Shown here: positions 1 through 64,000 of the stretch, piece after piece
Numbering within the stretch: position 1 is the first letter of the stretch
Layout of the letters: each line of letters starts with the position of its first letter
Assembly (NCBI GenBank): GCA_963717145.1
Contig: OY970325.1
Location: 576,001-640,000 of the forward strand
Length of the DNA: 64,000 nt
Direction: 5' to 3'
DNA from: an uncultured Armatimonadetes bacterium
GTDB taxonomy: Bacteria > Armatimonadota > UBA5829 > DTJY01
Made by a program: the position numbers and the translations under genes
Notes under the pieces: model-generated
Seen by the model: the letters and a program-made list of their open reading frames with translations, nothing else
What the model was told of the DNA's origin: nothing
The model's database searches: none

Positions 1-1
1 A

Positions 2-214
2 TCAGTATTCTGGGGTGGGGGAGTAGATACGCAGCAGACGCTCCCGTTCGGCACGCCCGATGAGGTCCGCGACGAGGTCCGCGAGCGCATCGAGGCGTTC
101 AGTCCCGGCGGCGGATTCGTCTTCAACGCGATTCACAACATCCAGGCCCGCACTCCGGTCGAGAATGTGCTCGCCATGTATGAAACGCTACGAGAGTTTG
201 GAGAATACCGATGA
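2..214 (+). CDS. 3' end of uroporphyrinogen decarboxylase (URO-D/MtaA/CmuA)-family protein, partial at window edge
   Basis: Manual translation of frame 2: SVFWGGGVDTQQTLPFGTPDEVRDEVRERIEAFSPGGGFVFNAIHNIQARTPVENVLAMYETLREFGEYR*, the typical URO-D-like C-terminus. The stop overlaps the next ATG (ATGA). It resembles the paralog at 19399-20487. Confidence 0.85.
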   Translation, partial: SVFWGGGVDTQQTLPFGTPDEVRDEVRERIEAFSPGGGFVFNAIHNIQARTPVENVLAMYETLREFGEYR

Positions 215-1212
215 AGAAGCTGATAGTCCCACTGATCCTGCTGGCCGCCGTGATGACCGCGACGACAATCGCTAAACGCAGCGGCGAGGGTCAACGCGTT
301 GGCAGTGGCCCGTCCGCGGCGGCTCATACCGATCAGCTTTACGTCGAGGTCTCCGCGCTCGGCAACCTCGACTACTTCTACGACCACAAGTTGGGGATGG
401 AACTCGCGGCAAGAGCGCTCGGCGTGGAGACGAAGTACGTAGGCCCGGCGGAGTACGACATACCCGCGATGATCACCGCATTCGAGCAGGCGCTCGCGAT
501 GAAGGGTCTCAAGGGCATCGTCGTCGTCGGATTCGAGCCCGCGCTCGTGCCGATCATCAACAAGGCGGTCGAGTCCGGCATCCCGGTCGTTACGGTGGAT
601 GCCGACCTGCCCGATTCGAAGCGCGTCGCGTTCGTCGGCACCGGCAACTACCAGGCGGGCGTCGAGGGCGGGACGAAGCTCGCGGAGTTGATCGGCGGCA
701 AGGGCAAGGTCGCGCTCATGACGAAGGTCGGGCAGTCGAACCTCGAGGAGCGGATCAGCGGCTACAAGGACGCGCTGTCGAAGTTCCCGGATATCAGCCT
801 CGTGCAGATCGTCGATACGCAGTCGGATGCGGTGATCGCGGCCCAGGTCGCCACCGCCGTCCTGCGGAAGAACCCCGATCTCGCCGGCATCGGATGCGTC
901 GAGGCGGCGGGCGGGACGGGAGCGGCGACTGCGGTCAAGGAATCGGGTCTCGCGGGCAAGGTGAAGATCGTCTCGATGGATCGCGGCAATGAGGTCCTCG
1001 AACTGATCGGCCAGGGTGTCATCAGCGCGTCGATCGCCCAGCGGACGGCACTGATGCCGTTCTACGCTGTAGAGATTCTCTTCAACCTTGCGAACCAAAA
1101 CGTCCCGATCACTGAGGACAACAAGAAGGCGCAGGTATCGACCGCGCCCTCGTCGATCGACACCGGCGTGATCATTGTCGACAAGTCGAACTACAAGTAC
1201 TTTCTGAGGTAA
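211..1212 (+). CDS. Sugar ABC transporter substrate-binding protein (RbsB/Peripla_BP_4 type)
   Basis: Signal peptide MKKLIVPLILLAAV; motifs INKAVESGIPVVTVDAD, FVGTGNYQAG, ERISGY, IDTGV; upstream of ATPase and permease. Confidence 0.92.
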   Translation: MKKLIVPLILLAAVMTATTIAKRSGEGQRVGSGPSAAAHTDQLYVEVSALGNLDYFYDHKLGMELAARALGVETKYVGPAEYDIPAMITAFEQALAMKGLKGIVVVGFEPALVPIINKAVESGIPVVTVDADLPDSKRVAFVGTGNYQAGVEGGTKLAELIGGKGKVALMTKVGQSNLEERISGYKDALSKFPDISLVQIVDTQSDAVIAAQVATAVLRKNPDLAGIGCVEAAGGTGAATAVKESGLAGKVKIVSMDRGNEVLELIGQGVISASIAQRTALMPFYAVEILFNLANQNVPITEDNKKAQVSTAPSSIDTGVIIVDKSNYKYFLR

Positions 1213-1251
1213 TATGGAGTGCGGAAGCGGCGTCTGCGTAGCTTCCGCTTT

Positions 1252-1338
1252 GAACGACCGTTGGGGATGGAGTTGGACTCCATCCCCCATGACTCAGTCC
1301 CGGGGGATGGAGTCCAACTCCATCCCCAACGGTCGTTC
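1252..1338. repeat. Palindromic doublet element, family A (GTTGGGGAnGGAGTTGGACTCCnTCCCC arms)
   Basis: gaacgaccgttggggatggagttggactccatccccc + 13-nt loop + exact reverse complement. Each arm is itself a hairpin. Relatives at 31902 and 32427. Confidence 0.9.
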
Positions 1339-1358
1339 CTTCGGTTACCGCACTCCGT

Positions 1359-2882
1359 ATGGTGAGCAATATGGCTCTGGTTCTGGAAGCAAGAGAGATC
1401 GTCAAGACATTCCCGGGGGTACGGGCGCTCGATAAGGTGTCGTTCGACCTCCGAAAGGGCGAGGTCCACGCGCTCGTCGGCGAGAACGGCGCGGGGAAGA
1501 GCACCCTCATGCACGTCCTCGGCGGCGTCTACCAGCCGGATTCCGGACGCGTCCTCCTCGACGGCCACGAGGTATCGTTCGCCGATCCCCACAGCGCATC
1601 GATCCACGGGATCAGCGTCGTCTTCCAGGAGTTGAGCCTCTCCGACAACCTCAGCATCGCCGAGAACATCTTCGCCAACCGCCAGCCGACCCGTGGCGCG
1701 GGCCTGATCGACTGGAGCGAGCTTCACGCGCGAACCCGTGAGGTCCTCGGCCTCTTCGATTGGGACGCGGACCCGTCCACTCCGCTGGGCGAGCTATCCG
1801 CGCCGAAGAAACAGGTCGTCGAGATCCTGAAGGCGCTCTCCCGCGATCCGAGCGTCCTGATCCTCGACGAGCCGACATCATCCCTGACCGCGCACGAGAC
1901 CGAGCTGCTCTTCCGAAACATCCGGCGGCTCAAGGAAAGCGGGCTCTCGGTCATCTACATTTCGCACCATCTCTCCGAGGTCTTCCAGCTTGCCGACCGG
2001 GTGACGGTCCTGCGCGATGGGAGGCTGGTCGAGACCTGCGACATCGGCGATGTGACGGAAGATGATCTCGTCCGCAAGATGGTCGGCCGCGAGCTGACCG
2101 ACATGTACGGCCGGCGAACCACCCCGGTCGGCGACGAGCGATTCCGGGTGACCATGAGTCCCGTAGGTCCCATCAGTCCCATCGGTCCTATCGGTCCCAT
2201 TCCGGACCTTTCTGTGAAGGCAGGCGAGATCGTCGGGATCGCGGGACTGGCGGGCGCGGGCCGGACCGAACTCGCGCGGGCGATCATCGGGTGCGACGGT
2301 GTCTATGACGGACAGATATTCCTCGACGGGAAGCAGATCACGATCCGCAGCCCGGAGGACGCGGTCAGGCATCGGATCGCATACCTCAGTGAGGACCGCA
2401 AGGCCGACGGCCTCTTCCTCGACATGGCGATCCGGGAGAACTGCGCCGCCCCGCGCCTGCGAGAGTTCGCCGGACGATTCGGGTTCATGGACGACAGGGC
2501 GATCACTCAGCGTGCGGAGAACTACCGCCGGGAGTTCGGCATCGCGACGCCCGACTCATGGCAGACGGTCGGGCTGCTCTCAGGCGGCAACCAGCAGAAG
2601 GTGCTCCTGGCGATGTGGATCGGCATTCGGCCGCTCGTCCTGATCGCCGACGAGCCGACGCGCGGAGTCGATGTCGGCGCGCGCAGCGAGATATACCGCC
2701 TCCTGCGCGATCTGGCGGCGGACGGCGTGGCGATCATCCTGATCTCCTCCGACCTGATCGAGGTCTTGGGCCTGAGTGACCGGGTGCTCGTCATGCGCAC
2801 CGGGAGCATCGTCGCCGAGTTCCCGAGCGAAGAGGCGACCGAGGAGAAGATCATCGCGTGCGCATCGGGACTGACGGCGTAA
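1359..2882 (+). CDS. Sugar ABC transporter ATP-binding protein (RbsA/MglA type, two NBDs)
   Basis: GENGAGKST, ILDEPT, ISHHL, LSGGNQQKV, DEPTRGVDVGA. Confidence 0.95.
   Translation: MVSNMALVLEAREIVKTFPGVRALDKVSFDLRKGEVHALVGENGAGKSTLMHVLGGVYQPDSGRVLLDGHEVSFADPHSASIHGISVVFQELSLSDNLSIAENIFANRQPTRGAGLIDWSELHARTREVLGLFDWDADPSTPLGELSAPKKQVVEILKALSRDPSVLILDEPTSSLTAHETELLFRNIRRLKESGLSVIYISHHLSEVFQLADRVTVLRDGRLVETCDIGDVTEDDLVRKMVGRELTDMYGRRTTPVGDERFRVTMSPVGPISPIGPIGPIPDLSVKAGEIVGIAGLAGAGRTELARAIIGCDGVYDGQIFLDGKQITIRSPEDAVRHRIAYLSEDRKADGLFLDMAIRENCAAPRLREFAGRFGFMDDRAITQRAENYRREFGIATPDSWQTVGLLSGGNQQKVLLAMWIGIRPLVLIADEPTRGVDVGARSEIYRLLRDLAADGVAIILISSDLIEVLGLSDRVLVMRTGSIVAEFPSEEATEEKIIACASGLTA
2158..2202 (+). 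repeat. In-frame 5 x 9-bp tandem repeat inside the ABC ATPase
   Basis: gtcccgtag gtcccatca gtcccatcg gtcctatcg gtcccattc, encoding SPVGPISPIGPIGPIP. Confidence 0.85.
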
Positions 2883-3028
2883 ATTCGAAATTCGAAGTTC
2901 GAAGCACGAAACAAAGTGCAAATCGGGAAAAGGGCAATTCCGAAAACCTTGCGGCTGCGGGTTGTTTGCTTTTTGGATTTTGGGTCATTCGGATCTGTTT
3001 CGAATTTCGAGCTTCGAATTTCGTGCTT
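2881..3028. repeat. Inverted heptamer microsatellite element
   Basis: Left AAATTCG AAATTCG AAGTTCG AAGCACG AAACA; right TGTTT CGAATTT CGAGCTT CGAATTT CGTGCTT; about 80-bp core between them. Confidence 0.85.
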
Positions 3029-3045
3029 GACTCTGAGGTAACTGC

Positions 3046-4026
3046 ATGGCTGAGAGAATGAAGAGCAACCCGATACTGGCGCGAATCCTCCGGATCACGG
3101 AATACCGGGAGTTCATGATCGTCTACATCATCGTCCTCGGCACGATTGCCATCGCCTATGCGGTTCCCGGCTTCATGGACAGGCGGAACACCTCGGCCAT
3201 TCTCCTCGCGCTCGCCGACCAGAGCATCATCGCGATCGGAATGACGCTGCTCCTCGTCTCCGGCGGCTTCGACATGTCGGTTGGCTCGACGATGGCGCTC
3301 GCGGGGGTCACGACCGCGATCTGGCTCACGCTCGGTCTGCCGGTCGGACTCGCCATCGCGCTCGGGCTCGCGGTCGGCGTGCTTATCGGCCTGATCAACG
3401 GGATGGTCGTCGCGCACGTCGGCATCAACCCGTTCATCACGACTCTGGGCATGATGAGCCTCGCGCGCGGGATGCTGATGGTCGTCTCGAACGGGCGGAA
3501 CATCTCCGGCCTGCCCGCGTCGTTCACGGCGATAGGGCAGGGGAGCATCCTTGGCGTCCAGTATCCGATCATCATCTCGATCGTGCTCGTATTCGCCGGC
3601 GACTTCCTCCTCCGCCGAAGCCGGTTCTTCCGCCAGAACTACTACATCGGCGCGAACGAGAAGGCCGCGCTCCTCTCCGGCATCAACGTCAAGAAGATGA
3701 AGGTCTTCAACTACGCGCTGACCGGCTTCCTGGCGGCGCTCGCCGGGATCATCATCACCGCGCGGCTCGGCTCGGCGTCGACCTCGGCGGGGAGGGGCCT
3801 CGAACTGCGCGTGATCTCGGCGGTCATCATCGGCGGCGCGAGCCTCAAGGGCGGAGTCGGCACGATCGCGGGCTCGTTCCTCGGGGCGCTCCTCATGAGC
3901 ATCATCGTCAGCTCGATCAACCTGCTCGGCGTGGAGTTGAACTGGATCGACTTCGTCCTCGGCGCGACGCTGCTCCTGGCGGTGATGGCGGATACCTTCA
4001 GCCAGAAGAAGACCACGAAGGAATAG
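3046..4026 (+). CDS. Sugar ABC transporter permease (RbsC/BPD_transp_2)
   Basis: GGFDMSVGS, INPFITTLG, YYIGANEKAALLSGINV, ELRVISAVIIGGASLKGGVG. Confidence 0.95.
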   Translation: MAERMKSNPILARILRITEYREFMIVYIIVLGTIAIAYAVPGFMDRRNTSAILLALADQSIIAIGMTLLLVSGGFDMSVGSTMALAGVTTAIWLTLGLPVGLAIALGLAVGVLIGLINGMVVAHVGINPFITTLGMMSLARGMLMVVSNGRNISGLPASFTAIGQGSILGVQYPIIISIVLVFAGDFLLRRSRFFRQNYYIGANEKAALLSGINVKKMKVFNYALTGFLAALAGIIITARLGSASTSAGRGLELRVISAVIIGGASLKGGVGTIAGSFLGALLMSIIVSSINLLGVELNWIDFVLGATLLLAVMADTFSQKKTTKE

Positions 4027-6468
4027 GTGAGCGACTTGAGGCGCATGCTCTGGATACTCCTGCTGATCGGCGTCACGAGTGCCTGCGGCGCGTCGGTCAG
4101 TCGGCGGACGATACCGCTCGACGGCAGGTGGCAGATCGCTCAGGGCCCTCACTCGGAGATGCCACAGGCGTTTGGCGGCACGATCCCCGTTCCGGGACTG
4201 GTCGACATGGCGAAACCCGCCTTCACGGAGGTCGGCATTCCCAGTCCTCAGCGCGAGGCGTTCTGGTACAGGCGCACGTTCTACCTCGCCGGGCCGGAAT
4301 ACGCGGTCGCCCTTTTGAAGGTCAACAAGGCGAGGTTCGGCACGAAGGTGTGGCTCAACGGGACCGAGGTCGGCGAGCATCTCGGATGCTTCACGCCAGG
4401 CTACTTCGATGTGAGCAAGCTCGTCCGCTACGGCGCCCGCAACACGGTCGTCATCCGCATCGGCGCGTGCCGGGAATCGCTGCCTCCATCCGTCCCCGGC
4501 GGCATGGACTACGAGAAGACGATCTGGACGCCGGGCATCTACGACTCGGTCTCCCTGACGCTCTCGGGGGATCCGCGCATTGTCTCGCTGCAGGTTGCCC
4601 CGCATATCGGCGATGGGACGATCACGGCACAGGTCGTCGTCAAGCATCATGGAAAGGAACCGGGTGAAGGTACGCTGCGGCTCAGCGTCCGGGAATGGAA
4701 GAGCGGACGCACGGTAGCGAAATCGGTCAGCTGGGGGTTCGGGATCGATGGGTCGGGTGAACGGACTATCACCGACACCCTTCACATCGACAAGCCGCAC
4801 CTCTGGTCGCCGGAGGACCCGTTCCTCTACGTTCTTCGATGCGAAACCGATGGCGATGCGGCCGAGACCCGGTTCGGAATGCGGGAATTCCGATACGACG
4901 CGAAGACCGGGCGTGCGGTGCTTAACGGCCGTCCCTACTACCTCAGAGGGACCAACTTCTGCATGTTTCGCTTCTTCGAGGACCCGCTCAGGGGTGCCCT
5001 TCCCTGGAACCGCACATGGGCCCGGAAGCTTCTCACTCTGCCGAAGGACGCGCTCCACTGGAACTCCGCCCGCGTCTGCATCGCGCCGTTCCCCGAGTTC
5101 TGGTACGACCTCGCCGATGAGATCGGCTGGCTGCTCCAGGACGAGTATCCGATCTGGGGCTTCAACGACGCCTGGAGCCAGGACGAACTGATCGCCGAGT
5201 TCAGGGAATGGCTGACCGAGCGATGGAATCACCCCTCGATTGTCGTCTGGGATGCATGCAACGAGACGCTCAATCCGCGCACCGGCGCACTCATCGAGGC
5301 CGTTCGCGGCATGGACCTCTCCGACCGTCCGTGGGATGACGGCTACAGTCAGCGCCATCGCCCCGACGATCCCATGGAGAGCCACCCCTATACCAGCATG
5401 TCATCGGGTGACGCCAGGCTCGGCAGCGTGCTGGACAAGACGTGGCCGGGGATCGGGAAGCCGTTCGTCATCAACGAGTATGATGCGTTCTGGATGGACC
5501 GAGATGGAGGCGCTACGCCCTGGTTCGGGAAGTGGTATGAGAATACTCTCGGGCCTGACGCGACCCTCGATCAGAAGCGCGAACTCCGCGCCCGCAATGC
5601 GGCGGCGGTCACCGAATACTGGCGCGCGAGACGTGATGCCGCCGGCGTGCACTGGTTCTGCTACCTGGCTTATTCCAAGCCGGGGATGGTGACCAGCGAC
5701 AACTTCGCGGATATGCCGAACCTCGTGCTCGACCCCTACTTCGTTGACTACATGCGCGATGCCTTCTCGCCGCTCGCGGTGACGATCGACGACTGCGAGG
5801 TTCGAGTCGCCCCAGGCACATCGAGCAACTGCCGGATAGTCGTGACAAACGACCTCTATGAGTCGCGGACCGGAGTCGTTGAGCTGCAACTGAACGAGGT
5901 GACGCAGCGATCGGCGAAGTTCAAGGTCCCCGCGCTCGGCCAATCCGTGATCATGCTGCCCTTGAGGTTTCCGGCAACTCCCGGGAAGTACCGCCTGACC
6001 GTCGAGCTGATCCCCGACAAGGGCGAGCGCGTCCGAAGCCGGCGCAACGTCGAGGTCATGACCCCTGAGGAGACTAAGAGGTATGTAAGCCTCTCCGACC
6101 GCTGCCGGGTAACCACCTCGTCCACCTACCGCAAGTACCCGGCGAGGTTCGCGGTCGACAGGCATGGCGGTACGCGGTGGTCATCTCGGTTCAGCGATCC
6201 TCAATGGATCTCGGTTGACCTCGGCAAGGTGCAGCGGATCGGATGCGTAGTCCTGGACTGGGAACGCGCATGCGGCAAGTCGTATCGGATTCAGGTCTCA
6301 TCCGACAGCCGCAAGTGGACCGATGTCTACTCCACCAATGATGGCAAGGGCGGTCGCGAAGAGGTCAGGTTCACGCCCATACCCGCCCGGTACGTCCGCA
6401 TGTACGGCACCGCCCGGGGGACCGAGTTCGGCTACTCGCTCTGGAGTTTCCAGGTCTTCGAGGACTAG
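4027..6468 (+). CDS. Secreted glycoside hydrolase family 2-like protein with C-terminal F5/8 type C (CBM32-like) domain
   Basis: Signal peptide; LWSPEDPFLY, RFGMREF, LNGRPYYLRG, NHPSIVVWDACNE (acid/base), FVINEY; C-terminal TRWSSRFSDPQWISVDLG...ARYVRM. Confidence 0.85.
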   Translation: MSDLRRMLWILLLIGVTSACGASVSRRTIPLDGRWQIAQGPHSEMPQAFGGTIPVPGLVDMAKPAFTEVGIPSPQREAFWYRRTFYLAGPEYAVALLKVNKARFGTKVWLNGTEVGEHLGCFTPGYFDVSKLVRYGARNTVVIRIGACRESLPPSVPGGMDYEKTIWTPGIYDSVSLTLSGDPRIVSLQVAPHIGDGTITAQVVVKHHGKEPGEGTLRLSVREWKSGRTVAKSVSWGFGIDGSGERTITDTLHIDKPHLWSPEDPFLYVLRCETDGDAAETRFGMREFRYDAKTGRAVLNGRPYYLRGTNFCMFRFFEDPLRGALPWNRTWARKLLTLPKDALHWNSARVCIAPFPEFWYDLADEIGWLLQDEYPIWGFNDAWSQDELIAEFREWLTERWNHPSIVVWDACNETLNPRTGALIEAVRGMDLSDRPWDDGYSQRHRPDDPMESHPYTSMSSGDARLGSVLDKTWPGIGKPFVINEYDAFWMDRDGGATPWFGKWYENTLGPDATLDQKRELRARNAAAVTEYWRARRDAAGVHWFCYLAYSKPGMVTSDNFADMPNLVLDPYFVDYMRDAFSPLAVTIDDCEVRVAPGTSSNCRIVVTNDLYESRTGVVELQLNEVTQRSAKFKVPALGQSVIMLPLRFPATPGKYRLTVELIPDKGERVRSRRNVEVMTPEETKRYVSLSDRCRVTTSSTYRKYPARFAVDRHGGTRWSSRFSDPQWISVDLGKVQRIGCVVLDWERACGKSYRIQVSSDSRKWTDVYSTNDGKGGREEVRFTPIPARYVRMYGTARGTEFGYSLWSFQVFED

Positions 6469-6469
6469 A

Positions 6470-8533
6470 ATGACGCTGATTCCATATGAGCTTCCACCCA
6501 ATATCGCCGCTCTGCGGGAGATCGCGCTCAACAAGAAGAGTGGATGGGGCTGCCCGGCGGTCCTCCCGGCTGAGGCTCAGGCGTGGCTCGAACACACTCC
6601 CGACGAGGACTGGCTGGTCTGGCGCGCGCGTCGGACCGCCGCGAAACTGTCGAGCATGCCGATCGACATCCTCCAGGGCGAGCGGATCGTCGGTCGCCCG
6701 CTGCTCTGGGATGCGACTGAGGCGGAGAACGAGGAGCTTTCCGCGGCATGGAAGGTACTGGAATCGGTGCCTCCGTTCCCCGGCGGCGACACCGGGCATT
6801 TCAACCCCGACTTCGCGAAGGTGTTCAACGTCGGCATCGGTGGGATCATCGAGGAGGTCCGCTCGAGGCGTGACGCGTCGGGCGACGAGAAGCGCGCGTT
6901 CTACGACGCATGCGAGATCGCGATGAAGGGGTTCTCGGGATACATCCTCCGGGTCGCCAATGCGTGCGACGGCGAACTTGCGGACATCTGCCGAAAAGTC
7001 GCCTGCGAGCCGCCTTCGACGTTCCATGAGGCCATCCAGTTGATGTTCCTGCTGATCGTCGCGCTCTGGTTCGGAGAGGATCACGTCCTCTGCAACCCGG
7101 GCCGGATCGACCGGACGCTCGGCCCGTTCTACGAGGCCGACCTCGCCGCTGGGCGGATCACCCGCGAGGAGGCGCTCGACCTGATCTGCTGCCTCTACAT
7201 CCAAATGAACATGATCTGCTTCCCTGGAGCGGCGATCGCGGTTACGGTCGGCGGCCGGGATGCGGAAGGGCGGGATATGACGAACGACCTCACCTACCAC
7301 TGCCTGGAGGCCCGGCTCGCGACGCATCTCGTCTACCCCACAGTCGGCCTCGCGTGGCATGAGGGGACTCCCGTCGAACTGACCGACTTCGCATGCCGCA
7401 TGATCGCCACCGGCGTCGGCGATCCGGCGTTCTTCAACGACGAGTTGATCGCGCAGGGCCTCCAGGACCTCGGCGTCTCGGAGGCCGACTCGCGCGAATA
7501 CATGAACTCCACGTGCGTCGAGATCAAGCCCGTCGGCGCATCGAACATCTGGGTGACTCATCCCTACTTCAACTGCCCGGATGCGGTGCTTCAGGCGATG
7601 GACGGCGATCCGGCGGATTTCGAGCAGTTCAGCTCAGTGGTGAGGGAAAAGCTCAGCGCCCAGGTCCGAGAGGCCGCGGAGAACTCCGACCGCATCTGGA
7701 ACGAACGATACACGCGCGGCGGCTTCCCGCTCGCCAGTTGCGTCATCAACGACTGCCTCGAGCGGGGCGTCGACTTCGACCGGGGAGGCGCGCGGTACAA
7801 CTGGGTCGAAAACTCGTTCGTCGGGCTCGCGAACCTGGTCGATGGCATGATGGCCGTGAAGAAGCTGGTCTTCGATTCGAGGAGGCTCTCGCTCCCGGAG
7901 TTCCGCGACATCCTCAGGACCGACTTCGAGGGCCACGAGACGCTCCGTCAGGAGATCCTGAACACGATCCCTCACTACGGGACGGACAACCCGGAGGTCG
8001 ATGCGCTCGCGATCGAGTGGGCGCACTTCATTGAGGAGACATCCCGCTCCAATATCGTCGGAGGCAGTCCATACGTGCCCGGCTTCTTCTGCTGGATCAT
8101 GCACGGCGAGTTCGGCGCTCGGACCGGCGCGACCCCCGACGGTCGGAAAGCCGGCGCCGCGCTCGCGGATGGGGCAGGCGCGGCTCAGGGCCGGGAGACC
8201 GCAGGCCCGACGGCATCGATACTCTCGACGACCAAGTGGAGCCATCGGAGCGCGATCGGCGGGCTGGTGCACAACCTGAAGCTTGCCGGAAGTTCCCTGC
8301 GCACCGCGTCCGATCTGCAGGCGCTCCGTACCCTGATCGAGACTTACCTGCGCATGGGCGGCTTCGAGATACAGGTGAACGTCGTCGATGCCGATGTCCT
8401 TCGCGATGCCCAGGCACATCCGGAGTTACACGCCGACCTGCTCGTGAGGGTTGCGGGCTACTCCGACTACTTCACCCACCTCGGTCCTGTCCTACAGGAA
8501 GAGGTCATCGCCCGCACGGAACACGGGTGCTAG
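6470..8533 (+). CDS. Glycyl radical enzyme (PFL superfamily), non-PFL type, substrate unknown
   Basis: Glycyl loop LLVRVAGYSDYF, Cys loop MNSTCVEI, GATPDGRKAG, TFHEAIQ, PGRIDR. ATG at 6470, 1 nt after the GH2 stop, is more plausible than the ORF-track start at 6323. Confidence 0.9.
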   Translation: MTLIPYELPPNIAALREIALNKKSGWGCPAVLPAEAQAWLEHTPDEDWLVWRARRTAAKLSSMPIDILQGERIVGRPLLWDATEAENEELSAAWKVLESVPPFPGGDTGHFNPDFAKVFNVGIGGIIEEVRSRRDASGDEKRAFYDACEIAMKGFSGYILRVANACDGELADICRKVACEPPSTFHEAIQLMFLLIVALWFGEDHVLCNPGRIDRTLGPFYEADLAAGRITREEALDLICCLYIQMNMICFPGAAIAVTVGGRDAEGRDMTNDLTYHCLEARLATHLVYPTVGLAWHEGTPVELTDFACRMIATGVGDPAFFNDELIAQGLQDLGVSEADSREYMNSTCVEIKPVGASNIWVTHPYFNCPDAVLQAMDGDPADFEQFSSVVREKLSAQVREAAENSDRIWNERYTRGGFPLASCVINDCLERGVDFDRGGARYNWVENSFVGLANLVDGMMAVKKLVFDSRRLSLPEFRDILRTDFEGHETLRQEILNTIPHYGTDNPEVDALAIEWAHFIEETSRSNIVGGSPYVPGFFCWIMHGEFGARTGATPDGRKAGAALADGAGAAQGRETAGPTASILSTTKWSHRSAIGGLVHNLKLAGSSLRTASDLQALRTLIETYLRMGGFEIQVNVVDADVLRDAQAHPELHADLLVRVAGYSDYFTHLGPVLQEEVIARTEHGC

Positions 8534-8542
8534 GAGAACATC

Positions 8543-11500
8543 ATGAGAATCGCTTTCCTGCTTCTGATGCTTGCCGCTTCAGCCGCGCAGTGTGCGCTGG
8601 TTGCGCCGTCCATTTCCCTTTCGGGCGAGTGGCGCTTCGACCTCGATCCGAAGAACGTCGGCATCACCGAGCGCTGGTTCGCGAAGGACCTCTCCGACAC
8701 CGTGAAGCTCCCCGGCTCGACGGACACGAACCGGAAGGGCGTCCTGAACACGCGCCCGCCGGACCTCTCACATCCCGCGCGCGTCCATGAGTACACCGGC
8801 GTCGCCTGGTACCAGCGCGACATAACCATAACTGAGGACTGGCCGCTGAACGGCAGGGACAGGGTCGAACTCCTCCTGGAGCGGTGCCACTGGGAGACGC
8901 GGGTCTGGATCGATGACAAGCCGTGCGGGATGCGGGACAGTCTCTGTGTGCCTCACGTCTACGATCTCGGCGCCCTGAAGCCGGGCAAGCACCGACTGAC
9001 CATTCGAGTCGACAACAGCATTAAGTACAACGTCGGCGGCTGGGCACATTCGATCACCGAGGAGACGCAGACCAACTGGAACGGCATAGTCGGCCGGATC
9101 GAGCTTCGAGCAAGGCCGTCTTACCGGATGGACAACGTTCAGGTCTATCCGAACACCGCCGAGAAGACCGTCCGGGTCAGGGCCTTCGTCGCAGGTGAGC
9201 CCCCGATCCGCAACGGCAAGGTCGTGCCGTGTGTGCTCAGCTACCAGATCTACGAACCAGGCGGGAAGGAATCCGGGCTCTGGGATGTGGTCGACGACAG
9301 GATCACCGATCTTACCGGCAAGAAGCCCATCGAGTTCACGGTGCCGATGCCGAAGGGCATCCGCTCCTGGGATGAGTTCTCGCCGAATCTGTACACAGTG
9401 GCGGTTAACATTCATCCTGTCGACGCAACGATGCTCGGGAGCGACGTTCTTCGAACGACCTTCGGCATGCGGGACTTGCGCGTGCAGGATAAGCGCCTCG
9501 TGATGAACGGCCGGAAGATTTTCCTGCGGGGCACCCTCGAATGCTGCATCTTCCCTCTGACCGGCTACCCGCCGACGGATGTGGACTCGTGGCTGCGAAT
9601 CCTGAGGATCTGCAAGTCCTACGGCCTGAACCACATGCGCTTCCATTCATGGTGCCCGCCCGAAGCCGCGTTCGAGGCCGCCGACCGCGAGGGAGTCCTC
9701 CTCCAGGTCGAACTGCCCCAGTGGGTCGGGAACGTCGGACAGGAACCGCCGAGGGACGAGTTCATTCGCGAGGAGATGCTGCGCATTCTCGATACATACG
9801 GTAACCATCCATCCTTCGGGATGCTCTGCATGGGCAACGAACTAGCGGGCGATGCCTCATTCCTTCAGAAGCTCGTCGTCGAGGGCAAGGCATTCGATCC
9901 GCGCCACCTCTACACTCCGTCAACCGCCTGGTCGCTCGGCGCGAACGACGACTATGATGTTGGTCTCCCTCGCGGACTCCACGGACCGACGACAGACGCC
10001 GACTTCGCCGATCAGGACGCCGCGAGCAAGGTCCCCGTCATCTCCCACGAGATCGGGCAGTGGAGCGTCTTCCCCAACATGGCGGAGATTCCGAAGTACA
10101 CCGGCATCACCCGCGCGCGCAACTTCGAGTTGATCCGCGAAGGACTCGCGGAACACGGGCTGCTCGATCAGGCGGCGGATTTCACCCGAGCGTCCGGCAA
10201 GCTCTCCGCCGAATTGTACAAGGAAGAGATCGAGGTGCTCCTCCGCACGCCGGGCCATGGTGGATTCCAGCTCCTCGACCTGCACGATTTCCCCGGCCAG
10301 GGAACCGCCACCGTCGGCATGCTCGACGCCTTCTGGGACTCGAAGGGGCTGATCACGCCTGGGGAGTGGCGCAGGTTCTGCGGGCCCGACGGTTCCGCTC
10401 CTTCGAATGCCGAAGAGGACGTACACGACGGATGAGACCTTCATCGCCGATGCGCAGATTGCGCATTTCGGGCAAAAGGACATCGACGCGGTTCCGGTCT
10501 GGAGCATCCGCGACGAGAAGGGGACGCTGGTGGAATCCGGTTCGCTGCCTGAGAAGGCGCTCCCGACCGGCGACCTCCACGACCTCGGCGCGATCGAGGC
10601 GTCCCTCGCGGATGTGAAGGCTCCCTGCAAGCTGACAGTGACCCTCTCGCTCAGGGGGACCGACATCTCGAATAGTTGGAGCATCTGGGTCTATCCTGCG
10701 AAGGTCGATCTCGACCTTCCCGAGGACGTTCTCGTCACCCGGAACGTGAGCGAGGCGAAGTCCGCGCTCGAAGCCGGGAACACGGTGCTCCTCCTCGCCT
10801 CCAGGGCGAACCTCGTCGATCCCGGCACGGGCAGCCCGACGACCGTCTTCTGGGATCCCGTGCTCTTCGCTCAGCAGAACAACAACGGCATGGGCATCCT
10901 CTGCGACCCGAAGCATCCCGCGCTTGAGGGCTTCCCGACGGCGTTCCATGCGGATTGGCAGTGGTGGGAGCTGCTCGACAGGTCACTGAACATGGTGCTC
11001 GACGGCACGCCGAAGGACTTCCGCCCGGTCGTCCAGGTGATCGATAACTTCATCAAGAACCGCAGGATGGCCAACCTCATCGAGGCGCGAGTGGGGGAGG
11101 GGCGGCTGATCGTCTGCTCGATGAACATCACCGGCCTCGATGAGAGCCGTCTCGCTCCCCGACAGATGCTCGGGAGTATCCTCCGCTACATGGGCTCTCC
11201 AGCATTCCAGCCAAAGCAGACGCTGACGATCGCCGAGATGGACACCTTCCTCGGCCAGAGGAAGTCCTCCGTCCTGAAATCGCTCGGGGCTCAGGTGGTC
11301 TATGCGGACAGCGAAGACGTGTCGAACCCGGCGACAAATGCCATCGACGACGATCCCGATACATGTTGGCATACCCAGTGGCAGGGCACTGCGCCGCCGT
11401 TCCCCCATGAGATTCAGATCGACCTCGGGAAGCCGGTCAATCTGAAGGGGTTCAAGTACCTCCCCAGGCAGGATATGACGAACGGTTGGTTCACCGACTA

Positions 11501-11690
11501 TGAGTTCTACCTCAGCGATGATGGCAAGGAGTGGGGCGCGCCGGTCGCGAAAGGGACGTTCCCCTCTGACAACAGCGAGAAGGTCGTCACGTTGGACAAG
11601 CCCGCCCGCGGACGGTTCATCCGCCTGGTCGCCCTCATGGGTTACAATGGCAATCCCTGGGCCGGCATCGCGGAGTTGGATATGCTGTAG
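8543..11690 (+). pseudogene. GH2-like beta-glycosidase with C-terminal F5/8 domain, split by a 1-nt frameshift near 10385 (real lesion or sequencing error)
   Basis: ORF 8543-10435 (signal peptide, LSGEWRF, MRFHSWCPP, NHPSFGMLCMGNEL) and ORF 10407-11690 join into ...WRRFCGPTVPLLRMPKRTY... if one base is removed from tgcgggcccgacg. Confidence 0.8.
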
Positions 11691-11744
11691 TGGGGAGTAT
11701 TCCGTGTGCGAAATGGGTAGCCTTCATGTCGAGGAGGAATGCAC

Positions 11745-12029
11745 ATGCCACAACTACTCGTACGACACAAGATCGCGGACTACGCGAAGTGGAAGGTCGC
11801 TTTCGATGCCCACGCCCCGGTGCAGAAGTCGATTGGGATCACCGGCGGCCGTCTCTTCCACAGTGCAGATGATGCTTCGGAGATCGTGATTCTCTTCGAG
11901 ATCCAGGATGTCGAGCGCGCACGGAAGTTTACGCAGTCCCAGGAACTGAAGGAAACGATGGAGCGTGCCGGGGTGGTCGACATGCCCGATATATACTTCC
12001 TCGAGGAGATCGGCGAGGTCAAGGTCTGA
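11745..12029 (+). CDS. Small dimeric alpha+beta barrel (ABM/'cyclase'-like) protein
   Basis: MPQLLVRHKIADYAKWKVAFD...LKETMERAGVVDMP; SD GAGGAGG 7 nt before ATG 11745. Confidence 0.7.
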   Translation: MPQLLVRHKIADYAKWKVAFDAHAPVQKSIGITGGRLFHSADDASEIVILFEIQDVERARKFTQSQELKETMERAGVVDMPDIYFLEEIGEVKV

Positions 12030-12053
12030 GCCCTCCAAGATCGCCACCGCGCG

Positions 12054-12082
12054 TTGCATCCCCACTTGCCTTGTGGTAGAAT
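12054..12082 (+). promoter_or_regulatory. Sigma70-type promoter of the GlmL-like gene
   Basis: TTGCAT-17 nt-TAGAAT with TGTGG extension. Confidence 0.65.
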
Positions 12083-12124
12083 GACCCGACACGGGCGCGC
12101 CGTATCACGGAGCGCCCGGTTTGG

Positions 12125-12192
12125 CACTCCAGCATTCCAACACTCCGGTACTCCTTTCGAGTAGGAGTATGAGTAGGAGTATGAGTATGAGT
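12125..12192. repeat. Octamer/hexamer microsatellite in the 5' UTR
   Basis: cactccag cattccaa cactccgg tactcc followed by gagtag gagtat gagtag gagtat gagtat gagt; supplies the AGGAG SD and the ATG. Confidence 0.7.
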
Positions 12193-13971
12193 GAGATTCG
12201 ATCCATTCTGGCGACGGACTGCGGAAGCACCACGACCAAGGCGATCCTCATCGAGAAGCAGGGCGACGAGTACCGCCTCGTGGTCCGGGGCGAAGCGCCC
12301 ACGACCGTCGAAGCGCCGTTCGATGACGTGACCGTCGGCGTGCTCAACGCCACACGCGAGGTCGAGGAACTTGCGGGCCGTCCGATCCTCAAGCCCGACG
12401 GTACGGGCGTCAAGATCCCGCGTGAGGGCGATGTCGGCGTCGATCTGTATCTCTCGACCTCCAGCGCGGGCGGCGGACTGCAGATGACGGTTGCCGGCGT
12501 CGTCAAGACCATGAGCGCCGAGAGCGCCGAACGAGCCGCACTCGGCGCCGGCGCGATCATCATCGACGTGATCGCGGTCGACGATGGCCGCAAGGAATAC
12601 GAGAAGGTCCAGCGAATCCGAGAGCTTCGGCCCGACATGATCCTGATGTCCGGCGGGACGGACGGCGGCACGGTCACGCACCTCGTCGAGATCGGCGAGA
12701 TGCTCCTCTCGGCGGATCCGCGCCCAAGGCTCGGCATCGGCGTCAAGCTCCCGGTGATCTACGCCGGCAACAAGGAAGCGGCGGCGGCGGTCGACGAGAT
12801 CATTAAGGACATGGTTGACCTCAAGGTCGTCGACAACCTGCGACCGACCCTCGACCGCGAGAATCTCTCGCCGGCGCGCGAGGCGATCCACGAGCTGTTC
12901 CTTCAGCACGTCATGCAGCAGGCGCCGGGCTACGGCAAGCTGATGACCTGGACCAGCGCCGGCATCATGTCCACGCCGAACGCGGTCGGCAAGATCATCG
13001 AGACGATCGCCGACCAGGAGAAGATCAACGTGCTGGCGGTCGATATCGGCGGCGCGACGACCGACGTCTTCTCGGTCTTCGGCGGGATGTTCACCCGCAC
13101 CGTCAGCGCGAACCTGGGGATGAGCTACTCGATCTGCAACGTTCTGGCCGAGGCGAAGATCGGCAACATCATGCGCTGGATGCCGTTCGAGGCCGACGAG
13201 GGCTACGTCCGCAACGAACTGCGCAACAAGATGATCCGCCCGACGACGATCCCGCAGACGTTGAAGGACCTCTACATCGAGCAGGCGGTTGCCCGCGAGG
13301 CGCTGCGGCTCGCGTTCGAGCACCACAAGTCGCTGGCCCGCGAGCTGAAGGGCGTACAGCAGGACAGGCTCATCGGCGAAGCCATCAGCCAGGAAGCGAG
13401 CGGAAAGACACTCGTTCACCTGATGGACCTCGACATGATCGTCGGGAGCGGCGGCGTGCTCAGCCATGCGCCGATGCGGGAGCAGAGCGCGCTCATGATG
13501 CTCGATGCGTATCAGCCCGAGGGCGTGACGATGCTGGCGGTCGACTCGATCTTCATGATGCCGCAGCTCGGCGTTCTCTCGGAGCACATGCCCGAGGCCG
13601 CGCTCCAGGTGTTCCGCCGCGACTGCCTCATCAAGCTCGGAACGGCGATCTCGCCCGTCGGACTGTGCAGGGAGGGCCTCCCAGGATGCACTCTTCGGAT
13701 CGATGGGGAGGAGATCGAGATCCCCGGCGGAACAATCCGCGTCTTCCCGCTCGGCCCGGGTGAGAAGAAGGAGATCGAGGTGACGCCCTACAAGGCCTGC
13801 GACCTCGGTCAGGGCCGCGGTCGGACGCGGAAGATGGAGGTCGAGGGCGGGGTCGTCGGGCTGATGATCGATACCCGTGGCCGCCCACTCCAGCTTCCAT
13901 CTGATCCGAAGGACCGGGTGAGGAAGCTCAGGGAATGGTTCGCGGCCTTCGGCCTTCGGATGCCTGACTAG
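12187..13971 (+). CDS. GlmL/MutL-like (glutamate mutase L family) ASKHA-fold ATPase
   Basis: ILATDCGSTTTK, EAPTTVE, STSSAGGGL, AERAALGAGA, LMSGGTDGG, VDIGGATTDVFS, RTVSANLGM; start chosen from the SD AGGAG. Confidence 0.85.
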   Translation: MSEIRSILATDCGSTTTKAILIEKQGDEYRLVVRGEAPTTVEAPFDDVTVGVLNATREVEELAGRPILKPDGTGVKIPREGDVGVDLYLSTSSAGGGLQMTVAGVVKTMSAESAERAALGAGAIIIDVIAVDDGRKEYEKVQRIRELRPDMILMSGGTDGGTVTHLVEIGEMLLSADPRPRLGIGVKLPVIYAGNKEAAAAVDEIIKDMVDLKVVDNLRPTLDRENLSPAREAIHELFLQHVMQQAPGYGKLMTWTSAGIMSTPNAVGKIIETIADQEKINVLAVDIGGATTDVFSVFGGMFTRTVSANLGMSYSICNVLAEAKIGNIMRWMPFEADEGYVRNELRNKMIRPTTIPQTLKDLYIEQAVAREALRLAFEHHKSLARELKGVQQDRLIGEAISQEASGKTLVHLMDLDMIVGSGGVLSHAPMREQSALMMLDAYQPEGVTMLAVDSIFMMPQLGVLSEHMPEAALQVFRRDCLIKLGTAISPVGLCREGLPGCTLRIDGEEIEIPGGTIRVFPLGPGEKKEIEVTPYKACDLGQGRGRTRKMEVEGGVVGLMIDTRGRPLQLPSDPKDRVRKLREWFAAFGLRMPD

Positions 13972-13979
13972 GCCGGGAC

Positions 13980-14038
13980 TGTCATTCTGAGCGTAGCGAA
14001 GAATCCGGCTCAGATTCTTCGCTACGCTCAGAATGACA
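13980..14038. repeat. Palindromic element, family B (TGTCATTCTGAGCGnAGCGAAGAATC)
   Basis: 26-bp perfect arms, 7-nt loop; second copy at 43860-43933; half copy near 22025-22038. Confidence 0.9.
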
Positions 14039-14046
14039 ATGAAACT

Positions 14047-14092
14047 GTCGGTTTGTGTTGGTATACGTCGGTTTGTGTGGTATAATGTCGGT
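14047..14092 (+). promoter_or_regulatory. TA-operon promoter overlapped by 20-bp-period direct repeats (putative operator)
   Basis: GTCGGTTTGTGTTGGTATAC / GTCGGTTTGTGTGGTATAAT / GTCGGT; TTGGTA-17 nt-TATAAT. Confidence 0.7.
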
Positions 14093-14105
14093 GGAGGCGA
14101 TGAAT

Positions 14106-14504
14106 ATGTCAAGAACACTGACCGTTCAGGAAGTCGCGGAGAGGCTGCGGGTAAAGCCGATCACCGTGCGGGAGTACCTGCGCAAGGGGAAGATACCTGG
14201 GCAAAGGATTGGTAGATCGTGGCTCGTCATCGAGGCTGATCTCGACAGGATCCTGAGTCCCTCGTTCCAGGAGAGCGAGGCGAGACGGCTGGAGGCCATC
14301 AGGGCACACGAAGAGTGGCGCTCTCTCAGCCCCGAGGAGAGAGGACGCAGGATCGACGCCATCAAGGGGAAGTACCGAGGTTGCCTCAGCTCCGTAGACG
14401 ATTTCATGCGTGAGAAGCATGAGGAAGTCGAGGAGGAGGAGCGTCGCTGGGAGGAGCGGAACAGAGCGCGTCTGGAGCAGAAGCAGGAGAACGATGCCGC
14501 ATGA
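14106..14504 (+). CDS. Excisionase-type HTH (HTH_17) protein, putative antitoxin
   Basis: LTVQEVAERLRVKPITVREYLRKGKIPGQRIGRSW; acidic tail SSVDDFMREKHEEVEEEE; overlaps the PIN gene by 4 nt; SD GGAGG. Confidence 0.75.
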   Translation: MSRTLTVQEVAERLRVKPITVREYLRKGKIPGQRIGRSWLVIEADLDRILSPSFQESEARRLEAIRAHEEWRSLSPEERGRRIDAIKGKYRGCLSSVDDFMREKHEEVEEEERRWEERNRARLEQKQENDAA

Positions 14505-14899
14505 CCCTGGTTCTCGACGCCAATGCTCTGATAGCTTTGCTGAACGATGAGCCTGGCGCCCTTTTGGTGCGCGATCTGCTGCGCGCGGAATCGTGCCATA
14601 TCCATGCCATCAACTTGTGTGAGGTCTACTACGATTTCCTGCGAGTGGACGGTCCTGCTGGCGCGGAACAGATGCTCGCGGACGTAGTGCAGTTGCAGGT
14701 CACTGTCCATGAAGACATGGACTCGGAGTTCTGGCAGCAGGTTGGCCGCTACAAAGCAGACCTTCGCCGAATCTCGCTCGCGGACTGCTTCTGCCTGACT
14801 CTGGCAAACAGGCTCGGGGCAGAGGTAGTCACCTCCGATCACCATGAGTTCGATACCGTAGAGAGCAAAGGGCTCTGTGCAGTGAGGTTCATACGCTGA
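14501..14899 (+). CDS. vapC: PIN-domain toxin (VapC family)
   Basis: LVLDANALIA, INLCEVYY, ISLADCFCL, VVTSDHHEF acidic PIN motifs. Confidence 0.88.
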   Translation: MTLVLDANALIALLNDEPGALLVRDLLRAESCHIHAINLCEVYYDFLRVDGPAGAEQMLADVVQLQVTVHEDMDSEFWQQVGRYKADLRRISLADCFCLTLANRLGAEVVTSDHHEFDTVESKGLCAVRFIR

Positions 14900-16018
14900 A
14901 TGGGAACAGCATACACACCGGGGCTCAAAGTGAGCCCGAGAACAACGATACGAAAGACGAGGCGACTTCCCCTCAAGGGCCAGGTCGTCGTCAACGTCGG
15001 CGACAGGGTCGTCCCGGACGCCGTCGTCGCGCGGACCGAGCTGCCGGGGATCATGCAGACGCTCAGGGTCGCGGAGTTCCTCGGCCTCGAGCCCGGCGAT
15101 GTTGCCAAGGTCCTGAGGATCAAAGAGGGCGACAAGGTCGAGACGAGCGATGTGATCGCCGAGACGCGAGCGTTCTTCGGCCTCATGCGTAACGAGTTGA
15201 AGTGCCCGATTTCGGGGACGGTCGAGCTGATCTCCCCGGTCTCCGGCCACGTCGGCATCCGACAGAAGCCGCTGCCGGTCGAGGTGACCGCCTACATCCC
15301 CGGTCAGGTCGTGGACACAATCCCCGAGGAAGGCGTCGTCATCGAGACGATCGGCGCATTCATCCAGGGCATCTTCGGGGTCGGCGGCGAGAAGACCGGT
15401 GAGATCAAGGTGATCGTCGAGCGGCCCGATCAGACGGTGGATGCCGATCAGATCACCGAGGAGATGGCCGGCAAGATCATCGTCACCGGCGCGAATATCA
15501 CCGGCGCGGGACTGAAGAAGGCGTCGAGCATTGGGGTCGCGGGCGTCGTGACCGGCGGGATCATCGACCTCGATCTGATCGACTTCCTCGGCTACGACAT
15601 CGGCGTGGCGATCACCGGCCAGGAGAACATCCCGACCACGCTCATCGTCACCGAGGGATTCGGCGTGATGACGATGGCCAACCGCACATTCGACCTCCTG
15701 AAGTTGCTTGAGGGACGCCAGGCATCGATCAACGGTGCGACCCAGATCCGCGCGGGGGTCATCCGGCCCGAGATCATCGTCCCGGCGACCTCCGACGCCG
15801 AGAACGCGCCCGCCGACGCCGAGCAGGTGCTCGATATCGGCACGAGGCTGCGCATCATCCGCGAGCCCTACTTCGGTATCCTCGGGCACGTGACCGCGCT
15901 CCCGCCGGAACTCGTCGTCATCGAGTCCGGCGCGAAGGTCCGCACCCTGGAAGCCCAACTGGATGACGGCCGGACTGTAACGGTCCCAAGGGCGAATGTG
16001 GAGATCATCCAGGAGTAG
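14900..16018 (+). CDS. Conserved hypothetical protein with barrel-sandwich-hybrid-like N-terminus and KOW/SH3-like C-terminus; probable partner of the GlmL-like protein
   Basis: MGTAYTPGLKV..RRLPLKGQVVVNVGDRV, CPISGTVE, IQGIFGVGGE, LIVTEGFG, RIIREPYFG, VTVPRANVE; host-like codon usage. Confidence 0.7.
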   Translation: MGTAYTPGLKVSPRTTIRKTRRLPLKGQVVVNVGDRVVPDAVVARTELPGIMQTLRVAEFLGLEPGDVAKVLRIKEGDKVETSDVIAETRAFFGLMRNELKCPISGTVELISPVSGHVGIRQKPLPVEVTAYIPGQVVDTIPEEGVVIETIGAFIQGIFGVGGEKTGEIKVIVERPDQTVDADQITEEMAGKIIVTGANITGAGLKKASSIGVAGVVTGGIIDLDLIDFLGYDIGVAITGQENIPTTLIVTEGFGVMTMANRTFDLLKLLEGRQASINGATQIRAGVIRPEIIVPATSDAENAPADAEQVLDIGTRLRIIREPYFGILGHVTALPPELVVIESGAKVRTLEAQLDDGRTVTVPRANVEIIQE

Positions 16019-16087
16019 GCTGCAGACTACAGGAAACGGATTCCTGCATCCCCCGGGCACTCCTACTCGTGAATCAGGCATCAGAAA

Positions 16088-16948
16088 GTGAGGCATCCCG
16101 TGGAAGAGAACACTCAACCTGACGGCACTCGCTCCACTTTACTGCCAGGCTGGCGCTGGCGGCTGATCATCGTCATTGTGGCCTATTGTGTGTTCTACAC
16201 AGTCTCGTTCTCAGCCAAGACTGGGCCGCAGCAACTGAGAATGGTCTTGGTGATCGTGTGCCTGGCTACCGCAGCTTTCGTCACGGCTTACCGACCCCAC
16301 ACAGCCATTCGTACTGCTCGGGTGGCCTCGTACCGTATAGCCGTTCTCGGGCACTTCGGCCTGCTAGTCATCCCTACCGCCTATCTGACAGGGGTGTACG
16401 ACCTTCCTGCCGAGGATCGGTATGCGGCGATGCTCACTCCCACCTATATCGTGCCTTGCGCGCTGTTTCTCGCCGCATATGCGCTCGCTTGGCCTCTAGC
16501 AGAGTCGTTCTATCGCCGCAATCACCCCGACACTGCCACCATCCCAGCGACACCAGAAGACTTGGAAGAATGGCAGACATCCCCGTCGGAACGGCGCTCG
16601 ATGGTGCGCGTGTTTCTACTCGTTTCCCTCGTCTTTGCACCCACGTTTGTTGCCAGTTGGCTGTGGCCTGGGCACTCAACGCTGATCATGCTGGCCAACA
16701 TGGCGCTGGTGGGTTGCGCGTTCTCGTTCTGGGCAGGCTACCGCTGGCGCGAGATCGACACCCGGATGAGGAGATTCTGGCTGGTGATGGTTTGCGTCGG
16801 ACCGCCGGCGGGGTTCGTCGGATACGTCGAGCACGGTGGGGTACCGGGGGCGCTCGTGTTCGCGGCGGAGATCGCTGCCGTCATGATCGTCCCCGGGATC
16901 GCTGGATGGTTTCTCGCAAGGCATCGGGGTACGGTGACCGAAGGTTGA
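16088..16948 (+). CDS. Hypothetical multi-pass membrane protein
   Basis: About 8 hydrophobic segments in two blocks; GTG start uncertain. Confidence 0.55.
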   Translation: MRHPVEENTQPDGTRSTLLPGWRWRLIIVIVAYCVFYTVSFSAKTGPQQLRMVLVIVCLATAAFVTAYRPHTAIRTARVASYRIAVLGHFGLLVIPTAYLTGVYDLPAEDRYAAMLTPTYIVPCALFLAAYALAWPLAESFYRRNHPDTATIPATPEDLEEWQTSPSERRSMVRVFLLVSLVFAPTFVASWLWPGHSTLIMLANMALVGCAFSFWAGYRWREIDTRMRRFWLVMVCVGPPAGFVGYVEHGGVPGALVFAAEIAAVMIVPGIAGWFLARHRGTVTEG

Positions 16949-16972
16949 GGTCGCAGGCTTCATATCTCCGGC

Positions 16973-17803
16973 TCATCCGGCCAGTTCATGAGCCACAAAG
17001 GCGCACATCCGCTCGAAGACTTCGGTTGGGAGTTCCTCGCCCGTCATCGCAGCAAGGTGCAGTGCATCGGCGAGCATGCGATCCATGGCAGCACGCACTG
17101 TGCTGTCCATCGCGGTCAGGCTGCTGAAGTCGAGACTGGGGAGAAGAGCGGCTCGGTCATCGGCGGAGATCAGGCCATCCAGTTTCACGTATTCCGGGGT
17201 CGAGAGCTTCGGTCGGCGGGCGGCGTCTCCGGTCATGCGAGCGTACATGAGGGCAAGCTGCCAGTCCACGCCGGCGGCGGCGAACCGGTAGCAGGTCATG
17301 GTCTGTCCACGCTTACGCGCCTTCACGTAGCGTAGGAAGCCGATATACTTGTCGAGCATGAAGTGCCCCAGCGAACCCTCCTGCGGGACATAACCGCGAC
17401 ATTCCCTTGCGTCGCATATCTCAGACCCAGGCACGTCGACCAGGAGGATGGTCTGTTCAGCGGGGATCGTGCGGTCGGCGGCGGAGACATCAGTCAGTCC
17501 CAGATCGAGCTTGTGGTGATAGCCCTCCTCGCGGAACACGATCGTCGGATTCCACTCGTCCGGGCGCAGGTTGATCGCCCAGCAGAACTCGATCGGCCCG
17601 ATCTGCTCCAGCATACCGAGGAGCGCTGTCTTTGCTCCTGGCAGATCGTCCGTCTCGACTATGAGATCGATGTCGGAGTATCCATCCGCGCGTCCCTCGG
17701 CCATCGAGCCGAAGAGGGAGAGCGTTCGGAAGCCCGGCAGTCCGGGGAGGACCTCCTTCAGCGCGTCAAGCATTTGTCCGAGTCTCTCCCAATCCTTCAT
17801 CAT
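16973..17803 (-). CDS. Pol-beta superfamily nucleotidyltransferase (resembles lincosamide/aminoglycoside nucleotidyltransferases)
   Basis: LFGSMAEGRADGYSDIDL (GS-x8-DxD motif); helical C-terminal domain. Confidence 0.7.
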   Translation of the reverse strand: MMKDWERLGQMLDALKEVLPGLPGFRTLSLFGSMAEGRADGYSDIDLIVETDDLPGAKTALLGMLEQIGPIEFCWAINLRPDEWNPTIVFREEGYHHKLDLGLTDVSAADRTIPAEQTILLVDVPGSEICDARECRGYVPQEGSLGHFMLDKYIGFLRYVKARKRGQTMTCYRFAAAGVDWQLALMYARMTGDAARRPKLSTPEYVKLDGLISADDRAALLPSLDFSSLTAMDSTVRAAMDRMLADALHLAAMTGEELPTEVFERMCAFVAHELAG

Positions 17804-17810
17804 GCCTTTT

Positions 17811-17837
17811 CTTGGCGTCTTTGGCGTCTTGGCGGTT
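17811..17837. repeat. Short TTGGCGTC tandem repeat
   Basis: cttggcgtc tttggcgtc ttggcggtt in a 38-nt intergenic gap. Confidence 0.6.
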
Positions 17838-17841
17838 GACG

Positions 17842-18732
17842 CTATCCCGCCTTCGTGCCGTAGCAGATCATCATCGAGGACCCAGCAACCGTGTTGTACT
17901 CCCGTCCATGCGCTGTGAACTCCGTGCTGACGTACTTCTCGATCTCCAACTGCTCCGTCGCCTCGTCCGAGGTCAGACCCCGCCCGATCAGATTGGCGAT
18001 GACTGCCTGATCGTCCATCCCGGGACTGCCGAATGCCTCCTCGCGCAGGGCAGCATAGAGGCGCTCCTTCTCGTCAGCGGGTAGATCGGGGTGCAGATAG
18101 TTCACGCGATCGCTCACTCTGCACTCGACGTCGTTCAGACCGAGTTCGCGCATGTACACGGGCAGTCGGATGCCGATGTTGCCGTCTTTGCCCGTCCGCA
18201 GCCTGTCCTCTTCCCAGAGCTTCTGCAGAATGGTCGGATTCCGGGTGTTGTTGATGTCCAACTCGTGGATGAGATGGTTCGCCAGGAAACCATTCCGGTG
18301 AGGCTCAATGCAGAGGACCTTTCCGCCGGGCCTCGTACACCGGATCATCGTCGAGAGCACGTTTTTCGGCTCAGTGAGGTGCAGGAGCAGGGCCTGGCAG
18401 ACGGCCAGGTCATACCCGCCCTCCGGCAGTTCGATGGACTCGACATCGCCAAGTATGAACTCGGCATGGTAGGGTGATCGGTCGAACAGATCTCTTGCTG
18501 TGCGAATGAGTTCCTCTCCCCTGTCGATCCCGGTATACCTGGATCCCTTGGGGAGGTAGGGAAGGAGTTTGAGCCCGAGGTAGCCGGCCCCGCAGCCGAA
18601 GTCGATAAGATCCGTCGGCTCGGTGAGTCGGAGCACCCTGGTAAGCAGGAACTCCAGGTAGTCGTCGTTGTGATACAACCGACGACTCCTAAGGAGGTAC
18701 TCTATCTTCTCGTCCCAGTAGTACTCACTCAT
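17842..18732 (-). CDS. Class I SAM-dependent methyltransferase
   Basis: LIDFGCGAGYLG, YTGID, FILGDV, YDLAVCQALLLHL, RPGGKVLCIEP. Confidence 0.9.
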   Translation of the reverse strand: MSEYYWDEKIEYLLRSRRLYHNDDYLEFLLTRVLRLTEPTDLIDFGCGAGYLGLKLLPYLPKGSRYTGIDRGEELIRTARDLFDRSPYHAEFILGDVESIELPEGGYDLAVCQALLLHLTEPKNVLSTMIRCTRPGGKVLCIEPHRNGFLANHLIHELDINNTRNPTILQKLWEEDRLRTGKDGNIGIRLPVYMRELGLNDVECRVSDRVNYLHPDLPADEKERLYAALREEAFGSPGMDDQAVIANLIGRGLTSDEATEQLEIEKYVSTEFTAHGREYNTVAGSSMMICYGTKAG

Positions 18733-18750
18733 CTCTCGCGTCCCTTGAAG

Positions 18751-19167
18751 CTACTCGCCCTGAACCGTGACGATGATCGTCCGGCGGCGGGGCCTGACGT
18801 CGCATTCCAGGAAGAAGATCTGCTGCCATGTGCCGAGGACCGGTTTCCCATCCCTGACCGGCACAGTCAGCGATGGTCCGATCAATGTCGCCTGAAGGTG
18901 GGAGTGCGCATTCGCATCCTTCGCGGTCTGCTGATGATCGTATTCCCCATCCAGAGGAACCAGCCGATCGAGCAGCGCCGCGATATCATGCGCCAGTCCG
19001 CGTTCCAATTCCATCGAGCCGACGGCGCCGGTGCTTCCGACATTGAAGACGTTCAGGATCCCGGTCTTGATGCCCGACTTCTGGACGATCTCGGCGACTC
19101 TTGCGGTGATGTCGTGTATCTCGTGCCTGTCCTGGGTATTGAGACGTATCTCTTCCTGGCAAACCAT
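18751..19167 (-). CDS. yjbQ: YjbQ/UPF0047 family protein
   Basis: DITARV, YDHQQ..DANAHSHL, LGTWQQIFFLECDVRPRRR; SD GAGAGGAG before ATG 19167. Confidence 0.88.
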   Translation of the reverse strand: MVCQEEIRLNTQDRHEIHDITARVAEIVQKSGIKTGILNVFNVGSTGAVGSMELERGLAHDIAALLDRLVPLDGEYDHQQTAKDANAHSHLQATLIGPSLTVPVRDGKPVLGTWQQIFFLECDVRPRRRTIIVTVQGE

Positions 19168-19198
19168 CTCTCTGCTCCTCTCTCGAAACGCAACTTCT

Positions 19199-19271
19199 AC
19201 ATGTAGTGGCCGTGCCTCTGTGCCGGCCATCGGCGTGGAAAGGCCGGCACGGAGGCACGGCCACTACATGT
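19199..19271. repeat. GTAG-headed REP-like doublet, family C
   Basis: GTAGTGGCCGTGCCTCnGTGCCGGCC arm + loop + reverse complement; copies at 41071 and 62445. Confidence 0.9.
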
Positions 19272-19386
19272 GTTTGTCGCGGCGGTGCTTGAGCATCACC
19301 TTGAACTCGCGGATCGGAATCACTATCCATATGATGAATATGACGAAGCCGATACTCCAGATTCCCCATGTTATCCAGTCGAACAT
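19264..19386 (-). CDS. Small single-pass membrane protein (40 aa), absent from the ORF track
   Basis: SD GGGAGG, then MFDWITWGIWSIGFVIFIIWIVIPIREFKVMLKHRRDKHM*; starts 12 nt after the URO-D-like stop. Confidence 0.7.
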   Translation of the reverse strand: MFDWITWGIWSIGFVIFIIWIVIPIREFKVMLKHRRDKHM

Positions 19387-19398
19387 CTCGATCCTCCC

Positions 19399-20487
19399 TC
19401 AGTATCGCCCGAATTCCCTGTACGCATCCAGAAGCGCGAGCGCGTTCTCCACGGGCGTATCGGCCTGGATGTTGTGCGCGGTGCACAGAATGTATCCGCC
19501 ACCGGGCCCAAATGCCTCGACCCTCTCCTTGACTTCCCGGCGAATCTCTTCCTTCGTCCCGAAAGGCAACGTCTGCTGGATCGACATCCCGCCGTGGAAT
19601 GCCAACTTGTCGCCGAACTGAGCCTTGAGCGTGTGCGGATCCATATCGAACGCTTCCGGCTGGACCGACTGCAGGACGTCCAATCCCCGCTCGATCATCA
19701 GCGGGATGATCGGCCTGACGGAGCCGCACGTATGGTGCATCACGCGGATGCCATGCGATTTCGCCAGGGAGACATAGTCGGCAAACCCCTGCCCGAGGAA
19801 CTGAGTCCACATCGCGGGCGAGACGAGCGGTCCGTTCTGCGAGCCGAAGTCGTCGCCCATGAGCAGGATGTCGATCGTACCCCTCGCGGCCTCGAATATC
19901 CTCTCAGCGTAGGAGCAGTAGAAGCTGCGGACGCGGCGGAAGATCGTCTCGGCGATCTCCGGCTCCATGCACATATCGAGGAGAATCTGTTCGACTCCTC
20001 TGAGATACATCGCGGGCTTGAGCTGGGCCAGTCGGTTCATCCTGTCGCCCTGGAAGACCGCGACCCGTGCCTTCCGGCGCACTTCCTCACATTGCGCCTC
20101 GATGACCGAATAGTCGAACCAGTCGGGCGAGGGCCAATGGTCATAGGCTTCGATCTCCTCGACCGTCGTCATAGCGCTGAGTGGTGACTTCGCGACCTCC
20201 TCGTATGTCTCCGCGCCGTCCTGGAGTTGGAGGCTGACCATCGTGCGGCGGACTCCCCAGATATCCTCGTCCGTGCCATCCTCGAAGGCCCGGAGCGGAG
20301 GTCCGATGTACGCCGGGCCTTCGATATAGCGCAGGTCCACATCCCTCACGTCCAGGAGTGCCTCCATGTCAGTATTCAGCGCGGAGAGGATCTTCCGACT
20401 GAACCCCTTCGACATCCACAGGTCGATCGGAACTCTATCAGGTTCCTCGAAATCGAGTGCCTTGAATACTCGTTCTCTGGAATCCAC
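19399..20487 (-). CDS. URO-D/MtaA/CmuA-family protein
   Basis: DSRERVFKALDFEEPDRVPID, DIWGV, LRGVEQILLD, MGDDFGSQNGPLVSP, HHTCGS, FHGGMSIQQTLPFGT, GGGYILCTAHNIQ; GTG start with SD. Confidence 0.88.
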   Translation of the reverse strand: MDSRERVFKALDFEEPDRVPIDLWMSKGFSRKILSALNTDMEALLDVRDVDLRYIEGPAYIGPPLRAFEDGTDEDIWGVRRTMVSLQLQDGAETYEEVAKSPLSAMTTVEEIEAYDHWPSPDWFDYSVIEAQCEEVRRKARVAVFQGDRMNRLAQLKPAMYLRGVEQILLDMCMEPEIAETIFRRVRSFYCSYAERIFEAARGTIDILLMGDDFGSQNGPLVSPAMWTQFLGQGFADYVSLAKSHGIRVMHHTCGSVRPIIPLMIERGLDVLQSVQPEAFDMDPHTLKAQFGDKLAFHGGMSIQQTLPFGTKEEIRREVKERVEAFGPGGGYILCTAHNIQADTPVENALALLDAYREFGRY

Positions 20488-20501
20488 AGGTGCTTCCTCT
20501 C

Positions 20502-21842
20502 TCAGTCGCTCTTGCTGGATGGAACGGCGTTCCACTTGGGAATCAGGAGCAGGGCTGCAATGAAGATAAGCCCCGCCAGGCCGTAGAAGAGCGCGCCCCA
20601 GCCGTACTTCTCCGAGATGACACCCGGCAGCGATCCGCCGACGAACCCGCCGATCGACCCGAAACCGTTGATGATGCCGACCGATGTCGATGCGCCCCGC
20701 TTCGTACCGAAGTCGACGGCGGCGGTCGATGCGATCGTCGAGTCCGGGCCGAACAGGAAGAATCCGATCGCGAAGAGCACCCCGCACATCGCCCAGACGC
20801 TCCCGCCGCGAGTGAGCAGATCGAATGACGCCGCCACGAGCGACAAGAGGAACAGGCCGATGACGCACACCGGCATTCTCCTCGCCCCGAACAGCTTGTC
20901 CGAGGCGTAACCCGCAGCGATTGCGCCGAGTGGTCCGGCCGCCTCGAAGAGTATCGCAATCAGTCCCGATTGTCCCACGCCGGTCCCGAGTTTCTCGTAG
21001 ACGATCAGCGGTCCCCAGAACAGGATCGCGTATCGAGCGGGTTTGAGGCAGAAGTAGACCAGACCGAGGCGGAGGACCATCATGTTCTTGAGGGTCGCGA
21101 CGATAGTCTCCCAGGAGCCGTGCTCATCGTCACTGGGACTGGGGATTGCCTGGAGGGCTTCCCCCGGCTCGCAGTGATACGCCTCGATCTCGCAGAGGCC
21201 GCAGTCCTCAGGGCGATTCTTCTGGAATGCGATGAAGAGCAGCCAGATCACAAAGAGCGCGCCCGCGGTTGCGAAGAATGCGGCGCGCCATCCATAGTAC
21301 TCGGCGGTGTATGCGGCGAAGGGAGTCGCGATCAGCCCGCCGATGGCGTAGTTCGAGCACCACCAGCCGTATGCCCGCCCGCGCTCCTTGCGAGAGAACC
21401 AGCATCCGACGTTCTTCGTAAGCGGCCCCCATCCGCTCGACTGGCAGAGGCCCTGGATGAAGAAGATCACTCCGAATGCCAGAACGATGCTCGATACGCC
21501 CATAGCGGCTCCGAAGATCACCGAGCCGAGCATCCCGACGAGCACAACCTTGCGTGCCCCGTATCTATCGCCGGCGATCCCCCATACAAACTGGCCGATC
21601 GCATATGCGATGAGATAGGCCCCGTCGATCCAGCCCATCTGCGCCTTGGTGATCCCGAGGTGCGCGTCCTCGAGCATCCCGGGCTTGGCGGCAGAGAAAG
21701 CCTTGCGGGTCAGATAGAACCCGACATACGCCAGCCATGTGATGCCGAAGATCTGCCATCGCCATCGTTCGTAGATGGGATCTTTCTGGTGACCCGAGGG
21801 GCTCGGACTCCCCGGAGCTTGAGTGTTCTGTTCCATATTCAT
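20502..21842 (-). CDS. MFS transporter, GlpT/UhpT (organophosphate:Pi antiporter)-like
   Basis: YVGFYLTRKAFS, GIAGDRYGAR, QGLCQSSGWGP, WFSRKERG, GYASDKLFGARR. Confidence 0.85.
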   Translation of the reverse strand: MNMEQNTQAPGSPSPSGHQKDPIYERWRWQIFGITWLAYVGFYLTRKAFSAAKPGMLEDAHLGITKAQMGWIDGAYLIAYAIGQFVWGIAGDRYGARKVVLVGMLGSVIFGAAMGVSSIVLAFGVIFFIQGLCQSSGWGPLTKNVGCWFSRKERGRAYGWWCSNYAIGGLIATPFAAYTAEYYGWRAAFFATAGALFVIWLLFIAFQKNRPEDCGLCEIEAYHCEPGEALQAIPSPSDDEHGSWETIVATLKNMMVLRLGLVYFCLKPARYAILFWGPLIVYEKLGTGVGQSGLIAILFEAAGPLGAIAAGYASDKLFGARRMPVCVIGLFLLSLVAASFDLLTRGGSVWAMCGVLFAIGFFLFGPDSTIASTAAVDFGTKRGASTSVGIINGFGSIGGFVGGSLPGVISEKYGWGALFYGLAGLIFIAALLLIPKWNAVPSSKSD

Positions 21843-21874
21843 GGTTCCTCCCCCCAACTCACTAAGAAAGCCCC

Positions 21875-21983
21875 CACCGTGAGTCCTGAGTGCGCCTCTG
21901 GGCGTGTATCGAAGGACGGCTTCAATAGTGCCACAAGGCCGTCCTTCGATACACGCCCAGAGGCGCACTCAGGACTCACGGTG
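21875..21983. repeat. Long palindromic doublet, family D (AGTCCTGAG...GTGTAnCGAAGGACGGC)
   Basis: 46-bp perfect inverted arms, 17-nt loop; relative at 42807-42921. Confidence 0.92.
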
Positions 21984-22045
21984 TGCTCTCTAACGGAAAC
22001 AACTGCGCAAGCTGCGCAGTCAAGCGCTCAGAATGACACTGCCGA

Positions 22046-23776
22046 TCAGTCGCTGTAGACTCGGATCAGTCCACCCGCGAAGAAGATCAGCATCCCTCCG
22101 ACTGCGAGGTGCGACGCCAGCGCAAATGCCACGCTTCCCGATATCACGCCCGACAGGAATATGATCAGGCCACAGAGCATCATCCCGACGCCGAACTTGC
22201 CCGTGGCGGTCGTCGGGATGAGGTGGATCTCCTCCGCCGAGGTCGCCATCTTGGCGCACTTGAAGGCGTCCCAGATGCGTTGGCAGTCCGGGGTGACCTG
22301 CTGCTTCGGGAACATGATGCTGATCACCGGAACGGCGATCAGAGCGGCTATGGTGCTCGCCAGCGCGGCGATGCTCTTGGCCCAGAGCGACCAGTTCACG
22401 TTCTCACCGAGCAGCGTGTGAACTATCCGATAAGCGGACAGGTCCGGGTTGGCGTTGAAATACCTGAAGCACAGGTATCCGGCGGTCGCACCGATCAGAT
22501 ACCCGCCGATCGCGCCCTGCCAGTTGGCCCGACGGGAGAAGAGCCCGTAGACGATCGTGATGACGAAGACCGGCATGTCCACGATCGCGACGATAGTGAG
22601 GTTGGCCTGGACCACACCCTTGAACTGGCTGACTATGTAGTATGCGAACAGGATCATCAGGATGCCGGTCACGACAGTAGCGGTTCGCACCACTCTCAAC
22701 AGGTGCTTGGGCGCGGCCTTACGGAATATGTTGTTGTACACATCGCACGTGAAGAGAGTCGCAACTGAGTTGATGTCGGCGCTGATGGCCGACATCATGG
22801 ATGCGACCAATCCGCACATGACGAGCCCCAGAACGCCCGGCATCAGATACGCTCGCATGAAGGACGCCATTACCATGTCCGGCTTCGCGATCCCAGGCTG
22901 AAGGACCAGATCGCTAAGCGCCGGGAGAATCCACAGGAAGGCGAAGGGCGTAGTGATGATCCCCGAGAGCACCATCCCCTTGGCGACAGTGCGAGGGTTC
23001 CGACCGCCGAACGCGCGCTGGAGGATCGCCTGATCGATGCACGCCCATTTGGTCGCGAGGAGGATCATCGAGATGATGAATAGCCAGTTGAACTCCGTGC
23101 TTTGGGAGACGAATTTCAGATGCTCGCGCATGACGCCCGAATGGTTGATGACCTCGATGACATGCGGCACTCCGCCGGCATTGATCGTCGCGATCGGGAG
23201 CACAATCAGCGCGCCTCCGAGCATGAAGGCAAAGGCGATGGTATCGGTCATGGAGACCGACCACGCTCCGCCGATCGCGCTGTAGATAATCGCGATGGCC
23301 GAGAACGCCGCGAACCAGATCCAGACGCTATCGACGCCGGTGATGACGCGAGCGGCGGTGACTGCGGCCCAGAGGATCACGGCCAGGTAGAAACAGAGCC
23401 GGAGCGCCCAGATGAAGCCGATGAACAGCCGGATGTACTTGTTGTAGCGCAACTCGAGGAACTCGGGAACGGTGCGAACCATCAGGCGTCGGAGGATAGG
23501 CACGACGAACAGGCCGGAAAACACGAGGGCCATGTTCCCAATCCACGTCTGCCAGATGATCCCGAGCCCACTCTTGTATGCAGCGCCCGCCTGCCCGATG
23601 AAACTGTACATGTTCACGTTCGTAGCGGTGATGGTCGCGGCCAGGATGAATGGGGTGAGTTGGCGACCGGCGACATAGAAGTCGTCGGTCTCCTTGACCC
23701 ACCGGGAGAAGTATATGCCCGCGAGAAACATCAGGGCGAGGAATCCGACAACGAGGATGATGTCTACGGGAGCCAT
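22046..23776 (-). CDS. Sodium:solute symporter (SSS) family protein
   Basis: DDFYVAGRQL, SFIGQAGAAY, TVPEFLELRY, GGAWSVSMTD, DQAILQR, GLVASMMSAISADINSVAT. Confidence 0.92.
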   Translation of the reverse strand: MAPVDIILVVGFLALMFLAGIYFSRWVKETDDFYVAGRQLTPFILAATITATNVNMYSFIGQAGAAYKSGLGIIWQTWIGNMALVFSGLFVVPILRRLMVRTVPEFLELRYNKYIRLFIGFIWALRLCFYLAVILWAAVTAARVITGVDSVWIWFAAFSAIAIIYSAIGGAWSVSMTDTIAFAFMLGGALIVLPIATINAGGVPHVIEVINHSGVMREHLKFVSQSTEFNWLFIISMILLATKWACIDQAILQRAFGGRNPRTVAKGMVLSGIITTPFAFLWILPALSDLVLQPGIAKPDMVMASFMRAYLMPGVLGLVMCGLVASMMSAISADINSVATLFTCDVYNNIFRKAAPKHLLRVVRTATVVTGILMILFAYYIVSQFKGVVQANLTIVAIVDMPVFVITIVYGLFSRRANWQGAIGGYLIGATAGYLCFRYFNANPDLSAYRIVHTLLGENVNWSLWAKSIAALASTIAALIAVPVISIMFPKQQVTPDCQRIWDAFKCAKMATSAEEIHLIPTTATGKFGVGMMLCGLIIFLSGVISGSVAFALASHLAVGGMLIFFAGGLIRVYSD

Positions 23777-23822
23777 CTGAGCCTTCCTTAACCGCAGGAG
23801 CGTTGTCCTGCATCTGCGCCAG

Positions 23823-23893
23823 CGACTGTAGGGGCGTGCCTTGTGCCGCCCGACGGCCGGGTCACGGCGGCACAAGGCACGCCCCTACAGTCG
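23823..23893. repeat. GTAG-headed REP-like doublet (GTAGGGGCG variant of family C)
   Basis: cgactgtaggggcgtgccttgtgccgcc ... ggcggcacaaggcacgcccctacagtcg. Confidence 0.88.
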
Positions 23894-23926
23894 ATGGTGG
23901 ACGAACAATCGGCAGCAAACCGTCTT

Positions 23927-23956
23927 ATGCTATACAGTATGAGCGCAAGTTGTCAA
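23927..23956 (-). promoter_or_regulatory. Putative promoter of the SSS operon
   Basis: TTGACA-18 nt-TAGCAT on the minus strand. Confidence 0.5.
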
Positions 23957-23968
23957 GCACGGAATGCG

Positions 23969-25945
23969 CTACAGGAAGAACGTGTATGTGTCCACGCCCA
24001 GGACGCCTCTGACGAAACTCCACATCCCCCCGACCGCGAACTCCCCGAGTACCAACCCGACGAAGAACGGGATCGCCGCCCGATAACCCCTCAGCCCCGA
24101 GTAGCGCAGGATAAGGACTTTGGTGAGCCAACTGATCATGATCGGCAGCCAGATGTAATCGACGCCGAACGACATCCCGAGCGCATACCCCGCCGGATGG
24201 AAGGGGAAGCCATAGTACATTACCGCGAACTTCGCCAGCCCGATCGCCACTACGGCCCCGATGGCAATGCCCGCCATGCTCATGTAGTTCGACCCAACTG
24301 GATTGTTCAACCAGTTCATCAGTTGGTTGTAAGCGGCACTCGAGAAGCCCGAGCCCGGAGCGCCCGGATGATGAGCCGCGGCATAATGTCTTCCGTACGC
24401 AAGGTGCATGATCGCCCAGAACGCGGAGAAGACTCCGATCACACCTGCCGAAGCCAGTGCGATAACCATCGTCCGAATCTTCAGCCCACTCTCGCTCGCG
24501 GCCTTGAGGCATTCCGCCTGCTGCGGCATCAGCAGTCCACGATGCATCCGGTTCTGGAAGTAGAGCAGAGAGAAGATCGTCAGGTTCTGCGGACCGACGA
24601 ATGCCGTTCCAAGTCCGAGGATGAGCATATTGGACGCCCCGACCGACCCGAGTTCGTGCGACGGCGGTCCGAGTTCCGCTCGGATTCGTGTGAATGCGCC
24701 GCAGAACGCGAGGTACAGAAGGACATACACGACGGCAAGCCAGAGCGCCATCCCCGCAAGGTTGAGGAACCCCATCATAACGAGTGCGGCGAGACCGAGT
24801 GCGATGAATGCCCACCGATAGCTGATCCCGCCGTCGTGCGTCAGTCCTTCTCCGGTCCGAGCCGACTGCCAAATCTCCCGGATGTATCCGCGCCCGAACC
24901 ACAGGCTTGCTGCGAAGAGTGCGATCAGTGCGCCGAACGACTGCTCCTTCAGATAGGGATACCATGCGTCCGTGCCTGTGTATCCGAATGCGGCCGCCGC
25001 GACCTGTTGTGCCTTGCGGAAGAAAAAGAAGAACCAGCTCGAGAATGCCATGTTCGTCGGCATGAAGAAGCTCAGCCCGATCACGAATGGGTAGAACGAC
25101 GCGACCGTCCAGCCCATCGCCTTCCATGGACTCGAGGCGCTGAACCATGGGCTGATGTCGTTCATCTTGACGTTCAGCCTCGGGAGGTTGGGATAGAACT
25201 GCGAGAGGCCGTTCAGCAGGTCGATCCCCGCCGCAAGCGCGAATCCCGCCCAGAAGAGCTTGTTCCTGAAGAGCGGGTTCGATCCTCCGCCCTCCGTGAT
25301 GATAAGTGGGATCTGGACGATCGGATAGGTGAGGCGCTCGTTCTCGACCCAGTGCCTTCGAAGCAGGATCACCATCGAAAGCATGGCGACCATGACGGCG
25401 ATCAGGAACACACTCCACGCGGCAATGGGAACGATCCAGATCTGGAAGTTCGCCCAGTTGTAGAGCGTCGAATGCCCCTGCTCGAAGCTCTTCACTGAAT
25501 CGCTCAGGTCGCTGATTGTGAGCCATCGTGGCAGATGCGGCGCGATCAGTTCGCCCATTCTGTTCTCGGGAGTAGCGAAGTAGGCGGCGTGAGGGATGGT
25601 CGGGACGACCATCTGCATGCAATCGTGCCCGACGAGGCTCGACCCAGTCGCCACCATGCCGTAGACGACCAGGAGTTCCTGCCTGCCCAGAGCGCACTTC
25701 GGGAGGAACCGACGGACGAGCATGTTCAGCGCCATCAGAACGATCAGGCTGAAGATTACGTTGAAGAAGAGCGAAGCGCATGTCGGGAAGCCGGAGTAGT
25801 CCAGCGCCTCCGTCCGCGCGATCCAGAGGCTGTTGACAGGGATGAGCGCGCCCCCGAGGACGAAGACCCACCATCGGAAGCGCTCGCCCTTCGTGGATGG
25901 CTCGATCGAGCCGGGCATCGTGGATCGCGGCCTCATGACGCTCAT
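23969..25945 (-). CDS. Large polytopic membrane protein, DUF6785/DUF6784-like putative transporter
   Basis: ELLVVY, ILLRRHWVENERLTYPIVQIP, YPFVIGLSF, FTRIRAELGPP, FPFHPAGY, LILRYSGLRGYR..PFFVGLVLGE. Confidence 0.7.
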   Translation of the reverse strand: MSVMRPRSTMPGSIEPSTKGERFRWWVFVLGGALIPVNSLWIARTEALDYSGFPTCASLFFNVIFSLIVLMALNMLVRRFLPKCALGRQELLVVYGMVATGSSLVGHDCMQMVVPTIPHAAYFATPENRMGELIAPHLPRWLTISDLSDSVKSFEQGHSTLYNWANFQIWIVPIAAWSVFLIAVMVAMLSMVILLRRHWVENERLTYPIVQIPLIITEGGGSNPLFRNKLFWAGFALAAGIDLLNGLSQFYPNLPRLNVKMNDISPWFSASSPWKAMGWTVASFYPFVIGLSFFMPTNMAFSSWFFFFFRKAQQVAAAAFGYTGTDAWYPYLKEQSFGALIALFAASLWFGRGYIREIWQSARTGEGLTHDGGISYRWAFIALGLAALVMMGFLNLAGMALWLAVVYVLLYLAFCGAFTRIRAELGPPSHELGSVGASNMLILGLGTAFVGPQNLTIFSLLYFQNRMHRGLLMPQQAECLKAASESGLKIRTMVIALASAGVIGVFSAFWAIMHLAYGRHYAAAHHPGAPGSGFSSAAYNQLMNWLNNPVGSNYMSMAGIAIGAVVAIGLAKFAVMYYGFPFHPAGYALGMSFGVDYIWLPIMISWLTKVLILRYSGLRGYRAAIPFFVGLVLGEFAVGGMWSFVRGVLGVDTYTFFL

Positions 25946-28900
25946 GGCCGCCCGCCGATTCGGTAGACCGCGACATCCTCCGCGTCCAACCCGACTTCGA
26001 ATGAAGCGGTCCGTGGTTTCCAGCGGACGGACTTGCCGGTCAGAACGTCGGTGAGTCCGCTCCTAAGAGTGACTTCTGATCGAGGATCAAGGGTGACGGT
26101 CACCGTCTTCCGAGTCGCGCTCGGATTGAAGACTGTGAGGTACAACGTCTTCCCGTCCCCGAACCTCTCGATCCAGACATCAGGATCATCGGTGCGGGCG
26201 AGAGTCACCGGCTGCCATCCCGCCTCGGCAACCTCGATGATCGTCGGGACATACTTCGCAAACACCGGTCGATGGCGGTTGACGACGATCGGATCGGCCC
26301 AATACCATCCGCCCGAGGGAGCGCCCTGGTTCGAGGGGAAAACGCCGTAGAAGAGACATCGCTTGACGTAACGGGTCTCCTCATCGACCGTGAGATCGGA
26401 GTACTGGAGCGCGCAATATGGCTTTCCGCGGCTCATGAACCGCGCGAAGTTGAACTCCGAATCGGGCCACGGTGACCATGTGCCGCCCGGCTTCCAGAAG
26501 AACTCGGTGCCCATGACGTCGAGATAGGGCGCGGCGAACGGCGTGACGGGCACGCAGTTTCCGAATGTCAGCCGATCGCCGGAGTGCATCCACTCGGCGA
26601 TGTGCTTTGCGAATGAGATGTGCGAGAAAACCTGTTGCATCGCGGGATTCCGTGCGCTGTCGAACGTGAGCGGCTCCTCGGTATGGAGCCAATGTGCGCG
26701 TCGGTAGTTCAGATTGGCCTCGTAGCACTCCATCGTGTCGAGGTAGACGCCATCGAGCCGGCAAGGAAGGAGTTCGGCTTCTTCGAAGCCGCCGTTCGCG
26801 AGGAAGTTGCGGCCCCCGACATCCAGACTGACATCGTCGAGCCAGAGGATGGTCGAATCGGGCGTCAACGCGGGAGTATCGAGCGAGACGGAGACGAACT
26901 TCGGAAGGCGATCGAGAGTGATCGAATGCGTTGACTTCTTCCATTCGCCGCTGAGGTCTTCGATCGCGAGTGATTCCGCCTTGCTCGTGCCCTCCTCAAA
27001 CCAGAACGTCACTCTCCATCGGAAGCCCGTCCCGCCGATGGGCATATCCTCGCCCCGAGCGCTGTAGGAGAGAGTGAACGGTCCGAGCGATTCGCCCTCA
27101 TACCGTATGATCTGGCTGATCCCCCGGAGGTACTGCTCGTACTGCGACTTCCCCTCGATAGGATCGAATCTGACCGACTGCTTCCCCGATGCCTTCTGCT
27201 CCGTATCGACCTCCAGAAACGGATGTGCCGAGACCCGCGCGAATGTCCATCCGGGGAGATCCCACTGACGGCTGACGGCCATCGTCTCGCGGATCACTTC
27301 ACGGTCCCAGCCGGATGCGTTCGGGTTGACGATCATCATGTTCTCGTTCCGTCCCTGAGGGCTGCGGAAGAAGTACCCTTGCGGATGAGTCCACTGGTCC
27401 TCGATGTAGCTCCCCAGGTATGCCGGATACCGCCTCCGAATGTCGAGAGGGAGCGAGCGGTCGTCCTCGTTAACGATCCGCTTTGCCAGATCGACCGAAC
27501 GCTGTGGAACAACCGCGCCGTGGACCTCATCGCCGATCTCCTGATGGTGGATCCACGGCTCGACGTACTGGAAGGCATACATCCCCTGGCGCTCATCCCA
27601 GCCCATGTGGCCGACCGACTCGAGGAACGCGAAATGGAAGTCCTCATGCTCGACGATCGCCGGCGGTGTCATGAACGGCAGCCAGATTCCCTGCTTCTCG
27701 ACGCGGTTTTCGAAGGCCCAGCCGAAGATGCGCTGATACTTCTCGGTCGCCCCTCGGAAGCCGTCCATGTAGGTGAACAGATAGGCGGTGAAAGAGCCTT
27801 TGTTCGCCCACAGACCCGCGTTCGGGCTCATGCCGATGTCGAAGCGGATCCGAAGCTCCTTGCGCTCGGCGTCGTATTCCGTCTGGAAGACTCGCGGCTC
27901 GGCGACTGATGTCCCGAGGGCGAGGCCGACGCCCTTTGCCGTCTCGATGCAGGCGATCGGGTAACGGCTGTTGTAGCCGTCACGCCCCGCGCCATACCAC
28001 TTGCCCGCGCGATAGAGCATCCCCGGCTCGATCTTCCGCTTCGTGCGCATATCATCCCACCAGACGCCTCCGATCGCGTCGAATGGGATGGCGACATATC
28101 CGCTGATCGCACGATCCACGGGCTGAGTGCTCTCGAATGAACATCCGACCTCGATGCAGTCGGGCTTCGGGCGGTAGGTCACGAGCCCCTTGAGAGATGA
28201 GGGCGCAATCTCGAACTCCTGAAGCACCGAGCCGTCGATCCGTCTGAGTGAACCCACGGGGGAGGAGATCCGGTAATCCGCCGGTTGAAGCTTCACATCC
28301 CGATACCACGCCGTGCACTTCCCGCCGGGGACGGAAAGGTCGAGGTCAACGGATTTCAAAGGCCGGTCGGGACAGATGATGCGCTTGTTGAACTGCGGGC
28401 TGTGATCGTATTGCCCGAAGTACGCCGACACCTCGGGCATCTTCGAGCCGTCGGAGTGGGAAACGTTCGCATTCAGCGCAAGGTTGCGGTTGATCCAGCC
28501 CAGCGCCTCACCCTCGAGGTGCGCCTGACACCAGCCGGACAGCACGAGCGGCTGAGCCTCGGTCTGGTTCACCTGCACCTGAGTCTTCGGACGGACTTCA
28601 TCCTCACCGGAGACGCGCATCCACTTGCCGGGATGACCGTTCGCCGATTCCTCAATCGATGCATCAGGAACCGACCAGTTCCCTGCGAGCAGATCGGGGG
28701 CATCCGGATCCTCGATCACTTCCTCGAAGCGGATGAGCGGCGCATACAAGGGAAAAGATGCCCCGCCGATCCGCAGTCTCTTCGCCTTCCCATCAGACTG
28801 GTCAAGCGACAGCTCCATGCGGTCGTCCGTCGAGAGTCGGATCGTCCCCGCCGTTTCCCGCAGGTTTGACTCCGCCGCGCACGATATCAGAGGCAGCGCC

Positions 28901-28962
28901 ACGGCAAGCAGAATGAGGAGGGCAAACATGAGCCGCCCGGGTTTCGTCATCTGAGACTCCAT
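25942..28962 (-). CDS. Large secreted hypothetical protein, probably glycan-active (CBM-like jelly-roll inserts)
   Basis: Signal peptide; NFLANGGFEE, WLDDVSL, DGVYLD, RCLFYGVFPS, AGWQPVTLA; 4-nt overlap with the downstream membrane gene. Confidence 0.6.
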   Translation of the reverse strand: MESQMTKPGRLMFALLILLAVALPLISCAAESNLRETAGTIRLSTDDRMELSLDQSDGKAKRLRIGGASFPLYAPLIRFEEVIEDPDAPDLLAGNWSVPDASIEESANGHPGKWMRVSGEDEVRPKTQVQVNQTEAQPLVLSGWCQAHLEGEALGWINRNLALNANVSHSDGSKMPEVSAYFGQYDHSPQFNKRIICPDRPLKSVDLDLSVPGGKCTAWYRDVKLQPADYRISSPVGSLRRIDGSVLQEFEIAPSSLKGLVTYRPKPDCIEVGCSFESTQPVDRAISGYVAIPFDAIGGVWWDDMRTKRKIEPGMLYRAGKWYGAGRDGYNSRYPIACIETAKGVGLALGTSVAEPRVFQTEYDAERKELRIRFDIGMSPNAGLWANKGSFTAYLFTYMDGFRGATEKYQRIFGWAFENRVEKQGIWLPFMTPPAIVEHEDFHFAFLESVGHMGWDERQGMYAFQYVEPWIHHQEIGDEVHGAVVPQRSVDLAKRIVNEDDRSLPLDIRRRYPAYLGSYIEDQWTHPQGYFFRSPQGRNENMMIVNPNASGWDREVIRETMAVSRQWDLPGWTFARVSAHPFLEVDTEQKASGKQSVRFDPIEGKSQYEQYLRGISQIIRYEGESLGPFTLSYSARGEDMPIGGTGFRWRVTFWFEEGTSKAESLAIEDLSGEWKKSTHSITLDRLPKFVSVSLDTPALTPDSTILWLDDVSLDVGGRNFLANGGFEEAELLPCRLDGVYLDTMECYEANLNYRRAHWLHTEEPLTFDSARNPAMQQVFSHISFAKHIAEWMHSGDRLTFGNCVPVTPFAAPYLDVMGTEFFWKPGGTWSPWPDSEFNFARFMSRGKPYCALQYSDLTVDEETRYVKRCLFYGVFPSNQGAPSGGWYWADPIVVNRHRPVFAKYVPTIIEVAEAGWQPVTLARTDDPDVWIERFGDGKTLYLTVFNPSATRKTVTVTLDPRSEVTLRSGLTDVLTGKSVRWKPRTASFEVGLDAEDVAVYRIGGRP

Positions 28963-29025
28963 GCGCAGATTATATCACACAAGCCGCCGCCGCGCTGTCC
29001 TCAATGCAGCAGCAGTTGGCTCATA

Positions 29026-29055
29026 TTGACAAACCGCGTGACGCGGTGCGATCAT
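29026..29055 (+). promoter_or_regulatory. Putative promoter with a palindromic operator in the spacer
   Basis: TTGACA followed by ACCGCGT-G-ACGCGGT (29033-29047); weak -10. Confidence 0.45.
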
Positions 29056-29074
29056 GGGTGCAGAGGTATATCCC

Positions 29075-30700
29075 ATGATCGCCAAAGCCGTCATCATACT
29101 TGTTCTCGCTCTCACCATCGCAAACCAGACCGTTGCCGGCTCGCAAGGCAGCTTCTTCGCCAAGAAGTCATACGTTTCCAAGCCGCTCCCGAAGTTCGAG
29201 ACGTCCCGCGTTCAGTTGCCGGCGCCGATCTACGACGAGAGGCCGCTCTTCGTGCAACTCTACTGGAAAGCCTGGGAACTCGCATTCCGAAACTTCTACG
29301 AGCCGACGCCACAGAACGGCTTCGTCTCGCAGTATATAGACGCAGCCTTCAACCAGAACATCTTCCTCTGGGACACTTGCTTCATGACTATGTTCTGCAA
29401 TGTCGCCCATCCGCTGACGCCGGGGATAGGTTCGCTCGACAACTTCTACGCCAAGCAGTACGAAGACGGCGAGATATGCCGCGAGATCAGCCGGACGACG
29501 GGCATCGATTACCATGAGTGGGTCAACCGAGAGGGCAGGGGGCTCTTCAGCCGATGGGGATGGAATACGGGCGAGGGGAGCCTGCCTGTGATCTACCGCG
29601 ATCGCACGGAGCCTGTGCCGCCGCCGATCCTGACTCTCGATGCGCTCGATCACCCGATATTCGCCTGGGCCGAACTGGAAAGCTACCGGGCAACAGGCGA
29701 TCTCGAGAGGCTCAAGCTCGTCTACGAGCCCCTGGTCCACTACTATGAGGCCCTTGAGAAGTACCTCCGCCAGGGGAACGGCCTGTACATCACCGACTGG
29801 GCGAGCATGGACAATTCGGCGCGCAATCCCTACCTCAAGAACGGCGGAACGGGCATCGACATCTCCTGCGAGATGGTGCTCTTCGCCCGTCAGCTCTCCT
29901 ATATCGCGAAGTTGATCGGCAAGCGGGCCGAATCGGACGACTTCGCCCGCCGGGCCGATGATACCGCCGGCATCATCAACCGGGAGATGTGGGACGGGCA
30001 GCGGAAGTTCTACTTCGACCTGACTCAGGAGGGCAAGCGCGCTCCGGTGAAGACAGTCGCAGCGTACTGGGCGCTGGTATCGAGGGTAGCCTCCCGTGAC
30101 CAGGCGCTCGCACTCGCCTCCGAACTCGGGAATCCCGCCACATTCGGCCGCCTGAACCGCGTGCCGACCCTCTCCGCCGACGAGCCGGGATACGATCCCG
30201 CAGGGGGATACTGGCAGGGCGCCGTCTGGTCGCCAACCGAGACGATGGTGATCCGCGGCCTGGAGAAGTATGGCTTCAACGACCTGGCGCGCCAGATTGC
30301 GATGGAGCACCTGGGCCTCGCGGGGGAGGTCTTCCGCAAGACCGGGACCGTCTGGGAGAACTATGCGCCCGACTCCCTCGAGCAGGGAAAGCCCGCGGGC
30401 GGAGACTTCGTCGGCTGGAGCGGTCTCGCCCCGATCCTTTATCTCATGGAATACGCAGTGGGCCTGAAGCCCGATGCCCCGAAGAACGAGTTGCTCTGGG
30501 ATCTCCGTTCGGATTTGCGAGTGGGATGCGAGAGATATCGCTTCAATGGACATGTCGTCTCACTGATCGCGGAACCGGGATCGACGAAGCCGCGGATCTC
30601 GGTCGAATCCGATGGCGCATTTAGTCTCCGCGTCGTGCGAGGCGCCAAGCAGAAGACATATGCAGTAAAGCCCGGCAAGCAGATCCTCGCCTTCCCGTAG
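29075..30700 (+). CDS. Secreted (alpha/alpha)6 glycoside hydrolase (trehalase/GH63/MGH1-like)
   Basis: IFLWDTCF, ASMDNSAR, MWDGQRKFYFD, YWQGAVW, VWENYAP, FVGWSG. Confidence 0.8.
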   Translation: MIAKAVIILVLALTIANQTVAGSQGSFFAKKSYVSKPLPKFETSRVQLPAPIYDERPLFVQLYWKAWELAFRNFYEPTPQNGFVSQYIDAAFNQNIFLWDTCFMTMFCNVAHPLTPGIGSLDNFYAKQYEDGEICREISRTTGIDYHEWVNREGRGLFSRWGWNTGEGSLPVIYRDRTEPVPPPILTLDALDHPIFAWAELESYRATGDLERLKLVYEPLVHYYEALEKYLRQGNGLYITDWASMDNSARNPYLKNGGTGIDISCEMVLFARQLSYIAKLIGKRAESDDFARRADDTAGIINREMWDGQRKFYFDLTQEGKRAPVKTVAAYWALVSRVASRDQALALASELGNPATFGRLNRVPTLSADEPGYDPAGGYWQGAVWSPTETMVIRGLEKYGFNDLARQIAMEHLGLAGEVFRKTGTVWENYAPDSLEQGKPAGGDFVGWSGLAPILYLMEYAVGLKPDAPKNELLWDLRSDLRVGCERYRFNGHVVSLIAEPGSTKPRISVESDGAFSLRVVRGAKQKTYAVKPGKQILAFP

Positions 30701-30711
30701 TGCCGCGCGGT

Positions 30712-30740
30712 TTGACACCTCCTGCTGCTTCTGTTAGAAT
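30712..30740 (+). promoter_or_regulatory. Sigma70-type promoter
   Basis: TTGACA-17 nt-TAGAAT with TG extension. Confidence 0.75.
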
Positions 30741-30774
30741 TCCGTAGCTACGCGAACGGAAGGGGAAACCTCAT

Positions 30775-31485
30775 ATGAGCGAACAGCTCGACGCGCTGTA
30801 CCAACTGCAACTCATCGACCTCGAATTGGATAAGTACAAGAAGGCCAAGGCCGCGCTGGACGACGGTTCAGCCAGGAAGGAACAGGTCGAGAGATGGCGC
30901 GCTCAGTCCGTCGAAGCTGATCGTCTCCTCCATGAAGCCGCAACCGAGCTTAGGGACAAGGAACTCACCGTCAAGTCCATCGAGGAGAAGAAGAAGCAGT
31001 TCCAGGACAAGATGTATTCCGGCAAAGTCTCGAATCCGAAGGAACTCTCCGGAATGAATGACGAGGTCAAGATGCTCGACCGTCAGCGTGGCAAGCTGGA
31101 GGAGCGCATGCTGGAACTGATGGAGATCGTCGAGGGGAGTAAGATCACCGCAGCCAATGCCGCCGAGAGCCTGAAGCAGCAGCAGGAGAAGCTCGATGCC
31201 TACCTTGCGAAGGTGGCGGAGAACAGCCGCATTCTGACGAAGAACATCGAGATACTCGCGCACCGTCGCGAAACCGCTGCGGGTCACATCGAGCCGGCAT
31301 TGCTCAAGCGCTATGAGGCTCTCCAGGCGCGCATCGGAGTCCTGGCGATCGGGAAAATCGAGGGCAACCAGTGCGGTGGATGCCATACCGGCCTTATGGT
31401 CTTCCAACTGCGGGAGTTGGAGCTGAATAAGGGCGTGGTCACCTGCGAGAACTGCGGTCGAATTCTGTTCAAGGAGAAGCAGTGA
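30775..31485 (+). CDS. Coiled-coil protein with C4 zinc ribbon (zf-RING_7/HP0958-like)
   Basis: LYQLQLIDLE, long coiled coil, CGGCH...TCENCGRIL. Confidence 0.88.
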   Translation: MSEQLDALYQLQLIDLELDKYKKAKAALDDGSARKEQVERWRAQSVEADRLLHEAATELRDKELTVKSIEEKKKQFQDKMYSGKVSNPKELSGMNDEVKMLDRQRGKLEERMLELMEIVEGSKITAANAAESLKQQQEKLDAYLAKVAENSRILTKNIEILAHRRETAAGHIEPALLKRYEALQARIGVLAIGKIEGNQCGGCHTGLMVFQLRELELNKGVVTCENCGRILFKEKQ

Positions 31486-32408
31486 TGGCGGGGCGAGCGA
31501 TCCTCGCGGTGGACGGCGCTGCGAAAGGCAACCCCGGTCCCGCCGGCATCGGAATCGTCATCAGCGATGAATCGGGCGCGGTCCTTAAGGAGATCGGCGA
31601 GTATATCGGCGAGGCGACCAACAACTGTGCAGAGTACACTGCGCTGATCCGAGGTCTCTCGGAAGTCAGCGGGATGGGGTTCTCGGAGGTCAGCGTCTAC
31701 ACGGACAGTGAGTTGATGGCTCGTCAGATCAATGGCCGTTACCAGGTGAGGTCGGAGGGCCTGATCCCATTGTGCGACGCTGCCCAGGGTCTTCTCCGGA
31801 AGTTCAAGTCAGCCACGATCGAGAACGTTCCCCGTGCGAAGAACAAGGCGGCTGATAAGCTTGCCAGCGCCGCCGCTCAGCAGCTCGCCCAGCCGGAACT
31901 CGCGTTGTTGGGGAGGGAGTTGGACTCCCTCCCCGCCTCAGGTACCGGGGAGGGAGTCCAACTCCCTCCCCAACAACGCTCCAAACCGGCGAAGAAGGCC
32001 AAACGAGAGGAATCCATGATCCAGCGTTTCACCGTTCACACCTCCCACAGGACCGAGTTCATCGAAATCACGCGTGAGGTCCAGGATGCAGTCAATTCGA
32101 GCGGCGTCACCGACGGAGTCTGCACAGTTTTCATCCCGCACTCGACTGCCGCCGTCACGATCAATGAGAACGCCGATGCCTACGTCATGAGGGACATCAT
32201 CGACATCCTCAACGCCCTTGTGCCCCAGTCGGCGGAATACCGTCACGTCGAAGGGAACGCGGACTCGCACGCCAAGGCGAGCCTCATCGGCTCATCGGTG
32301 AATGTGATCGTGGAGAACGGGAAGCTCTTGCTGGGGCAGTGGCAGGGGATCTACTTCTGCGAGTTCGACGGCCCCCGCACGAGGCAGGTCTTCGTCAGGG
32401 TGGGGTAA
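31482..32408 (+). CDS. RNase HI-like domain read through in frame into a YjbQ domain
   Basis: VDGAAKGNPGPAG, ATNNCAEY, YTDSELM, VPRAKNKAADKLA; then YjbQ (PHSTAAVTINE, YRHVEGNADSH, LGQWQGIYFCEFDGPR) with its own SD (GAGAGGA) and ATG at 32016. Confidence 0.85.
   Translation: MMAGRAILAVDGAAKGNPGPAGIGIVISDESGAVLKEIGEYIGEATNNCAEYTALIRGLSEVSGMGFSEVSVYTDSELMARQINGRYQVRSEGLIPLCDAAQGLLRKFKSATIENVPRAKNKAADKLASAAAQQLAQPELALLGRELDSLPASGTGEGVQLPPQQRSKPAKKAKREESMIQRFTVHTSHRTEFIEITREVQDAVNSSGVTDGVCTVFIPHSTAAVTINENADAYVMRDIIDILNALVPQSAEYRHVEGNADSHAKASLIGSSVNVIVENGKLLLGQWQGIYFCEFDGPRTRQVFVRVG
31902..31979. repeat. Family A palindromic doublet inside coding sequence (78 bp = 26 codons)
   Basis: gcgttgttggggagggagttggactccctcccc + 12 nt + exact reverse complement. 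Confidence 0.9.
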
Positions 32409-32426
32409 GCTGGGCGGATTAGACGG

Positions 32427-32461
32427 CAGTTGGGGAGGGAGTTCAACTCCCTCCCCAACTG
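32427..32461. repeat. Family A single palindrome between convergent genes (may act as terminator)
   Basis: cagttggggagggagtt-c-aactccctccccaactg. Confidence 0.85.
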
Positions 32462-32472
32462 TTGTTGGCCGA

Positions 32473-33111
32473 TCATTCGAGGTCGAACATCTCGGCCGTG
32501 ACCCGTCCGGACTCGAAACCATCCACGTGACCGTCGGCGAAAAGCACGTTCGCCTGGTCAAGATGCACCGCGTTGATCGGGGTCGGGACCTGGTCCGCGG
32601 GGGCCAGCCCTGGATCGAAGGGCGGCATGACAGTGCTTGCCGACACTCCACCGGTCCTGAAGCATGCATCGACGACCGGCGACTCGATCAGCAGCACCGT
32701 CTCGCTCGGTTTCGATGGCGAACTCTCGGTCTCCCACGCGAGCTGCTGGTTCATTCGGAAGCTGAGCCCCGTCTTGAACCGATCCGGGTCGGAGAAGCAG
32801 GCGAATACACCGCCCGTCTTGATGTACGGGTAGATCATGCCCTTCTCGACCACGATCGGAAGCGAATCGCCCGGGACCCAGTCGCCGCCCTCAGAGACGG
32901 CCTCCCCAGCGCCGGGGTACTTCTCCCAGTCGCCGAGGTAGCAGTGCATGGCGTAACCGAGCTGCCTGAGGTTGGACAGGCATTGGGTTTGGCGGCCCTT
33001 CTCTCTGACCGAGGCGAAAACCGGGAAGAGAATAGATGCTAGAATAAGAATAATCGCTATGACGACGAGAAGCTCGATCAGAGTGAAGCCTCTTGACTTT
33101 CTGTACTTCAT
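32473..33111 (-). CDS. Prepilin-type N-terminal cleavage/methylation protein with H-X9-DG C-terminal motif (DUF1559-like)
   Basis: [65 protein letters not shown]. Confidence 0.9.
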
Positions 33112-33228
33112 GGAGATCACCTCCTTTCCGTACAGGACGATCGCACATGTGTTCGATTCCAACACCAGGTAACTGCGATCGTCTTCTACTGGTTATGACA
33201 CGCGGGGTCCGGAAAAGTTGCGGGGGGA

Positions 33229-33307
33229 GGGAGTATGGGAGTATGGGAGTGTGGGGGAGTGGGAGAGCAGGATTCCCCCATTCTCCCATACCCCCACACT
33301 CCCATAC
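33229..33307. repeat. Inverted octamer microsatellite element
   Basis: gggagtat gggagtat gggagtgt gggggagt ... cccattct cccatacc cccacact cccatac, directly after the lysS stop. Confidence 0.85.
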
Positions 33308-33308
33308 G

Positions 33309-34793
33309 CTATTTCTCCGGCTTGAGCTGCGGGAAGAGGATCACGTCGCGGATCGACGCGGAATCGGTGAACAGCATAATCAGCCGGTCGATGCCGACTC
33401 CGAGCCCGCCGGTCGGAGGCATCCCGTACTCCAACGCCCGCAGGAAGTCCTCGTCCATCGGGTGAGCCTCTTCGTCGCCGGACGCGCGCATCGCGCCCTG
33501 AGCCACGAACCGCTCGCGCTGGTCGATCGGATCGTTGATCTCAGAGAACGCGTTGCCCATCTCCTGCCCGATGATGTAGGGCTCGAACCGCCGAGTGAGC
33601 GACGGATCGTCCTGACGCTTCTTGGCGAGCGGCGAGATCTCGAGCGGGAAATCGGTGATGAACGTCGGCTGAATCAGGTTCGGCTGCATGAACCGCTCGT
33701 GGATCTTGTCGATGATTCCGCCGATCGTCGTCTCCTTCTCCATGTCGAGTCCGAGGCGTTCGCCGGCCGCCTTGGCGCTCTCCACCGATCGAAACTCCGC
33801 TGGTTCGATGCCCGAATACTGCTTGATCCCCTCCAGGAGCGGAAGGCGCTTCCACGGTGGGGTAAGGTCGACGGTCTGTCCCTGGTACGTGAGCGTGAGC
33901 CCGCCGTGGATACGCTCGCACACGAAGCAGAACAGGCGCTCCACCAGGTCCATGATGTCTTCGAGGTTCGCGTATGCCTGGTAAAGCTCCATCATCGTGA
34001 ACTCGGGATTGTGGCGGGTCGAGATGCCCTCGTTCCGGAAGACGCGGCCCATCTCGTAGACCTTGTCGAATCCGCCGACGATCAGCCGCTTGAGGTAAAG
34101 CTCAAGCGAGATCCTGAGGTGGAAAGTATGATCGAGCGCGTTGTGATACGTCAGGAACGGTCTCGCCGCCGCGCCGCCCGCGATCGCCTGCAGGACCGGC
34201 GTCTCGACCTCGATGAAATCCTCGGCGTTCAGGAACTCGCGGATCGCGTTGAGTATCCGGGTGCGCCTCAGCATCGTCTCCCTGACCTCGGGGTGCACGA
34301 TCAGATCGAGGTACCGCTGCCGATACCGCTGCTCGACATCGTGGAGGGTGTACCACTCCTCCTCGCCCTTCTGCTTGCCGATGGGGAGTGGGCGCAGTGA
34401 CTTTGCCAGGAACTCGAACTCTTCCGCGAAGACGGTGATCTCGCCGGTCCGCGTCTTGCCGACTTTGCCACGAACGCCGATGAAGTCGCCGACATCCATG
34501 TCGCGAACAAGCGCGTACTTGTCTTCGCCGATCGCATCGGTCTTGAGGTAGACCTGCATACGGGCGCCCGAGTCCTGGAGATGGGCGAACGACGCCTTGC
34601 CCATTGCACGGAACGATACTACTCGTCCTGCAATCGAGACGCTTTGCCCGTCAAGCTCGTCAGCGCGGTCGACAATCTCCTGGGCGGTGTGAGTCCGCTC
34701 GTAGCGCTCGATGGCAAACGGGTCGATGCCCTGCTCCCGCATTTGCCGGAGTTTCTCAAGCCGATGCTCGATCAGTTCGCTCTCTTCGTTCAC
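33309..34793 (-). CDS. lysS: Lysine--tRNA ligase (class II)
   Basis: RYRQRYLDL, GGAAARPF, FRNEGISTRHNPEFT, YGMPPTGGLGVGIDRL. Confidence 0.98.
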   Translation of the reverse strand: MNEESELIEHRLEKLRQMREQGIDPFAIERYERTHTAQEIVDRADELDGQSVSIAGRVVSFRAMGKASFAHLQDSGARMQVYLKTDAIGEDKYALVRDMDVGDFIGVRGKVGKTRTGEITVFAEEFEFLAKSLRPLPIGKQKGEEEWYTLHDVEQRYRQRYLDLIVHPEVRETMLRRTRILNAIREFLNAEDFIEVETPVLQAIAGGAAARPFLTYHNALDHTFHLRISLELYLKRLIVGGFDKVYEMGRVFRNEGISTRHNPEFTMMELYQAYANLEDIMDLVERLFCFVCERIHGGLTLTYQGQTVDLTPPWKRLPLLEGIKQYSGIEPAEFRSVESAKAAGERLGLDMEKETTIGGIIDKIHERFMQPNLIQPTFITDFPLEISPLAKKRQDDPSLTRRFEPYIIGQEMGNAFSEINDPIDQRERFVAQGAMRASGDEEAHPMDEDFLRALEYGMPPTGGLGVGIDRLIMLFTDSASIRDVILFPQLKPEK

Positions 34794-34819
34794 TTGCCTG
34801 CTCCTCTCACCTATATGTT

Positions 34820-34876
34820 GAACAGCGCATAGCCGGTTCCCTCCCTCTCGAGGGAGAGACCGGCCATGCGCTGTTC
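34820..34876. repeat. Long hairpin between greA and lysS
   Basis: gaacagcgcat.gccggt..ctccctc / gagggag..accggc.atgcgctgttc. Confidence 0.65.
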
Positions 34877-34907
34877 GTTGAAATCTATGCTTAGCCTGGT
34901 GGGGAAG

Positions 34908-35387
34908 CTACTTGGTGATCTTCACGATCTTCAAGTGCATCTCGCCTGCCGGTGTCTCGACGCTGAGCGTGTCGCCGACCTTTCTCTCCATCAAGGCCTC
35001 TCCGACGGGCGATTCATTCGAGATGCGGTCCTCAGCGGGATCCGCTTCGATCGAACCGACAATGGTATAGACCCACTGATCCTTCGTGTCCAGGTCGCGT
35101 ACTTTGACCTTGGATCCGATCCCGACGACATCTGTCGTGATGTCCTCATCCTGGAGGATCTGGACGTTCTGGAGAACACGCTTCAGCTCGATGATGCGGC
35201 CTTCGACGAAAGCCTGCTCATTCTTTGCATCCTCGTACTCGGAGTTCTCCGAAAGCTCGCCGAATTGCTTCGACTCCCTGATCCTCTCAGCGATCTCTCT
35301 TCTATGTACAGTGCGAAGGTGCTCCAGCTCCTGCTCGATCCGGTTGAAGCCCTCCGCAGTTATGACGAAATCGTTATCTGTAGTCAT
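34908..35387 (-). CDS. greA: Transcription elongation factor GreA
   Basis: FGELSENSEYEDAKNEQAFVEGRI, ISNESPVGEAL. Confidence 0.97.
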   Translation of the reverse strand: MTTDNDFVITAEGFNRIEQELEHLRTVHRREIAERIRESKQFGELSENSEYEDAKNEQAFVEGRIIELKRVLQNVQILQDEDITTDVVGIGSKVKVRDLDTKDQWVYTIVGSIEADPAEDRISNESPVGEALMERKVGDTLSVETPAGEMHLKIVKITK

Positions 35388-35416
35388 GTGGCCCATCCCT
35401 CAACCGCTCAATAATA

Positions 35417-35460
35417 TAAGCACTGATTGCCCCCACTTCTTCCTGAGCCACCAGTGCTTA
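35417..35460 (-). promoter_or_regulatory. Stem-loop in the greA leader, possible attenuator
   Basis: TAAGCACTGGT...ATCAGTGCTTA followed by TATTATT, between the promoter and the SD. Confidence 0.5.
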
Positions 35461-35489
35461 GAGTGCGCGCCGAGTCGTTTTTCGAAGGG

Positions 35490-35518
35490 ATTCTACCACA
35501 GAGACCGCCGTTTGTCAA
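35490..35518 (-). promoter_or_regulatory. Sigma70-type promoter of greA-lysS
   Basis: TTGACA-17 nt-TAGAAT with TGTGG extension. Confidence 0.8.
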
Positions 35519-35620
35519 ACATGTTTTTATGGGTAAACGCTGAAGATTGACACAGTCTGCAGCTTGTACACGTGATTGGGGCATGGTCCTCTGTGGGGGT
35601 GAGAAGCCACAAATGATGAA

Positions 35621-35788
35621 GGGGTCCGCTCGCGCGGACCCCACATTACAGGTGAACTGCCTCGAGGGATCAGTTCATGACCCGAAGGCTAAAACCTAGC
35701 CCTCAGCGTCACCTCGTTGACTATTCTGCATGTAGCCACCACCTCCTCTAAAGGATCGCCTATGGCGTCGCCCCGCATCGCGGAACGT
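35621..35788 (-). ncRNA. ssrS: Probable 6S RNA
   Basis: Consensus promoter directly upstream and a GC hairpin at the 3' end. Hand folding gives a rod (closing stem, GCC/GGC, AGG/CCT, GATC/GATC), a central unpaired bubble, then GGCTA/TAGCC and an apical stem. Confidence 0.6.
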
Positions 35789-35794
35789 ACTCAT

Positions 35795-35823
35795 ATTGTA
35801 CCAGAGAGCAGGGGAAGTGTCAA
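35795..35823 (-). promoter_or_regulatory. Sigma70-type promoter of the ncRNA
   Basis: TTGACA-17 nt-TACAAT with TG extension. Confidence 0.8.
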
Positions 35824-35987
35824 AGGAATTTATCAGAGAATTCACATACGCCCGCGATTGTCGATTCCTCGCCGAAAAACTGGTAATAATACCGGCTTGA
35901 CGGGAACGCCAAAGCGTGATACTCTTTGTGTAATCGCAAGGCCGCTTCATTTGTCTCAAAAAATTGAAGCTGAGCTGGCTAGAACTG

Positions 35988-36068
35988 GAAGCGCGTCAGC
36001 AGTGGGATCATACGGCGCAGTCTCGATAAAGGGGACTGCTCGTACCCATCGCAGACGCGTTTTCTTTG
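35988..36068 (+). other. Long imperfect hairpin with T-tract (terminator or part of a small RNA)
   Basis: gaagcgcgtc..tggg..tacg..gcagtctc / gggactgc..cgta.ccca..gacgcgttttc, then tttg. Confidence 0.5.
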
Positions 36069-36116
36069 TCTCAGGGTTTTCTGCATCCGCCCATCTCCGA
36101 ATTCCGGTCACTTCCG

Positions 36117-39100
36117 TCAGGGATGGGCCTCATGCCCGGCCAAGTCGATCACGAGGTGGTTGGTCGCCCTGGGCTGCATTTTCACAGTCCCAACCGTCTT
36201 GTCCCCAACAGGCGACACATACTCCGAAACGGGAATCACCTCGCCATTCAGGTCGAGGGTCTCCGGATGGTAGATGCCGCCCGTCAGCGCGTATATGGTG
36301 CTCGGGGCATAGGTGAAGTCCGCGCTGAGGGAACCTTGGACGTAGGCCGGCTTCAAGTCCTGGATCGGCAGAGTCAACGTGAGCAGTTGGGAGCGCCTGT
36401 CTCGAACACTATGAGTCGTCGGCTCGGAATCCGCGCCTGCGTCTCTGAGGATATTTCGCGCGATCAGCCTCGGATTGAGGTCCCAGTGATACTGCTCTCT
36501 GCCCATGATCGGGCTGTAGGCGTCAGGGTACATGCCCGCGTCGGCCGGGTATTCCCGGGTGACGTATTCCTGCTGCTGGACTCCGCAGTTCAGTATGCCC
36601 TTCGATATTTGCTTCCACGGCAGAGACTTGTCGAAATCCGACAGCTTGTCCAGCGAGTAGCCGTATTCCAGGCCGCACCACTGAACGATGACTCCGAACC
36701 AAGGTTGCTTGTCGAACCAGGTCGAGCCGAACACCGGGATCGTTCCATAGCGCATGATCGGCTGGTCATCGGCATTCCACAGGTACACGAACGGCAGTCC
36801 GGACTTCGCCCAGTAGACTGCGCGAGCGAGGTAGCGCTTCTCGTCGGTCAAGCGGTAACCTGCCAGATACGACCTCACCAGGTATGCCGACGCGAGGATG
36901 TCCGGTACGTGCAACTGCAGTTCCCACGTCTGAGCGCCCTCGGGACGGGTCGTAGTATCCAGGAATTTCAGCGCCTTCAGGCCCGCCGCTTTCGCCGCGG
37001 CGTCCCCCGTGATGAGGGCATGCTCCAGGATCTGCTGGGCTCTCAGAGCGGTCCACCCCGACGATGTGTCACCCGGCTTGCCGAAGACCTCATGCTCCTT
37101 GTCGGGCGCGTATGCCCAGGAGCCATCCTCCCGTTGACCCTTCATCAAGCCCTCGATCTGCTGATACTGGCGATCGAGTGCCTCCTTGACACCGCCCACG
37201 TAGAGGGACGTGCTGAGCGGGATGCTGCCCTTCACCGTGTCGGTCGCCGCCGTGACCACGTCCCGGATCTTGGAGGCCTCATGGAGGCGGTTGCTGCGGG
37301 CGAACAGATAGTTGGCGATCATCGGATCGAACGTGGCGACGTGGGTGTTCGTGTGCTTCCAGGCCTTGAGGGTGGGATCCCAACTCGATCCGAGGAACGA
37401 CCGATCGCACAGGTCTTCCGGCTTACCGGCAATTCTCGGCGGCTCGGGGAGGCCGTGCCTGGCGATCCACTCGTCCACCGCATCGAGCACTGTGGTTGAG
37501 TCGGTTTTCACCGACAGGGTCGCCTCGAGCCGTATCGACTCCCCGGCGGCCAGGGTGTAAGGCTTCTCCGCCACCAGCTTGTTCTCCGGCATCCCGCTCG
37601 GGATCGACGGCGCGAACAGGCTCATGAGGTGATTGTCCTGCGCCTCCACGAAGTTGGGCGATGCGAAAACCACCGATGGGCGATCGGCCTTGCCGTCCCA
37701 TTTCTGGAGCGGATCCCACTCCAGCATGATCAGAGTGCCGCCGTTTCTGATCGCCATGAAGGGGATGGTGATCTTGTTGGGGTGGGGGACGGTCCGCAGG
37801 TTCTCCGGCGGACTGACGAACTCTGTGCCGGACGACTGCTCGGTCAAGAGGTATTCGAGGCCCGGGAAGAGACCCTCGTCCTTCTCGTAGCCGAATGCAC
37901 CGTCGCCGGCATAGATGGTTGGCCCCGAGAAGTGCAGGATGTCCACCGACTGGTCTGCCTTGACGGAATGCACCAGTGAGACATTTGGCTTCTCGGCCTC
38001 GAGCTTGAAGGTCCACTGGAACGTGCAGGATGAAGTTCCGATCGGCTGCATCCCAGTGAACGCGACCGAATCGGCAGCCATCTTCACTTCGTCCGGATAG
38101 AGACCGTACTCAGCAGCCTGATTCGCATCCAGGCTGGCCACGAGCTTACCGAACGGGCCTGATGCAACCTGTTCCCAAGAGCCGCCCTTCGGCACGCTCA
38201 TCGTCCAGGCTGCGAACCCCGCCGCGGACTTGAGGAACTGCACTCGAAGCTTAGCGTTCTGAAGCACGACCGATCCGTCAGAGAGCTGTTGCGCTCCCAC
38301 ACCGGTCTCTTGATTTGCGGGTTCCGCGCCCGGAGCTACGAGCGCAACATGCTTCATGGCACTTGTCGTCACGCCATCCTTCATGCTGACAAATACGCCC
38401 ACATTGAGCGCCCCCGGGGCCGCTGACGGAGTGACTTTGCATTCGAAGGTCTTGCTCTCCCCTGGCATCAGCGTACCGATGGGAAGCGTTGTGATCTTCA
38501 CCACCGGGACGATACTGATTTTTCCATGTTCAGAGGTCGAGTTCTGCCGGAACTCCACGGATCCGGCGTCGGACTCACTGAGCGTGCCCTCGCCATTGTT
38601 CTTGATGACCGCTCGGAGTATGGCCGGCTTCCCCTGGTAGAGCAACGCGCTCGTCGGTCCGAAGGCTGTGATCTCCAGTTTCGGCGAGAAGGCATAGACG
38701 CCGATATCCTTCGCATCGCCCGCGTACTCGACCTTGACCGACTGCGAGCCGGCTGAGATGAAGTCGAACTTGGCGGCGGCGAATCGGCCTTTCGAAAGAC
38801 TCATGGTGATCGGTTGCCCGCCACCAACCGGAGTGATGGTGAGCGTGGCATCCGTGGACGGTTCGGCAACGATGATACCCTTCGCGACCGGGGCCGCGCC
38901 GGCGCTGAGGATATCCTTCGACAGCCGAAATACCTGCGGCGCTCCCCAGAGTGCCCAGTCGTAGTTCGTGTTCTCGTTGCCTCTGGTGATGAAGGCAACC
39001 TTGATCTCTTTCCCGGCATGGGGGGTCAGATCGACTGCTCCGTCGCGCCAACCGTAGTCCTTCAGGTCGGCCTCGAACTCCTTCCTGCCGTTGACCTTCA

Positions 39101-39452
39101 ACTCGAATGAGACTCCATCGAACGGGTGGGCGGCGTCGTTCATTGGAATGGCATCGGAGAGCCCGGCGCTGTACACGAACACCAGCTTCTCGCCGGATTC
39201 CATCTTCGGGAGATCGATGGAATATGCTGCAATCGTGTCGCTAGGGCCGGTCGGATGCAGGAAGATCGCCGGCCTGACCACGCCATTCGACTTGCCTGTC
39301 TGAATGCCCGGCGACATGGCGTCGGAAACCACGGCGTCGGGGAATCGCTGGACGAAATCGTAGACGACGGATGCCCCGCCTGCGAAGACGGCTGAGGCGG
39401 CCGCTGCCAGTGTGATGATTGCTGCGAGCAGGGTTGCGGAGTTGCTGATCAT
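36117..39452 (-). CDS. Large secreted hypothetical protein (jelly-roll N-domain, CARDB-like Ig domain, probable alpha/alpha toroid C-terminus)
   Basis: Signal peptide; IFLHP..NYDWALWG, RAVIKNNG, QREDGSW, YLARAVYWAKSGLPF; SD GAGGAGG. Confidence 0.65.
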   Translation of the reverse strand: MISNSATLLAAIITLAAAASAVFAGGASVVYDFVQRFPDAVVSDAMSPGIQTGKSNGVVRPAIFLHPTGPSDTIAAYSIDLPKMESGEKLVFVYSAGLSDAIPMNDAAHPFDGVSFELKVNGRKEFEADLKDYGWRDGAVDLTPHAGKEIKVAFITRGNENTNYDWALWGAPQVFRLSKDILSAGAAPVAKGIIVAEPSTDATLTITPVGGGQPITMSLSKGRFAAAKFDFISAGSQSVKVEYAGDAKDIGVYAFSPKLEITAFGPTSALLYQGKPAILRAVIKNNGEGTLSESDAGSVEFRQNSTSEHGKISIVPVVKITTLPIGTLMPGESKTFECKVTPSAAPGALNVGVFVSMKDGVTTSAMKHVALVAPGAEPANQETGVGAQQLSDGSVVLQNAKLRVQFLKSAAGFAAWTMSVPKGGSWEQVASGPFGKLVASLDANQAAEYGLYPDEVKMAADSVAFTGMQPIGTSSCTFQWTFKLEAEKPNVSLVHSVKADQSVDILHFSGPTIYAGDGAFGYEKDEGLFPGLEYLLTEQSSGTEFVSPPENLRTVPHPNKITIPFMAIRNGGTLIMLEWDPLQKWDGKADRPSVVFASPNFVEAQDNHLMSLFAPSIPSGMPENKLVAEKPYTLAAGESIRLEATLSVKTDSTTVLDAVDEWIARHGLPEPPRIAGKPEDLCDRSFLGSSWDPTLKAWKHTNTHVATFDPMIANYLFARSNRLHEASKIRDVVTAATDTVKGSIPLSTSLYVGGVKEALDRQYQQIEGLMKGQREDGSWAYAPDKEHEVFGKPGDTSSGWTALRAQQILEHALITGDAAAKAAGLKALKFLDTTTRPEGAQTWELQLHVPDILASAYLVRSYLAGYRLTDEKRYLARAVYWAKSGLPFVYLWNADDQPIMRYGTIPVFGSTWFDKQPWFGVIVQWCGLEYGYSLDKLSDFDKSLPWKQISKGILNCGVQQQEYVTREYPADAGMYPDAYSPIMGREQYHWDLNPRLIARNILRDAGADSEPTTHSVRDRRSQLLTLTLPIQDLKPAYVQGSLSADFTYAPSTIYALTGGIYHPETLDLNGEVIPVSEYVSPVGDKTVGTVKMQPRATNHLVIDLAGHEAHP

Positions 39453-39477
39453 ATTTCCTCCTCGATTCGCGACGCTC

Positions 39478-39511
39478 AAAAAAGGAGGGGAAGATAATCA
39501 TCTCCCCCTCC
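39478..39511 (-). terminator. Rho-independent terminator after trpB2
   Basis: Minus strand GGAGGGGGAGAT-GATT-ATCTTCCCCTCC-TTTTTT. Confidence 0.8.
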
Positions 39512-39546
39512 TCCATTGTTCATATTCGGTTGTGCTCTGTCAAGCC

Positions 39547-40848
39547 CTACACATCCACGAGCTTGCCACTGAAGTACGCGTCATACGCGGCCAGGTCGAG
39601 CAATCCGTGTCCACTCAGGTTGAACAGGATGACCTTTTCCTTGCCCTCCGCCTTGGCCTTCAGTGCTTCGTCCATGGCTGCCTTGACCGCATGCGAACTC
39701 TCCGGCGCGGGGATGATCCCCTCGGTCCGGGCGAAACTGACCGCGGACTCGAAGACCGGCGTCTGCGGATAGGCCACGCCCTCGATGAAGCCCTTCTCCA
39801 CCAGCAGGCTGACCAGTGGCGCCATGCCGTGGTATCGCAGTCCACCCGCGTGGATCCCCGGCGGGATGAAGCTGTGGCCGAGAGTGTGCATCTTGAGCAG
39901 CGGGGTCATCTCCGCCGTGTCACCGAAGTCGTACTCGTACGGTCCCTTGGTGATCGTCGGGCAGGCAGTCGGCTCGACGGCGATGAAGCGGATGTCTTTG
40001 CCGGCGAACTTGTCCGGCATGAACGGGAAAGCGAGTCCGGCGAAGTTGCTCCCTCCGCCAACGCATCCGATGATGATGTCCGGATAGGCCCCGGCCATTT
40101 CCATCTGCTTGATGGCTTCCTGGCCGATAACCGTCTGATGCAGCAGGACGTGGTTCAGCACGCTTCCGAGGGAGTACTTCACCTCGGGACCTGAGACCGC
40201 GTCCTCCAGCGCTTCACTGATCGCGATCCCGAGGCTTCCGGGGCAATCCGGGTCCTCGGCGAGCACCTTGCGCCCGTAGGCGGTTTTCTCGCTCGGGCTC
40301 GGGTAGATGGTCGCGCCGTAGACGTTCATCATGAACTTACGGTATGGCTTTTGGTTGTAGCTGACCTTGACCATATAGACCGTGCAGTCGAGGCCGAAGA
40401 AGCGGCATGCCATCGAGAGAGCGGTTCCCCATTGTCCGGCGCCTGTCTCGGTGGAGATGCGCTTGACGCCTTCCATCTTGTTGTAGTACGCCTGAGCAAC
40501 CGCGGTATTCCCCTTGTGGCTGCCGACGGGGCTGGCGCCTTCCCACTTGTAGTAGATCTTGGCGGGTGTGCCGAGTGCCTTCTCCCACTTGGTGGCCCGA
40601 TACAGCGGCGTGGGTCGCCAGATGCTGAGGACATCCAGCACGGGCTCCGGGATCGGAATCCAGCGGTCAGGGCTCATCTCCTGCATGATGATGCTCATGG
40701 GGAAGATCGGCGCTAGATCGTCGGGCCCTGCAGGCTGTTTGGTCCCGGGATGCAGCGGTGGAGGAGGCGGCCCATCCAGATCGGCCGCGACGTTGTACCA
40801 CTGTCTCGGGAGGTCCTTCGGGCTTAACAGAAACTGGCGATCGTCCAT
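39547..40848 (-). CDS. trpB: TrpB2 (stand-alone tryptophan synthase beta-like PLP enzyme)
   Basis: [60 protein letters not shown]; no trpA nearby. Confidence 0.95.
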
Positions 40849-40935
40849 TGTCAGCGGTCCTCCTTCGGTCTGATTGACGCCCATTCCTGCTGCCGGCACG
40901 AGCATGCCGGCGGTGGGTCGGGCGAAACTTGCTAC

Positions 40936-40964
40936 ATATTAGACTGATTTTTCGGATAAGTCAA
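40936..40964 (-). promoter_or_regulatory. Putative trpB2 promoter
   Basis: TTGACT-17 nt-TAATAT. Confidence 0.6.
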
Positions 40965-41028
40965 CACTTTGGCAAACCATGAAGAACCTTAAGCCGGTGT
41001 TAGGAAAACTTGACGCCGCGCCATGAGT

Positions 41029-41057
41029 TTGACACGCTCCACCGCCAGGCATATACT
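41029..41057 (+). promoter_or_regulatory. Promoter of the ggt-like gene
   Basis: TTGACA-17 nt-TATACT. Confidence 0.75.
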
Positions 41058-41070
41058 TGCTCAGAGATCA

Positions 41071-41141
41071 CCCGTAGTGGCCGTGCCTCAGTGCCGGCCA
41101 GCAGCAGGACGAGGCCGGCACTGAGGCACGGCCACTACGGG
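41071..41141. repeat. GTAG-headed REP-like doublet, family C
   Basis: cccgtagtggccgtgcctcagtgccggcc + 13 nt + exact reverse complement. Confidence 0.92.
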
Positions 41142-41159
41142 CCACAAGGGGAGGACACT

Positions 41160-42758
41160 ATGGCTAACCAGGCGGTTGATGTCAAGGGCACGAAGGGAAT
41201 GGTCACGGGTGACAACTATCTCGCCGTGCAGGTCGGGCGGGACATCCTGCTTGATGGTGGGAACGCCGTCGATGCGGCGGTGGCGACCGCACTCGCGCTC
41301 ACTGTCGTGAAGCCGTCGTCGAACGGCATCGGCGGTTACGGCGGCAACATGGTGATCTACCTCGCCGACACCCGCCGTGTGGTGAGCATCGACTACAACA
41401 CCCGCGCCCCGAAGGCCGCTACTGAGGATATGTTCGAGCCCGTTGCGCCTCCTGCCGAGAAGAGCAACGTCGGCGGGTTCTCCGGCGTCGAGGGCCGAAA
41501 GAACATGTTCGGGCCGCTCGCCGTCTCCGTTCCGGGAACCATCGCCGGCCTTTCCCTGGCCGCTGAGCGATTCGGCTGCCTCGGGTGGTCTGCACTCGTT
41601 CAACCTGCCATGAAGCTCGCCTCCGAGGGATTCACCGTATGGCCCGGATTGAGTGCTAACATCAGGAGCCTGATCGACAACACAGACCCCGAATCGGCCG
41701 CGGCATTCCTCCACGACGGCCGAATCCCGGAGGACGGCGAGACGTTGAAGCTGCCGGATGTCGCCCGCCTGCTCGGCGTCCTTGCCGAGGATCCTGGCTC
41801 TTTCTATCGGGGAGAGCCCGCCCGAATGATCGCCGAGAGAATCCGCTCGATGGGTGGATTGCTCACTGAGCAGGACATGAACGATTTCACGTTGGATGTC
41901 TCCGAGCCGTATTCGATCGACTACCGGGGGCACAAGGTCTACGCGTGCACCGGGATCAGCGGCAGCCCGACTGCGTTCGAGGCGATGGCGGTGATGCAGT
42001 TCCTCAACACAAAGCCGTATGCCCCGGATGATCCCGCCTACTGGGGCGACCTCGCCGGCGCGCTGATTCTCTCATGGCATGACAGGCTCGCGCTCCTGGG
42101 TGATGTGCCCGGCTTCGACACGCTTGTCGATCACCTGATGTCGCACCGATATGCCGAGCTTCTGGCGGCGAGGGTCCGCGCCGGCAACTTCACGAAGATC
42201 CCGAGCGAATTCGACCCAACGAGGTGCACAGTCCACGTCAATGCCTGCGATGCCGACCACAACATGGTGGCGCTGACTCAGACCCACGGCGGGGGATACG
42301 GCTCGCGAGTAGTCGTGCCGGGACTCGGGATCGTTCTCGGGCACGGGATGTCGAGGTTCAACCCGGAGGCCGGGCATCCGAACTCGCCCGGCCCGGGGAA
42401 GCAGCCGCTCCACAACATGTCGCCGCTGATCATCACGAAGGACGGCATGCCCGTCGCGGCGATCGGACTCCCGGGCGGACGAACGATCCCGAGCCTGATG
42501 CCGCAGTTCGTTGCCGACATCGCGGACTACGGCATGACCGCCGGCGAGCAATTGCGATTCCCGAGGATTCACACACAGGGCGACGCGATCCAGCACACCG
42601 ACGACCTGCCCGAATACGCGCAGAAGGCGATCTCCCAACGGGGACACGAGTTGGCGCGCACAGAGGCGATCGGCGGCATCGCATCGAGCATCGTCATCAG
42701 AGGAGACACGATCTTCGGCGCGTCCCAGGGCGGCGAAAAGGCATCGCTGGGGATATGA
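41160..42758 (+). CDS. ggt: Gamma-glutamyltransferase family protein (cytoplasmic type)
   Basis: GGNAVDAAVA, GIGGYGG, VSVPGT, FYRGE, nucleophile site CTVH, PGKQPLHNMSP, GLPGG; no signal peptide. Confidence 0.88.
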   Translation: MANQAVDVKGTKGMVTGDNYLAVQVGRDILLDGGNAVDAAVATALALTVVKPSSNGIGGYGGNMVIYLADTRRVVSIDYNTRAPKAATEDMFEPVAPPAEKSNVGGFSGVEGRKNMFGPLAVSVPGTIAGLSLAAERFGCLGWSALVQPAMKLASEGFTVWPGLSANIRSLIDNTDPESAAAFLHDGRIPEDGETLKLPDVARLLGVLAEDPGSFYRGEPARMIAERIRSMGGLLTEQDMNDFTLDVSEPYSIDYRGHKVYACTGISGSPTAFEAMAVMQFLNTKPYAPDDPAYWGDLAGALILSWHDRLALLGDVPGFDTLVDHLMSHRYAELLAARVRAGNFTKIPSEFDPTRCTVHVNACDADHNMVALTQTHGGGYGSRVVVPGLGIVLGHGMSRFNPEAGHPNSPGPGKQPLHNMSPLIITKDGMPVAAIGLPGGRTIPSLMPQFVADIADYGMTAGEQLRFPRIHTQGDAIQHTDDLPEYAQKAISQRGHELARTEAIGGIASSIVIRGDTIFGASQGGEKASLGI

Positions 42759-42806
42759 TGGCGCTTCGTGTTGGGGCGCTGTCCAGTTCTGTCCTGCAGA
42801 AGACAC

Positions 42807-42921
42807 ACCGTCAGTCCTGAGTTCGCCGGTGAATGACGGCGTGTAACGAAGGACGGCCTTAGTGCGCCCAGCCGTCCTTCGTTACACGCCGTCATTCACC
42901 GGCGAACTCAGGACTCTCGGT
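42807..42921. repeat. Long palindromic doublet, family D, between convergent genes
   Basis: 45-bp perfect arms agtcctgagttcgccggtgaatgacggcgtgtaacgaaggacggc, 13-nt loop. Confidence 0.92.
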
Positions 42922-42961
42922 CGTGGGCTACCTCCCAGTTTCTCACTCTACACTCTGCACG

Positions 42962-43369
42962 TCAGTAGATGAGCCATATTGCTACGAGCGACAGGCCGAT
43001 CCCGATCTTCTGGCTCGTCGAGAGTTGCTCTTTCCACGCGATGATCGAAAAGACTGCGGTGACCACGAGGTTTCCCAGGCTGCGGACCGGGAACACCACG
43101 ATCCCGCTAAGCCCCTGGAGCGCGAGCAGGAAGAACACCATGCTGATCGCCCCCGCCGCGCCCATCATGAACCCGACGCGTTTGTCATCGGTGCTCTGGT
43201 CCTGGCGTCTGACCAAGAGTATCACCGTTCCGAGGAGCGCGGGCGTCGCATAGAACGCCAGCATGTAGAGATCGCGGTACGGGCCGAGATCCCACTGTAT
43301 CAGTGCCTTGTTCAGGATGTTGAGCACGCCGGTCAGCACGAACGCCACCATCAGCAGGAGGAAGCTCAT
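42962..43369 (-). CDS. Half-size EamA/DMT family transporter subunit
   Basis: About 5 TM segments; LSGIVVFPV, IIAWKEQLS..QKIG. Confidence 0.75.
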   Translation of the reverse strand: MSFLLLMVAFVLTGVLNILNKALIQWDLGPYRDLYMLAFYATPALLGTVILLVRRQDQSTDDKRVGFMMGAAGAISMVFFLLALQGLSGIVVFPVRSLGNLVVTAVFSIIAWKEQLSTSQKIGIGLSLVAIWLIY

Positions 43370-43797
43370 GACTTCTCGCCTCCGTTGCTCTTCTCATGCC
43401 GCCCGAACAGAACGAGCGCGATCACTATCAGCGCGAGCCCGACGGTCTGCCTCGGACTCGGATGCTCGTGCCAGGCGAAGATCGACGCGAACACAGGGAA
43501 TCCGATCGAGAGGCTGATGACGGTCCACGAGGCCGAAAGCTGCCCGAACTTCATGTGGTAGAAGAACGTAAGCGTCGCGAAGAAGACCATGAACCCGCCG
43601 ATGACGCCCATCGCGAGCGCCTGCGGATTGTACGGCAGCTTGCCTTTCAAGGCGATGTAGGCGATCATTGTGACCGTCGAGCCCAGGTAGACCCAGACGT
43701 TCACGGCGTCGAGGTTGCAGTTCCGGCGCACCGCGAGCTTGTAGGAAGCGGCGAACAGCGTGTTAAAGACTATCGAGAGGATCAGGAAGGCTGCCAT
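43366..43797 (-). CDS. Half-size EamA/DMT family transporter subunit
   Basis: About 5 TM segments; SWTVISLS, IFAWHEHPS.RQTVG; 4-nt overlap with partner. Confidence 0.75.
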   Translation of the reverse strand: MAAFLILSIVFNTLFAASYKLAVRRNCNLDAVNVWVYLGSTVTMIAYIALKGKLPYNPQALAMGVIGGFMVFFATLTFFYHMKFGQLSASWTVISLSIGFPVFASIFAWHEHPSPRQTVGLALIVIALVLFGRHEKSNGGEKS

Positions 43798-43859
43798 GTT
43801 CTCCGGAGCTATGTTCCGCATGCCGCGCCGATGAACCTTCCGCCTCGGTCGCGATCCCA

Positions 43860-43933
43860 CGCTGTCATTCTGAGCGGAGCGAAGAATCTCGCCCCGGCGA
43901 AAGAGATTCTTCAATCCGCTCAGAATGACAGCG
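43860..43933. repeat. Palindromic element, family B
   Basis: cgctgtcattctgagcggagcgaagaatctc ... gagattcttcaatccgctcagaatgacagcg. Confidence 0.88.
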
Positions 43934-43953
43934 GGTGACTGCGAATTTGTGTC

Positions 43954-43982
43954 TTTACAAACCGGGCGGCATGTGGTAGAAT
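43954..43982 (+). promoter_or_regulatory. tRNA promoter
   Basis: TTTACA-17 nt-TAGAAT with TGTGG extension. Confidence 0.75.
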
Positions 43983-44014
43983 ACCGATGTCCGATCCCGG
44001 ACGCCGCATCATGC

Positions 44015-44091
44015 GGCCCGTTCGTCTAGCGGCCTAGGATACCTGGTTCTCAGCCAGGGGATCAGGGGTTCGAATCCCCTACGGGCTACCA
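44015..44091 (+). tRNA. tRNA-Glu (anticodon CTC)
   Basis: Acceptor GGCCCGT/ACGGGCT, anticodon stem CCTGG-TTCTCAG-CCAGG, T-arm AGGGG-TTCGAAT-CCCCT, encoded CCA. Confidence 0.95.
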
Positions 44092-44094
44092 AAT

Positions 44095-44133
44095 GAAAAG
44101 CGGAAGACTCGTTACATGGGTCTTCCGCTTTTC
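44095..44133 (+). terminator. Rho-independent terminator after the tRNA
   Basis: gaaaagcggaagactc / gggtcttccgcttttc. Confidence 0.8.
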
Positions 44134-44150
44134 GTGTTTCATCCGGATCG

Positions 44151-44191
44151 TTGACACCTCGGCGCGGATGTGGTATATCTAGTGTATACAC
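44151..44191 (+). promoter_or_regulatory. brnTA promoter with downstream palindrome (putative operator)
   Basis: TTGACA-17 nt-TATATC; GTGTATACAC at 44182-44191. Confidence 0.6.
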
Positions 44192-44212
44192 AACGCATAT
44201 GCGGGTAGCTGA

Positions 44213-44506
44213 ATGGCACTGCGGATCGATGACTTCCACTGGATAGAGCTGCTGGTTGATAAGATAGTGAGCAAGCATGGCGTGGCCCCGGAGGACGTCG
44301 AGAGCGCATTGCTGAACGTCGATCCGCTGCCGTATGTCTGGCGGAAGAGCGACCGCTACCTGGCTCTGGCTCAGGTCGAGGACGGCGGTGAGTATCTGTT
44401 CATTGTGTTCGGTATGGAGCCGGGCAATGTCGCCCGAGTCATCACCGCCAGAGGTATGACGGCAGATGAAAAGAGCAAGTTCAGGAAACTTAGGAAGCTG
44501 GGCTGA
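44213..44506 (+). CDS. brnT: BrnT-family toxin
   Basis: F.W...KIVSKHGV.PEDVE, RYLALAQ..GEYLFIVF, ARVITARGMT.DEK. Confidence 0.8.
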   Translation: MALRIDDFHWIELLVDKIVSKHGVAPEDVESALLNVDPLPYVWRKSDRYLALAQVEDGGEYLFIVFGMEPGNVARVITARGMTADEKSKFRKLRKLG

Positions 44507-44545
44507 TTTGCGCGACTCTTGTTGGCCTGCAAGGAGATGAGTGGC

Positions 44546-44896
44546 ATGGAAACGAAAGATGGAGCGGTCCCTCAGTTCAAATCTGCGGACGAGGAGATTG
44601 AATTCTGGGACACGCATAGTGCGGTTGATTTCATTGATGAGAACACTGCGGTGGAGGTCGACTCCTCGAAGGCCCGTGAAAAGCGAGCAGGCAAAGCGAC
44701 CCAACAGATCTCTCTACGCGTATCTCGCCCGGTCCTGGAGCGAACAAAGCGACGGGCCAGGTCATTGGGCGTCCCGTATCAGACATTGATCCAGCTCTGG
44801 GTTGCGGAGAGGCTGGAACAGGAAGAAGCCACTGTGAAGTCACTTAGCAGCAGGTCAGCGAAGCGCAGACCTCGCAGTACTTCACATTCAGAGTAG
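44546..44896 (+). CDS. BrnA/CopG-like antitoxin
   Basis: VPQFKSADEEIEFWDTH, ISLRV...KRRARSLGVPYQTLI. Confidence 0.85.
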   Translation: METKDGAVPQFKSADEEIEFWDTHSAVDFIDENTAVEVDSSKAREKRAGKATQQISLRVSRPVLERTKRRARSLGVPYQTLIQLWVAERLEQEEATVKSLSSRSAKRRPRSTSHSE

Positions 44897-44932
44897 ATAC
44901 CGATCTCGCGGACTCCCGAAACAAGGCTTCGC

Positions 44933-45454
44933 TCAAGGTGAGACTACGCGGCCTTCGCTTGCCAGGTACTCCGCGAGCTTGTCGAATGATTCGCTCCATC
45001 CCTGCCGAGCACCCTCCCTATCCGGGCCTGGTGGGATGCCGACGTGACGCAAGGTCAGTCGAGTCCTGCAGCCATCCTCCTCGAAGGTCACCGTGATCAG
45101 CATCTCGAGCGGGAAGTCCGCGCTCATATCGTAGTAGGTCGCCGGGACGACGTTGCCTTGCTCATCGGCAAAGTAGTTGGTCATGACGAGCCGTTCGGGA
45201 TCAACGATCTCGCGATAGGTACCCCTGCCGCAGTAGTCGCGCCCCTCAGGGGATCGCATGCAGTTCCGATATTCGCCGCCAACGCGCAGGTCGATCTCGC
45301 ATACGGGCGTGGTGAACCCCCTCGGTCCCCACCAGCGCTTCACCTGCTCGCAGTGCGTCCACGCCTCGAACACCCTCTCTCGCGGCGCATCGAAGACGCG
45401 GGTAATAACCAGTTCTCCCTGTTCCTCCGCAGGGACAATCTCCCTCATGGCCAT
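44933..45454 (-). CDS. SRPBCC/AHSA1 domain protein
   Basis: LVITRVFDAPRERVFEAWT, WWGP, DLRVGG, GWSESFDKLAEYL. Confidence 0.9.
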   Translation of the reverse strand: MAMREIVPAEEQGELVITRVFDAPRERVFEAWTHCEQVKRWWGPRGFTTPVCEIDLRVGGEYRNCMRSPEGRDYCGRGTYREIVDPERLVMTNYFADEQGNVVPATYYDMSADFPLEMLITVTFEEDGCRTRLTLRHVGIPPGPDREGARQGWSESFDKLAEYLASEGRVVSP

Positions 45455-45735
45455 TGTCGTTCTCCTTTCGATGCAATCTCCAGATCACCAGTCCGCCTGG
45501 CATCATTCATCCACTGCACTTCTTTCCGATTCTGCCCAGAGATCAAACGCGGAAGTCCCTCCCATAATATCGGTCCTCGTGATGTCATACTCTGGTGTTC
45601 TCAGGTCCAAGTACAGCTTCGTCGAATGCCCGAGGAAGGCAGGAGAACACAGACCGAGTCCAGAAACCTCTACTGAGTCAGCGGTTCAATAGTATCCGAC
45701 TGGCAGTTACGTTAACCACTAAGGGTAACCAAGCA

Positions 45736-48552
45736 ATGAATACGCAACGGGATGTGTTCCTTTGTCATGCTAGCGAAGAAAAAGCCAGTGTTGTAAGACC
45801 GCTGGCTACTGGACTCACCGAATCCGGGATTTCCTGCTGGTTCGACGAGGCAGAGATCAACTGGGGTGACAGCATCACTGATAAGGCTAATGAGGGATTG
45901 CGCATTTCCCGTTTCCTCGTCGTGGTGCTGAGCAAAGCATTTCTTGCGAAACCTTGGCCAAAACGCGAACTCAACGCGGTTCTGAATCTTGAGGCGTGTA
46001 CTGGGCAGACTCGTGTCCTTCCGCTCATCGTGGGGACACCTGAGGATTGCATCGAGATACGTGCAAGTCTACCTATGCTGAACGACAAACTGTATCTCAC
46101 CTGGGATGACAATGTCGATGCCATTGTTACTGCGTTGAGATCTAGGCTGGATGCTCATCTGCCTGAGTCAGACAGCGATCGCGATATCATGGATGAACCG
46201 TCACCTCGAAGTCCGGGCTCACCTATCGTGGGTTTGTGCCCGGCAGACGTCAGCCATATCTTTAAGGATCGGGTCAGTGAGATTGAGACGTTGAGGCGGG
46301 CGTTGAAGTCACCTGATCACAGGGTTATCTGTATCGTCGGCCGGGGTGGCCTGGGCAAGACAGCTCTACTATCCAAGCTGTGCATGGAGATCGAGGGTGG
46401 AGTGACTCGCGTGTCGACATCGGCGGCTAACATCGGGGCTGATGGGATCATCTACTTAAGCTGCCGGGAGAGCGGCCAGCCCAGCCTCGAGCAGATATTC
46501 CTCGCTTTCGGACGCATCCTAGGCGACGGGGAGGGCATGAGCCGCTTGTGGAATGATGACTCCATCTCCGTGCCGGCGCGTATTCGAGAGTTGCTCCGTC
46601 TGCTTGGTGGCCCGAAATGCTACCTCCTGGTACTAGACAACGCAGAGGATGTTCTTGAGGATGACGGTCGAATTGCCGATGCTAATCTCCGGGCGCTCAT
46701 TGAGATAGTGGCGTCAACATCACACGCACTTCGGGTAATCGTAACGAGCCGCAGATCTGTGGCTCTGCATAGCCAAGGTGGTCTGAGTGTATGCACGATC
46801 AACCTCGACCTTGGATTACCGGATGCTGAGGCTATTCAACACCTACGCGACCTCGACCAAGACGGCGCATCGGGCCTCCGCGATGCTCCCGAGGAGGCTC
46901 TCCTTCAGGCGGCACAACGGTGCATGGGCATTCCCCGCGCGCTGGAGTTGCTCCAGGGATTCTTGGCTCGCAATCCTCATCTGACACTCGGAGAGGTGTT
47001 GGACGACCATGGACTATTTGAGAAACTGGAACACCGCGATCCTGGGGCTCACCGTACTGAACGCCTTGTGGAGGCCCTGGTAGCCGCCAGCTATCATCGA
47101 GGTGATGGGTGTCAGCGTCGCGTTATTGAAATTCTTGCTGTGTTCGGCGGTCCGGTTCCGCTAGTCGCCATCGAATATATGGCGAGGGCCTCGGGTATGG
47201 ATGTGGATATCAAACGGATACTTGATGGTCTTGTATGCACCCGCTCGGTCACATTCCGACGCACCCGGCGCACCTATGAACTACACCCGATTGATCAGAG
47301 CTACGCATGCTCACAGATCGCAATTGAGGGCGAAACTGGACGTGTGCAGTTGCATCGAATCGCCGCAGCCTACTACCATTCGCAGGAACTGCCGGAGGAA
47401 CAGTGGCACACCATTTCCGACCTACAGCCTCAGCTCTGCCAGGTGCAGCATCTGATTGCTGCCGAGATGTGGGATGATGCCTCACTGGTGTTGAAGCAGA
47501 TTGGTCATCGTTATCTGCGCCCATGGGGTTACAGGTCGCTACGTCTGGAGCTATTGAAGAAGCTGAACGGGAGGGTGACTGGACGTTACGATCGCCTCTA
47601 TAATCTTAATGAGCTTGGCCTTGCATACTACTCCTGTTGTCTGCATCGCCCAGCGATCGAGTGCTTCGAACGGATGATCACCGAGATAACACCGGACGAT
47701 CCACCAGAGATCCTGAGGGCCTATGGTGCCGCTCTGCTGAACAAGGGACTGATCGAGCGAGAGGCGGGCCGTTTCGCGCAATCGTGCGCTTCCTTCACGC
47801 GCGCCTTGGATGTACATAGATCGCTTTCCATCTCGCCTGGGAATAGCCTGGGTAGTATCGGTGTTAGTCACATGCGAATGGGGGATCTTGCTCAGGCTAC
47901 TGATTGGTTAGAGCACTCGATTGAGGCTAGTAAGGCACCCAGCGTTGACCTTCGCGCATCAACCGAACACATCGGGATACACCTCATTGCACTAGGAGAG
48001 GTACTTATGCTGCAAGGCGACTGTGCAGGCGCTATTGTCCGTGCATCTGAGGGTATGGAATACTCAGAGCAGGTATTCCATCGCTTGGGCATAGCTCGCG
48101 CACTATCTTTGCTGGGAACAGCATACCTGTCAATGGGACGCGTTTCCGATAGCCGTCGGGCGTTTGAGCGGGAAGAAGGTATGGACCTGCCAAAAGCTGC
48201 CCCGCTGTGTTCGCTAATGATTGGTATTGTCGAACTGGCCAAGGGGTCTTGCACCGCTGCGGATAAGCGCTTCACGCAAGCGATTGAATCCAGCCGAATG
48301 CTACTGAGTCTAACCGACGATCTGTACGAGCAGTACTATGTGCAGGCACTAGCTCTACTTGCCGCAAGACAGACGCTGAATGCAATGCGCGCATACCAAC
48401 TTGCACTCAGTCGATCTTCCGCACGCGGCGTATTGATGGAAGCCTTGCTCCGTCTGGATCTACTCGATCAAGCGTCGGAGCAGCATCCTGGTGTGATAGA
48501 AGTACACGAAATGCTTGAGATAGCACTTTCGAATGCAACGCCATCCGGCTAG
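45736..48552 (+). CDS. TIR - STAND/NB-ARC NTPase - TPR protein (NLR-like, putative anti-phage)
   Basis: TIR: DVFLCHASEEK, WFDEAEINWGDSI, WPKRELNA. NTPase: Walker A GRGGLGKT, Walker B LLVLDNAE, IVTSRR, GIPRAL, YELHPI. C-terminal TPR-like repeats. Confidence 0.88.
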   Translation: MNTQRDVFLCHASEEKASVVRPLATGLTESGISCWFDEAEINWGDSITDKANEGLRISRFLVVVLSKAFLAKPWPKRELNAVLNLEACTGQTRVLPLIVGTPEDCIEIRASLPMLNDKLYLTWDDNVDAIVTALRSRLDAHLPESDSDRDIMDEPSPRSPGSPIVGLCPADVSHIFKDRVSEIETLRRALKSPDHRVICIVGRGGLGKTALLSKLCMEIEGGVTRVSTSAANIGADGIIYLSCRESGQPSLEQIFLAFGRILGDGEGMSRLWNDDSISVPARIRELLRLLGGPKCYLLVLDNAEDVLEDDGRIADANLRALIEIVASTSHALRVIVTSRRSVALHSQGGLSVCTINLDLGLPDAEAIQHLRDLDQDGASGLRDAPEEALLQAAQRCMGIPRALELLQGFLARNPHLTLGEVLDDHGLFEKLEHRDPGAHRTERLVEALVAASYHRGDGCQRRVIEILAVFGGPVPLVAIEYMARASGMDVDIKRILDGLVCTRSVTFRRTRRTYELHPIDQSYACSQIAIEGETGRVQLHRIAAAYYHSQELPEEQWHTISDLQPQLCQVQHLIAAEMWDDASLVLKQIGHRYLRPWGYRSLRLELLKKLNGRVTGRYDRLYNLNELGLAYYSCCLHRPAIECFERMITEITPDDPPEILRAYGAALLNKGLIEREAGRFAQSCASFTRALDVHRSLSISPGNSLGSIGVSHMRMGDLAQATDWLEHSIEASKAPSVDLRASTEHIGIHLIALGEVLMLQGDCAGAIVRASEGMEYSEQVFHRLGIARALSLLGTAYLSMGRVSDSRRAFEREEGMDLPKAAPLCSLMIGIVELAKGSCTAADKRFTQAIESSRMLLSLTDDLYEQYYVQALALLAARQTLNAMRAYQLALSRSSARGVLMEALLRLDLLDQASEQHPGVIEVHEMLEIALSNATPSG

Positions 48553-48588
48553 CGCCGATGCACCATGCGGAGTCATGCTCATCAGTAC

Positions 48589-48930
48589 CTAGCTCACGGC
48601 AACATCCCCGTGCTCGGCGGTGCGGATGCGGATCGCGTCCTCGACCTTCGAGACGAAGATCTTGCCGTCGCCGATCTCTCCGGTCGCGGCGTGCTTGATG
48701 ATCGCTTCCACGACCGACTCGGCCAGCGAATCGACGACCACCGTCTCGATCTTCGTCTTGTCGAGCAGGTTCACGACGTATTCCTGGCCACGGTAGTACT
48801 GGGTCCGGCCACGCTGCTTGCCCGCGCCCATGACGTGCGTGACGGTGATGCCCTTTACGCCGATCTCATCGAGCGCAGCCTTCACATCGTCGAGCTTGTC
48901 CGGCCTGATGATTGCTTCAACCTTGATCAT
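48589..48930 (-). CDS. glnK: Nitrogen regulatory protein P-II
   Basis: MIKVEAIIRP, GKQRGRTQYYRGQEY, TGEIGDGKIF; co-transcribed with amtB. Confidence 0.95.
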   Translation of the reverse strand: MIKVEAIIRPDKLDDVKAALDEIGVKGITVTHVMGAGKQRGRTQYYRGQEYVVNLLDKTKIETVVVDSLAESVVEAIIKHAATGEIGDGKIFVSKVEDAIRIRTAEHGDVAVS

Positions 48931-48942
48931 GCGAACCTCCCA

Positions 48943-49020
48943 GGGGAATGGTTGATGGTTCATGGCTGATGGTTAATGTGGGGCCGGCCCCCATCAACCA
49001 TGAACTATGAACCATTCCCC
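48943..49020. repeat. Inverted heptamer microsatellite element
   Basis: ggggaatggtt gatggtt catggct gatggtt ... aaccatg aactatg aaccattcccc. Confidence 0.85.
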
Positions 49021-49027
49021 ATTTCCC

Positions 49028-50260
49028 CTAGAAATGATACCCGATTTCGCCGTGCTGGCTCAAGTCGAGGCCCGTCTCCTCGTCCTCGGCGGCTACTCGA
49101 AGTGGGGCGAAGAGCGCCGTGATCTTCAGCAGGATGAACGTCATAACAAGCGAGAATCCGGCAACCGCGAGGATTCCCATAAGCTGCTTCCCGATCAACG
49201 ATGTACCGCCCGAGAGGAGGCCGTTCGCTCCCGCCGGGTTTATGAGCTTGGTGGCAAAGAGGCCAACCGCCAGGACTCCCCATGCGCCGCCGATCCCGTG
49301 AACCCCGAATACATCCAGCGAATCATCGTAGTGGAATCTGTTCTTCAACGTGATGGCGAAGTAGCAGAGTACGCTCACTACGATGCCGATCGCCATCGCT
49401 CCCATCGGGCCGACGAACCCCGAGCCGGGGGTCACCGCCGCGAGGCCTGCGACCCCGCCGGTCGCCGCACCGAGTGCGCTCGGTCTACCCTGACGCCACC
49501 ACTCCAGCATGATCCATGTCATCGCCGCCGCCGCACCCGCGGTGTTCGTGGCGATGAATGCGCCGACCGCGATGCCGTTCGCCGCGAGCGAGCTTCCCGC
49601 GTTGAAGCCGAACCAGCCGAACCAGAGGAGCGCCGTGCCGACCACGGTCATCGTCAGGTTGTGGGGGGTGAACTCCTCCTTGCCGAAGCCCTTGCGACTG
49701 CCCAGGACGAGTGCGCAACAGAGCGCCGCGATCCCCGACGAAAGATGCACCACCAGTCCGCCTGCGAAATCGAGCGCGCCCATCTCCCTCAGCCATCCGC
49801 CCGGCGCCCAGACCCAGTGCGCGATCGGGCAGTAGACGAGGATGCTCCACAGCCCGGCGAAGATCACATATGCCTTGAACGACATCCGCTCGGCAAACGC
49901 GCCGGTTATCAGTGCCGGGGTGATGATTGCGAACATGCACTGGTAGATCATGAACAACTCGTGGGGAATCGTCGCGGAGTAGCTCGGATTCGGAGCCACA
50001 CCCACGTCACGGAGGCACACCCAATCGAACGATCCGATGAGTCCCCAATGGTCCGGCCCGAAGGCGAGGCTGTAGCCGAACAGAATCCAGATCATGCTCA
50101 CCAGGCCGACCATGGTGAAGCTCTGCAGGATCGTCGCGAGCACGTTCTTCCTGCGGACCATTCCGCCGTAGAAGAGCCCGAGTCCCGGCGTCATCAGCAT
50201 GACGAGCGCGGTCGAGATCAGGACCCAGACGGTATCGGCCGGATTGATGGATGATGGCAT
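49028..50260 (-). CDS. amtB: Ammonium transporter
   Basis: LMTPGLGLFYGG, AHWVW, DFAGGLVVH, LLWFGWFGFNAGS, DDSLDVFGVHG; SD GGAGGA. Confidence 0.97.
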   Translation of the reverse strand: MPSSINPADTVWVLISTALVMLMTPGLGLFYGGMVRRKNVLATILQSFTMVGLVSMIWILFGYSLAFGPDHWGLIGSFDWVCLRDVGVAPNPSYSATIPHELFMIYQCMFAIITPALITGAFAERMSFKAYVIFAGLWSILVYCPIAHWVWAPGGWLREMGALDFAGGLVVHLSSGIAALCCALVLGSRKGFGKEEFTPHNLTMTVVGTALLWFGWFGFNAGSSLAANGIAVGAFIATNTAGAAAAMTWIMLEWWRQGRPSALGAATGGVAGLAAVTPGSGFVGPMGAMAIGIVVSVLCYFAITLKNRFHYDDSLDVFGVHGIGGAWGVLAVGLFATKLINPAGANGLLSGGTSLIGKQLMGILAVAGFSLVMTFILLKITALFAPLRVAAEDEETGLDLSQHGEIGYHF

Positions 50261-50285
50261 CTTGGTCGTCCTCCAGCATGTTGGT

Positions 50286-50303
50286 GTGTACACTGTATTA
50301 CAC
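50286..50303. promoter_or_regulatory. Palindromic site GTGTA-N8-TACAC upstream of amtB
   Basis: gtgta cactgtat tacac, 26-43 nt upstream of the start codon. Confidence 0.45.
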
Positions 50304-50405
50304 TGATGTTTCCGGCGCGTTTCGGAATTGTTACGTCCATGTAAACAGGAGGGAACCGACGGCGTGAGAAGGAAGAAAGAAGCAGCTCAACGCGCGGGAG
50401 GATTG

Positions 50406-52673
50406 ATGTCGAAGCTCTGTGGAATCACTCTGGCGTTCGTCCTGGCGTCGGCACTCGCCGGTGAGACTTACTACGCCAACTCCATCGGCGGGGATGACGG
50501 GAACAGCGGAACGAGAATATCGACTCCCTGGAAGACGGTGGCGAAGGTGAGTTCGATGACGTTCGGGCCGGGGGACAGGGTCCTCTTCAAGAGAGACGGC
50601 CAGTTCACCGGCACGCTGACTCTGCACGGGAGCGGTACATCGGCGAGCCTGATTACCGTCGACGCATACGGAACAGGGAACAAGCCGGTCCTCATCGGAG
50701 ACGCGACCACGGACAGTGTCGGGGCCATGCGTTTGGAGGACCTCTCCTGCTGGTCGATCCGCAATCTGGAGATCCAAGCGCCGTGTACGAGCGGCATCAT
50801 ATTGCGGGGTTGCACCGGTGTGACCGTGCGGGAATGCGATTTCACGAACATTGAGTATCTCCCCCCACGTATGCCGGAGGGCGCGGACGCATGGGCGGTC
50901 AGCATCAACGCAGGGGCGACGGACGGCTCGAACAATACCATCGCCAACTGCACGTTCAAGAAGTGCGCCAAAGGGGTGATCATCTTCGCCGGCGACAACA
51001 TCGTGCTGAGGGACTCCTACTTCTACGACGTCAGCGACATCGCCGCCCTGTTCGCCGGGCACTGCGTCGGCAAGGTCGTGACCAACAGCCGGATCACTCG
51101 GTGCGTCTTCGACTACACGAACACGACCAGCAAGGGATGGAACCCGGTGATGTTCGGCGGGACGGACAACTGCTACCAGGAGTACTGCGAAATCAAGAAC
51201 ACCCCCGGCGGAGAGTGGGACCACCAGGTCTACGATTTCGATACCAACTGCAAGAACTCGTACATCCAGTACAACTACTCCCATGACAATCGCGGCGATC
51301 TGATGCACAGCTACTGGGTCGGCGAGGCGAACGGGCCGTGCGAGTTCCGGTACAACATCTCGGTGAACGACAGGACGATCTACAACTCGGTCAAGACGAC
51401 GTACGGCTTCCAGATGTACAACAACACGTTCTACAACTTCGGCGGCAACTTCGGGCGCGATATCGTCGCCTCCGACCTGACGGACACGGTCGTCAGGAAT
51501 AACATCTTCCACATGAAACCCGGCGCGGGTGGGATCAAGTCGTTTCCCGCCGGCTCGGACTACAACTGCTATGTCAACTGCACGAAGCCTGAGGGAGAGG
51601 CGCATTCCATCGAGGCGGATCCTCAGTTCGTCGATTCGAGCAATCCTCCCTTCGGATTGCGGCTTGCGTCGACCTCGCCTTGTAGAGATGCAGGCGCTCC
51701 TCCCGATGATCGCTGGCGGACCGGCAATCTGGCGCTCCATCGTGCAGTCACATCGAGCAGCTCCGTGGAAGACCGCGACTGGTCCGTCTCCAAGCTGGTC
51801 GACGGCACGATCAACACCGAGCCCTGGACAAGCGGGTGGCGGAGTTTTGGCAACGACAGGGTCGACCACGCCGAATGGCTTACCATCGACCTGGGAGCGG
51901 CGCATGATGTGAATCGGGTCATACTGCATCCAAGGAATGACTACGGATTCGTCGGCGTCGGCTTTCCGAAGGACTTCACCATCAGGCTTTCCCACGACAA
52001 CACCAACTGGACGACCGTCGTCACTCGGAGTAGGTATCCACAGCCGGGCAACTCGCCCCAGTACTTCACCTTCAGCATTCGGACCACCAGATACGTGAAG
52101 GTGACTATTACCGGGCTGAGGCAGGGCGCCGATTGGAAGTATGTAGCCTCGTTTGCCGAGATCGAGGTCCTCAATGACAGATCGCCTGTTCCACATGCAT
52201 ATCCTCCATCAGGTAACCTCGCGCTGAACAAGGATGTCATCGCCTCGCACTCCGCCGAGTCCTCGGGTTGGTTCAAGGTGAAGCTGGTGGACGGCATGAG
52301 GAGGTCGGTTCCCGAGGCGATGGGCTGGTCGAGCGATCCGTCGTGGAAACTCAATCGTCCTGAGTGGGTGAAGATCGACCTGGGCTCGATATGTAGCGTC
52401 GCCCGGGTCGATCTCTACCCGAGGAACGACGCCGGCAACGTGGGAGTCGGCTTCCCGGTCGACTGGACGATTCGGGTGTCGGCCGACGATCTGCATTGGA
52501 CGACCGTCGTCAAAGAGACCGGCTGCCCACAGCCGACCGATGGATTGGTCAGGACCTTCTCGTTTGCCGCTGCGAAGGCCAGGTATATTCAGGTATGGGC
52601 CAGAAACATAGGCAAAGATGGAGCCGGCAATCACGGGATGGCTCTTGCAGAGATCGAGGTATACGGCCGATGA
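50406..52673 (+). CDS. Secreted right-handed beta-helix protein with two F5/8 type C domains
   Basis: TYYANSIGGDDGNSG...PWKT, FGPGDRVLFKR, YIQYNYSHDN; two NLAL....SSS / W..IDLG / RYVKV / AEIEV modules. Confidence 0.8.
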   Translation: MSKLCGITLAFVLASALAGETYYANSIGGDDGNSGTRISTPWKTVAKVSSMTFGPGDRVLFKRDGQFTGTLTLHGSGTSASLITVDAYGTGNKPVLIGDATTDSVGAMRLEDLSCWSIRNLEIQAPCTSGIILRGCTGVTVRECDFTNIEYLPPRMPEGADAWAVSINAGATDGSNNTIANCTFKKCAKGVIIFAGDNIVLRDSYFYDVSDIAALFAGHCVGKVVTNSRITRCVFDYTNTTSKGWNPVMFGGTDNCYQEYCEIKNTPGGEWDHQVYDFDTNCKNSYIQYNYSHDNRGDLMHSYWVGEANGPCEFRYNISVNDRTIYNSVKTTYGFQMYNNTFYNFGGNFGRDIVASDLTDTVVRNNIFHMKPGAGGIKSFPAGSDYNCYVNCTKPEGEAHSIEADPQFVDSSNPPFGLRLASTSPCRDAGAPPDDRWRTGNLALHRAVTSSSSVEDRDWSVSKLVDGTINTEPWTSGWRSFGNDRVDHAEWLTIDLGAAHDVNRVILHPRNDYGFVGVGFPKDFTIRLSHDNTNWTTVVTRSRYPQPGNSPQYFTFSIRTTRYVKVTITGLRQGADWKYVASFAEIEVLNDRSPVPHAYPPSGNLALNKDVIASHSAESSGWFKVKLVDGMRRSVPEAMGWSSDPSWKLNRPEWVKIDLGSICSVARVDLYPRNDAGNVGVGFPVDWTIRVSADDLHWTTVVKETGCPQPTDGLVRTFSFAAAKARYIQVWARNIGKDGAGNHGMALAEIEVYGR

Positions 52674-53206
52674 TTCGGTTGCCCGAGGTCAGGATCGAGA
52701 CGGAACGCCTCCTGCTGATACCCACAACGCAGGATCACGCCGAGGTGTTCTTCAACGAGTTCACCTCTGATGTGACCGAGTTCATGTACCCTAAGCCGGC
52801 GGAGAACCTGGATGAGACCAAGCGGTTCATAGAGGAATCCTGCCGCGGACTGGAGGCAGGGATCAACTTGCACATGGTGGTCCTGGACAAGGCGACGGCC
52901 GAGTTCCTGGGATGCGTCGGCTTGCATGGTATCGGATCAGGCTGCCCTGAATTCGGCGTTTGGCTGAAGATCGGCGCTCACGGAAATGGGTTCGGCTTCG
53001 AAGCGGTGTCGGCACTCAAGCATTGGGCGGACGATAACCTGGAGTGTCAGGCGTACCTCTACCCCGTTGACTCCCGCAACATGCCATCGAAGCGGATTCC
53101 TGAGAGGCTTGGCGGCACGATCATCGACCAATACAGCGAACAAAGCATGTCAGGGAGGACACTGCACCTGGTCACCTACAAGATACCCGCCGACCACTGC
53201 CGCTGA
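52670..53206 (+). CDS. GNAT acetyltransferase (RimJ/RimL-like)
   Basis: IETERLLL, EFLGCVGL, EFGVWL..AHGNGFGFEA, NMPSKRIPERLGG; ATGA overlap with the upstream gene. Confidence 0.85.
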   Translation: MIRLPEVRIETERLLLIPTTQDHAEVFFNEFTSDVTEFMYPKPAENLDETKRFIEESCRGLEAGINLHMVVLDKATAEFLGCVGLHGIGSGCPEFGVWLKIGAHGNGFGFEAVSALKHWADDNLECQAYLYPVDSRNMPSKRIPERLGGTIIDQYSEQSMSGRTLHLVTYKIPADHCR

Positions 53207-53216
53207 GCCTGTGACG

Positions 53217-53240
53217 GAGATCGAGGTTTACAACCGATGA
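53217..53240 (+). repeat. Imperfect duplicate of the 3' end of the beta-helix gene (52650-52673)
   Basis: gagatcgaggtttacaaccgatga vs gagatcgaggtatacggccgatga, 21/24 identical. Confidence 0.75.
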
Positions 53241-53319
53241 CTCTCGGATACCATTTCAGTGGCAGAACGGATGGCGGTTACTCGGATGGATAGCACAAGT
53301 CTGGTCTGGAGGTGGCGAA

Positions 53320-53784
53320 GTGGAACAGGTAACTGAACGTGAACGGAACACACCGTCGTGGGCTCCGCTGGTGATTCGGCTCGTTCTCGGCGTAGTGTTC
53401 ATTGCCCACGGGTCCATGAAGGTCTTTGGAGCGTTCGGAGGTCACGGAATGCCCGGCACGATCGGAATGGTGGAGTCGTTGGGCTTTCCCGTACCTGTCA
53501 TATTCGCGTGGCTTGCGGCGTTGGCGGAATTCCTGGGTGGTATCGGGGTACTCGTGGGCCTATTAACGAGAGTTGGGGCTGCGGCGATTGCCGTCAACAT
53601 GATAGTTGCGATCACGATGGTCCACTTGAAGAACGGCTTTTTCGCTCCACGAGGCTACGAGTTTCCTCTCGTGCTCCTTGCGATGGCACTCTCGCTGATC
53701 ATCGCTGGTGCAGGTAGTATATCGCTCGATTGGCTTCTATGGCGCTCGCCACGTAAGGAAAGCCGCAATCCACTGGGCGGCTGA
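53320..53784 (+). CDS. DoxX family membrane protein
   Basis: IRLVLGVVFIAHGSMK, AEFLGG...GLLTR, GYEFPLVL, GAGSISLD. Confidence 0.9.
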   Translation: MEQVTERERNTPSWAPLVIRLVLGVVFIAHGSMKVFGAFGGHGMPGTIGMVESLGFPVPVIFAWLAALAEFLGGIGVLVGLLTRVGAAAIAVNMIVAITMVHLKNGFFAPRGYEFPLVLLAMALSLIIAGAGSISLDWLLWRSPRKESRNPLGG

Positions 53785-53856
53785 TGTCCTGTTTGCAGGC
53801 ATCTTCAGTACCGTTGTCGAAACATGATTCCGAATCCGGTAACGGGGGAGGGTCAT

Positions 53857-56813
53857 GTGAAGGCAAGAATCTCTTGGATATTCATTGCGATCTTGTTGCT
53901 CTCGGGTGCGGTCCGAGCAGCGGTCGTGATCGAGTCGCCGGCGGGCGCGTCGCCGATCGAACGGCTGGCGGCGATGGAAGTCCAGCGGTACATCTACCTC
54001 AGGACCGGCGACTTACCGACGATCGGGAAGGCCGGCATCGCCTCTCAGAGGATCGTAGTTGCGCGGAAGGATCGACCCCTGTCCGCCGGCCTTCCGCGAG
54101 GTCAGTTCAGTGTGCTTGGGCCGGAAGAGTATGCCCTCAGGACCACGGGCTCGACGTGGTGGATCATCGGCGGCGACGACATCGGTACTCTGTACGGCGC
54201 ATACCGATTCGCCGAGAGGCTCGGAGTGAGATTCTACCTCCACGGCGACGTGGTCCCCGACGAGCGGTTGAAGTCACTTCCGACAGTCAACGAGGACGGC
54301 AAGCCGCTCTTCTCGATACGAGGCATCCAGCCGTTCCACGACTTCCCCGAAGGCCCCGACTGGTGGAACACCGACGACTACCTCGCATATATCTCTCAGC
54401 TTCCGAAAATGCGGATGAACTTCATCGGCCTGCACTGCTATCCTGAGGGCGGCGCGGGCCCTGAGCCGTCGGTCTGGATCGGCCTCCCGGAGGATGCGGA
54501 CGGTCGCGGGCGCGTCCGATTCAGCTATCCCTCGCACTGGGCGAACACGAAGCGCCAGGGCGGATGGGGATATGCGGCGATGTCCACGAGCGACTTCACC
54601 GGCGGCGCGTCCCTCCTCTTCCCCCGGGATGACTACGGCCCCGATGTCATGGGCGACGCGCTCCCTCGGCCCGCGACCCCGGAGCAGTCGGATGCTCTGT
54701 TCGACCGGACCGCCGACATGTTTCGCACGGCGTTCACCACTGCCCATGCGCTCGGCGTCAAGACGTGCGTTGGGACTGAGACTCCGCTGACGATCCCCGG
54801 CCCTGTACGCGATCGCCTGAAGGAGCAGGGGAAGGATCCGGCTGATCCCGCCGTCATCCGCGAGGTTTATCGGGGCATGCTCCAGCGTATCTCCCGCGCC
54901 TATCCGGTCGACTACTACTGGCTCTGGACACCCGAGCAGTGGTTGGGCGGCAACAGTGAGGAGGACCTCAAAGCGACGATCGGCGATGTCAAGGCCGCAC
55001 TATCAGCCCTGGATTCGATAGGGAAGCCTTTCACGCTCGCGACATGTGGATGGGTTCTCGGTCCCGCGCAGGACCGGAAGGCGCTCGATGCCCTCCTGCC
55101 GCCGGATTCGCCGATGAGCTGCATCAACCGTTCCGTCGGCCACGCGCCGGTCGAGCCGAGTTTCGCCGGCATCACCGGGAGGCCGAAGTGGGCGATACCA
55201 TGGATGGAGAACGACCCGGTGATGACCGCGCCTCAGCCGTGGGTCGGCCGGATGCGCTACGACGCGGCGGACGCGCTCCGGCTCGGATGCACCGGTCTCC
55301 TGGGGATTCACTGGCGCACGAAGATACTCTCTCAGAATGTTTCGGCGCTCGCAGATGCAGCGTGGGACCAGTCGTGGGCGCCCGATGATTTCGCCGGTGA
55401 ACTGCAGAAGGCCCGGGAGCAGGTGGACGGCCCGATCGGCGGCCAGATCGTGACTTACGGAGCGCCGGTCGAGGGCACGGACGAGGATCCTGTCTACCAG
55501 TCGGTCCGATACAATGTCGACGGCTACCGGCTGAAGACGCCGAATGGCACATACACCGTGAAGCTCGAATTCAACGAGCCGCACTACAGTGAGGCCGGGA
55601 AGCGAGTCTTCGGCGTCAAGGTCCAGGCTAACACGGTGATCGACAGTCTGGACATCGCCAGTTGGGGGAGAACAGGGCTCACGACTTCAGCTATCCCGCC
55701 ATCAAGGTGACGGATGGAATCCTGAAGATCGACTTCGACCGCATCGTCGAGTTCCCGTGCATCGCAGGCATCGTCATCGAGGGCCGAACGGATGCCGGAC
55801 AGCCGTTCGTGCGGAAGATCAACTGCGGTGGGCCGGCCTACAAGGACTACGAGGCGGATGACAAGCAGCCTCAGGATCAATCCGACCGCCGGTCGATGCC
55901 GGTCGAGGAGTTCTATCTCGACTTCGCGCGCGCCAACTTCGGCAACGAGCGCATCGGGAGGATCCTCGCTGCCGTCGATGGCCGAGTCATGCCTGAACCT
56001 GTGAACTGGATCGGCGGTCCGGGCGGCATCGCGGTCAATACCCAGCCGTGGGAGCAGGTCAAGACGCGGTACGCCTTCGTTGACGAGCTTGCCGACGCGC
56101 GTGCGGACGTACGTGGGGCGGGGAATCTCGAGCGATTCGACTATTGGCTCAATACCTACCGATATATGGCTTCGGTCGCCGAGTTGGGCTGCCTGCGCGG
56201 GGAACTGGATGCCAAGGCCGCCGCGATCAAGGCCGCGCCTGAGGCCGTCATGCAGAGGACGCTCGCCGATGAAGCACTTCCGATCCGCGTGCGCATGGCC
56301 CGGCTCTGGGAGCGCATGATGGCGTATCAGCTCTCAGCGGTTGATACGCCCGGAGAGATGGGTACGGTCGCGAACATCGAGCAGCACAGCCGTGGAACGC
56401 TCAAGTTCCTGAATGCGCAGGATGAACTGCTGACCCAGGCGCTCGGATCAGCTCTTCCTCAGGAAACAGAGGTCTCCAAGGCGTATACCGGCGCCGCAAG
56501 GATCATCGTCCCGACGGTCCGAACACAGGTGAACAGGGGCGAGTCGCTCAGCCCTAGGGTGATCCTGCTCGATGAGGCCCTCCCGAAGTCGGTGACACTC
56601 CACTGTCGCCCATTGGGGAAAGGCGACTTCAGCAAGCGTATCTTACGTAATATCGGCCGCGCGACCTACGAGGCCGGACTCCCGCCCGCGGAAGGGTCAT
56701 TCGAGTACTACATCACCGCCGAGACATCCGACGGACGCACCCTCACCTGGCCTGCGACCGCGCCGAAGATCGCTCAGACGGTGGTCGTTTGGGATACGCC
56801 GGGGGCGCAATAG
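53857..56813 (+). pseudogene. Secreted glycosidase-like protein with internal malectin domain, split by a frameshift near 55660 (real lesion or sequencing error)
   Basis: The malectin domain (DPVYQSVRY, PNGTYTVKLEFNEP, GKRVFGV, LDIA | GENRAHD..VTDGILKIDF..IAGIVIE) is split between ORFs 53824-55710 and 55662-56813; the N-terminus has GH-type GTLYGAYRFAERLG. Confidence 0.75.
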
Positions 56814-56929
56814 ATGGATGCAGACCGGTGGACTTGTGGTATAATGAGTGCGTGATCCCGTCGGGATACACTTCTGGAGAGATACTCGGGTTGAAACTCC
56901 CTGGGGCCGAGCGCCCCTGAAACGAGAGA

Positions 56930-58720
56930 ATGACCGACAAACCGAATCCCTCTGTGTCACACGACACAACCCCTCGACTCGTCCTGGCCACTGGCCACAG
57001 CGACGACGTCCTGCATGCTGCCTTCCTTCGCGATGGCAAGACCATCGCCAGCCTTGGCAGTGATCGCGCACTCATCCTCTGGGATGCGCAGACCGGCGAG
57101 ATGCTGCACAAGTATGACTACCCCGGACCGGATTTCTACTGGCAAGGCTTGTCCCCCGATGGCCTGCACGCAGTCGCATCGACATCGTGGAACAGAGTTG
57201 CCGTTATCGACACGCTGACCGGCAGCGAGGTCAGGGTATTCGAGGATTCGAGTCCGACACTGGCAGTATCACATGACGGCCACATGCTGGCCTGTGAAGA
57301 TGGTACCGGGATCACGATCACCGACCTTCTGACCGCCACAATCGTGGGTCGGCTGTCCCACAACGAAAAGAGGGGTATCCGATTCATGGTCTTCAGCCCG
57401 GACGACCGGCTTCTCGCAATAGCGCCTGATGCCGGGGCCGATGGCATTCATGTCTACGAGATGGCCTCTGGCCACTGCGTGCGGACACTCAAGCTACCGT
57501 CGGAAGAGGGTCAGGGGTGGGCGTATACAGAGCAGATGGACATCTCTCCCGACGGGCGGCTTCTCGTCAGTCACGGCATGAATGAAGGTGTGAGCGTGTG
57601 GGACCTGCAAACCGGCCAGCATCTGTGGACCCTTGCCGATTCGGGCGTTATGGCTGTCAGGTTCTCAGCCGATCACAGAACCCTGTTGGTCGGCAGGGTA
57701 GACGGAACCATCTGCGAGTGGGACGTGGAGACCTGGGAGACCAGGCAGACCAGGGCGGTGAGTCACCATTGGGTCAGGACTGTGGCTCAGTCCCCGGACG
57801 GCAGGTACACACTCACCGGCGGCGATGACCGCGCTCTGCATTTGTGGGATCCGCAGACCGGCGATCTCTGCAAGTCCATGGGTGGCCACGAATACCGCGT
57901 CCGCGAAAGTACCTTCGCACCCGACGGACACACACTTCTCAGTTCCAACAGCGATGGCACTCTGCGGTCGTGGGACGTGGGAACGTGCAGGCTGGTAGAT
58001 ACGACAATGACCGCAGACGGGCACGCTGACCACGTCATCGTGTCTCCTGATGGTCTTCTTGTGGCACAGGGAAACAATCTGAAGAACAGGGCCTGCTCGT
58101 TTGCATTCTCGACTGCCGTCGAACTCCGCAGAACAGACACATGCGAACTGCTTCACACACTCCGTATGCCCCATCGATCCGGCGGGCCGGTATCGGCCGT
58201 GTTCTCACCGGATGGTCGTACCCTTGCTATAGGTCATTGGGGATTCTGCGTGAGTGTGTGGGACGTCTCTACTGGAGAACTGGTCGCGAAGATCCGTACC
58301 AGAGGCGACTCTGTCGGCGCGATAGCCTTCTCGCCGGACGGAAAGACACTCGCGGTCGGAACTCACTACGATGAGGTCGTCGAGTTGTTCAGCACACGCA
58401 CCTTCAGGCGGAAACGTATGCTGATCGAGCACACGGACAACGTGAACTCGGTCGCATTCTCCCCGGACGGTAAGACCCTTGCGACCGGCACTTCGGACGG
58501 CACGATCAAGCTCTGGAATCCACGGAACGGACGGTTGCTCAACACTTTGGTCATACTTCCCTCTGCGGCCGGCATATCACGGGAATGGCTTGCATATACA
58601 CCTGAGGGATACTACACAGGCTCTGGGAACGCGGAGGAGTTCATCCGGTGGGAGGTGGATGGAGCGCTCCACCCGGGGACTCTGTACGCTGAGAAGTTCC
58701 GGCGTTCACGCTTGCCTTGA
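56930..58720 (+). CDS. WD40-repeat protein
   Basis: Multiple GH...AFSPDG..LA.G..DG.I.LWD repeats; TGTGG-TATAAT at about 56835-56845. Confidence 0.9.
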   Translation: MTDKPNPSVSHDTTPRLVLATGHSDDVLHAAFLRDGKTIASLGSDRALILWDAQTGEMLHKYDYPGPDFYWQGLSPDGLHAVASTSWNRVAVIDTLTGSEVRVFEDSSPTLAVSHDGHMLACEDGTGITITDLLTATIVGRLSHNEKRGIRFMVFSPDDRLLAIAPDAGADGIHVYEMASGHCVRTLKLPSEEGQGWAYTEQMDISPDGRLLVSHGMNEGVSVWDLQTGQHLWTLADSGVMAVRFSADHRTLLVGRVDGTICEWDVETWETRQTRAVSHHWVRTVAQSPDGRYTLTGGDDRALHLWDPQTGDLCKSMGGHEYRVRESTFAPDGHTLLSSNSDGTLRSWDVGTCRLVDTTMTADGHADHVIVSPDGLLVAQGNNLKNRACSFAFSTAVELRRTDTCELLHTLRMPHRSGGPVSAVFSPDGRTLAIGHWGFCVSVWDVSTGELVAKIRTRGDSVGAIAFSPDGKTLAVGTHYDEVVELFSTRTFRRKRMLIEHTDNVNSVAFSPDGKTLATGTSDGTIKLWNPRNGRLLNTLVILPSAAGISREWLAYTPEGYYTGSGNAEEFIRWEVDGALHPGTLYAEKFRRSRLP

Positions 58721-58730
58721 AGAGAGCAAC

Positions 58731-58760
58731 GGGGAAGACCGGGCCGTCTTCCCCTTCTTT
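58731..58760 (+). terminator. Terminator between convergent genes
   Basis: ggggaagac-cgggcc-gtcttcccc-ttcttt. Confidence 0.7.
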
Positions 58761-58779
58761 GTCACTGATGAGAGTCGGC

Positions 58780-60273
58780 TCAGCGGCGCTTGAGCCTTCG
58801 ACGCCGGCCCATGCCGACCATGCTCTTCGATACCGCCGGTCCGTTCGGGAGGGCGTGCGCGAGGATCACCGCCTGTGCGATGGTCGGGAGTTTGTCGCGC
58901 TGGTCCTTCGCGGTCTCGATCCTCTCGAGAACCGTGGGCTGAACGCCGTAGTCGAAGTTCTCGACCTCGCGTCGTTCGATGGAAGCGCCAAGGGTCTTCT
59001 CGATGTCCCGCACAATCCCGGAGTCGTCGCGCGTGATGAGAGTCATCGCGTCGCCCTCGTGCTCCATTCGACCGGTGCGCCCGATGCGGTGGATGTACGT
59101 GTCAGGTGTATCGGGGATATCGTAGTTGATCACGTGAGAGATTCCCTCGACATCGATCCCGCGCGCGGCGATGTCCGTGGCGACGAGGATCTGGCACTTG
59201 CCCGACTTGAAGTCGTTGAGCGCCTCCTGCCTCTGGTTCTGCGACTTATTCGAGTGGAGCGCCGAAGTCTTGTATCCGGCCCGTTTGATCTGAAGGGCGA
59301 CCCGGTCTGCGCGGTGTTTCGTGCGCGTGAAGACGAGCACGGAGTTCGTGTCGGTCTCATCCAGCAGCCTGAGGATCAGCGAAGTCTTGAGATGCTGCGG
59401 GCACGGATAGAGAACGTGCGCGACCGTATTTGGCGGCGCTTCGAGTCCGATGGCCACGCGCTTGGGATCGATGAGCGTGTCCTTGGCGAGGAGCATAAGA
59501 TCGTCCGCGAATGTCGCCGAGAAGAGCATGCTGTGACGCTCCCTGGGGAGATGCGAGAGCACGCGCCTGATCGAGGGCAGGAATCCCATGTCGAGCATCC
59601 TGTCCGCCTCGTCGAGCACGAGCTTCTCCACGTTGGTGAAATCGGTGTTGCGCCGCTCGATGTGATCGAGCAGCCGTCCGGGGCACGCCACAATCACGTC
59701 AGCGCCCGTTCGCAATGCGCGCTCCTGGGGGGCCATGCCGACTCCGCCGTAGACGGTAGCGGTCCTGATCTTGGTGAACTTGCCCAGCAGCTTGAACGAG
59801 TCGCTGATCTGCTCCGCCAGTTCCCGCGTCGGTGTGATGACCAGAGCCCTGGTACACGGCTTCGGGACCGGATTGCTCAGCAAATGGTGAAGGATCGGCA
59901 GCACGAATGCGGCCGTCTTGCCGGTTCCGGTCTGAGCCGTGCCGATGAGGTCACGACCGCTCAGTCCGAGCGGAATCGTGGCGGTCTGCACCGGGGTGGG
60001 GGTCTCGAAGCCGGCGGCACGGATGGCGCGCTCGAGCCTCGCGTCGAGCCCGAAGTCGCCGAAAGACGGCGTGCTGACGACGGGTTCACGATGCTCTGCA
60101 GTGGCTGTGGTGGTGGGATCCTTCTTGCGCCTGGGGTTTCGCCTGTTCCGACAATCGGAACACCGAACGGGCGGGTTGAATCCGCGCCGTTCGAAGTCTG
60201 CCTGCGATTCTGCGCTGAATGTGAACTCCTGCTCGCAGTCGCGGCAAACACATACTCTGTCCTGGTAACTCAA
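58780..60273 (-). CDS. DEAD-box RNA helicase (RhlE-like) with N-terminal CxxC...CxxC zinc ribbon
   Basis: AQTGTGKT, PTRELA, DEADRMLDMGF, SAT, ARGID, HRIGRTGR; N-terminus SYQDRVCVCRDCEQEFTF...PVRCSDCR; TTG start with SD AGGAG. Confidence 0.92.
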   Translation of the reverse strand: MSYQDRVCVCRDCEQEFTFSAESQADFERRGFNPPVRCSDCRNRRNPRRKKDPTTTATAEHREPVVSTPSFGDFGLDARLERAIRAAGFETPTPVQTATIPLGLSGRDLIGTAQTGTGKTAAFVLPILHHLLSNPVPKPCTRALVITPTRELAEQISDSFKLLGKFTKIRTATVYGGVGMAPQERALRTGADVIVACPGRLLDHIERRNTDFTNVEKLVLDEADRMLDMGFLPSIRRVLSHLPRERHSMLFSATFADDLMLLAKDTLIDPKRVAIGLEAPPNTVAHVLYPCPQHLKTSLILRLLDETDTNSVLVFTRTKHRADRVALQIKRAGYKTSALHSNKSQNQRQEALNDFKSGKCQILVATDIAARGIDVEGISHVINYDIPDTPDTYIHRIGRTGRMEHEGDAMTLITRDDSGIVRDIEKTLGASIERREVENFDYGVQPTVLERIETAKDQRDKLPTIAQAVILAHALPNGPAVSKSMVGMGRRRRLKRR

Positions 60274-60433
60274 ATAAATGCACTCCTGGTCGATTCGATA
60301 GTCTATTGTCTCCGAGGCTTGAAGCGAGTGAGCCAGCCGGTCCGAAGACATCCGTGAACAACCAGGTCAGTGCCAAAGCTACGTAGCAACATCGATAGTA
60401 TACCACAATCCGCGACAAAATACCAGAGCGGGC

Positions 60434-62413
60434 TTACTTGTCCCCGACCTTGTCGATCGGCGTGAAGCCGAGCTTGAGCGCGGGGGAGTGCTTCTGCAGT
60501 CGGAAGTCGTACTTCGCAGCATCGACGAAAAGCGGATCGGCGATGATGGAGTGGACATCGAGCCCACGCGTGTGCCAGGCGTCGATGCCGTCCGGGAACT
60601 CGGCCGGACCGCCGGATGCGTTCCAGTAGAGGTTGTTGTCCATCTTGAACTTGTCGCCGGTCCAGTTGCCACTCAGCAGCGGGCCCTCGGTCCAGTACAC
60701 GATGTTGTTCTCGAACGTGAACGAAATATGCTCCTCCTGGCGAGTCCTCTGGAGTTGGTGCTCCTTTGCGAAGGCGAAGATGTTGTTGCGGACGATGTTC
60801 TCTTTGCCGTAGTGCTGATGGAATCCGCCGGTCTTGGTGTTGTAGACGATGTTGTTCTCCGCCAGGATGCCGGTGCTGCCCTCGTCGAAGTAGATGCCCC
60901 AGCCGCCATAGTGGTATGACTGCACGTCGTGAATGAGGTTGCCTCGCAGTACCGTGCCCTGCGATGGGCCGAGCGTGTAGATGCCGCCCATGTCGCTGAG
61001 GAGTCCGCGTCCGATGTCGTGGATGTGGTTGTACTCGATGATGTTCTCGACCGCCGGGCTGTAGGCATATCCCCAGCTCCAGCCGACCGAGATGCCGGTG
61101 TAGTAGAGATCGTGGATGTGATTGCGCGAGATCGTGTTGTGTCCGCTCCCGCCGATCCAGATGCCGACCGCCGAGTGATGGGTGATTCCGCCGTCGTGGA
61201 TGTGGTTCTTCGAGACCAGGTTCCGTTCGGTACGGGTATTCTCCGGCGCCTCATTGAGCGGCTCGCCGATCTTGATCCCGCCTGCGCCCATGTCGTAGAT
61301 ATGGTTGCCGATGATCCGATTGTCCTGGCAGCCGTGATAGAACTCGATGCCGTAAGTCCCGATCTTCGTGATCTCGCAGTTCTCTATCGTGCAGTTCTTG
61401 GCCCCCTTTGCGATGATCGCTCCCGGGACCTTGTATGCCGCCTGCACAGGCACAGCGCCCTCCTTCGGGAGCGTCCATCCGCAGTGCATGAAAGTCAGCC
61501 CTTTGAGCCTGAGCCGTTCGACGTACTTGCTGTTCTCAGGGTCGCCGTCGATGCGCACAAGCTGCTCCAGGTAGGGCGCGATGATCTCCGCCGTGTCGCG
61601 CTTCTCGTCGTCCATCGGGAAGTACTGCAGCACGCCGGTCGAGCGATCGAGGTAGAACTTGCCGAGTTCGTAGAGGTCCTCGCCGACGTTCTCGACATAG
61701 AACCTCATGTCCGAACTCCACGCGCCGAACTTCCAGTTGTTCGAGCCGCTCAGCTTCACGATGTGCTTCTCGGGGTCGAGGCCGGTCACTCGGAACCTCG
61801 GATCATCCCACGCGTTGAAGACGACCACTTCGATGTCATTCAGGTTCTTCCAGAAGTAGAACTGCCCTTCCTTGTAGATGAATGAGTCGCGGACATCGTC
61901 GCCCAGGGACTGGGTGATACTGTGGAAGCCGATCGAGGGCAGCCTCGGACGGGATCGCCGCTCTCCATTCACGTAGAGGTCGCGGAAGTACCATTTGCCC
62001 GTTTTGACATCGGGAATCTGCGTTTCCCATGCGCCGTCCGGATTGCGGGTGAACCCCGTGATCCGTCGCCCACCGCTGATGACCGGCTTCTCGCCTGGAT
62101 AGGCCGCGTAGGTCGTGCCGGAGTCTTCCGGGGCAAAGACCAGAGGATCGCTCAGGAAGTAGGTGCCCTCGCGGATCAGCACAGTCTTAGATCTCGATGC
62201 TCGCGTGGCAGCCTGAGCCTTCGCGATCGACGCAAACGGGCCATCGTTGCGTTGGGCGTTCGGTGCAGGCAGAGTGCCCGACCATTTGTCATTACCCTCC
62301 GTGGATACGTAGAAATCGGCCTTGGCGCTTGGCATGCAGGCTGCCTCCTTCGGGATTGCTGTCAGTGCGAGCAGTGAGACAAGCAGTGTCAGGACGCATA
62401 GACGGTGTGACAA
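60434..62413 (-). CDS. Secreted right-handed parallel beta-helix protein (GH141-like)
   Basis: [65 protein letters not shown] start with SD GGAGGT. Confidence 0.78.
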
Positions 62414-62444
62414 CTCGGCTACCTCCAGGGATGACAAACGAAAA

Positions 62445-62546
62445 CCGCTGAGCATGACATCCCGTAGTGGCCGTGCCTCAGTGCCGGCCATGGGGTCGCA
62501 AGGCCGGCACTGAGGCACGGCCACTACGGGATGATGTGCTCAGCGG
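62445..62546. repeat. GTAG-headed REP-like doublet, family C, with extended paired flanks
   Basis: ccgctgagca..catcccgtagtggccgtgcctcagtgccggcc / ggccggcactgaggcacggccactacgggatg..tgctcagcgg. Confidence 0.92.
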
Positions 62547-62547
62547 C

Positions 62548-62576
62548 ATTATCGCATGTCAGGAGGCAAAGCGCAA
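62548..62576 (-). promoter_or_regulatory. Putative promoter of the beta-helix gene
   Basis: TTGCGC-17 nt-GATAAT with TG extension. Confidence 0.55.
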
Positions 62577-62588
62577 GGTCAGGGTATC

Positions 62589-63200
62589 TCAGTGTGACGG
62601 CCGAAGTCGAAGCCCTGCGCTGCCGAGTGTAAGCACTCCTGCCGCCAGGGCCAGCAGACTCGACGGCTCAGGAACGGGCGGCACGGGGGGGTCTGCCGTG
62701 CAGATCGTCAGCTTTATGCTGGAGTTGTAGTAATGGCAATCCGGATCGAAGCCGATCCCGAATCTGCTGTTGTTCGACACGAATGAGTTGAGCGTAGGAA
62801 TCAGCCCGACAGCGCCGAGGTCGAAGGCAAGATCCTGCGCCCAGGTATTAGTGTCGGACCAGTTCGCGATCAATGGATTCCCGACCCAGTTATCCCCACC
62901 GCGCTGATCATCATTCCAGCGCCGGCAGCCGAGAGCCACATTATCCAACAGGTGGATGAACAGGTGATCGTTCGGCTCATTTTCCCAGTCGTTGATGCCC
63001 TTGATGGACAGCACAGCCCCGGTGATCTCCTGGCCGGCGGGAATCTGCCACTCGATACCCCAGGAGTAGTAGTAATAGTGATCGAGGTCCCACATATCAC
63101 GCCTGCTCGGAGTGAAAGAGTACGTGCCCGCCGCAACCGGCAGCACCACGACCACAAGCATGATTAGGGAAACAATGAAGACGTGACTTGCTCTAAACAT
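62589..63200 (-). CDS. PEP-CTERM sorting domain protein
   Basis: Signal peptide; C-terminal VPEPSSLLALAAGVLTLGSAGLRLR; SD AAGGAG. Confidence 0.88.
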   Translation of the reverse strand: MFRASHVFIVSLIMLVVVVLPVAAGTYSFTPSRRDMWDLDHYYYYSWGIEWQIPAGQEITGAVLSIKGINDWENEPNDHLFIHLLDNVALGCRRWNDDQRGGDNWVGNPLIANWSDTNTWAQDLAFDLGAVGLIPTLNSFVSNNSRFGIGFDPDCHYYNSSIKLTICTADPPVPPVPEPSSLLALAAGVLTLGSAGLRLRPSH

Positions 63201-63353
63201 CTGAATTCTCCTTGGACGAAGCATTGGCCGCCTCATGGTCGGGCGGCTCAGCGGGGCAAATCGTGTCTGCCCTCTATGCCTGATAGACAAGGCAATGGTC
63301 AGAATGTCAACCAAGAAAATGAAAACTAGGCTCAATTGTCTACAAGTGAGGCA

Positions 63354-63998
63354 TTACTGGTTAGGCAGTATCTGCCACGAGAGGCGGTCGTATTGGCCGG
63401 TGGTGGGATAGAACGGAGGCGGATCGGTGGCCAGTCGCGGGTCATAGGAGTAGTTCTTGGCATAGCCGGTGACCATCTGCCCCGTTGACGAGTTGAATGT
63501 TCCTACGGGGCCTCTATCCTTCTGAATGATCCCGCCCAGTACCTTCAGCGTGCCCGTAGGCGTCTTGCTATCGTAGTTCTCGACGTAGAAGCTGCCACCG
63601 CTGGTGTTCTGCCCGCCCGCCAGGCACACCGCGTCGATCTCGAGATTCCGTGGAGCCGAGGACGATATGCGCAGGTCCTTGGAAACGAGGCCGAGTGTGC
63701 CCGCCAGAAGGTTGGCGGTGGCGGTCCTGTCCTGGGTCTTGTCCGGCCTGGTATTGTAAACGAGGTTGTCGGTGACCTTCATGTACTTGCCCGCATTCAC
63801 GTCATTGGCAATGGTCATTGCCGAACGGGCCCTGATGTCACCGCTCATCACCCAGTTGTCCGCCACAGTGCCCTTCAGCGATGTGATGTTGCCGGTGCAG
63901 TAGACGACTCCCGTGCCGAGGCATGCCGCGCTTGACACGCTGCCCGAGCCGAGGGGACCGGTTGACGTGACGGCTCCGGTGACCTTGTCGAAAGTGAT
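63354..63998 (-). CDS. C-terminal part of a PilX/DUF4900-like pilus-associated protein, partial at window edge
   Basis: Frame is open to the edge; LGLVS, LKVLGGIIQKDRGPVG, GYAKNYSYDPRLATDPPPFYP. Confidence 0.6.
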   Translation of the reverse strand: MTFDKVTGAVTSTGPLGSGSVSSAACLGTGVVYCTGNITSLKGTVADNWVMSGDIRARSAMTIANDVNAGKYMKVTDNLVYNTRPDKTQDRTATANLLAGTLGLVSKDLRISSSAPRNLEIDAVCLAGGQNTSGGSFYVENYDSKTPTGTLKVLGGIIQKDRGPVGTFNSSTGQMVTGYAKNYSYDPRLATDPPPFYPTTGQYDRLSWQILPNQ

Positions 63999-64000
63999 GG

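Follow-up and report, generated by a model that had tools for sequence, protein, structure and literature searches.

Sugar methyl ethers can block fermentation, and an oxygen-dependent P450 route for them has been described (PMC6292453). Among the members of the UroD superfamily are O-, S- and halogen-demethylases, and the O-demethylases named by Kountz and Balskus act on phenolic ethers; Type 1 mlp clusters need no fewer than two Mlps plus a corrinoid protein and Ram, all co-oriented, with His-Cys-Cys for S/Se methyls (PMC10418091). The words "sugar", "glycoside" and "glycyl radical" are absent from that text. Among glycyl radical enzymes (GREs), a CXE motif is the mark of the eliminases and isomerases; in glycerol dehydratase the leaving group receives its proton from His164 (PMC13450708). 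YbiW and PflD open 1,5-anhydrohexitol phosphates. B. thetaiotaomicron BT0340-0343 are described in one paper only as Mta-type B12 proteins. Our search, outside which most subscription papers lay, turned up no report of corrinoid-dependent sugar demethylation, nor of the gene combination described here.

The window is the whole stretch of 64,000 nucleotides analysed, from an uncultured Armatimonadetes bacterium (contig OY970325.1, positions 576,001 to 640,000). The genes originally named in it and the short gaps between them are real, and all named genes lie on the plus strand within positions 2-12029:

2..214, plus strand: 3' end of the URO-D-like gene (PF01208), with the last ~70 codons inside the window
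211..1212, plus strand: periplasmic monosaccharide-binding protein of a CUT2-type ABC importer (PF13407)
1252..1338, no strand: palindromic REP-like repeat between the binding-protein and ATPase genes, with 43-nt arms, 95% complementary
1359..2882, plus strand: two-domain sugar ABC ATPase (PF00005 twice)
2881..3028, no strand: dispersed TTCGAA-rich inverted-repeat element in the ATPase/permease gap, with 28-nt arms
3046..4026, plus strand: sugar ABC permease (PF02653)
4027..6468, plus strand: GH2a, a divergent GH2 with a C-terminal F5/8 module (Pfam GH2 domains)
6470..8533, plus strand: GRE1, a compact 687-aa glycyl radical enzyme (PF02901 and PF01228)
8543..11690, plus strand: GH2b, a BT4151-like GH2 with an F5/8 module (NF049890, 659 + 233 bits)
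11739..12029, plus strand: small ABM/cyclase-like protein (Atlas matches 0.97-0.98; PF03992 on 15-53% of members)

The URO-D-like and binding protein genes share a 4-nt ATGA overlap (211-214), and the gaps are 0 nt between permease and GH2a, 1 nt between GH2a and GRE1, and 9 nt between GRE1 and GH2b. The ABC genes are also separated by 146 nt (1213-1358) and 163 nt (2883-3045), and both of these longer gaps are occupied by dispersed palindromic repeats, the REP-like one found at 59 places in the genome and the TTCGAA-rich one at 18. Scans of the locus gave no promoter-like site, where shuffled sequence gave 1.8, and terminator-like sites numbered 5 against 5.2, which has no bearing on co-transcription. 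A sequencing-run search listed no RNA holder; two DNA runs were listed, each with a small share. Divergently oriented upstream are a second GRE and a Zn-dehydrogenase; the locus holds no activase gene and no kinase, PTS or aldolase gene. On the best reading, the locus forms the downstream arm of an anaerobic, modular sugar-catabolic cluster that belongs to one Armatimonadota family and would be co-transcribed. The small ORF at 11739-12029, with no tblastn match in 80 GRE loci or 23 regions of relatives, is probably not part of the conserved cluster.

The CUT2 monosaccharide importer is complete, with a class I binding protein, a two-domain ATPase and a BPD_transp_2 permease. The binding protein scores below every NCBIfam cut-off, as does the AraG/RbsA-like ATPase, and its nearest solved relatives are 3g1w, 6sw4 (arabinose-binding) and 2h3h. 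These support only "monosaccharide-type", and we rejected a more specific ligand; a rhizopine-binding model was discarded at 97 of 420 bits. Binding proteins of this kind are auto-labelled "ribose transport" in source databases, and in genomes G165 and G197 the gene lies downstream of a SAM-methyltransferase gene.

The conserved unit is the URO-D-like gene plus this importer. A binding-protein orthologue (at least 76%) occurs in 7 of 53 genomes of the class, and all seven carry a URO-D orthologue within about 5 kb of it. The pairing spans three families, in one case with the URO-D gene behind the permease; other URO-D paralogues are found within 6 kb of three binding proteins that are more distantly related. 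Indirectly, an equal-sized contig carries the URO-D gene for 11 of 17 long contigs with a close binding protein, and GRE1 for 2 of the 17. Four of 11 URO-D orthologues have no importer. The core-bearing family genomes are the larger ones, and the relatives are not independent.

The start of the URO-D-like gene lies ~1060 nt ahead of the window, and by comparison with intact orthologues the gene carries one extra base near window position 3; this base and a similar one in GH2b are probably assembly errors. One relative's contig, from DNA sequencing runs of another strain, has no extra base in this gene. The protein is 82% identical to an intact 418-aa orthologue. The predicted model of the intact G006 orthologue (pLDDT 95) has the UroD-type barrel and the His-x-Cys of MtaA/CmuA methyltransferases, and its best fold match is MtaA 4ay8 (TM 0.55), with 4ay7 also among the best. 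His310, Cys312 and His397 are invariant in 80 URO-D-like sequences. The third zinc ligand Cys of MtaA/CmuA is absent, His397 aligning at the MtaA Cys, and the family model TIGR01463 scores 41 bits against a 235-bit cut-off. Compared with the O-demethylase type of site, in which Cys is replaced by a carboxylate or a non-ligand, one Cys has become His and one Cys is kept; His-Cys-His likewise differs from the His-Cys-Cys of S-methyltransferases and has no clear fit to the O-methyltransferase carboxylate pattern. HemE has the substrate motif RQAGR after its first strand. At the expected place the URO-D-like protein reads PLDLGASAVTGM instead, with RQALG ~15 residues farther on, on a helix.

An S-methylated substrate such as 5-methylthioribose, with the core salvaging or fermenting a thio-sugar and the GH2 enzymes as bystanders, would suit the invariant zinc-site Cys, Cys ligands favouring soft S/Se substrates, as well as the "ribose transport" labels and the SAM-methyltransferase gene preceding the binding protein in G165 and G197. 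We consider this improbable, given that the third ligand is His and not Cys, that the neighbours are glycosidases, and that no methionine-salvage gene was seen in the stretch or 20 kb upstream.

Corrinoid partners are encoded in trans. The genome has one corrinoid protein, beside RACo at C1:2.61 Mb, two methyltransferase-II-type genes (NF005719 matches at 1.88 and 3.22 Mb) and, elsewhere, an acetyl-CoA synthase (ACS) cluster, so that all components of a corrinoid O-demethylase (MT I, corrinoid protein, reductive activator and MT II) are encoded. Because there are 48 URO-D-family matches in the genome and a corrinoid protein in 51 of 53 class genomes, these partners do not single out the URO-D-like gene. 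The fold family is very widespread (at least 8000 candidates scored, 70-75% conserved). Among relatives at ~70%, a corrinoid protein adjoins in 25 of 80 loci, RACo in 21 and DUF1638 in 16; in a quick tree the corrinoid-linked relatives form one clade, so the 25 loci count as about one event. Among the other relatives, most lack a corrinoid neighbour in the DNA examined.

The ratio of 48 paralogues to one corrinoid protein would also fit a loose sugar island, in which catabolic genes, those of the GRE and GH2 enzymes among them, have collected together and the URO-D-like protein is a metal-dependent decarboxylase or isomerase. An FNAIHN stretch aligns with FNLGHG of true URO-D, most URO-D relatives have unrelated neighbours, and the unrelated genes addAB and proS lie inside the cluster in relatives. 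We regard this as quite unlikely, since MtaA is the closest fold, the His-x-Cys motif does not vary, the genes of one clade belong to a corrinoid protein-RACo-DUF1638 cluster and the importer link survives rearrangement. The original proposal of a corrinoid methyltransferase tied to the importer is probable on fold, zinc-site residues, the 7/7 linkage, one clade's corrinoid neighbours and the partners in the genome, and the protein is probably the methyltransferase I.

GRE1 starts at ATG 6470; ATG 6323 was rejected because it would overlap GH2a and orthologues start at 6470. The protein belongs to the glycyl radical class (PFL-like), with RVAGYS containing Gly663, Cys349, and both PF02901 and PF01228, and its predicted model (pLDDT 95.7) superimposes on glycerol dehydratase with TM 0.93 at 27% identity. 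His110, which aligns with glycerol dehydratase His164, is invariant in 91 GREs, as are Cys349, Glu351 and Gly663. This retained signature, including Cys349-Val-Glu351, suggests an eliminase/isomerase-type enzyme and not a C-C lyase. Reading S-T-C-V-E with no two adjacent Cys, and scoring 81 of 994 bits with TIGR01255, GRE1 is not a pyruvate formate-lyase. Scores were 224-295 bits against CutC, HypD, HpsG, HpfG, HPAD, IAD and PflD (NCBIfam cut-offs 1000-1150) and 385 of 678 bits against the glycerol dehydratase family TIGR01774. GRE1 belongs to an uncharacterised clade, comprising 830 proteins at E<=1e-100, that matches no named family. The genome has five GREs and one activase match over the TIGR02494 cut-off, beside another GRE. 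The original view of this protein as a radical enzyme has held, its kind being uncharacterised and frequently found close to sugar genes; its residues point away from C-C cleavage, to C-O elimination or isomerisation.

The same CXE and His chemistry could expel an alkoxy group, so that GRE1 itself might remove the ether by eliminating methanol from an O-methyl or anhydro sugar or by opening its ring, much as YbiW and PflD do with their phosphates, the methyltransferase acting in parallel or at another position. His545 aligns with the His of the PflD TVSAH stretch, and the core is kept with or without GRE1, both in keeping with such a role. Structural identity to PflD/YbiW is, however, 24-25%, PRK09983 scores 283 of 1109 bits, and the locus lacks a kinase or PTS gene; we give this idea only a small chance.

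Both GH2 proteins have the sugar-binding, Ig-like and barrel domains (Pfam), with CNE/INEY in GH2a and GNE/SHEIG in GH2b, which we take to be the acid/base and nucleophile Glu motifs. GH2a has an N-terminal hydrophobic leader, judged by eye, and only distant solved relatives were found for it; its orthologue occurs in 2 of 53 class genomes and beside the core in 2 of 7 core-bearing genomes. One extra base near 10380 splits GH2b between two reading frames, and its annotation as two genes was rejected, a single open frame being present in G001, G007 and G009. It is a candidate exo-beta-galactosidase, although its two pieces stay below the cut-off of 1500 bits of the BT4151 equivalog NF049890, and is found in 4 of 53 class genomes, all core-bearing. 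In one relative's contig, from DNA sequencing runs of another strain, the permease end is joined to the GRE start without GH2a.

GH2a, GH2b and GRE1 are accessory, being present in only some relatives. GRE1 adjoins the URO-D/importer core in 3 of 7 class genomes, and 4 of the 7 importer-bearing genomes have no intact GRE1. GRE1 or the upstream GRE adjoins the core in 4 of 5 core-bearing family genomes; neither was found in the other 6 family genomes. Of the 67 loci whose GRE is at least 47% identical, 66 show no importer or GH2 orthologue (only 37 of these loci have at least 3 kb on both sides), and 19 of 23 sampled phylum genomes with GRE1 have no binding-protein orthologue. GRE orthologues do, then, occur in unrelated contexts, and these counts speak against the fixed release-import-demethylate-cleave pathway that had been predicted. 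One dedicated linear pathway for a methylated or deoxy sugar could still fit if the family ancestor once carried every part and other genomes have since lost some. The tight gaps, the same gene order in G009 (and in G006, minus GH2a), the restriction of GH2b to core-bearing genomes and a deleted GRE1 remnant in G031, whose core is elsewhere, are consistent with this, as is the presence of a URO-D paralogue close to GRE1 in 19 of 67 loci, where 7.8 would be expected from the density in this genome. These 19 paralogues are, however, not orthologues (<40%), and merging kin leaves ~14 of 62, near the 97.5% bound of 13. Elsewhere, the partners that recur with GRE1 are an SDR in 10 loci, an NAD epimerase-like dehydrogenase in 8 and another GRE in 5. 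With the linkage counts above, we judge a dedicated pathway unlikely.

We favour, at a probability of roughly 45%, a modular cluster that would import a methylated sugar and demethylate it in a B12-dependent way, radical C-O elimination being an optional step. From the genes, gaps, residues, folds, linkage counts and partner genes we infer the activities, substrate, activase and corrinoid protein as follows. The exported GH2 enzymes would release sugars, GH2b probably galactose-type residues, and the ABC system would import a small sugar or cyclitol that bears a methyl group, most likely an O-methyl. The URO-D-superfamily protein would bind the substrate heteroatom at its His-Cys-His zinc site and move the methyl to the genome's single free corrinoid protein, kept active by the adjoining RACo activator; methyltransferase II could then pass it via tetrahydrofolate to the acetyl-CoA synthase pathway. 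GRE1, activated in trans by the one activase, may use Cys349 to abstract H from a carbinol carbon and Glu351 to deprotonate, while His110 would help expel the neighbouring OH or OR to yield a deoxy-keto sugar. GRE1 and the GH2 enzymes would be accessories, gained or lost by lineage. A more specific version, in which the locus serves an as yet undescribed anaerobic route for methylated sugars from plants or algae, with a His-Cys-His B12-dependent O-demethylase feeding the acetyl-CoA pathway and one or two uncharacterised GREs deoxygenating the freed sugar by radical elimination, is doubtful. If true, the locus would be a spoke of a hub, with dozens of URO-D-fold enzymes per corrinoid protein and several GREs per activase. 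Since its ligand can be sought by screening the binding protein, the locus makes the roles of the URO-D-fold family and the compact GRE clade testable. Its value lies in these two leads; the four-part operon is a family-level arrangement and no pathway of wide conservation.

By comparison with known systems, GRE1 is closest to glycerol dehydratase (1r8w) and the GRE 1,2-propanediol dehydratase (5i2g, 9rco), sharing the fold (TM 0.92-0.93), Gly loop, Cys-Val-Glu and His164/His110, but it is ~100 residues shorter at 26-27% structural identity. Of the glycerol dehydratase residues that presumably line the substrate pocket, Ser282, Tyr339, Asp447 and Tyr640 correspond to Leu207, Ala253, Thr363 and Phe540 of GRE1 by sequence alignment, not geometry. 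A clade-specific FFCWIMH stretch and the absence of an activase from the locus are further differences. PflD/YbiW (8id0, 8id7; anhydroglycolysis) resemble it in sugar context, CXE motif and the PflD His at His545, whereas our locus takes up free sugar by an ABC system and has no PTS, kinase or aldolase gene. GH2b matches the BT4151 exo-beta-1,4-galactosidase along most of its length, but with a summed score of about 890 of 1500 bits and an extra C-terminal F5/8 module; the nearest solved relative of the G009 orthologue is PDB 8u01. Type 1 mlp clusters share bacterial UroD-superfamily methyltransferase homologues with the locus, and the clade related to our protein has a corrinoid protein, RACo and a further URO-D gene for neighbours; our locus, with one such gene, His-Cys-His and sugar neighbours, falls outside that type. 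OdmB/VdmB-type MT I systems and MtaA share the UroD-superfamily fold and the His-x-Cys motif, and all four component types occur in the genome; the difference is that here the components are scattered, the third ligand is His, and a monosaccharide importer is linked.

The window (C1:576001-640000 of the source genome, G000, a single contig of 5.37 Mb) opens inside the URO-D-family gene of a co-oriented series. Proteins closely related to its products carry Armatimonadota labels.

2-214, + strand: URO-D-family gene, 3' tail
211-1212, + strand: binding protein
1359-2882, + strand: ATPase
3046-4026, + strand: permease
4027-6468, + strand: GH2a, first glycoside hydrolase family 2 gene
6470-8533, + strand: GRE1, glycyl radical enzyme (GRE) of 687 aa
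8543-11690, + strand: GH2b, second family 2 gene
11739-12029, + strand: small ORF
1252-1338 and 2881-3028: two dispersed palindromic repeat families within the ABC genes, at 59 and 18 genomic places

The spacing in the original prediction was correct: there is a 4-nt overlap and there are gaps of 0, 1 and 9 nt. Two more gaps in the ABC genes, of 146 and 163 nt, each hold a dispersed palindromic repeat. The series may be co-transcribed. In the gap downstream of the small ORF are 8-nt tandem repeats of the CACTCC/CATTCC type (12125-12154), and two intact-looking genes on the - strand (12121-13971 and 14900-16018; 616 and 372 aa) gave no Pfam or NCBIfam match. We take the 616-aa product to resemble a glutamate-mutase-L-type ASKHA protein. 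A further URO-D-family paralogue at 19399-20868 (- strand) shares its His-x-Cys...His pattern (HHTCG, AHNIQ) with the URO-D-like protein of the series.

Compared with intact orthologues, one surplus base is present in the URO-D gene and another in GH2b. On comparison of genes with relatives' proteins, the frame changed in 6 of 44 rows, or in 5 of about 36 genes once 8 shadow-strand or duplicate rows were taken out by eye; fhs and acetyl-CoA synthase genes are likewise fragmented in the assembly (fhs and acsB in locus L206). Because several other genes are broken too, assembly error is the likelier cause of the breaks in the URO-D gene and GH2b.

A divergent unit starts about 100 nt ahead of the URO-D start codon, in the order Zn-dependent dehydrogenase, GRE2, MFS transporter and GH30; genes for a DegT aminotransferase, a HisD-like product and a GH123-like product come next. 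Two parts of this region, just upstream of and upstream of the window, respectively, are:

L001:15621-18834, - strand: GRE2 behind the Zn-dependent dehydrogenase
L001:7878-10442: HisD-like dehydrogenase and DegT aminotransferase

GRE2 (688 aa) is 33% identical to GRE1, with motifs CIE and RVSGFS and a different pocket. The dehydrogenase-GRE2 pair also adjoins the core of URO-D-like gene and importer in G001 (81%); in G031 it is found at a different place. The DegT aminotransferase (88%) likewise follows GRE2 in G001.

Among 53 genomes of the class, the binding protein occurs at 76% identity or more in seven (G000, G001, G006, G007, G009, G031 and G032; an eighth match, a 41% paralogue, was left uncounted). 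In all seven the URO-D orthologue is adjacent or within about 5 kb, placed after the permease in G032; four more class genomes have this orthologue without the importer. GRE1 stands beside the core in G000, G006 and G009, GRE2 with its dehydrogenase in G000 and G001, and neither in G007 (750 contigs), G031 or G032. Away from its core, G031 has an internally deleted GRE1 remnant (L110:15327-15584; residues 408-482 followed by 674-686), some 3 kb away from its dehydrogenase-GRE2 pair. GH2a was found in 2 and GH2b in 4 of the 53 genomes. Of 301 phylum genomes searched, 23 carry GRE1 and 8 the binding protein, with 4 carrying both. Contig sizes give an indirect measure within the best 120 matches per list: of 17 contigs of at least 20 kb with a close binding protein, 11 equal a URO-D-bearing contig in size and 2 a GRE1-bearing one. 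The gene arrangement is restricted to one family. In G165 and G197 (L197:10464-12187, L198:3965-5689), a SAM-dependent methyltransferase gene immediately precedes that of a binding protein (71%), with a PhyH dioxygenase adjoining and a URO-D paralogue about 5 kb off.

The neighbourhoods of GRE1 were compared in 67 of 80 GTDB loci (at least 47% identity; 13 at 39-43% were excluded), only 37 of which extend at least 3 kb on both sides. Importer and GH2 genes accompany GRE1 in one, L002, which is arranged like G009 and is not independent. Counter to the original prediction, GRE1 orthologues thus occur in unrelated contexts, many amid housekeeping genes. A single fixed pathway that releases, imports, demethylates and cleaves an unusual sugar would suit the close spacing in the window; with these contexts and the cores lacking either GRE, we consider it unlikely. 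URO-D-family genes flank GRE1 in 19 of 67 loci against 7.8 expected from their density in G000 (95% range 3-13), or in about 14 of 62 after related loci are merged; none of those in the 19 loci is the orthologue. Recurring neighbours are an SDR (10 loci), an NAD epimerase-like protein (8), a partner GRE (5), GH42 (5) and an activase (3); in G020, GH42-like and GH2 genes lie directly upstream of GRE1. In five Chloroflexota loci (L050, L055, L056, L057 and L070), GRE1 is surrounded by URO-D-like genes, GH42 and a gene resembling xylose isomerase, with a corrinoid protein also present in L055.

The intact URO-D orthologue (418 aa) gave a model of pLDDT 95, best matched by MtaA and then by true URO-Ds, with TM close to 0.55 in every case; the protein scores 41 bits on the MtaA/CmuA model (cut-off 235). 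His310, Cys312 and His397 do not vary in 80 URO-D-like sequences, and His397 aligns with the last Cys of MtaA. PMC10418091 places O-, S- and halogen-demethylases in the URO-D superfamily, with His-Cys-Cys for S-methyl and carboxylate or non-ligand substitutions for O-methyl substrates. The His-Cys-His set fits neither site as described there, so O and S substrates are both possible; an S-methyl sugar, for which two of the three ligands would agree, is in our judgement very unlikely.

Metagenome loci of URO-D relatives (80 loci, 41 of at least 8 kb; 51-92% identity, most 70-77%) contain a corrinoid protein in 25, its activator RACo in 21, DUF1638 in 16, the binding protein in 5 and a GRE in 1, this being the same GRE2 as in G001. 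In the URO-D tree the corrinoid-linked loci form one clade and therefore count as about one event; importer-linked loci form a second group and one separate branch. Candidate partners in G000 lie away from the locus:

C1:2612579-2613190: free corrinoid protein, the only one, beside RACo, DUF1638 and a homocysteine methyltransferase
C1:3208001-3228000 (L206): acetyl-CoA synthase cluster (AcsB, C, D, E, AcsV, MetF-like, Fhs)

Together with two methyltransferase-II-type genes, these provide an outlet for a methyl group. Since G000 has 48 URO-D-family matches and 51 of the 53 class genomes have this corrinoid protein, nearly always single, the partner genes do not single out this URO-D gene; the numbers suggest that many URO-D-family proteins share one methyl-carrier hub. 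The many URO-D-family matches per corrinoid protein would also suit a non-methyltransferase within a loose island, a reading that the unvarying His-x-Cys residues and the link to the importer make decidedly improbable.

From gene content, residues and linkage we infer, with a probability of about 0.45, methylated-sugar import and corrinoid demethylation with optional GH2 release and radical elimination. The ABC system would import a methylated monosaccharide or cyclitol, whose methyl group would pass with zinc assistance to the shared corrinoid protein and then to tetrahydrofolate and the acetyl-CoA pathway. Where present, the GH2 enzymes would release sugars and the GRE would form a deoxy-keto sugar by radical C-O elimination, the GRE2-dehydrogenase pair offering a second option for the radical step. 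No activase was found in the window or upstream unit; the one activase above the TIGR02494 cut-off in G000 (C1:1278779-1279627), a genome with five GREs, adjoins another GRE. Activases are thought to be partner-specific. Activase and GRE matches, which are not copy numbers, stand at 1 versus 14 in G024 and 3 versus 21 in G038. Our literature search found no description of the gene cluster, corrinoid sugar demethylation or the GRE1 clade. The URO-D-like protein and GRE1 are two candidate enzymes of unassigned function open to test.

A better lead to the GRE1 substrate comes from loci in which genes for an NAD epimerase-like dehydrogenase and an SDR come after GRE1, a set that resembles a non-phosphorylative sugar-acid route. 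Seven such loci (L013, L028, L029, L030, L031, L054 and L062) are labelled Planctomycetota/Lentisphaerae or unnamed, often with a partner GRE (GGCTE motif) ahead of GRE1; L013 and L028 additionally have a fumarylacetoacetate-hydrolase-family gene.

Modelled at pLDDT 95.7, GRE1 resembles glycerol dehydratase in fold (TM 0.93) at 27% identity, within a range of 19-27% to all solved GREs, and its profile score is below the cut-off of every named GRE family. His110, Cys349, Glu351 and Gly663 are unvarying across 91 aligned GREs. PMC13450708 gives CXE as the signature of GRE eliminases and isomerases, and a pair of neighbouring Cys as that of formate lyases; in the sections covered, no class fits the GRE1 clade. 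An FFCWxxH stretch is conserved in the clade, and its His lines up with one in PflD. Ala253, Thr363 and Phe540 replace Tyr339, Asp447 and Tyr640 of the glycerol dehydratase pocket. The CXE and His residues might also allow direct cleavage of an ether by the GRE, a slim prospect given a score below the PflD family cut-off. Radical elimination is our preferred reading: from its residues, fold, low family scores and altered pocket, GRE1 is predicted to work like a diol eliminase or isomerase, outside any characterised family.
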